A stretch of DNA of 64,000 nucleotides from Aplysia californica (taxonomy: Eukaryota): NCBI RefSeq assembly GCF_000002075.1, contig NW_004797772.1, forward strand, positions 389,381 through 453,380, read 5' to 3'. Under the pieces are notes generated by a model. The model was not told the DNA's origin. It made no database searches and saw only the letters and a program-made list of their open reading frames with translations. The position numbers and the translations under genes were made by a program. Numbering within the stretch: position 1 is the stretch's first letter; each line of letters starts with the position of its first letter. Below are positions 1 to 64,000 of the stretch, one piece after another.

Positions 1-206
1 CAACGCCAGGGGCCAATGCTTGATTTATGACAAAATGTAATGGAGTCACTAAGGTGGCCGTCTAATACGTGTGATAGGGGTTGTGTGTTGAAACATGGTG
101 GCCGCGTTGGACAGGTGCCCGTTTTACACAGGTAAATTAGAAAAAACGCAAGGGGGGAATGGAAAGTGGCCGTTTGTACAGGTGGCCGTCAGGGCAGGTT
201 CGACTG
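1..206. mobile_element. right end of a Tc1/mariner (pogo/Tigger-like) MITE
   Basis: Repeated GGTGGCCG subterminal motifs ending CAGGTTCGACTG followed by TA. Confidence 0.65.
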
Positions 207-405
207 TACTATGGCGAGTAAAAATGACAGCTCACACTCTTGGGTGACCACTACTTACGAACAAAAGGAAATAACTCAGGACATTTTTTTACATAAAAAT
301 GTCTTGGTTATGACAAGGTCTACTTCGCACTCAAGCACGCTTCGGCATGATAAAAGCATGCTTATGCTTTCTCCCGATGACGTGCCTAAAGCCGGCATGG
401 ACTGT

Positions 406-3400
406 CTTCTTACTACCCATTACGCTATCTGGCGTTTAGGGCAGCAGCAAAGGATCTCCAGCTCTGTATGTTTTGGGCCATCTTGGTCAACGTCCCTCAC
501 GAATGGTTCCAGGACTTCATTTCAGACTCTACTGTGCGTCTCCAGGTCATTTTGGGTCTGCCCCTCTTGCGATGTCCTTCGGGTGTCCAGTGGAGTGCAG
601 TCCTTACAATAGAGTCTGGTTCTCTTCTCAGAACATGCCCAATCCATCTCCATCTTCTCCTTGTTATTATGGTGGACATGTCCTCTTGCCTACATTTCCG
701 TAAAAGATCTGCGTTGGAAATTTTGTTGGGCCAAAAGATTCGGAGGATTTGGCGTAAGCTGGTTGTATGGAAAGAACATAGCTTGGCCCGATATTGGTCT
801 GTCATCCTCCAGCATTCAGATCCATATAGGAGGGTGGATAGTACACAGCTGTACAGCTTTAACTTGGTCTGTATACAGAACTGTCCTGACTTCCAGATGT
901 TGATCATGCTTTTGTGTATAGATCTTGCTTGCCGAGTCTGTTCATGATGTCTTCCTTTGTGTCTCCGTCTGTTTTAATTATGCTGCCTAGGTAGGTAAAT
1001 TTGTCTGTTATTATAGGCAGGTCTGCGTTGTTCACTCTAACCAGCGTTGGGGAGCCTACGTTCAGTGTCCTCACTTCTGGCTTATTCCTAACCCAATCTA
1101 TTTGTGGAGTCGGTTTGTTTTTTCCTGCATGTACTGGTTGGTATGGGAGAGAAGTGCAAGGTCATTGGCAAAATCAAGGTCCTCAAGGGTGGAGAAGAGG
1201 GTACACCTTATGCCTCCATTGTTTTCCTCATGACCCAGTCAACGGCCAGGTTGAACCGAATTGCTGACATGATGCATCCTTGTCTAACTCCTTTCTTTAC
1301 CTCAAAAGCAATAGTAGCATTTCCAATGATGCACTTGAAATTTTGGTAGAAGCTCTTGATAACCTCTACGATCCTGCAAGGGATTCCATAAGAACGTAGA
1401 ATGCACCAAAGACTTTCCCTTTGCACACTATCGAAAGCCTTTTCAAAATCAACGAAGTTTACATTAAGTTGTCTCTGCCATTCCGTGCACTGTTCTATTA
1501 TATTGCGGAGGGCAAATATCTGATCTGTGCATCTTTTTTCTTTTCGGAATCCTGCCTGTTCTTTTCTTAAGCAGCTGTCAACGGCATCCGACATCCGATT
1601 AATAATAATCTTGGCCAAGATCTTGCTGGGCACTGATAACAATGTGATACCTCTCCAGTTGTTGCAGTCTCCAAGAGCTCCTTTCTTTGGTACCTTAGCA
1701 ATGACTCCAGTGCTCCAGTCCTCAGGAATCTGCTCTCCCTCCCAGATGGTTTTGAATAGTGGCTGAAGAATGGTGGCAGTCAGTTCTGGGTCTACTTTAA
1801 ACAATTCAGCATTCAGGTTGTCCATTCTTGGATATTTTCCTGATTTCAAGCTCTTAACAGCTTTTAAAATCTCGTGTCTCTGTGGTGGGTCAGAGCTGAT
1901 ATATCCTGATCCAAGGTAGCTTCCTGTACATATCTGGGGTGTCCTCAGGTGAAGGTTGGTTTAGGACTTCCCTGAAGTGTTCTGTCCAGCGTGCTTCCTG
2001 TTCTTTCTTGCTTGTCAGCAGCTTGCCAGTCTTGTCCTTGATTGGTCCACTCATTCCTCCGTGGTACTTGCCACATATTATTCCTGTGATCTTGTATATA
2101 TGTTGCCTTTGTTGCCTTTAGCAGCTCTGCCTCCTTTTCCATGGCTTCTCTTTTTTGTCCTTCTTGACCAGTCTCTTAACTTTCTGGCAAGCTTCTTTGT
2201 AATCCTCTGCGTACTTCTCTTGTAGCCATATCGACTTAGCTGCAAGCTGTCTTTTCTTGATTTCTCTCCGTTCTTCAATAGTATTCCATGTTCCTTGCTG
2301 TATCTATTCTTTGCTTGTATTCTTTTTCTTGACACCAAAACATATCTTACTGCTCTCTGTGTTGGCCTCAATATGCTTACATTGGGTATTGACTTCGTCT
2401 GAATTGGGGGTGAAATCGGTTCTTTAGTTCTAATCGGAAGGCAGATCTCACATGGCCATCCCTGAGCCTTTGAACATTAAAACGTGTCCTTGTCGCCTCC
2501 CTGGTGAATGTTTTCTTCAGCTTGAGTTTTATCCTTGCCGTCACTAGATGGTGATCGCTGCCGACATTTGCTCCTCTTCTGACTTCCACATTCTGTAGGG
2601 AACGCCTCCACATTCCTCCTATCATAAGGTGGTCAGTCTGGTTCTTGTCCCGGCCATTTGGGGAATTCCAGTTCAGTTTGCGGATTGTACGGTGTGGGAA
2701 GAGGGTTCCTCCTATCACCAAGTTGTTCAATGCGCAGAAGTCCACTAGTCTTTCACCGTTCTCATTTCTTGTACCAGTACCATGTTGTCCCATCGTTCTC
2801 TCATAGTTGGTATTGTCCTCTCCTACTTTAGCATTTAGATTGCCCATTACAACAATAAGGTCGTAACGAGGTATACTTTACTTGTCAATTCCCTCTGCAG
2901 CTGTCCCTTGCTTGTGGTTGGTTGGTGGGTGCTTTGGTGTGGTTTGCTCCTTCTTTCCTCTTAAACATCTATCGTCCTTATCTCTCCTCCTTCTTTTTTA
3001 CGTTTGTTGTTACTCTCTTGTAACACCTCTAATCTTCGGCACTTATATGACCTTATTGTGTTGCAAGTGCCGTAAAACTCTTTACTAAAACTAAAACTGT
3101 TCTTAAAAACAGTCAGTCCTTGCTTTCATCTTCACTGTCGTCAGGGGCGTAACATTGGATGATGCTTGTGTTGGTGTTCTTTCCCTTCAGTCTCAGTGTC
3201 ATCATTCTGCTGTTGATTGGTTTCCATTCCATGAGACATTTCTCAAGTCCCTTTTTAAGGGTGATAGCTACACGTTCCCTATGTTTGTTGTCTTCTCTGC
3301 CAGAATAGATCGGTGTTTCTCCAGTTGCTGTTCTCAGCCTGCCAGGTCCTGTCCCATGACTTTCACATATGCCTGGAACTTGCAATCCATATCTCCTCAT

Positions 3401-3828
3401 CTCTGCCGTTACTTGTGCCAACTTACCAGTTTCGTACATTGTCCTTACATTCCACTGTCCTATAATAACTTTTGTCTTTGCGGTGTTCAGGTCCTCCATC
3501 CTCCTGCGAAGAGTTTCCTTCCGGCTTTCACTTCCAGCATTCATACGAGTCTCAAGAGACTCTGAAGGTCCATTACACACAGAAATATGGTTTCCCTTTG
3601 CTGCTGTTTCCGTAACATATGATTTTTACCAGTCTGGGTTGTTAGCCCTGAGCTGAATCTCCGATACCTGGAGGGCCGGTGGATCACGCTTTGTCTGACC
3701 TCTACCCATCAACCTGTCTGGCATTGGTGGCCCTTCCAGGAGCATTAGCTCCTGCCAGCGTAGCTCATGGGGTCACTGAGGCACACAAGCTCTCTAACCA
3801 CTACAAGGTAGTGATCCACCAGAGAGGA
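406..3828 (-). mobile_element. near full-length degenerate RTE-clade LINE
   Basis: APE fragments (WNVRTM, QCYAP, GNLNAKVG, SDHHLV), RT (FVDFEKAFDSV, GVRQGC, DLDFAND), and RTE C-terminus (WIGHVLR...RKRGRPK) broken by stops and frameshifts. 10-bp TSD CATGGACTGT at 396-405 and 3829-3838. Interrupted by a short retroposon at about 2913-3100. Confidence 0.93.
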
Positions 3829-5471
3829 CATGGACTGTAGTGAAGTCTTATGAGTTATCTGATGTATCAATAGGCATGTGAATAGGGCCTAGACTTTTTA
3901 AATCCAGGATAATGTGAATATCAATGTAATGTAAATGTATTGTGGATTCTAAATCTAGATCCAGTTGTAGATCTAGTTCATTTGTGTAGTGTTCGTGAAA
4001 GTAGTAAACTAGATCTAGTAGATCTAGAATCTTTTTTAGATCTAGTAGTGTTAACTAGTCTAGGAGGCCTACACTTAATGTTACTTACACTTACACACAC
4101 ACATCAAGCTACAGCGAGCACCTAGCACATCTCTGTGATTAGCCCAAATATAGATGACGTATTTCTGCCATCTATTTTTGTCGTCTTCCGAGGTTTCCTC
4201 CAAGCCCAAGATTCTTGGGTTTCCCAGGCCAGTAACTGTTGACTAGATGTCGCAGTCTTTGTTTTTTTGTTCTATTAATTTGCGTTATCTTTTATAAACA
4301 CTCAGCAATTCTCGTTCCATAAATTTACCTTCTCCTCAAAGTTGTACACACACACACACACACACACACAAGCGCGTGCGAACACCCACACATACACACA
4401 CACAAGCAAGTACACACACACATACACATGCACTACAGTCTACACACACAAGCAAGCGCGCACACACACACACGCGTGCACACCACGGTGAGAAGAGAGA
4501 CAGTGTATGTTCACGTACATTGTCTCTGGTGAGATCTAGTCAACTGGCGACCGGACTTTCTCTCCCCACCAATTTTAACTACTAATCTGCTTGTGTGCTG
4601 GTTTGATCCTAAATATTATTTGTTAGTTTCACCCAATGATACCTCATGACTCATGTCATAGATCTGGGCTTTTACTAATCTTATCAGTGCTCAATACTGG
4701 ATGCCCATTTTTAGATTGGTCAGATGTCTAGTCGATTTATAAACAGCTGTTTTTGTGAGTGCACACCACGAAGAGACCCCTTCCTTGTTGTTTCAAATGT
4801 GACAAGAGCCTGTGCCAGAACCTGAGCATTTTACCGACTGTGTGATGCAATATTGTTTTTGTACTCCTTTTATAGAAAACAATAAGATTTCTGCAAACTG
4901 TCACGATCACAGGCACAAGATTTACCTTTAACAGTGAACGCAGCCATTTTCTTACTATAAATTTCTTCAACTGGTGACTGCCGCATGTATTATCGCTTGA
5001 TTTGTTCAAAACTTCTTGAATCCTACAGAAAAGGTAAATGTCACAATAGCTTTCTAGATCCATCAGTATCAGCCTCTCCAATCGAAACTGTTTATCAGTG
5101 CATTCTGCACTAAAAATGATATGACCTGGTGTTCAGCTGTACACATCTGATGTTTCAACTATGGCCTTGAAAAAGAAATGCGTTTGTTATTGAGTGTCAC
5201 AACTGAATTCAGTCGAATTTTGCCCTTTCATTATTTGTCTAATAATTAGATCAAGATTTAGAGAACTGTCTTGTATTTTCATAACACATGTGAGGTGAGA
5301 TGGTCTCAACCTTGATATGACAATATATATAGTATAGCAGGTTCATAAAAGAGATCAAAAGATTTCAGGATCATGCTAATTCTTCACTCTCAAATTGACC
5401 CTCTTCATCTGATCATTTCATTCTCATCCACAGTTGAGTGAGCCCAGTTACTAGAATTATATAGTAAAACC

Positions 5472-5577
5472 ATGTTGCGGTCACCAGCTTGCAGTGATGC
5501 TGGATTTGGTGAGGAAGAGGATGAAGATATTTTGCTTCAAGCAGAAGAACTCTCTGCTCTGTGTTATAAGGACAAAG
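5472..5577 (+). CDS. FANCM: FANCM coding exon 1 ([27 protein letters not shown]...)
   Basis: ATG at 5472 with an in-frame TGA upstream at 5439. Donor AAAG/GTGACA is phase 1 and matches the next exon. The acidic EDEDILL segment resembles the FANCM N-terminal DDDVLL segment. Confidence 0.7.
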
Positions 5578-8500
5578 GTGACAGTATAATAATTTTCATT
5601 GCAACTAATTGCTAATTGCCTTTTTCATTTTACTATAGTTCAAAGTATTTCTGTGTTTTTTTTTGGTTTTGTTTTTTGTTTTTCTAGAAGGGTATATCAT
5701 ATTCTAAAACTATGATGTTCAAAAGTACTGTCAAGCAAGGGAGCAAATAACAGACACATGATTGACACTTACATACATGCACTGGGATACACACACACTA
5801 TATATCTATATATATCTATTTTGTTCACAATTAGGTGATTTCAGTATGTGTACAACTTAAGTGTTTCTTTGTTTGAATGCAGTAAAAGGGAGAGAAAAAA
5901 TATACTTTTTACAAAAGGAAGACTTTTTTTTCGAAATCTAAACATCAGCTTAGCTCTCTCTTCCCAGAATTTTCTCCACTGTTATGTGAGCAGCTGATAT
6001 CTGTACTCATTACCACCGGAATTGTAGACAACCTTAATCAATACTTTCTTGATGCATATTATATGCATTTTCTTTTCACATTCAGAATACACTGAGATAG
6101 TGGAAGGCATCGACTTTGACGAAGAGATGAATGAAGAGGATGCAGCGAACATATCCCTGGGTCTCAATGGTAATGAGGGAGTGTCAGCGGCCATGAGCAG
6201 TGATGATGTTTGTCCGGAATTTGACATGGAAGCTGGGAGTTTGTGGATTTATCCGACAAATTACCCTGTCAGGGATTATCAGTTCAATATTATACAAAAG
6301 GTATAAACCTGTTCTTGAAATAAAACCCAATGACACTTCTTTAAGTTATATAAAACATATTATGTACCAACAAATTTTGTTGGATTATTTTTTCAAAATT
6401 AGTTGTTTTTTTTAATAATTTTTTTTGATGGTGAAATGCCAGCTGTTGATTTATTTTTCCATTTTATTTCCTCAGTTCTCCCTGCCTAGTTGCATGCCTT
6501 CTATTTTGTTTTGATTATTTGTTTTGTTATAGTATGCACACATATAGTTTTAATTTTGAATTGAATAATGATTATTTTAAAAAATGTATTAAATATGTGA
6601 GGCATCGTGGTGAAATCAGGCGGTCGTCAAAATAATTAAATGGAAGAAATAGACATTTTCCCGCCAGTTTTCCAATTTTTATTGAATTTTAGTATTTGGG
6701 GTCAACACCTTTTATGTCCATATATATGAATTTTACTGAAAATGGGATTGAAGGCATAAAATATGTAATTTTTCAGGTTTCAAGGACTATTGAAGCTATT
6801 TAAGTTACCAATCCTTGCTAATTTGATCACTGAAAACAGGTGACCCCACCTTCTTTAATCGCAAATATCTCGACTTTTATTTAAGATAGATGGGTATTTT
6901 TTTGGTTGAAAGCAAGGCAAATGAATAAGCTTTCAGATAATACCAATAACTCCACATGCCCAAAAATTGACGAGCGCCTGATTCCACCATGTTGTGACAA
7001 ATACATATATTTTCACACGCATTTGCTGACATATTTTGTGTAGTCTTGTCAGATATGTAGAGTGAATAGATCTCCTAAGGAAAATTGTGTGTGGTCTGCC
7101 TTAACTCTTTCACTGCAAAATTGAACTTTCTCATCTTCTGACATTTTGCATTCTTCTTTTTAAAATATTTTCAATTTTAATTTCCCGTGAAGGCCCTGTA
7201 CAAGAACACCCTGGTTGTTTTGCCAACTGGCTTGGGGAAGACTTTCATCGCAGCTGTACTAATGTACAATATGTATCGGTGGTTCCCTCAAAGCAAGGTG
7301 ATCTTCATGGCACCAACCAAACCTCTGGTTGCCCAACAAGTCAATGCTTGCTACAACATCATGGGGATCCCGAAAGAGGATACAATAGAAATGACAGGTA
7401 AATGTTTCCAAAGATAAGCTTAAAATGTGTACACTTGCAGATTGGAGGAATGCAATCTCAATATTCACACTAGTGCTTCTGTATCTGTTCAGATTTTTGC
7501 TGGCTAGTGGTAACATGTTTGCCTCTTATTCTTATGCCAAAGTGCTTGGCTTGTTTCTGGTTCGTAAAAGCATGGTTGGTGGATAACTTCCGATCCTTTT
7601 AAATCAGGTTTTTTCTCGCTTCTGACCTCAAGGTTAGTGGGATCAAGATCCTAGTTTTGTCAGATAAAGTTTTCCTTGACACGTTTTGCCTGATGAATGT
7701 GGAAGAAAGGCAAACCAACTCAGTGAGGATCCGAGATTAATCCATGCCGAGAAGTAAAGAAATGAAACAGCTTTGCATTTTGGCACATGTTAGACAAGAA
7801 CATCATCCATATTGGTGTGCTGTTGTTATTGTTTCCCATGATTGTGGAATCAAAAGTTTAAAATTTATTAATTTCAAAGCTCGAAACTTTGGGACATGAA
7901 TCCCATTTAACAACGAATGCTTTTCTTCTCATGCTTGATAATGCAGTTTTGAATTGCAATTTGTTGAAAAATTGTAGATTTGTAGTAGTTCTTTTTTTTG
8001 GTGATAAGTGGCCACTGTTTGCTGTTATTGATTATGTCACAAAATAAACTGGAAATGCCTTTTCTTTTCTGCCATTGGATGAAGCTCTTGGTATCATATT
8101 CTTTGTATAGAACATTTTTCATTCCTAGGTGTGTTTGCTGAGCAAATCCTGACATTTCAAATATTTGCTGACCCGCAAATCTTTCTGTACATTTTTTCCA
8201 ACAGGCACTATGTCTCCCGTGCTGAGGCAGCGAGCATGGAGAGAGAAACGTGTCATCTTTTTGACCCCTCAGGTTCTGACTAATGACCTGTCCAGTCGGT
8301 CATGTGATGCGCACACTGTCAAATGTCTCGTGGTGGATGAGGCTCACAAAGCCACAGGGAACCACGCCTACTGTCAGGTGAGTTAAATAATGCTTTGGTC
8401 TCAGTGGGCCCCTGGGTTTTTTACAGGGGGAAAGAAAAGATGAAATGAAAAGACGATTTTATGACATTTTGATGGATTATCTGAAACCATGCCTCCAACA

Positions 8501-11500
8501 TATATTGCTATGTATGTGTACATAATATAATGATATATTTTATACGAAATATGACATGGCTCATACAGTGACAAACACACTATTATTGAACTTTTGGATG
8601 TTCTGCCCCTTTTATTATCCAGGCCAACCAGAGTGGTCTTACGTCTCAAGCAGTGATCATTGAGATTGCTTGACATACTTAGTCTACTTGCATTTTCTGA
8701 TTCCTTGACCACATGTTTCTGCGCATGTTTTACTAGTTATGTGTTTGCAATTGACAATGGTATGAGATTTGTTTCTTTAAAGATATGACATTAATTTGTT
8801 CTCTGTGCAAATTTCTCATGGTGTAAAAGAGGTGGTTTTTGTTTAGTGTGAGTATGATCTACAGTTTGTAAAGGAACCTTTCACGGTCCAAAAAATTCAG
8901 TGAGAGAAAAAAGGCTGGAAATTAAGGATCAGATTCTGCAAGATTTACTCATTATCTGTTTGCAAGTGGTATGAGATTTATTTCTGTAAAAAAAAAATTT
9001 TTTAATGACGAATACATTTTTTCTCTATGCACATTTTTCATCATACAAAAAGAGGTGGTTCTGATTAGTTTGACTATGATCTGCAGGTTGTGAGGGAACT
9101 TGTGAAGGAAACCAACAAATTCAGAATTTTGGCCCTCAGTGCAACTCCAGGCAGTGATCTCAAGGTGAGTGGGTTCTTTTTAAGACTGTAGAAGTCAATC
9201 ATTTCATTTGCCTCTATTTACCCTGATATTGAGAAAAGGCCTCCAAAAGAGCTCTCCTTTAGTTTAATTTAGAAAGAGTTTAACGGCGCTGGCAACTGCA
9301 GAAGGTGATGTGAACGCGGGAAACGCAAGTTGGTTGCATTCACAACAGTTCTCCGGAGGGCTTGGTTTTGGTCAATGATCAGATTAAATTTTTAAAATTT
9401 CACAGTAAAAATCTCAATCTTGAGATGAAAGTTTATATTACATAAAAGTAATAGTATTTACATTTTCATGTCTCTCTTCTTCACCTCCATCCAGCTTTAG
9501 TCCCATATTCCTGAGATCTGCCTCCAGATCTTACTCCTTCAGGGATCTCAGTCTCCCTCTCTTTCTCTTCTCCTGGAGGTTCCAACTAAGGCTTTGTCTT
9601 GTCACGTTGTGGGCTGGCTTCCTGAGTGTGTGAGAAGTTATTACTGGGTCTTTTTGTTGTGAGACGTGCACACAGTATGATGTTCAAAATAAATATTCAA
9701 GCGAAGACTTCATTTGAAACTAAAATTAATTAGAAACTGATCTAATAAGGAGAAAGATTCAAGAGTTAATGTTTTTTGCTAATGGTTGGCCTCCTGTTTA
9801 ACATTGTATATCAAAATACTTTTTAAGAGAGATATTTTCTGGACTGTGATGAGGGAGACACTGGTTTTTAGTAATCTAAAGAGCATTCTTGAACCTAAGA
9901 TAAGATAAGATACATCTTTATTGTCCAGATCCTGGCACATTGGTTTGGTGTTCCACCACGAGTACACACACACACACACACACACTCACACACACACACA
10001 AACACACATGTACACACGTGCACACACATGCACACACAAGTAGGCTTACAATCACATGCATAATATAAATGAGCAGCAATATAAACAATAATAATCGTAA
10101 GCTAGATACACACTCAATGTTATTTTGATGCATGCTCTAAAGTCGTAAGTACACTAAACAAGATGGTTAAGATGGAAGCATTTTGATAGATGATGGTAAA
10201 AATGACCTTCTGTATCTTTCTTTGTTACAGATCAGAAGCATGGGTCTTTTACTTCTGACTGATGTTTTTATTTGAGGGAACAAGGGATGTTTGTTGTCTA
10301 AAAAGATGGAATTAATTTTCTTAGTGCAAGCTGTTATGTACAATTCATCCAAGTAGGGGAATGAAGATGTTGAAATTTTACATGCTTTCCGTATTAGTCG
10401 ATTTAATTTTTCTTTATCTTGTTGTCTTGTGTTCCCGGCCCATGCTGTTATACAAAAATTGATCATACTTTCTCTGGTTGAATGGTAGAACATGGACATC
10501 AATGTTTTATCAACTTTAAAATACTTTAGCTGTCTTAGAAAAAATAGTCTTTTGTTCACTTTTTTTTTGCAGGAGAGAAGTGTGGACACGCCAGTTGAGT
10601 TTGTTGTCTATTGTAACACCCAAATACTTATAGTTTGACACTTGCTCGATGTTTTCACATTTCATTTTGAGTGGCTGCAAGGGCAGTTTCTTTATTCTAA
10701 AATCAACGACAAGTTCTTTTGTTTTTTTTCACATTTAAAAGCAGCTTATGATTTTCACACCATTCAGAAAATTAAGTGCAAAATTCCGGTAAGCGGTTTC
10801 GTTATGGTCAGCCTGAATTAGCCCAATTATAGTTGAATCATCTGCAAATTTTATCAACTTGATGTTACTGTTGTTTATTTGGCAATCGTTCGTGTATAGT
10901 GTGAATAAAACTGGTGACAAAACACATCCTTGAGGGGCCCCTGTATTTGTTGTGATGTATGTCGATGAAGAATGTTTTAATTTTACATACTGGGTTCGGT
11001 TGGGAAGAAAATTGCCTATCCATGATATTAAATTGACGTTAACACCTATGTTTTCTAATTTCTTTAAAAGGATAGCTGGCTGGATAGTATTAAAGGCTGA
11101 CAAAAAATCAACAAACAGGATCCTACAGTATGTTTTAGGCTTGTCTAAGTGTCTATATATGTTGTCAAGAAATAGTAAAATGGCGTCTTCCACACTTCTC
11201 CCATGACGATATGCAAATTGTAGAGGGTCCTGGATGGGTTCTATGTACGTTCGTAGTCTTTTTAGCACAATTTTTTCTAGACATTTTATAACTACCGATG
11301 TTAAGGCTATTGGCCACAGGTCATTCATTTCAGTAATTTTTTCTTTCTTTGGAAGGGGGACGATTTCAGAACATTTCCAAATAGAAGGAATAGCATGTGT
11401 CAACAACGACTGGTTGATAATATAGGTGTAAATAAAACTAAGTTGTGCTGAACACATTTTCAGAATTTTGGGTTGCACACCGTCTGGACCACACGCCTTT

Positions 11501-14500
11501 CTCACATTCAAACGTCCAAACACACATCTAACCTCACGTTCTTCAACAACAACAGGATTATTTTCTTTTGTGTCGGTGTTCACACATGGCGAGTCACACG
11601 GACTGCCTTTGTCAAAACGGGAGAAAAAGGCATTTAGTTTATTTGCATACTCTTCGTTGTCAACACATATGTTTGTTGGTTTATTTTTGTAGCCCACTAT
11701 GGTCTTAAGCCCAGTCCATGTCTCTCTCGAGTTATTTGATTACTTTCTTAATAGCTTTGTCTATGACTTTAAATTCTGTTTTGTTATGGTTTTAAAAAGC
11801 CTTTTTCTTTTTATGAAAACCTGTGTTGTTATCAGAATTCTCATAACTTTTCACCTTCTGGCTTGATCATATCAGAGATGTATGTTGATCTGGAGTGTCT
11901 TCCTCATCGTAATCATACTGTATTGAGAGGGGTGTTTTCATTAGTTTTGTTCACTTTTGTCGCACCTTGTTAAAGAAATTGTAAGTCATTTATTAATTTA
12001 CCAATGCACATTTAACTTTGCATGGCGCTCCTATAGGCCAGTAACCAAACAAAATTTTTTTTTTTTTTTTAAATCTATTCAGTTGCAAAAGTTTATTTGG
12101 GCCCTGTATCAAACACCACTCTTTGGGTGGATTCAGAGGATCACTACAATAGATGTTTTACAGAAACAAAGCCTATAAATTGCCCATTTTGAGACAGCGA
12201 CACCACCTTGCCCCCCTCTTTCGTTGTAAGCTTGTAAATTCCTCCCCAAGACTGTCTGGACGTGTGTCTCAAAAAGTACTTACCGCATGTGTTTAAATGC
12301 ATTTTATAGTCGTGCATTTAAGTGTGGTGTCAATGAAAATTGGTCAATTTCTTAATTTTTTCGGTATGTGCAATGAATTCCCCATTATTATTTGATCCAC
12401 TTTAGTCTAATGTAAAATAAAACAATTCGGAACCTTAGTTTGTAGTGGCCTTCATTAATAGGCTTTTTTTTATCTATGAAGATAAAACAGTGATTTGTTT
12501 TTAGTCTGTTTTAACTGCGGACAGACGGAAGTGAACAAGTTATAATCAAACAGGTGGTTGGAGGGTGCCACTGGTAGGCCCCACTTATTTCCTTTCCCTC
12601 TTGTGTTTTTGTTTGTCTGTCTTACTTTTTCCCTGCTATAAATTACCTTTGATGCATCGATGTGATCTTTTTACTTAAATAAACAAACAAGTGTAAAGCA
12701 CATGAAACTCTCTATATTATATTTGTGAAAGTTCATCACTTTGGCCACCTAAAACTTCCGAACCACTACACTTTCGAAGTTGAAAAAAATAACGGTGGGT
12801 CAGAAACATTTAAAGGGTGCACATTTTTATTGAGGAGTCTGAAGTCACTGTAGTTTAATTTTCAGTTTTCATTAGTTTCGTTTAGATCTAATCTTTGGAA
12901 GTTCCGTCTTCTCAGACGCCATTGTGAACAAGTGAGGCTTCCGTTCACAAGCTGTGCGCACTGTTTCCACAATGACTTGATGATCGACAATTCTTTTAAG
13001 TCCGTTCATTGAACGTGTACCCGGCTAGTATATTATATTTCTCTATTGTACAATGCCATACAATATTCCATGCCAGGCTTATCATATCATTCCACGCCAC
13101 GCCATATCCTACCTTATTTTTCCATGCCTACCCCACCATACCATACCATGTCTATCTGATCAGGCTGTCCAGCAAATGATGAACAACTTACTGATCAGCC
13201 ACATCGAACTCCGGTCTGAGGACTCTTTCGACATCAAACCCTACACCCATGAGAGGAAGATAGAGAAGGTGGTGGTGCCACTGGGGCAGGAGTTGTCGGC
13301 CATCAGACTGCAGTATATTCAGGTCTTGTCTTTTTGTTTTAGTGAAAGTTTTATGGCACCTGCAATACTAAGGTCATATTAGTGCTAAAGATTAGAAGTG
13401 TTACAAGAGAGTAACAAACACACAAAAAAAGGAGAGATCAGGGCCATAGATGTTTGACAGGAAAGAAGGAGCTAACCACACTAGAGCACCTGCCAACCAC
13501 CCAGGGTTTTGTCTGTCCTTTTCCTCATCCTAACAAATTGATCTTCATCCAGTTAGTAATAATGTTGTTGAAGAAATCTGCAGAAATGACTTCATGATAT
13601 AGATAGAAGGATGAAAGTATCTAAGTGCTGGATCAAAAATAACCAGAACAAATTCAGTAACAACAAGAACATCAATAATGGTGTTCTTCAGCTTTTTTTC
13701 ACACTTCATATTTATAAACATACTTCAAGTTGTAAAAAACAGGTTGATTATTCTCTCTGTTTCTTTTCCTGGGCCCCCTTGTTCTATTCTTTTTTCAGTC
13801 ATTGGCGCTGCTTATTTGCATTCTGTTAATCAGAGAAAGGATTGCTATGCTACTGAACAAAAAATGAAAATGAAATTATTGAAAATGAATCTCTCCCTAA
13901 AAATCTTGGTTGTCTGTAGTAATGTACATTATACTGCTTACTAAGCCTGAAACATTCATTAGTGAAAGGACATTTAATAATAAGATCTTAAAGATTGTTC
14001 TGTTTTAAAGCAGCATATATGCTCCAAGTGTCAAGTCAGCTGGTCATCAGTACCTCATTTGCTGACTTCTATTGCTATTCTTTATGTTCTTATCCTTACT
14101 CAAAAACTTTAAATTAGCTTTGACACCAGAGAACATTGTATTGGACTCTTTGAGGGTTAAATAACTCTCTTGGGTTGAAATGGGTGTTACACTCAAGCTA
14201 TACCTTTGGGTGTATGTCCTGCTTTATGCCTATATGCTTCACCTTGACTTCAGCTTATATGTTATACTTGGTTTCTTAGTTCTCTCGCATGAAGGCCGCT
14301 ATGACTATGTTACAGGTGATGACAATGGTAGTGAAGCGATTGATACAAATCCGGGTCATCTACAACAGAGAAGCAACGAAATTGTCCAAGTTTCTTATTC
14401 TGAAAGCACGGGATGAATTCAGGCAGAATCCACCTGGAAGATTATCGGTAAAACACCCACAAAATGGATTGTACACATTTGTTATGTTTTCAGCTTAGAT

Positions 14501-42600: not shown

Positions 42601-45600
42601 GGCAAGCGCCTGATTTCACAACAGTGCCTCATGTATCTATTTCTATTGAGTTAAAATTTGAGAGGTAACTCATTTGTCAGCATGCCTCACAACCATCTTT
42701 TGTGCCAGTCTGTTGAATGAGGAATGAGTGCCTGGTCTATTGAAGAGTGTATACTTGTACCCGTTCAGTGGGGAGCCCACCTTTTGACATGATATATTGT
42801 TCCAGTTTTTCGATGTAATTATTGCTTTTCCTCTTGAAATTCAGATGTTGTCCTAGTGGTTTCACTAGAATGATCTACCTACACAGTCTTAATGCAAAAG
42901 AACACGTCCTTATTTACTGTTTAACCCTCACTACTGCATTTTTAACGGGGAGGGGGGTTCTTAATTGTATGACACAGTGTGGTGAATAGAGATATAGTGC
43001 GTGTTAGTTATAATAGGTACTTGAATATGGAGTTACATTTGTATTTCTTTCTCCTTCCGTATCAGATTTTCCCAGTGTAAACAACCTTAGTGAGGTCACA
43101 AAATCTATTTACTCATGAAAAATTTTTAAAACCCTGTGTATAATATGAACAATACCCACAGGATGGCAATCCAGGACCTTTTAAGTTGATTTTTTGGGGG
43201 TTATTATTGCAACTTCTGTTCTGTAGCCTTGTAGTTATGATACTGGACTAGCAACCTCAAGGTTGTGGGTTTGAGTCCCAAGTTTTAAAAAATTGGCTTC
43301 CTTCAAATGCTTACAGTGATTGCTTATTTTATTAAAAATGTTCTGTTTCAGACACACTCAGCTGTGAGTGGAAAGAAAAGCTCATTTGTTCTCTCCGACA
43401 TTGAGGAAGATGATGATGATGATTTTGAAGGTGAGAAACTTCATTCTTAGAAGTAAAGATAAGGTAATATAATACTTTATTATATCAGAGGGACATTTTT
43501 CATGGCTGTACAGGACTGTAAAAACATATGCAGGTATACGTAAAAAATTGTAATTATAGAATTCAATATGAAAAGAGAAGTAAAGCTGACAAAATGTAAA
43601 TATCAGGTCAGATGCATCATTCAACCACATGCTGGAATTTGAGTACAAGACCTTTAGAGTTATATAGATACATACTCTAAGGAGCAATACACGTCTATGC
43701 TTATTCTGACAATAACCTTATGCTAGATGGTAAAAAACTTCTCTTATATCTTTCTTTCTTTGTTTTTAGAGGTACATATCTGCCGCTGCGTGTATTGTTA
43801 GTTAATGCTCAAACATAAATCTCTTATAGAGTGCAGGAGACAGAGCAATAAACAACCTTCAAAGAATTTTGTGTTTGCCTAGAGAAAGGTTCCAGTTGTC
43901 GGAAATTTTGGATATTAGATAGGGACATATTTTTATCGCAAATTCAATGCTGAACGCTCTGATTTCAACATTTTTCAAATGTTTTGAGTAGTTTTAAAGA
44001 TGTGCCACATTTTGTAACAGAGTGTAAAAACAGGAGGAAAACCTAATTTTTAACCTTTAGTGAAGAACATGTTGCAAAAATAAATGATAAAAAAAATTTA
44101 GTCTTAACATATTATAATATCCTTTTAATATGTTATTGATAAATGATTTAATGTGTGTTTTCTGATGGAACTAAATATTTGACCAGGTACTACTTTTTGG
44201 CCTTTTTACTCCTTTGCTGAAAAATAGCTTCGCCGACAACTTGGCCCTTTCTCCAGGCACACACACAAATGCTTTATATTAATAATAATAATAATAAATA
44301 AATAGCATTTGTATAGCGCATATCCCCGCTCAACTGCAGGCTCTATGCGCTTTACACTATATTATTACCCCAGCAGACCATGGAACACTCCGAAACATTC
44401 TCAGCTTCCCAGGAAGCACACAGTTCAAGCAGCTGATTAAGCGCTCAAACACTGACAAACTAACAAGATCTTTCGCTGTCTATAGCCGAGTACCCATTCC
44501 CACCTGGGTGAAGTGAGGAAAATTCGTGTAAAGTGCCTTTCCCAAGGACACAACGTCCGGCCCCTGACGGGATTCAAACCCACGACCTTACGGTTGCGAG
44601 TCCGAGAGCCTAATGAGACTACAGTATTTCACCTTTTTATGTGATTCGTTGGCAAGAGGTGTCACTCACTGTGATGAGCCGACTGATCAGCTCAGCATTT
44701 TCCTTGTCACAGGGATGAGCTGTATCACCAGCTTGACTATATGCCTCTATAAATATTCAAATGGTGCCAGTTCAAACTTTCCAAAATAATATTCATGTTT
44801 TACTAGCCCTGTGCTGTTCTTGTTTGTCTATATTCGTATTTCTCTGCATTACATGACTCTTGTTGGGTTGAGCAACGGAGCATCAATGGACATGTCGGGA
44901 GTGCAGGGATGTTGCTTCCTGAAACAATGAACAATCTTGTGTTGATGTGCTCCTTTTCAACTCAAACAAACTTTCAAAGCACTGAGTATTTCTCAAACAG
45001 ATTTTTTTATTTTCCTGCGTTGAGAGGATTGAAAATACTTTAATGCAAGAAAAATCCTGAGAAAATATGATGAAATTGAAATTAAATGTGTTCTCATTTT
45101 TGTGTTGTCAGCACAGTTGCATGTTATTACTGATACGNNNNNNNNNNNNNNNNNNNNNNNNNNNNNNNNNNNNNNNNNNNNNNNNNNNNNNNNNNNNNNN
45201 NNNNNNNNNNNNNNNNNNNNNNNNNNNNNNNNNNNNNNNNNNNNNNNNNNNNNNNNNNNNNNNNNNNNNNNNNNNNNNNNNNNNNNNNNNNNNNNNNNNN
45301 NNNNNNNNNNNNNNNNNNNNNNNNNNNNNNNNNNNNNNNNNNNNNNNNNNNNNNNGTGTGTATATTTCTCGTTGATAAAGTTTAGTAAGGCACGCATAAA
45401 ATGAGGTAAGATGAAAATGAATACACCCATTAGTTGTTTTTTTTAATTGAAAATACACTTTCAGCAACTTCTGCTACACAAAAGGTCAACCTGCACCATT
45501 GCACTAATATGCAAACACATTTATGCACTCTTCATTAGTCTACATCAATTTGAAAAGGAGGTATATATGGTTGCAGCCAGTCTGATGATAGAGTCAGACA

Positions 45601-48600
45601 AATTTGTGACCGGCTTACTTGAGCCTTGTTCAACATTGGGTTTCCATCTTGCGTACATGTATAATACATTACATTCATTCACAACAAAACATTTAAGTAA
45701 TACAATGCATTAGTGAATACAGTCTAGAATACAGTTTGATTTTCCAAACAAATCCTTTTAAGTAAATATCCCATCAGAATTTATTTCATGCCTTATAATG
45801 TGTGTGTGTATCTTTCCTGTTGACAAAGTTCAGTAAGGCACACATAAAATGAGGTAAGATAAAAATGAATACACCCATTAGTTTTTAAAATAATTGAGAA
45901 TATACTTTCAGCAACTTCTGCAACACAAAAGGTCAACCTGCAACATTGCACCAATATGCAAACACATTTATGCACTCTTCATTAGTCTACATCAATTTGA
46001 GAAGGAGGTACATATGGTTGCAGCCAGTCTGATAGATACAGCTAGACAAATTTGAGACCGGCTTACTTGAGCCTTGTTTAACATTGGGTTTCCATCTTAC
46101 ATACATTTATAATACATTCATTCACAACAAAACATTTAAGTAATACAATGCATTTGCGAATACAGTCTAGAGTACAGTCTGATTTTCCAAACAAATCCTT
46201 TTAAGTAAATATCCCATCAGAATTTATTTCATGCCTTATAATGTGTGTGTGTATCTTTCCTGTTGACAAAGTTCAGTAAGGCACACATAAAATGAGGTAA
46301 AATAAAAATTAATACTCCCATTAGTAAAAAAAAAATTGAGAATATACTTTCAGCAACTTCTGCAACACAAAAGGTCAACCTGCAACATTGCACCAATATG
46401 CAAACACATTTATGCACTCTTCATTAGTCTACATCAATTTGAGAAGCAGGTACATATGGTTGCAGCCAGTCTGATAGATAGAGCCAGACAAATTTGAGAC
46501 CGGCTTACTTGAGCCTTGTTCAACAATGGGTTTCCATCTTACATAATCTGGACTGTATACATGTTTAATACATTCATTCACAACAAAACAAATTTAGTAA
46601 TACATTGCATTAGCGAATACAGTCTAGAATACGGTCTGATTTTCCAAACAAATCCTTTTAAGCATATATCCCATCGGCATATATTTGACACGTTCTAATG
46701 TAATAATATGTAACATATATTAAGGCAGCATATTCCAACAAAAGAATTGTTATTGGAACAAATTTATTGTCGTATACAGACTACATATCCAAGATCGTAA
46801 TATTGAGCATCTACGGGAATAATGAATAAGAAAAAGAAGATGGGCAGACTGGAACATATCTTTATTGTGAATAACGATCTAAGACAAAAAAAACAGAAAT
46901 ATGTCAAAAGGAGTTTCAAACTGATACAAAGTGTGTTTTAAAAAAACCAATTCCTTTTCAGATGATAATTCACAATGTAATAAAATGGATAGGTGGTAGA
47001 TGCTCTCCCTTGTTCATTTTTGCTCTTTCTGCAGCGTTACTCAGTATCACTGTTGTCCCAATATGCTTGTGGTTGGTTGGCGGGTGCTCTGGTGTGGTTT
47101 GCTCCTTCTTTCCTATCAAACATCTGTCGTCCTTATCTTTCTTCCCTCTTTTTTTTTAGGTGTGTGTTTCTCTATTGTAAAGCCTCTTAGTAAGTCGGTG
47201 GTTGGTGGGTGCTCTGGTGTGGTTTGCTTCTTCTTCATTACTAAGAAACATCTATCGTCCTTATCTCCCCTCCTTCTTTTTTGTGTTTGTTACTCCCTTG
47301 TAACACCTCTAATCTTCGGCACTTATATGACCTTATTGTGTTGCAAGTGCCGTAAAACTCTTAGGAAACCCCCTCCCCCCAAACCTCTGATCTTCGCCAT
47401 TTACATGACCTAGTTGTGTGGCAAGTGCCTTAAGACGCTTACTAAAACAAAATTAAAAAAACAACTATTATGCTGCCTTGTAAGATATGGTCATTCTCTT
47501 TTTAACAGTGGATGGTTGGAAGGTAGGCCTACTGCCGGTAGAAATTCTTTTCTGTCCCTCAGTTGCTTCTGTCCAACCGTCTTATGTTTTTTTCCCAGCA
47601 TTAAATTAACACTATTATGTCGATGTGCTTCTCTTTACTCAGACAATGAAATAATCTTGAATTAATAGAAAAATAAATAGCATAAATGATAAGAACTGAC
47701 CTGCTGCTAACTCTAACTCAGAAACGATATTAGAAGAAAGGGTAACCGAGTCGAATAGCTAGATTCTGCATTATTGTTTTCCTCATTACTCAGAAATATC
47801 TGCTGACCTGTACTACAACTGTATCTTTATATTCTAAACTGTCATTCTTTTCTTTAAATTTGGTCGGTGAAATACATGCTTGCCGATTGAAACCCATCTT
47901 TTTTTTATGCTTAAGTTTACATATGTTTTAAACTAAATTTGCTGCAAAAAAGCAGGGAATAGGCCTATGAATTCTAAGAGTAAAATGCATGACACTGTTT
48001 GAGTAAAGAAAAGCACATTGACACTATAATGTCATTTAGTGCGGGGGAAAAAGATAAGATTAGATAATACATTATTATCCCAGAGTGAAATTTTTCTTGG
48101 CTGTACAGGACCGTAAAAACACATGCAGGTATACATAAAAATTTAAACTATATATTACTCTCGTTAATAGTCAATGTGAAAAGAGAAGTAAAGCTGACAA
48201 AAAGTACATATCACATCAGATGCATCATTCAACCAAATGCAGAAATTTAATTACAAGACATTTAGAGTTATATAGATACATACACATTGATGCTTATTCT
48301 TACAATAGCCTTATGTTAGATGGTAAAACACTTCTTTTATGTCTTTCTTCCTTTCTTTTTAGAGGTACATATCTGCCCCTGCGTGATCTTACAATTTGCG
48401 TGGAAAAGGGGTGTGATGGGTCGTTTATAATGCTTTGTATCTTTTTTATACTTGTGGTGTTATATATTTCATCAATTCTAGTAAGCATGAAAGACAGACT
48501 TAAAAGGGTAGAACCTACCAGTTGCACCCTCCAAGCACCCACCATGACACCATGTTAGATTTCTGTGAGAACGGATATCTTTTTGATCTATTACAGAACC

Positions 48601-48703
48601 TTATGCCTCGGTGAACACCAGCAAAAATTCGTCCCATTCGAAATCAAAAGCGCCCCTTCGCAGTCGACAGGAGGACTGCAGAGCCAAGAAAAAGAAAACT
48701 GCG
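5472..48703 (+). CDS. FANCM: FANCM, Fanconi anemia group M DEAH-box DNA translocase (multi-exon, 3'-incomplete; 19 coding exons traced)
   Basis: Spliced exons give [26 protein letters not shown] (motif I), [16 protein letters not shown] (motif II), LALSATPG (motif III), [18 protein letters not shown] (motif IV), an MHF-binding-like LAEWMAWQ segment and FDLGF (MM2-like). All introns are GT-AG and the phases join in frame. Confidence 0.95.
6086..6300 (+). CDS. FANCM: FANCM exon 2 (...[23 protein letters not shown])
   Basis: ttcag acceptor, GTATAA donor, Q-motif region. Confidence 0.92.
6595..7002. mobile_element. unclassified MITE of about 400 bp (copies about 42232-42635 and 48940-49368; partial 23271-23400)
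   Basis: Imperfect TIR ATGTGAGGCATCGTGGTGAAATCAGGCG / CGCCTGATTCCACCATGTTGTGACAAAT; recurring internal sequence. Confidence 0.7.
7193..7397 (+). CDS. FANCM: FANCM exon 3 (Walker A, PTGLGKT)
   Basis: [22 protein letters not shown]...EMT; donor GTAAAT. Confidence 0.95.
8205..8377 (+). CDS. FANCM: FANCM exon 4 (DEAH motif)
   Basis: [11 protein letters not shown]...[16 protein letters not shown]; donor GTGAGT. Confidence 0.95.
9087..9164 (+). CDS. FANCM: FANCM exon 5 (motif III, SAT)
   Basis: [26 protein letters not shown]; ctgcag acceptor, GTGAGT donor; too short for the ORF track. Confidence 0.93.
9470..9633 (-). mobile_element. RTE LINE 3' fragment
   Basis: Minus strand reads [27 protein letters not shown]. 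Confidence 0.7.
9896..11760 (-). mobile_element. 5'-truncated Rex1/Babar-like (L2/CR1 group) LINE in a FANCM intron
   Basis: RT ORF 10735-11697 ([41 protein letters not shown]) frameshifted from C-terminal ORF 10167-10589 ([10 protein letters not shown]); AATAAA plus (TCTTA)n tail. Confidence 0.88.
13164..13322 (+). CDS. FANCM: FANCM exon 6
   Basis: [40 protein letters not shown]; phase 0/0. Confidence 0.92.
14316..14447 (+). CDS. FANCM: FANCM exon 7 (insertion domain)
   Basis: [11 protein letters not shown]...[18 protein letters not shown]; phase 0/0. Confidence 0.88.
15703..15929 (+). CDS. FANCM: FANCM exon 8
   Basis: [30 protein letters not shown]; donor GTGAGT, phase 2. Confidence 0.92.
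16156..16919. mobile_element. Tc1/mariner-type MITE inserted in a family B copy
   Basis: TIR CAGTAGCCTCCGCCTAAACGCACG / CGTGCATTTAGGCGGAGACTACTG; TA TSD. Confidence 0.88.
17338..17590. mobile_element. MITE (possibly piggyBac-type)
   Basis: TIR CTCTTTAAACCC / GGGTTTAAAGAG, flanked by TCAA and TTAA. Confidence 0.55.
17689..18438. mobile_element. two related MITEs of about 240 bp (third copy at about 21221-21426)
   Basis: TIR TGTGAG.C.TGCTGA.AAAATGA / TCATTTTGTCAGCACGCCTCACA. Confidence 0.6.
18610..18704 (+). CDS. FANCM: FANCM exon 9
   Basis: [16 protein letters not shown]; phase 2 in, phase 1 out. Confidence 0.9.
18915..19629 (-). mobile_element. RTE LINE 3' fragment with (TGA)n tail, containing a nested insert
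   Basis: ORF 19138-19521 [13 protein letters not shown]...[13 protein letters not shown]; TSD TGCTAAATCA at 18905-18914 and 19630-19639. Confidence 0.88.
18999..19033 (-). ncRNA. minimal type I hammerhead ribozyme (Penelope-like)
   Basis: Minus strand GUUC-CUGAUGA-A-GCC-UUAUU-GGC-GAAAC-GUU-GAAC: full catalytic core, stem II, palindromic ACGU stem III, stem I GUUC/GAAC. Confidence 0.75.
19776..20792. mobile_element. Tc1/mariner-type MITE
   Basis: TIR CAGTAGTCTTCGCCTAAGATC / GATCTTCGGCGGAGACTACTG; TA TSD; TAAGATCCC subterminal repeats. Confidence 0.88.
21959..22125 (+). CDS. FANCM: FANCM exon 10 (motif IV)
   Basis: [16 protein letters not shown]...FIGQAS...GYTQKEQLE. Confidence 0.93.
23470..23965 (-). 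mobile_element. RTE LINE 3' fragment
   Basis: Minus strand [34 protein letters not shown]; (TGA)n-like tail. Confidence 0.8.
24550..24802 (+). CDS. FANCM: FANCM exon after helicase motif VI
   Basis: [16 protein letters not shown]...[12 protein letters not shown]...HKMFIT, matching the FANCM post-helicase region. Confidence 0.9.
25131..25483 (+). mobile_element. tRNA-derived SINE family A (other copies about 27448-27905 +, 44281-44615 -, 55378-55720 +, 61770-62105 -)
   Basis: A box TGGCCTAGTGG, B box GGTTCAAATCC, central TGTGTCYTTGGGAAAGGCACTTTAC..ATGGGTACC domain, L2-like tail (GTAAAGCGC..GCGCTATACAAAT) plus (TTA)n. Confidence 0.85.
25871..26004 (+). CDS. FANCM: FANCM exon (start of MHF-binding region)
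   Basis: ctcag acceptor, GTAATT donor, open in the required phase ([13 protein letters not shown]). Confidence 0.8.
26824..27065. repeat. 51-bp AT-rich tandem repeat interrupted by an insert of about 70 bp
   Basis: ATCTCATCTATGAATGTAATATATTTTTCTATGAATAATCTCTTTG repeated. Confidence 0.8.
27190..27340 (+). CDS. FANCM: FANCM exon (MHF1/2-binding region)
   Basis: [22 protein letters not shown] resembles the FANCM LSLSEWxxWQ...VDHS segment; donor GTAAGT. Confidence 0.88.
28517..28681 (+). CDS. FANCM: FANCM exon
   Basis: [16 protein letters not shown]; phase 1/1. Confidence 0.83.
29366..33397 (+). CDS. FANCM: FANCM large central disordered exon (4032 nt)
   Basis: About 1340 open codons, S/E/D/K-rich, containing FDLGF; cacag acceptor, GTGAGG donor, phase 1/1. 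Confidence 0.9.
33935..34160 (+). mobile_element. degenerate RTE (BovB-like) LINE 3' fragment
   Basis: FLGHL...[20 protein letters not shown]. Confidence 0.6.
34340..34452. repeat. (CACT)n microsatellite
   Basis: Direct observation. Confidence 0.9.
35685..36120. repeat. purine-rich minisatellite (GAGAGGAAGGAGTGATA-like)
   Basis: Direct observation. Confidence 0.8.
36017..38962. repeat. near-identical direct duplication, period about 1.6 kb
   Basis: 36017-37382 matches 37613-38962 with only scattered substitutions; both copies have a gap at the same place. Confidence 0.9.
39270..39750 (+). mobile_element. SINE family C copy
   Basis: Aligns along its length with 62945-63410. Confidence 0.8.
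39778..39861 (+). CDS. FANCM: probable FANCM exon ([16 protein letters not shown])
   Basis: ttttcag acceptor, GTAAGT donor, phase 1/1, acidic then basic like FANCM linker segments. Confidence 0.7.
39982..40224. mobile_element. piggyBac-type MITE
   Basis: TTAA-CCCTATCCGTA ... TACGGATAGGG-TTAA. Confidence 0.8.
41485..41573 (+). CDS. FANCM: probable FANCM exon
   Basis: Pyrimidine tract plus tag, GTAAGT donor, open in the required phase 1/0. Confidence 0.6.
43352..43430 (+). CDS. FANCM: probable FANCM exon ([14 protein letters not shown])
   Basis: tttcag acceptor, GTGAGA donor, phase 0/1. Confidence 0.65.
43455..43790 (-). mobile_element. Rex/Babar-like LINE 3' end fragment
   Basis: Clearly similar to 48052-48520 (ggctgtacaggac.gtaaaaaca...agaggtacatatctgcc). 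Confidence 0.7.
43870..44265. mobile_element. unclassified MITE
   Basis: Imperfect TIR TGCCTAGAGAAAGGTTCCAGTTGTCGG / CCGACAACTTGGCCCTTTCTCCAGGCA. Confidence 0.6.
44281..44615 (-). mobile_element. SINE family A copy
   Basis: Reverse complement aligns to 25131-25483. Confidence 0.85.
45356..46690. repeat. 436-bp tandem repeat, three copies, continuing into the upstream gap
   Basis: Matching blocks at 45793 and 46229 (offset 436). Confidence 0.9.
48052..48520 (-). mobile_element. Rex/Babar-like LINE 3' end fragment
   Basis: [12 protein letters not shown]...[10 protein letters not shown] resembles the C-terminus of the 10167-10589 ORF; (TCTTA)-like tail. Confidence 0.75.
48597..48703 (+). CDS. 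FANCM: probable FANCM exon (last visible; ends RAKKKKTA)
   Basis: ttacag acceptor, GTATGT donor, phase 1/0, no stop codon, so the gene continues. Confidence 0.6.
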
Positions 48704-50089
48704 GTATGTCTTATTTTGGTTCACTTTATTATTCATAGAAGAAGTAAGCTATGAGATACCACTGCTGGAAAGTGATTTTTTAAAGAAAATAATGACTGTT
48801 TACTAAGAGAACTTAGACAGATGGATCATGTCAAAAGAGGGATTTTAATCAGTAGAGTCTTCTTGAACTGAGCTGTTAATCCAAAAATAGCAGTAAATCA
48901 AAACAAAATACAATCTCAGATTTTAACATTTTAAGATTTATGTTGTGACGTGGGCTCGTCAATTTTTGGGCATTTGGAGTTATTGGTATCATCTTAAAGC
49001 TTGTTCTGTCATTTGTCTTGATTTTGATGAAAAAAATATCCATCTATCTTGGATAGAACTCAAGATATCTGCGGTTGAAGAAAGTCAGGTCGCCTGATTT
49101 CGGTGGTAAAATTATTGAGAAAATGGCCGCCAAAGTTTGGTAACTCCAATAGCTAAAGAGCCTTTGAAAACTGAAAAATGACATATTTTGTGCCTTTAAT
49201 CAATGTTTTTCAGCAAAATTCACATCGAAATATGGGTTTATATAGACATAAAAGAGATTAAGCCAAAAAATACAAATTCGATAAAAATTTCTTAACTGGC
49301 AGGAAAATGCCTGTTTCTCAGATTTCGTTATTTTGATAAGCGCCTGATTTCACCACGCTGCCTCACATTTTTACTTTTTCTAGCACACAACTCTCTAAAA
49401 ATAGAAACATGCATCATCACAGGACTTTAAAAATGTAAATGGGGTGGGATTTCCATATCAGCTTATTTTCCGACTTCTTTGACAGAACAGGTAGGTAGGG
49501 GGAAAAGGTTGAAAGGCTCCACTTCTTCTAAGTTATTCTCTCAGGAGTCAAATAACCTAGCTGATACAGATTTATGGGTGTCTGTGGTGTAGCGGTTCGA
49601 CACTTTGCTGTCGCACGCAGGAGACCTAAGTTCAATTACCGCTTGGAGAGAAATTTTTATCGAGTGTATTGGTGTTTCTGCTAAAGTGTTGAATCCCCCT
49701 CAGCGTGGGTTGGCCCTGACAGGCAAGGTAGGAAACCCACCTCCAAAATGATCTAAGTTGTGTCCATGGGAGCGTGGAAATGTTTTTCTGAAAAAGGTGC
49801 AGATTGATGCTTTTCACAGCAGTACATTCACAAAGGCACATTTGCAACATCGCATTCACAATGACATGATGACGACAATTCATCTTCATTTACAAACTCA
49901 GTCAAATACACCGTTGCTGGTTGTCGCAATACAGCACCATGATTTTGAGCTTAAGATACACACCAATGTACTCTAAGATTCACTCCAGTTAGCTGTTGTC
50001 ATTTGACATTGCTTGACATTTTCCGCCTGGACTGAATTCACTGGCTGCTCTGGCCAATGTACTGAGCAAAATGTCTCTAGAAAACATTT

Positions 50090-50540
50090 TAGCAAATAAC
50101 CAAAATGAAAAGATTGTAAGTAAAATTACGCAAATAGGACAAAAGATCGGTGCAATCGATAAGATTGTAAGATAGATAGCACAAGTAAGATTGTAAGCAA
50201 AATGGAACATGTAAGACCAAAGGAAGGGGGGCATAAATATGATTGTAAGCAAAATGGCACAAGTAAGATTGTAAGCAAAATGATGCAAATATAACAAAAG
50301 GCAAATGGCAGAAGTAAGAATGTAAGATGAATGGCACAAGAAGAATTGTAAGTAAAGTGGAACATGTAAGACTATGTAAAATGGCACAAGTAGGACTTCA
50401 AGCAAACTGGCACAAGGAAGACTGTAAGAAAAATGGTGCAAGTACAGCGGTAATACAAAATGTAGCAGGTAGAACTTACTGTAAGTAAAATGGCACACAT
50501 GGAGCAGTGTGAGCAGGATGGCACAAGTACAACTGTATCA
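50090..50540. repeat. degenerate minisatellite (AAAATGGCACAAGTAAGATTGTAAGC-like, about 26 bp)
   Basis: Recurrent GATTGTAAG and AATGGCACAAG motifs. Confidence 0.75.
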
Positions 50541-51401
50541 GCCATAATATGATAATATATATCTTTAGCAAAATGGTTCTTATTAACAGATTCTTTAAAA
50601 TGTAAAGTGACATAAAAGTGAAGTCACATAACTTGATAAGGTTGGTCCAGTATGGCCTGTCTGGTGAAATGGCATTAACAGCAATAATAGCAACATGTGG
50701 ATTATATGATGCAGACGCTTGTAAAAAGCTGTCAAGTTTTTGTAGTGATTGTAGCTACAAGAATAATGTTTCATCGTCCTAGAAGAATACTGGTAATTAT
50801 GCTGACATTTCCAGAAGGCAGATATGGTTGTTTGTAGTGGGAATGCTGTGGAATGTTGTTCATCCTCACAGCTGTGTTATCGATTAGATGCAGTCTTCAA
50901 AAATATTTTATCTGATTTGCTACCAAGGGGTTGTGGATTTGGGTCCTGATGGGCTGGAGGGGGGGGGGGAACTTTGTAGCTGTCTCCTCTCTCTCCGCCC
51001 TGGCGCTGACTGTATACCAATTTCTCATCATCTGCATGAGAATGGGGTTTGGGGGAGTTGGGGGTGGGGGTGAATTTTCACACCTGCTCTGTCCATCTGT
51101 TCTGGAGATAATCTAGTGTGTCATCATCATCAATGTACCGCTTCTCGTTACAGGCATGTCAACAGTCTGTGGTGGTTTTGCGTAACATTTTTTCAGGATG
51201 CACTGCATCACTCCTAAATAGGTCTGCAGTTTTGCTTTGATATAGTTCTGTCTGTTACGAAAATATGCAGTGTGCTTCTTGGCTGCTTGTGAAGCCATGA
51301 GCATCAACTTTTCCATTGCTGTATGGTGTCACAACAGAATCCACAAAACCTGTGGAAAACTTAGAGATCTTGGAGATATGTAGACTCCTGTAGTGACATT
51401 T

Positions 51402-51403
<2 letters not shown>

Positions 51404-51442
<39 letters not shown>
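51404..51442 (-). other. 39-nt poly(A) tract 117 nt downstream of the YTH ORF stop
   Basis: T39 on the + strand; variant signal AATGAA about 25 nt upstream on the - strand. Confidence 0.6.
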
Positions 51443-51448
<6 letters not shown>

Positions 51449-51559
51449 AGAGGATACAGGCACTGAATTCATTATGGTTGGTAAGCTACTCGGTAAAATT
51501 CAAAACACAATCAAATATCAATGCCAAACTTAATCTTTTACGGTCTTGAGGCATTTTCA

Positions 51560-53356
51560 TTACCAGTAAGGAGTAAACAAGCAACCAGGTTCTAGCACAT
51601 AAATTGGATTGCGAGGAGGACAGTATGGTGCGAGTGGTTGAGGTACGGGCACAAATGCAGGCCCTTCTTGGATTTGGTTGCCTCTGTAGTACATTTGACC
51701 TGTATTAGCATTCTGATTATGTCTCCAGGAGTTGTCTATTCTCCTCAGATCTTCACCAGTATTGCAGTAGTATGAATTCAAAGGGAGCCCTATGTGTTTC
51801 TCTCTCTCCTCTTGCATGTCGTAATAGTCAAAATGGTCCAAAATGGAATCGGCGTATTGGAAGCTGTGAATGATACACATCATCTCTTGGCCAGGCTCGG
51901 TATGCACTTCCTGTGCATCATAAGCTGCCATCACTGGTTTGAGTTCATTGCTATCCAAACATATTATCAGGTGATTCAGCATATGGTTTGGTACGTTCTT
52001 CACATAATGCCATTTGACCTGAAACATACCGTAGAACCTGCGGCCCGGAGTCCAGACAGTGGCGTTCTTTGTGTAGTCAATGTATGACATCATTTGAGCA
52101 ATGCCGCAGAAATGTTTGCTCCCTGTGACGGAGTAGAAGAGGTACAGGGGACCCTTTCCCTCCTGTTCACGGAATGCTGTGTCCACAGTTTGATTCCCTG
52201 TGATCGTCGAGCACCAGATTCCGTACTTGATAGAGCGATGAATATTTTCCGCTGTATTTGACTTCATGACAAAGTAGCGGGCTGACTTCAGGTCCAGATG
52301 GAATGCAGCAGGGTTGAAGGCATTGAAAGATTCCATCTGTTTTGAAACAGAGGCAGAGAGATACGCTTCTGGGTTATCTCTTCCAACTCTGTTCGTTGGT
52401 GCTGGGAAAATGCTGACCGGCCCAGCACCTCCGATATTGCAGCTGTCGTAGTGCATAGGAAGTCCTCTGTGGTTCTTTCTCTCCTGCTCCTGCATGTCGT
52501 AGTAGTCAAAGTCATCCAAAATGGAAATGGCGTGTTGGAAGCTGTGAATGATATTCGTCATCACATGGGCTTGCTCGGTATACACTTCCTGTGCTTCATA
52601 GGCTGCCGTCACTGGCTTGAGTTCATTGTTATCCAAACATATTATCAAGTGATTCAGCGTATGGTTTGGTACGTTCTTCACATAATGCCATTTGACCTGA
52701 AACATACCGTAGAACCTTTGGCCGGGATTCCAGACAGTGGCGTTCTTTGTGTAGTCAACATATGACATCATTTGAGCAATGCCGCAGAAATGTTTGCTCC
52801 CTGTGACGGAGTAGAAGAGGTACACGGGACCCTTTCCCTCCTGCTCACGGAATGCTGTGTCCACAGTTTGATTCCCTGTGATCGTCGAGCACCAGATTCC
52901 GTACTTGATAGAGCGATGAATACTTTCCTCTGTATTTGACTTCATGACAAAGTAGCGGGCTGACTTCAGGTCCAGATTGAATTCTGCAGGGTTGAAGGCA
53001 TTGAAAGATTTCATCTGTTTTGAAACAGAGGCAGAGAGACACGCTTCTGGGTTATCACCTCCGCCTCTGTTCGTTATTGGTGAAGTGATGATTGCCCCAA
53101 CACCTATATTAGCCTCACAACTCTTATCAGAATCTACTTCACCTTTCAGACATATTGCACAGCATAAGGAGTTTCCATCGTCACTACTGCTTCTCATGTC
53201 ATCGATGCAGCCGAATCTAGAGGGTTCTGATGGCTGGTCTGGATATTCTTGAGATACTGTCGAGAGAGGTTTGCAGTGATCGTTGTCGTCCTCCAAGATG
53301 TATATGTCAGTACCTTTGGCTTTGCAGAGACTTTGCGCAGCCCCTAAACTGTTCAT
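51560..53356 (-). CDS. YTHDF-derived protein with two tandem YTH (m6A-binding) domains, 598 aa, uninterrupted ORF
   Basis: Two copies of RYFVMKS..IHRSIKYGIWCST..GKGPxYLFYSVTGSKHFCGIAQM..VKWHYVKNVPN..KPV..QEV..SILDxFDYY, the YTHDF-type YTH signature, at about 52538-52960 and 51860-52282. Confidence 0.9.
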   Translation of the reverse strand: MNSLGAAQSLCKAKGTDIYILEDDNDHCKPLSTVSQEYPDQPSEPSRFGCIDDMRSSSDDGNSLCCAICLKGEVDSDKSCEANIGVGAIITSPITNRGGGDNPEACLSASVSKQMKSFNAFNPAEFNLDLKSARYFVMKSNTEESIHRSIKYGIWCSTITGNQTVDTAFREQEGKGPVYLFYSVTGSKHFCGIAQMMSYVDYTKNATVWNPGQRFYGMFQVKWHYVKNVPNHTLNHLIICLDNNELKPVTAAYEAQEVYTEQAHVMTNIIHSFQHAISILDDFDYYDMQEQERKNHRGLPMHYDSCNIGGAGPVSIFPAPTNRVGRDNPEAYLSASVSKQMESFNAFNPAAFHLDLKSARYFVMKSNTAENIHRSIKYGIWCSTITGNQTVDTAFREQEGKGPLYLFYSVTGSKHFCGIAQMMSYIDYTKNATVWTPGRRFYGMFQVKWHYVKNVPNHMLNHLIICLDSNELKPVMAAYDAQEVHTEPGQEMMCIIHSFQYADSILDHFDYYDMQEEREKHIGLPLNSYYCNTGEDLRRIDNSWRHNQNANTGQMYYRGNQIQEGPAFVPVPQPLAPYCPPRNPIYVLEPGCLFTPYW

Positions 53357-54465
53357 GAGCTGCAGATGTGAGGTCTTTTAGCTCTTAGTTGAGTTGTACG
53401 CTGGCGTGACTCTTGAAGCGCTGGTACCCCTGGCATGTCAGTGAACTGCAGCTCCGAGTCTTCTTGCTTTTCTGTGAATGGAGGTTGTGTTTGATGCCCG
53501 CAGAGAATATGCTTGAGGCGAGGTTGTGTCTGGTGCCCAGAGTGAATGTCCCTGAGCCGAGGTAGTTTGTGGTGCCAGTTCCTTAGAATAAGAACCTGCT
53601 TGAGACTGGATCGTTTGCGAGGCCATATGGTTTCAAGTATGTCTCTGTGCCAGAACTGCTTCCATGGTCTTTCGTGTTTACTGACAAGTGCTATCCAACA
53701 TAATCCTGCCCCTAGGCGATGACCCTCTTTGCCGCTGCCTATCGCCTCAGACAGGGACAAATACTGAGAGTGTGGTAGCAAAGGCAACATGAAAGTGATT
53801 TTTTTACTCCTGAGATAACTTTGTATCTTGGACACTCTGTTACTGTCCAGTGTCTCAGACCTCCTGTCATTGTACGCTGTCTCAAATCCAGTGTTACTGG
53901 ATGATGTCTCAGACGCCGTGCTACTGTTTGAGGTTACAAACTCTGTGTTAATGTTTGATGTTTTAAGCCACCTGTTACTGTCTGGATTTTCAAAATCTCT
54001 GTTACTGTTTGGTGTATCAAACTCCCTGTTACTGTTACTGTCAGACATATCAAACCGCCTGTTACTGTTCAGTGTATCAAACTCCCTGTTACTGTTTGGT
54101 TTATCACACTCCCGGTAACTGTTACTGCTCTGCATATTAAACCCTCTATTACTGTCACTGTCCAATGTGTCAAACCACTTGTTACTGTTACTGTCCGGCA
54201 GTTGCCGCCCCTCTGATCCCTTGACACAACCCGACTTCTCAGATTGTCCAGCAGCATGACTCATCTCTGTCCCTGTGAAACGGTCCAACATTTCCGGCTC
54301 ATATCGCTCAGAGTTTCTGAATCCATTCGTTTCTCCTTCACACCCGAAGCCTCCATACCTCTGAAGAGGTTGGTACGAAACTTCCTGTGCCCCATGGCCG
54401 TTGACAGTTACCATCTGCCCCGTCCACTCCTCGCCGTCAGCTGCTGGAGACAAAAACTGCTCCAT
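53353..54465 (-). CDS. hypothetical 370-aa ORF with Ser/Asn-rich tandem repeats, overlapping the YTH ORF start (ATGA)
   Basis: 1113 nt without a stop; NSNREFDT-like repeats; no recognisable domain; may be untranslated or a frameshifted N-terminus. Confidence 0.35.
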   Translation of the reverse strand: MEQFLSPAADGEEWTGQMVTVNGHGAQEVSYQPLQRYGGFGCEGETNGFRNSERYEPEMLDRFTGTEMSHAAGQSEKSGCVKGSEGRQLPDSNSNKWFDTLDSDSNRGFNMQSSNSYRECDKPNSNREFDTLNSNRRFDMSDSNSNREFDTPNSNRDFENPDSNRWLKTSNINTEFVTSNSSTASETSSSNTGFETAYNDRRSETLDSNRVSKIQSYLRSKKITFMLPLLPHSQYLSLSEAIGSGKEGHRLGAGLCWIALVSKHERPWKQFWHRDILETIWPRKRSSLKQVLILRNWHHKLPRLRDIHSGHQTQPRLKHILCGHQTQPPFTEKQEDSELQFTDMPGVPALQESRQRTTQLRAKRPHICSS

Positions 54466-55377
54466 TTCGTTCCGTCTGTACCTCGTTCTTGGTCTCAGTA
54501 TTTGGGTCAGATTCAGTGCTGCCGAAGTATTTATGATTGGAGTAACACGTTTGGGGAATACCTTCAGAGAGTGTTGTTGACGTTGTTGCCCTTCTTGACG
54601 TTTTTGTCCTTCTCTCCATCTTTTGTTTCTTTGTGCATCTAGTTTTTTCTCGTTCCGCTTCTTGTTCTTCTTGTTCTTGCTCTTCTTTTTCTTCTTCTTC
54701 TTCTTCTTCTTCTTCTTCTTCTTCTTCTTCTTCTTCTTCTTNNNNNNNNNNNNNNNNNNNNNNNNNNNNNNNNNNNNNNNNNNNNNNNNNNNNNNNNNNN
54801 NNNNNNNNNNNNNNNNNNNNNNNNNNNNNNNNNNNNNNNNNNNNNNNNNNNNNNNNNNNNNNNNNNNNNNNNNNNNNNNNNNNNNNNNNNNNNNNNNNNN
54901 NNNNNNNNNNNNNNNNNNNNNNNNNNNNNNNNNNNNNNNNNNNNNNNNNNNNNNNNNNNNNNNNNNNNNNNNNNNNNNNNNNNNNNNNNNNNNNNNNNNN
55001 NNNNNNNNNNNNNNNNNNNNNNNNNNNNNNNNNNNNNNNNNNNTTTTTCAACTGGTCGCGGCGGGCAGCCCCAGATTGTCCTGGGGCCAGGGGCTACGGC
55101 AAGACGACTCTGCCTTTTGGTGCTTCTTACCCCGCTGGCCATCACGAGTGTCCGGGGACAGTTGGAAGCTTCCAGTTCTTGGTCAGAAAGGAGACCGGAA
55201 ACGGGAGAGTTGTTGCCCCATGGAAAAGTGTCCGAGACGCCAACGTTTGAGATTGTCGAGAGTCTCCACGTATATCCTGAAGTAATAAAACAAAAAATAA
55301 AGTCAAAAGTTGCCAGCGCAGTAAAAATTCTTACCAAACTTAAAGGTGTGAAATAAAGGAAGTGGGTGCTGCTAAAT

Positions 55378-55720
55378 GGATTCGTCGGTACTCTAGTGGT
55401 TAGGCTACCTGAAACGTAATCGTGTGATTGCGGGTTCGGGGGTTCGAGCCTCAGTTCCGATGCTGTGTCCTTGAGAAAGGCACTTTACACGAATTTGCCT
55501 CTCTTCACCAGGTGGGAATGGGTACCCGGCCGTAGACAGCGAATGATCCTGTCAGTATGTTTGTGTTGTAGCGCCTTTAAAATGTCACCTTGCACGGTAT
55601 GCTTCCCAAGAAGTTGAGATTGTTTCAGAATGCAATTAGCTCTGCTGGGGTAATAAATTAGATTGTAAAGCGCATAGAGCTCGCCCTTGAGTGGGAATTT
55701 GCGTTGTACAAATGCCATAC
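55378..55720 (+). mobile_element. SINE family A copy
   Basis: Same head, central domain and tail as 25131-25483. Confidence 0.8.
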
Positions 55721-55911
55721 GTTATTAGCCAATGGTAGATTCTTCTTTTATTTCCCTCTATTGTTTCTTTTGTCTTATTGTCTGTCTTCATGTCTGTCCT
55801 TTTACCCCCTGCACTAAATAAATATGGTATTGTTTCAATATAGTTCTCTTTGTCTCTTTGTTTCAAAGATATATTTATGGGAGGGGAAAGGGGGCATCTT
55901 TTTTAAACTCT

Positions 55912-56099
55912 TCTGTCCCCGTGGTTTTATGCACCCCGCATAATTTAGCAAAATTTGATCATTTTTTTGCGTAACTTCTGATTATTTTCCTTTATCATAC
56001 TTTGTTTTGTTTTTTAAAAATAGAATCGCATAATTTCACATTTTTGGGCTCAGTTCGCATAATTTCAGATTTTGTCTTTCATAAAACCACGGGGACAGA
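55912..56099. mobile_element. small MITE
   Basis: 20-bp perfect TIR TCTGTCCCCGTGGTTTTATG / CATAAAACCACGGGGACAGA. Confidence 0.7.
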
Positions 56100-56381
56100 G
56101 TAAAGAATTAATTGTTCTAGTTCTGGTGTATGATACAAAAGGCAGGCGCGCAAATAAAAAAAAATGGCGCTATCCCTTTTGTTGTTTTGTGTGGTGTGTA
56201 TGTATGACCCACTTTCTTGTGCACTCGTGCATCGGTGGAAGATTGAAGATCTAGTTCTACAGGTCGAGTGTAGTAGTCGGGAGAGTGAGAGAGAGAGGGG
56301 GGGAGCGAGATGAAGAGATAAGGGACGGTTGTTTGTGAGTGAAATAGAGAGGGAGAAAGAGAGAGAGAGAGAGTGTGTGTG

Positions 56382-56421
<40 letters not shown>

Positions 56422-57085
56422 GTGATTGAGGTGAGGGAGGTGTGAGTGAATTAGTGTGCGTGTGAGAGAGAGGNNNNNNNNNNNNNNNNNNNNNNNNNNN
56501 NNNNNNNNNNNNNNNNNNNNNNNNNNNNNNNNNNNNNNNNNNNNNNNNNNNNNNNNNNNNNNNNNNNNNNNNNNNNNNNNNNNNNNNNNNNNNNNNNNNN
56601 NNNNNNNNNNNNNNNNNNNNNNNNNNNNNNNNNNNNNNNNNNNNNNNNNNNNNNNNNNNNNNNNNNNNNNNNNNNNNNNNNNNNNNNNNNNNNNNNNNNN
56701 NNNNNNNNNNNNNNNNNNNNNNNNNNNNNNNNNNNNNNNNNNNNNNNNNNNNNNNNNNNNNNNNNNNNNNNNNNNNNNNNNNNNNNNNNNNNNNNNNNNN
56801 NNNNNNNNNNNNNNNNNNNNNNNNNNNNNNNNNNNNNNNNNNNNNNNNNNNNNNNNNNNNNNNNNNNNNNNNNNNNNNNNNNNNNNNNNNNNNNNNNNNN
56901 NNNNNNNNNNNNNNNNNNNNNNNNNNNNNNNNNNNNNNNNNNNNNNNNNNNNNNNNNNNNNNNNNNNNNNNNNNNNNNNNNNNNNNNNNNNNNNNNNNNN
57001 NNNNNNNNNNNNNNNNNNNNNNNNNNNNNNNNNNNNNNNNNNNNNNNNNNNNNNNNNNNNNNNNNNNNNNNNNNNNNNNNNNNNN

Positions 57086-57136
<51 letters not shown>

Positions 57137-57191
57137 TCTGTAGCTGTTCGTCTCCGTGTGTGTGAGGATGGATGACTGGATGAAAGTGTGT

Positions 57192-57222
<31 letters not shown>

Positions 57223-57851
57223 ACGATATGATAATAAAAATAACAAGCTTTGTAGGGCTGACAACGCGAAATTTGGCTGAATACAGCAAAAGTATTATTG
57301 TCATGTACAGAGGGGGGGAGAGAGAGTGAGAGAGAATACACACCACGCCACGCACGCGCGTGCACTCAGAGAAAGAGAGAGAGAGAGAAAGAGAGAGAGT
57401 CTTAGAAACTACCCATTGTTTATTATGTGTTTTACTTATACGTCATGTATATATTGATGTGGGCAGTTGGTTGGTACTCTGGTGTGGTTTGCTCTTTCTT
57501 TCTTTTTTTCTTTTTTTTTGTTTTTTTGTTTTTGTTTTTGTGAATGTTACTCTCTTGTAAGAACACACCTATTTTTTGGCACTTATATGACCTTATTGTG
57601 TTGCAATGCCTTAAAACTCTTGCGAAATCTTTTTTTTTAAAAAGTATATTGACACCGAGTCGCTTTTTCATCTATGTAGTATGTCTAGAAAATAATCTTT
57701 CAACAGACATGAAAACCGCCTTTAAAAAAAATAATAATAAAATAAAGTAAAAGTCTGAGGCCAAGATGATCAATGCACGAGAGATGTGGCCACTCTCGGT
57801 TTGTTAGTGATTTTTGGGGGTTTATTTTGTTTGATTGTTGGGTTTTTTTAC

Positions 57852-57893
<42 letters not shown>

Positions 57894-58981
57894 TGTTTTG
57901 GTTTTAGTGTGGGTTTTTTTGTGGAGTATGTGAAAAACACTTCATACATTTTAGGAAATACATTCTTGAGCAGGTTTGCTGGTAGGGCTTATTTTAAGTG
58001 GTAGCCTACTCGTGTGACCTGTTGGGTAGTATATCATGAGGGGAAATGTCTTTTTTTAAGGGGGGGGGGGTTATTTACGCAATGACTTGTTTTAAAAAAT
58101 GGTACATTGTGTGTTTTTAGTTTAGTTTGACTTTCACCATTTTTTAATTATTTTTTTTTTTTAGTCTTTAACCTTTACTTGTGAATTCAATAATATTATG
58201 CTCATTAGCCATGTTCAGCAACTTAAATTGACTATATTCAGCCCATTAGTAATGTAGCATTGTGTATGACGAAATGTATACATTACGTGCCACGGTCGAA
58301 TTGCATGATTTCTCAGAAGTGTGAAATAGTTTGCGCTCGCCTACTTTTGCCACAAACAGTATTGTAATGTAAAAAAAATGTATTGTTATTATGATAAAAT
58401 AAAGTATGTGGGTGGTTGGCGGGTGCTCTGGTGTGGTTTGCTTCTTCTTTTCTGTCAAACATATGTCGTCTTTATCTCCCCTCCTTCTTTTTTATGTTTG
58501 TTACTCCCTTGTAACACCTCTAATCTTCTGGCGCTCATATGACCTTATGCAGTTGCGAGCGCCGAAAAACCTCTACTAAAACAAAAAGCTGTATTGTTAT
58601 GTAAAATTATATATTGTTATTATGATAAAATAAAGTAAGTGGGTGGTTGGCGGGTGCTCTGGTGTGGTTTGCTTCTTCTTTCCAATCAAACATCTGTCGT
58701 CTTTATCTCCCCTCCTTTTTTGTGTTTGTTACTCTCTTGTAACACCTGAAATCTTCGGCTCTTTTATGACCTTAATTGTGTTGCAAGTGCCATAAAATAC
58801 TTACTAAAACAAAAAAATATAGCAAAATGTCATACAAGATGTTTTACGTCTCCATCAACAAAATTTAGATCGTTAAGGAGGTGGGCTGCTTCAACCCATC
58901 TGAGAGGGACACAACATCCTATCAGACAGACGGAAATACCTTTCCTTTTTTTATAGCTACATGGGAATCGATCTAGTGTTT

Positions 58982-59223
58982 GTTTTAGTAGAGGTTTTAC
59001 GGCACTCGCAACTGCTTAAGGTCATATGAGCGCCAGAAGATTAGAGCTGTTACAAGAGAGTAACAAACATAAAAAAATGAAGGGGAGATAAGGACGATAG
59101 ATGTTTGATAGGAAAGAAGAAGCAAACCACACCAGAGCACCCGCCAAAGAGGGTTGATAAAGACGATAGATGTGTGATAGGAAAGAAGGAGCAAACCACA
59201 CCAGAGCACCTGCCAACCACCCA
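58982..59223 (-). mobile_element. family B copy with an internal duplication
   Basis: 13-bp TSD CGATCTAGTGTTT at 58969-58981 and 59224-59236. Confidence 0.85.
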
Positions 59224-60109
59224 CGATCTAGTGTTTTCTGCGAGCGATAGCGAAGCGCGTTACCTCTGCTCCCCATCACTGACGCCGGAAGAGTATATTA
59301 ATATTGTGATATACAGTGACCTACATGTTTATAAATGAAAAGTCTTAACCCTNNNNNNNNNNNNNNNNNNNNNNNNNNNNNNNNNNNNNNNNNNNNNNNN
59401 NNNNNNNNNNNNNNNNNNNNNNNNNNNNNNNNNNNNNNNNNNNNNNNNNNNNNNNNNNNNNNNNNNNNNNNNNNNNNNNNNNNNNNNNNNNNNNNNNNNN
59501 NNNNNNNNNNNNNNNNNNNNNNNNNNNNNNNNNNNNNNNNNNNNNNNNNNNNNNNNNNNNNNNNNNNNNNNNNNNNNNNNNNNNNNNNNNNNNNNNNNNN
59601 NNNNNNNNNNNNNNNNNNNNNNNNNNNNNNNNNNNNNNNNNNNNNNNNNNNNNNNNNNNNNNNNNNNNNNNNNNNNNNNNNNNNNNNNNNNNNNNNNNNN
59701 NNNNNTCTCTTTGCTCAAACAAACAAATAAACCACCGGGGGGGGGGGGTCTGACTAACATTATAATTTTCCCTTTTGGCTTTGTGTCGTGGGATGAGTCA
59801 ATCCATCGGTCTTCTAAAAAAATGTAGGGATTAACCAATAATGATGATAATCTTGTTTTGTTAGGGCAATAGTTTTACGGCGCTCGCAACTGCATAAAAT
59901 CATATGAGTGCGCAGGACATAATTTTGAGTGACCGTACCATGGGCATCTCTTACATAGATGAATTATTAATGTGTCAGATGATGCAGAATTTATTAAGCT
60001 TTAAATTGGTATGCTGCATGAACGGGTTGTTCAAGGCTATACCCGATGATTGGGTGATTACTTTTTAAAGTTTCTTTTGGACGCCACTGTATAACATGAC
60101 AGTAATAAC

Positions 60110-60142
<33 letters not shown>

Positions 60143-61408
60143 TGATTAATAGAATAATTCAGTGATGACATAACTTTGGGTTTTTAATAATAGTAATGTT
60201 GCAGTAATAATAACAATACTGCCAGTAGTAAACATGTTTTCATGGAATGCGCCGACTTGGCACGCTTTCACATGCGAAGTTTTCCACCGTAGATTCATAT
60301 ATCAGTAGTAATAGTTTATTTATAGTACAAGTACAAGCCTGACAACAACAGAAACTACGTCGTCCAAAACTCGTGAATGCTGTCATGAGTGCAACAAGGA
60401 AATGTGTGAACAAGCACTTCCGGGTTTATGGCGGCTGAAGTCAGTCAGCGTATACTGTGATCTTACATCATAGCTATATACATGTATGCATCTTTTTATT
60501 TGTTTTTTTTAATTTCTTTATTTACTTACTTTTGTTGTTTTTAAACATTCTTAGTAACAACTTAAATACACGTAATGGTCAATAATGCCCCGTACTTATG
60601 ATTAGCTCTGTGATTCTTGCTGTACCTCTGCGTCAAGAGATTTTTTTCCCCAATACACCACCTTCCCATAATGTAGGGGGGGGGGCGTTCAATGTTTAAA
60701 TTTTGGGGAATTTGAGGCTTCCCCTGTAGACACCCCCCCCCCCCCAAAAAAGGGGGGGGGGAATATAAATTTGATAAATTTGAAATATCGTGGAAAAATC
60801 AGCAATCCATCTCTGAAATTGAAAGCGATTCAGTGTTAATGTTAATCATGTTTTGTGCTTTTTTCACATCGAAATTCGAGATTGGCGCGTTTCTGATATT
60901 GGTGAACTAAATCTTAATGATTCATCATCATTAATCACAAGACTATTGCATGCCTCGTGTCCGTGAACTGTTCTAACAAGATCCGGCCTTACGTCGTAAA
61001 GAAAATGACGATGGTGGTGGCTAAAATGTGCCTCTAGTAGGTCCTACTTTTTCTTTTCTCCTCTCTGTTCGAACCCTGTCCCTTAAATAACCTAATAGTG
61101 TTAAACCCATACCATTTTTATTTTTTCTTGTTCGAACCATCATACGGAAATCCGAAACACAAATTTGCGTATTGTTTCACAGTATGTTATTGCCTGCTTT
61201 TTTAAAGTTTCAAATTAAGAAGCCAAAATTGAAAAAAAACAAAAACACGACAAACTAACGTGTGATCAAGCACTTCTGGGTTAGGTCTATGGCGGCTGGG
61301 GTCGGTCACTGGTCATGGTTCTTTGGTTTACATGGTGTTGCCTGCTTATTTTTTTTTAATTTCAGTTAAAGGAAACTAAATTTTTAAAAGACATTCAAGA
61401 TACACACT

Positions 61409-61661
61409 ATTCATCGGTCGCTTTTAAGGACAAGCGAGCTAACACAGATTTCGGGGGTTTCCAGAAATCTTGACCTGCATCGAAAGTGGACATTGCTCTT
61501 CCTATAGGAGAAGTTTCATTGGTGTGTATATTTGTTTGGTTATAGAGAAAACTCTCCTTGTCTTTTAAAGAAACTTAACAAGGAGCTTTACCGTCGATTT
61601 TTCTCAAAACAGCATTTCCCGGGATAGCCACCTTGTGCTTAAAAGCGACCAATTGTGAATT
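61409..61661. mobile_element. small MITE
   Basis: TIR core GGTCGCTTTTAAG.ACAAG / CTTGT.CTTAAAAGCGACC. Confidence 0.6.
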
Positions 61662-61769
61662 ATGCTTCTCTTTGTAAGTGCCCTAAAACAATGCGTCTGC
61701 TGGTGTGGTCTATTGACCGGAATGCGCGCAATCAATGAGTTCAGCTCACAAACGTAAGAGGATAATGAT

Positions 61770-62105
61770 AATATAGTGAACATTATTTTGTGTAGCGCAG
61801 ATTCCCAGTGCGCTTTACAATCTATATTATTACCCCGGCAGACCTGATAACATTCTGTACCAATCTCAACTTCCTGTGAAGCATACAGTGCAAGCTGCCA
61901 TTTATAGGCGCTAAAACACTAAGTACTGACCAGATCTTTTGTTGTCTATGGCGATTATATGGTCTATTTGTTATGGGTGTGTCCTGGGTAAAGTGAGGGA
62001 AACTGTTAAGTGCTTTTTTTCAAATGACACAACGTCGGGCCTGCGGCTCGAACCCCAGAACCGCAACCTCACGATTACGAGACTGGTAGCCTAACCACAA
62101 GACTA
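61770..62105 (-). mobile_element. SINE family A copy (diverged)
   Basis: Reverse complement aligns to 55378-55720. Confidence 0.75.
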
Positions 62106-62204
62106 TCGTGCAATCAAACCCAAGCTTAGACTTAGAGCTTGGTAGAAATAAGGACTCAACATGTATGTTTCTACGGATTATGACTTCTAGTATCTTCTAA
62201 CTTT

Positions 62205-62382
62205 TTAGTTTAGTTTTAGTAGAGGTTTTACGGCACTCGCAACTGCATAAGGTCATATGAGCGCCAGAAGATTAGAGGTGTTATAAGAGAGTAAAAAACA
62301 AAAAAGAAGGTGAGATAAGGACGATAGATGTTTGATAGGAAAGAAGGAGCAAACCACACCAGAGCACCCGCCAACCACCCAC
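62205..62382 (-). mobile_element. short retroposon family B (about 180-200 bp; roughly 15 copies in the window)
   Basis: 12-bp TSD TCTTCTAACTTT. Other copies at about 2913, 13380, 15487, 16100/16922, 20912, 40326, 41277, 47068, 47198, 57459, 58407, 58638, 58982 and 63425. Confidence 0.88.
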
Positions 62383-62900
62383 TCTTCTAACTTTGACCAT
62401 CCCACACAGCTCTACTCGTGCTCAGCGGGTGTTTGGGGGGCCCACTTCACTACCTCAGATTACAAAGTTCTGTCTGACATTTTTGGCCGTCTTGAGTTAC
62501 TTTACTAAGACCATGAGGTCAGAAACCAAATACCCTGTCTGCTCTATCAAAATTGTAAGATTATTCGGGGTCGTTCTCAAGATATTCAAAGAATTGCATT
62601 CGAACAAGCTTGACATGTTGTTGAACTCAAACTTTTTTACTTCAGATTTCTCAAGACTAGGCACTGAGCAGATAGAACTTTGTAATTCTAAAGTAACAAC
62701 ATGTAGGTCCTATTGTTTTTCTTTCACTCTTCGTTATGCCTGTCTGTCGTGCTTTTCCCCTTGTACTGAAGGGTCTTTATTGTGTACATGTGTTTTCTGT
62801 ACTCAAACTAACGAGGAAAGCAACTCTTTCTTCTTACGTCGTCTTTATCAGTGTGGTGTAGTGGGTGGATGCGGTGAGTGCTTGGGGGGGGGGGGGGGGG

Positions 62901-63423
62901 GGGCTATCGTGGCCAAGAGGTTAAGGTGTTCGCCTCTCATTCAAAGGTCCCGGGTTCGAATCCGGGTAGCGACCGAAAAATTTTCTTCTCTAACATTGTC
63001 TCCTTTCACGTCCTTCCCTGCTCTCTTGCAATGTTCTGTCGTCTGCTTTCGTCTCCTCTTTCTGCCTCCACCCCCTCACCTCCTTTGCCCCCTCCTCTGG
63101 GTTCCTGGCTCTTTCTGTAGCCTTTCTACTGCTACTCCTTGGCTTCTTCTTACTGCTGTCTTTCAGCCACACCCCTGATCTTCGGGTAGGAAAGATCTGC
63201 ACCTAGCCTTCTCGGACAAGGGCGAAAAAAAGTCGGAGTGCCCGTGTGCAAATTGCGCTCGTTAAAGATCTCTTGGTGGTCTAAAATCGTCTAGAGTAGG
63301 CTTCGGCCGCCACCCGCGCAAAATTCAAAAATTCCTACCAACTGAAAAAGTTTAATGTGTCCCGCGCTCTCATATGACCTTATGCTGTTGCGAGCGCCGT
63401 AATACACTTTGCAAAAAAAAAAA
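62901..63423 (+). mobile_element. tRNA-derived SINE family C (second, 5'-degraded copy at about 39270-39750)
   Basis: TGGCCAAGAGG and GGTTCGAATCC boxes, pyrimidine-rich body, CGTTAAAGATC..TTGGTGGTC (Deu/Nin-domain-like), same 3' tail as family B, A tract. Confidence 0.8.
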
Positions 63424-64000
63424 GGTGAGTGCTGTGGTGTGGTTTGGTCCTTCTTTCCCATCAAACATTCTATCTTCCTTATATTTACTTCTACTTTTCT
63501 TTTGCATATTACTTTCTAGTAATTGTGTTGATCACCTGCATTAAAGATTTTTTATAATTTTCTATCACATGTACCAGCTCTAATCTTCCGCGATTATATG
63601 GCCTAATTGTTATGAATGTGTTTTAAAAAGCTCTTACTAATTTAAACTATACTGGTAAGACAATAAGATGCTGGTTGTTACTGTACTTACGTGCATGGAT
63701 GTTTCGTCGGGGAAGTGAGGACACTGCTGCTAGTGCCCGCCTCCTAAGCGGTCGAAAATGTCTTGAAAGAGGTATAATACATCTGCACTCACAGTCTCAG
63801 CCAGTGTCCGCGGCATGGTTCAGTCTGCGCTGTTAAATTATTGTCGGATTCCCTTCCTCCCGCATTTGAAACTACTCTTTTTTGCTGAATTACCCGCTCG
63901 AGGCTGAATGAAATATAAGCGAAGGAGTCACCTACGCGCTCGAACCTGCTGATGAGGAAATCCTGACCGACTGCCCCGACGTTTGGGAAGTGAGGAGTTT

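What the first reader, a model, noticed from the sequence alone, without database searches (positions are those of the whole stretch)
51860..52960. Rewired m6A pockets that differ between the two YTH copies
Compared by eye with the remembered human YTHDF2 YTH sequence (KSYSEDDIHRSIKYNIWCST..GVWSQDKWKG..NSRDTQEV). The first two cage tryptophans are kept (IWCST, TVW). The third becomes Phe with a one-residue insertion (VWNPGQRFYG / VWTPGRRFYG). KSY becomes KSN, as in YTHDC1. The DF-type Asp that contacts adenine N1 is Ser in copy 1 (TEESIH) but Asn in copy 2 (TAENIH), and Asn is the higher-affinity YTHDC1-type residue. The conserved SRD becomes AYE / AYD, and GNKRL becomes GNQTV, removing basic RNA contacts. 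Inference: the two pockets may differ in affinity or ligand (m6A, other methylated adenines, unmethylated RNA).
Basis: partly seen in the sequence, partly recalled or inferred. Interest (0 to 1): 0.7.

Follow-up and report, generated by a model that had tools for sequence, protein, structure and literature searches.

The report
Decaying double-YTH m6A-reader gene copy
A snail or sea-slug genome carries a fast-evolved spare copy of the RNA-methylation reader gene YTHDF with two binding domains in a row; the altered pockets are real, but stop and frameshift alleles in public data mean the gene is likely decaying rather than a tuned two-pocket reader.

Summary
The residues are as described. ORF 51560-53377(-) holds two DF-type YTH domains made by a 678-bp tandem duplication (92% nt). 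The genome's parent YTHDF is canonical and 96-97% identical to other heterobranch YTH domains; the copies are 55-61% identical to it. Most 'rewiring' is shared by both copies, so it predates the duplication. The cage is probably intact: Phe at the third position occurs in 13 of 262 YTHDF homologues. Two RNA-backbone arginines are lost, which predicts weaker binding. The Ser/Asn difference is one base change, and dN/dS between copies is 0.59 (CI 0.30-1.22). Two of 7 samples also carry a stop (E132*) and frameshifts before YTH1. Expression is not shown. No other convincing tandem DF-type YTH protein appeared in the searches. Verdict: a real and unusual architecture on a lineage-specific, probably retro-derived paralogue that is likely losing function; different ligands per pocket is untested and unsupported.

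The parts
51560..53377 (-). Tandem-YTH ORF P0001 (605 aa stop to stop; 598 aa from ATG 53356, weak context, its ATG overlapping the upstream ORF's TGA)
52544..52960 (-). YTH copy 1 (Ser152 at the N1 contact; cage W162/W216/F222; Tyr260, Glu261)
   Evidence: AlphaFold2 pLDDT 83.6, TM 0.89 to 4RCJ
51869..52282 (-). YTH copy 2 (Asn378 at the N1 contact; cage W388/W442/F448; Tyr486, Asp487)
51782..53075 (-). Tandem duplication, period 678 bp (52457-53075 vs 51782-52397, 569 of 619 identical)
53353..54741 (-). Upstream ORF (462 aa up to the N run; 370 aa from ATG 54465, strong context); likely the diverged N-terminal disordered region of the same gene
   Evidence: (434 open codons vs shuffle maximum 224; colinear global alignment z 3.6-4.2 to 3 of 9 mollusc YTHDFs)
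53368..53369 (.). Polymorphic 1-nt indel: runs X14 and X16 have an extra base that puts the upstream ORF in frame with the YTH ORF; the reference and 6 other runs lack it
52984..52984 (.). Nonsense allele E132* just before YTH1 (runs X13, X15, X14 = 2 of 7 samples, one study)
53027..53300 (.). Further frameshift alleles before YTH1: 2-nt deletion at 53027 (X15), 2-nt insertion behind 53300 (X14)
51764..51764 (.). Nonsense allele C538* after YTH2 (X13, X15; one sample)
53552..53552 (.). 1-nt insertion allele in the upstream ORF (X16)
51404..51442 (-). 39-nt A run about 118 nt after the stop; length-variable, no canonical signal next to it; not counted as retro evidence
55131..55276 (-). Candidate upstream exon (good acceptor, GTAAG donor); motif prediction only, no spliced read
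48597..48703 (+). Exon of the neighbouring FANCM-like gene, in phase with an exon at L007:4679 (window-equivalent 68679); the YTH gene likely lies antisense in that ~20-kb intron
   Evidence: assignment of these two exons to FANCM rests on a recalled motif, not on a database hit (searches gave none)

Best explanation
This is a lineage-specific, probably retro-derived duplicate of YTHDF that diverged fast, doubled its YTH domain by a recent 678-bp tandem duplication, and is now likely decaying under relaxed selection. Shown: canonical parent; about 50-fold longer branch; shared substitutions; segregating null alleles. Inferred order: duplication from the own-lineage parent; long purifying but loosened selection, in which the pocket loop moved to the YTHDC1-like K-S-N-x-x-E-N and two backbone-binding arginines were lost; tandem duplication; Asn-to-Ser drift in copy 1; then frameshift and stop alleles. 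If made, each domain is predicted to fold as YTH and still read m6A in a W/W/F cage, with weaker RNA binding than the parent, copy 2 probably better than copy 1.
For: Parent deviates at 0 of 88 columns conserved in at least 90% of 262 homologues; the copies deviate at 23 and 25. Stem 1.17 vs parent tip 0.022 changes per column. Placed without other long branches the copies join the heterobranch group (96) next to the parent; copy 1 shares a Thr with the parent found in 0 of 262 homologues, and same-residue codons match above chance (59 of 98 vs 38 expected). Parent-copy dN/dS 0.24-0.27 at dS 1.1-1.35 shows past purifying selection; copy-copy 0.59 (0.30-1.22). From ATG 54465 no run's listed variants give a frame that reaches a YTH domain (0 of 8 runs); from ATG 53356 the frame is broken in 3 of 8 runs, 2 of 7 samples. 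Upstream ORF polymorphism: 1 synonymous of 9. The parent has introns after short exons 1 and 2; the copy's alignable N-terminus runs unbroken across the exon 2/3 position. Lys+Arg in the core: 21 in the parent, 12 and 13 in the copies.
Against: The 598-aa frame is intact in 5 of 7 samples. Polymorphism in the YTH ORF leans synonymous (7 of 16, p 0.08; 6 of 12 without four sites that match the other copy, p 0.054), hinting at remaining constraint. All YTH-ORF null alleles come from one study. Contigs show one allele of a heterozygote and may be phase mosaics; one search hid 82 substitution rows and 7 indel rows. N-terminal homology was significant for only 3 of 9 comparators by global alignment and not by local or profile tests, so the retro-origin is only moderately supported.
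Confidence: 0.58

Rival explanations
1. A still-functional bivalent m6A reader: a short isoform (splicing from exon 55276-55131 to an in-phase acceptor at 53359, or start at ATG 53356) uses two weakened domains for avidity on clustered m6A sites, with a stronger Asn pocket and a weaker Ser pocket; null alleles are tolerated because the parent is intact.
For: 598-aa frame intact in 5 of 7 samples; synonymous-leaning polymorphism; cage, Cys and Lys146/Arg141 kept; copy 2 loop matches the genome's own YTHDC1 at 5 of 7 positions by independent codon changes; copy 1 model matches YTHDF1-m6A at TM 0.89.
Against: No splice joint in any laid run; acceptor at 53359 has a poor pyrimidine tract and ATG 53356 a weak context; three independent null changes before YTH1; the short form lacks the disordered effector region.
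Confidence: 0.22
2. The domains were repurposed to another ligand (m1A, unmodified RNA, DNA 6mA) or act as a decoy, and the two pockets differ in ligand.
For: Changes at nearly invariant positions (Arg 261 of 262 to Tyr; Ser 261 of 262 to Ala; Asn 261 of 262 to Thr). An unnamed Logan protein (P0179) shares 12 rare residues including Asp-to-Ser and Trp-to-Phe, which could mean a shared or parallel specialisation.
Against: The methyl-reading tryptophans and the N6-binding Cys position are kept; Phe is a natural cage residue; no excess of amino-acid change between copies; P0179 keeps the Arg-Asp pair and non-heterobranch states, and its grouping with the copies joins long branches.
Confidence: 0.1
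3. The tandem repeat or the broken frame is an assembly error.
For: Near-identical repeats are error-prone; the one two-domain database hit (coconut P0129) looks like such an artefact.
Against: Copies differ by 8% with 26 amino-acid changes in 194 codons; the linker is bridged by contigs in runs of several studies, and the reference state at 53368 is in 6 of 8 runs.
Confidence: 0.02

Closest known systems
YTHDF1/2/3 and invertebrate single-copy YTHDF (PF04146, DF clade)
   Same: Fold (TM 0.89, rmsd 2.1 to 4RCJ); about 50% identity; first two cage Trp, Cys, Lys416- and Arg411-equivalents; likely long disordered N-terminus before the YTH.
   Different: Two YTH domains; third cage Phe with a 1-residue loop insertion; Tyr397 to Asn, Asp401 to Ser/Asn, Arg506 to Tyr, Arg441(DF2) to Thr; N-terminus cut off by a polymorphic frameshift; null alleles.
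YTHDC1
   Same: Asn at the N363 and (copy 2) N367 positions; copy 2 loop matches the genome's own YTHDC1 at 5 of 7 positions.
   Different: Sequence is DF-type (E 1e-55 to DF chains vs 1e-7 to DC1); codons derive from the DF parent; the R475-equivalent is Tyr.
Planarian expanded YTHDF family (bioRxiv 10.1101/2025.03.03.641144, passages read)
   Same: Lineage-specific YTHDF duplication in a lophotrochozoan.
   Different: Those five paralogues keep key residues and act redundantly; no tandem domain is mentioned in the passages read.
Divergent YTHDF-like protein P0179 (unnamed Logan record, 204 aa)
   Same: 12 rare derived residues, including Asp-to-Ser and Trp-to-Phe.
   Different: Single domain, keeps Arg-Asp, carries non-heterobranch states at diagnostic columns; orthology unresolved (AU p 0.063 for copies+parent).

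Membership tests
YTH domain (PF04146) | Profile match above cut-off and YTH alpha/beta fold | tested here: met
   (132 and 131 bits vs cut-off 22.1); copy 1 model pLDDT 83.6, TM 0.89. Copy 2 not modelled usefully.
YTH m6A reader | Two invariant cage Trp plus a third hydrophobic residue | tested here: met
   W162/W216/F222 and W388/W442/F448; third position variable.
YTH m6A reader | Basic RNA-backbone patch (YTHDF2 R411, K416, R441, R527) | tested here: not met
   2 of 4 kept; the other two are Thr and Tyr.
YTH m6A reader | Selective binding of m6A RNA | not testable with these tools
   Needs ITC or fluorescence polarisation.
YTHDF subfamily | Descent from the DF clade | tested here: met
   Best hits are all YTHDF; placed next to the own parent when other long branches are left out.
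YTHDF subfamily | Single C-terminal YTH with Asp at the N1 contact | tested here: not met
   Two domains; Ser/Asn where 259 of 262 homologues have Asp.
YTHDF subfamily | Disordered N-terminal effector region in frame with the YTH | tested here: not met
   Out of frame in the reference and 6 of 8 runs; the two runs with the joining base carry other frameshifts.
YTHDC1 subfamily | DC1-clade sequence | tested here: not met
   the genome has its own intron-containing YTHDC1 on C438.
Processed retrocopy | Loss of parent introns; poly(A) tail and target-site duplication | tested here: inconclusive
   Unbroken ORF across the parent's exon 2/3 position rests on weak N-terminal alignment; the YTH itself lies in one parent exon, so it is uninformative; the A run is length-variable; target-site duplications were not sought.
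Pseudogene | Fixed disabling mutation or no product | tested here: inconclusive
   No single disabling change is fixed across 8 runs; the short frame is intact in 5 of 7 samples; expression not shown.

The most novel reading that the evidence does not exclude
A natural tandem-YTH m6A reader: a cytoplasmic-type YTHDF copy converged on the high-affinity YTHDC1 pocket loop, gave up backbone arginines, and regained grip by doubling the domain, so it reads clustered m6A by avidity with one strong and one weak pocket; a second mollusc-like paralogue (P0179) made parallel pocket changes.
Probability: 0.17. Interest if true: 0.7.

Novelty: new variant of a known kind. Interest (0 to 1): 0.36.

Why it matters
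YTH readers almost always carry one domain, and invertebrate YTHDF is extremely conserved. A natural two-domain version with a near-isogenic Asn/Ser pocket pair is a ready-made test of whether valency can replace RNA-backbone contacts, and of how a DF pocket converges on DC1. If the best reading holds, it is mainly a snapshot of a duplicate gene being lost, which is of modest interest.

Tried and rejected
Expression: no RNA holder is on record. X14, X15 and X16, guessed as RNA, cover the flank about as evenly as the gene and look like DNA; X7 is deeper on 50979-54650 (mostly 15-27) than on unique flank (0-12), a weak hint only, and the locus likely lies in another gene's intron. Three loose ends in X2 first looked like splice joints to 55276-55131; all jump back 1.8-2.0 kb with no GT donor, so I read them as likely jumping-library junctions, though one falls on both predicted splice sites and that stays unexplained. 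Eight X5 differences at 52718-52844 equal copy 2 bases and were dropped as repeat collapse. Gene conversion from YTHDC1: rejected by codons. Orthologue searches found nothing above 60% identity, but the parent itself was also absent from the listed hits (best 97%), so absence says little. Single-sequence fold of the tandem failed (pLDDT 34); cage geometry could not be measured because no coordinates were available. The protein Atlas held neither query. Local and profile tests of N-terminal homology were not significant. FANCM's C-terminal nuclease domain was not located. No earlier scan findings. The primary YTHDF1 structure paper was not held; affinities come from reviews.

Full report
Observation. 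The minus-strand ORF 51560-53377 encodes 605 aa with two PF04146 stretches at 52544-52960 and 51869-52282. They arise from a tandem duplication of period 678 bp, 569 of 619 bases identical. An AlphaFold2 model of copy 1 built on a 41-row alignment has pLDDT 83.6 and matches the YTHDF1-m6A complex 4RCJ at TM 0.89. The model leans on an alignment of mostly canonical YTHDFs, so it shows compatibility with the fold, not binding.

Parent and origin. The genome holds one canonical YTHDF (C29, 59% identical), intron-containing YTHDC1 and probable YTHDC2 loci, and one distant YTH-like ORF. The parent's YTH is 96-97% identical to those of Bulinus, Lymnaea, Physella and Biomphalaria, so the organism is a heterobranch gastropod. 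Of 88 columns conserved in at least 90% of 262 fetched homologues (263 examined, 1 dropped for short match), the parent deviates at 0, copy 1 at 23 and copy 2 at 25; the median homologue deviates at 1. The stem to the copies is 1.17 changes per column against 0.022 for the parent tip. With other long branches left out the copies fall beside the parent in the heterobranch group (support 96). Copy 1 shares with the parent a Thr seen in 0 of 262 homologues, and codon identity at same-residue sites exceeds chance (59 of 98 vs 38). Parent-copy dN/dS is 0.24-0.27 at dS 1.1-1.35: the duplicate was under purifying selection for a long time, but far looser than the parent.

Pockets. The two methyl-reading Trp and the Cys are kept. 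The third cage residue is Phe, as in 13 of 262 homologues (Tyr in 5); a review gives this position as Trp, Tyr or Leu (PMC6112328, passages and section 5 read). At the N1 contact 259 of 262 have Asp, 1 Ser and 0 Asn. A review table (PMC8016981, passages read) gives YTHDF1 D401N 1.5 uM vs 22 uM wild type, Y397A and W470A no binding, R506A above 200 uM, YTHDC1 R475F 18 and R475A 210 vs 2.0 uM, YTHDF2 R441A 7.35 vs 2.54 uM. Both copies lose the R506 (to Tyr) and R441 (to Thr) equivalents, and core Lys+Arg falls from 21 to 12-13. The inference is retained m6A recognition with weaker RNA grip. Codons suggest the path GAC (Asp) to AAT (Asn) to AGT (Ser), so Asn is likely the pre-duplication state and copy 1 the derived one (parsimony inference). 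Copy 2's loop matches the genome's own YTHDC1 at 5 of 7 positions by independent codon changes, a real convergence. Between copies there are 26 amino-acid differences in 194 codons, dN/dS 0.59 with CI 0.30-1.22: neither constraint nor selection for divergence is shown.

An upstream ORF (53353-54741 up to an N run) overlaps the YTH ORF by 25 nt in another frame. It is far longer than chance (434 codons vs shuffle maximum 224) and aligns end to end with the N-termini of 3 of 9 mollusc YTHDFs at z 3.6-4.2 (0 of 300 shuffles), not significantly with the other 6; local and profile tests were not significant. I read it as the likely diverged N-terminus. Eight runs (7 samples, 6 studies) were laid as contigs. 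X14 and X16 carry an extra base behind 53368 that alone would give one 968-aa frame with both domains, but X14 also carries a 2-nt insertion at 53300 and E132*, and X16 an insertion at 53552; so 0 of 8 runs show the long frame intact. The short 598-aa frame is broken in X13 and X15 (one sample: E132*, C538*, and in X15 a 2-nt deletion at 53027) and X14, and intact in the other 5 samples. Against decay: these nulls come from one study; contigs hide heterozygotes and phase; one search hid 82 substitution and 7 indel rows; visible polymorphism in the YTH ORF is 7 synonymous, 7 missense and 2 nonsense (p 0.08 against a 25% neutral share), against 1 of 9 synonymous upstream.

Context and expression. 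The + strand neighbour is FANCM (helicase exons and MHF-binding domain). In-phase exons at 48597-48703 and 68679 (beyond the window) flank the YTH gene, so it likely sits antisense in a 20-kb intron; assigning those two exons to FANCM rests on a recalled motif. With the parent's introns apparently absent, a retro-origin is likely but not shown. Transcription is not shown (see Tried and rejected).

Comparison and novelty. A two-domain query against 1.84 billion cluster representatives would rank a true tandem protein far above single domains; of the best 150 listed (2155 hits), the top scored 242 bits and is a coconut gene model whose repeat is nearly identical and truncated, probably an artefact; the other two-stretch hit has one YTH. 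Clustering at 50% could hide such a protein. Paper searches for two, tandem, double or duplicated YTH domains, for YTHDF paralogues in molluscs or sea hares and for retrogenes or expansions listed nothing describing a natural tandem-YTH protein; only listings and abstracts were seen except where stated, most subscription papers are not held, and no supplements were read. P0179, an unnamed single-domain protein, shares 12 rare residues with the copies and groups with them (97/95) where long branches meet, but keeps non-heterobranch states and falls elsewhere when placed alone; the copies-plus-parent clade is not rejected (p 0.063). Orthology or parallel change is unresolved.

Verdict. Observation confirmed; interpretation partly supported. 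It works, if at all, like a weakened YTHDF reader; it descends from YTHDF but fails the subfamily's single-domain, Asp-pocket and in-frame N-terminus features. New variant of a known kind, likely decaying (0.58); functional bivalent reader 0.22; changed ligand 0.10. Interest 0.36.

Noticed in passing
window 7181-48703 (+), continuing at L007:4679: FANCM-like gene: DEAD/ResIII exons at 7181-8383, MHF-binding domain at 27142-27549, a very large exon within the 1473-codon frame 29278-33699; the YTH gene likely lies in one of its introns.
   Followed up: partly
L012:1285-2079 (-) = G000:C457:490732-491241: A distant intronless YTH-like ORF (Pfam 57 bits) without DF or DC motifs; a fifth YTH-type locus in this genome besides DF, DC1, probable DC2 and the tandem gene.
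   Followed up: partly
protein P0179 (unnamed Logan record): Divergent single-domain YTHDF-like protein sharing 12 rare substitutions with the copies; orthologue or parallel evolution.
   Followed up: partly
window 53353-53356 (-): The upstream ORF's TGA overlaps the YTH ORF's ATG (ATGA), a stop-start arrangement; probably a by-product of the frameshift, but it could allow re-initiation.
   Followed up: no
protein P0230 (unnamed ENA record): Another divergent YTHDF-like protein with Tyr397-to-Asn and Asp401-to-Ala changes.
   Followed up: no
window 53922-54198 and 53481-53576 (-): Degenerate internal repeats in the upstream ORF encoding Ser/Asn/Arg-rich units and a 13-residue Gln/Pro unit.
   Followed up: no
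window 1208-1960 (-) and 10735-11739 (-): Reverse-transcriptase fragments (PF00078), LINE-like.
   Followed up: no
window 35000-38700 and 45356-46686: Local duplications: near-identical blocks around 36200-36900 and 37800-38500, and three copies of a 442-bp unit.
   Followed up: no
protein P0129 (Cocos nucifera gene model): Database protein with two near-identical YTH blocks, the first truncated; probably an assembly or annotation artefact.
   Followed up: partly
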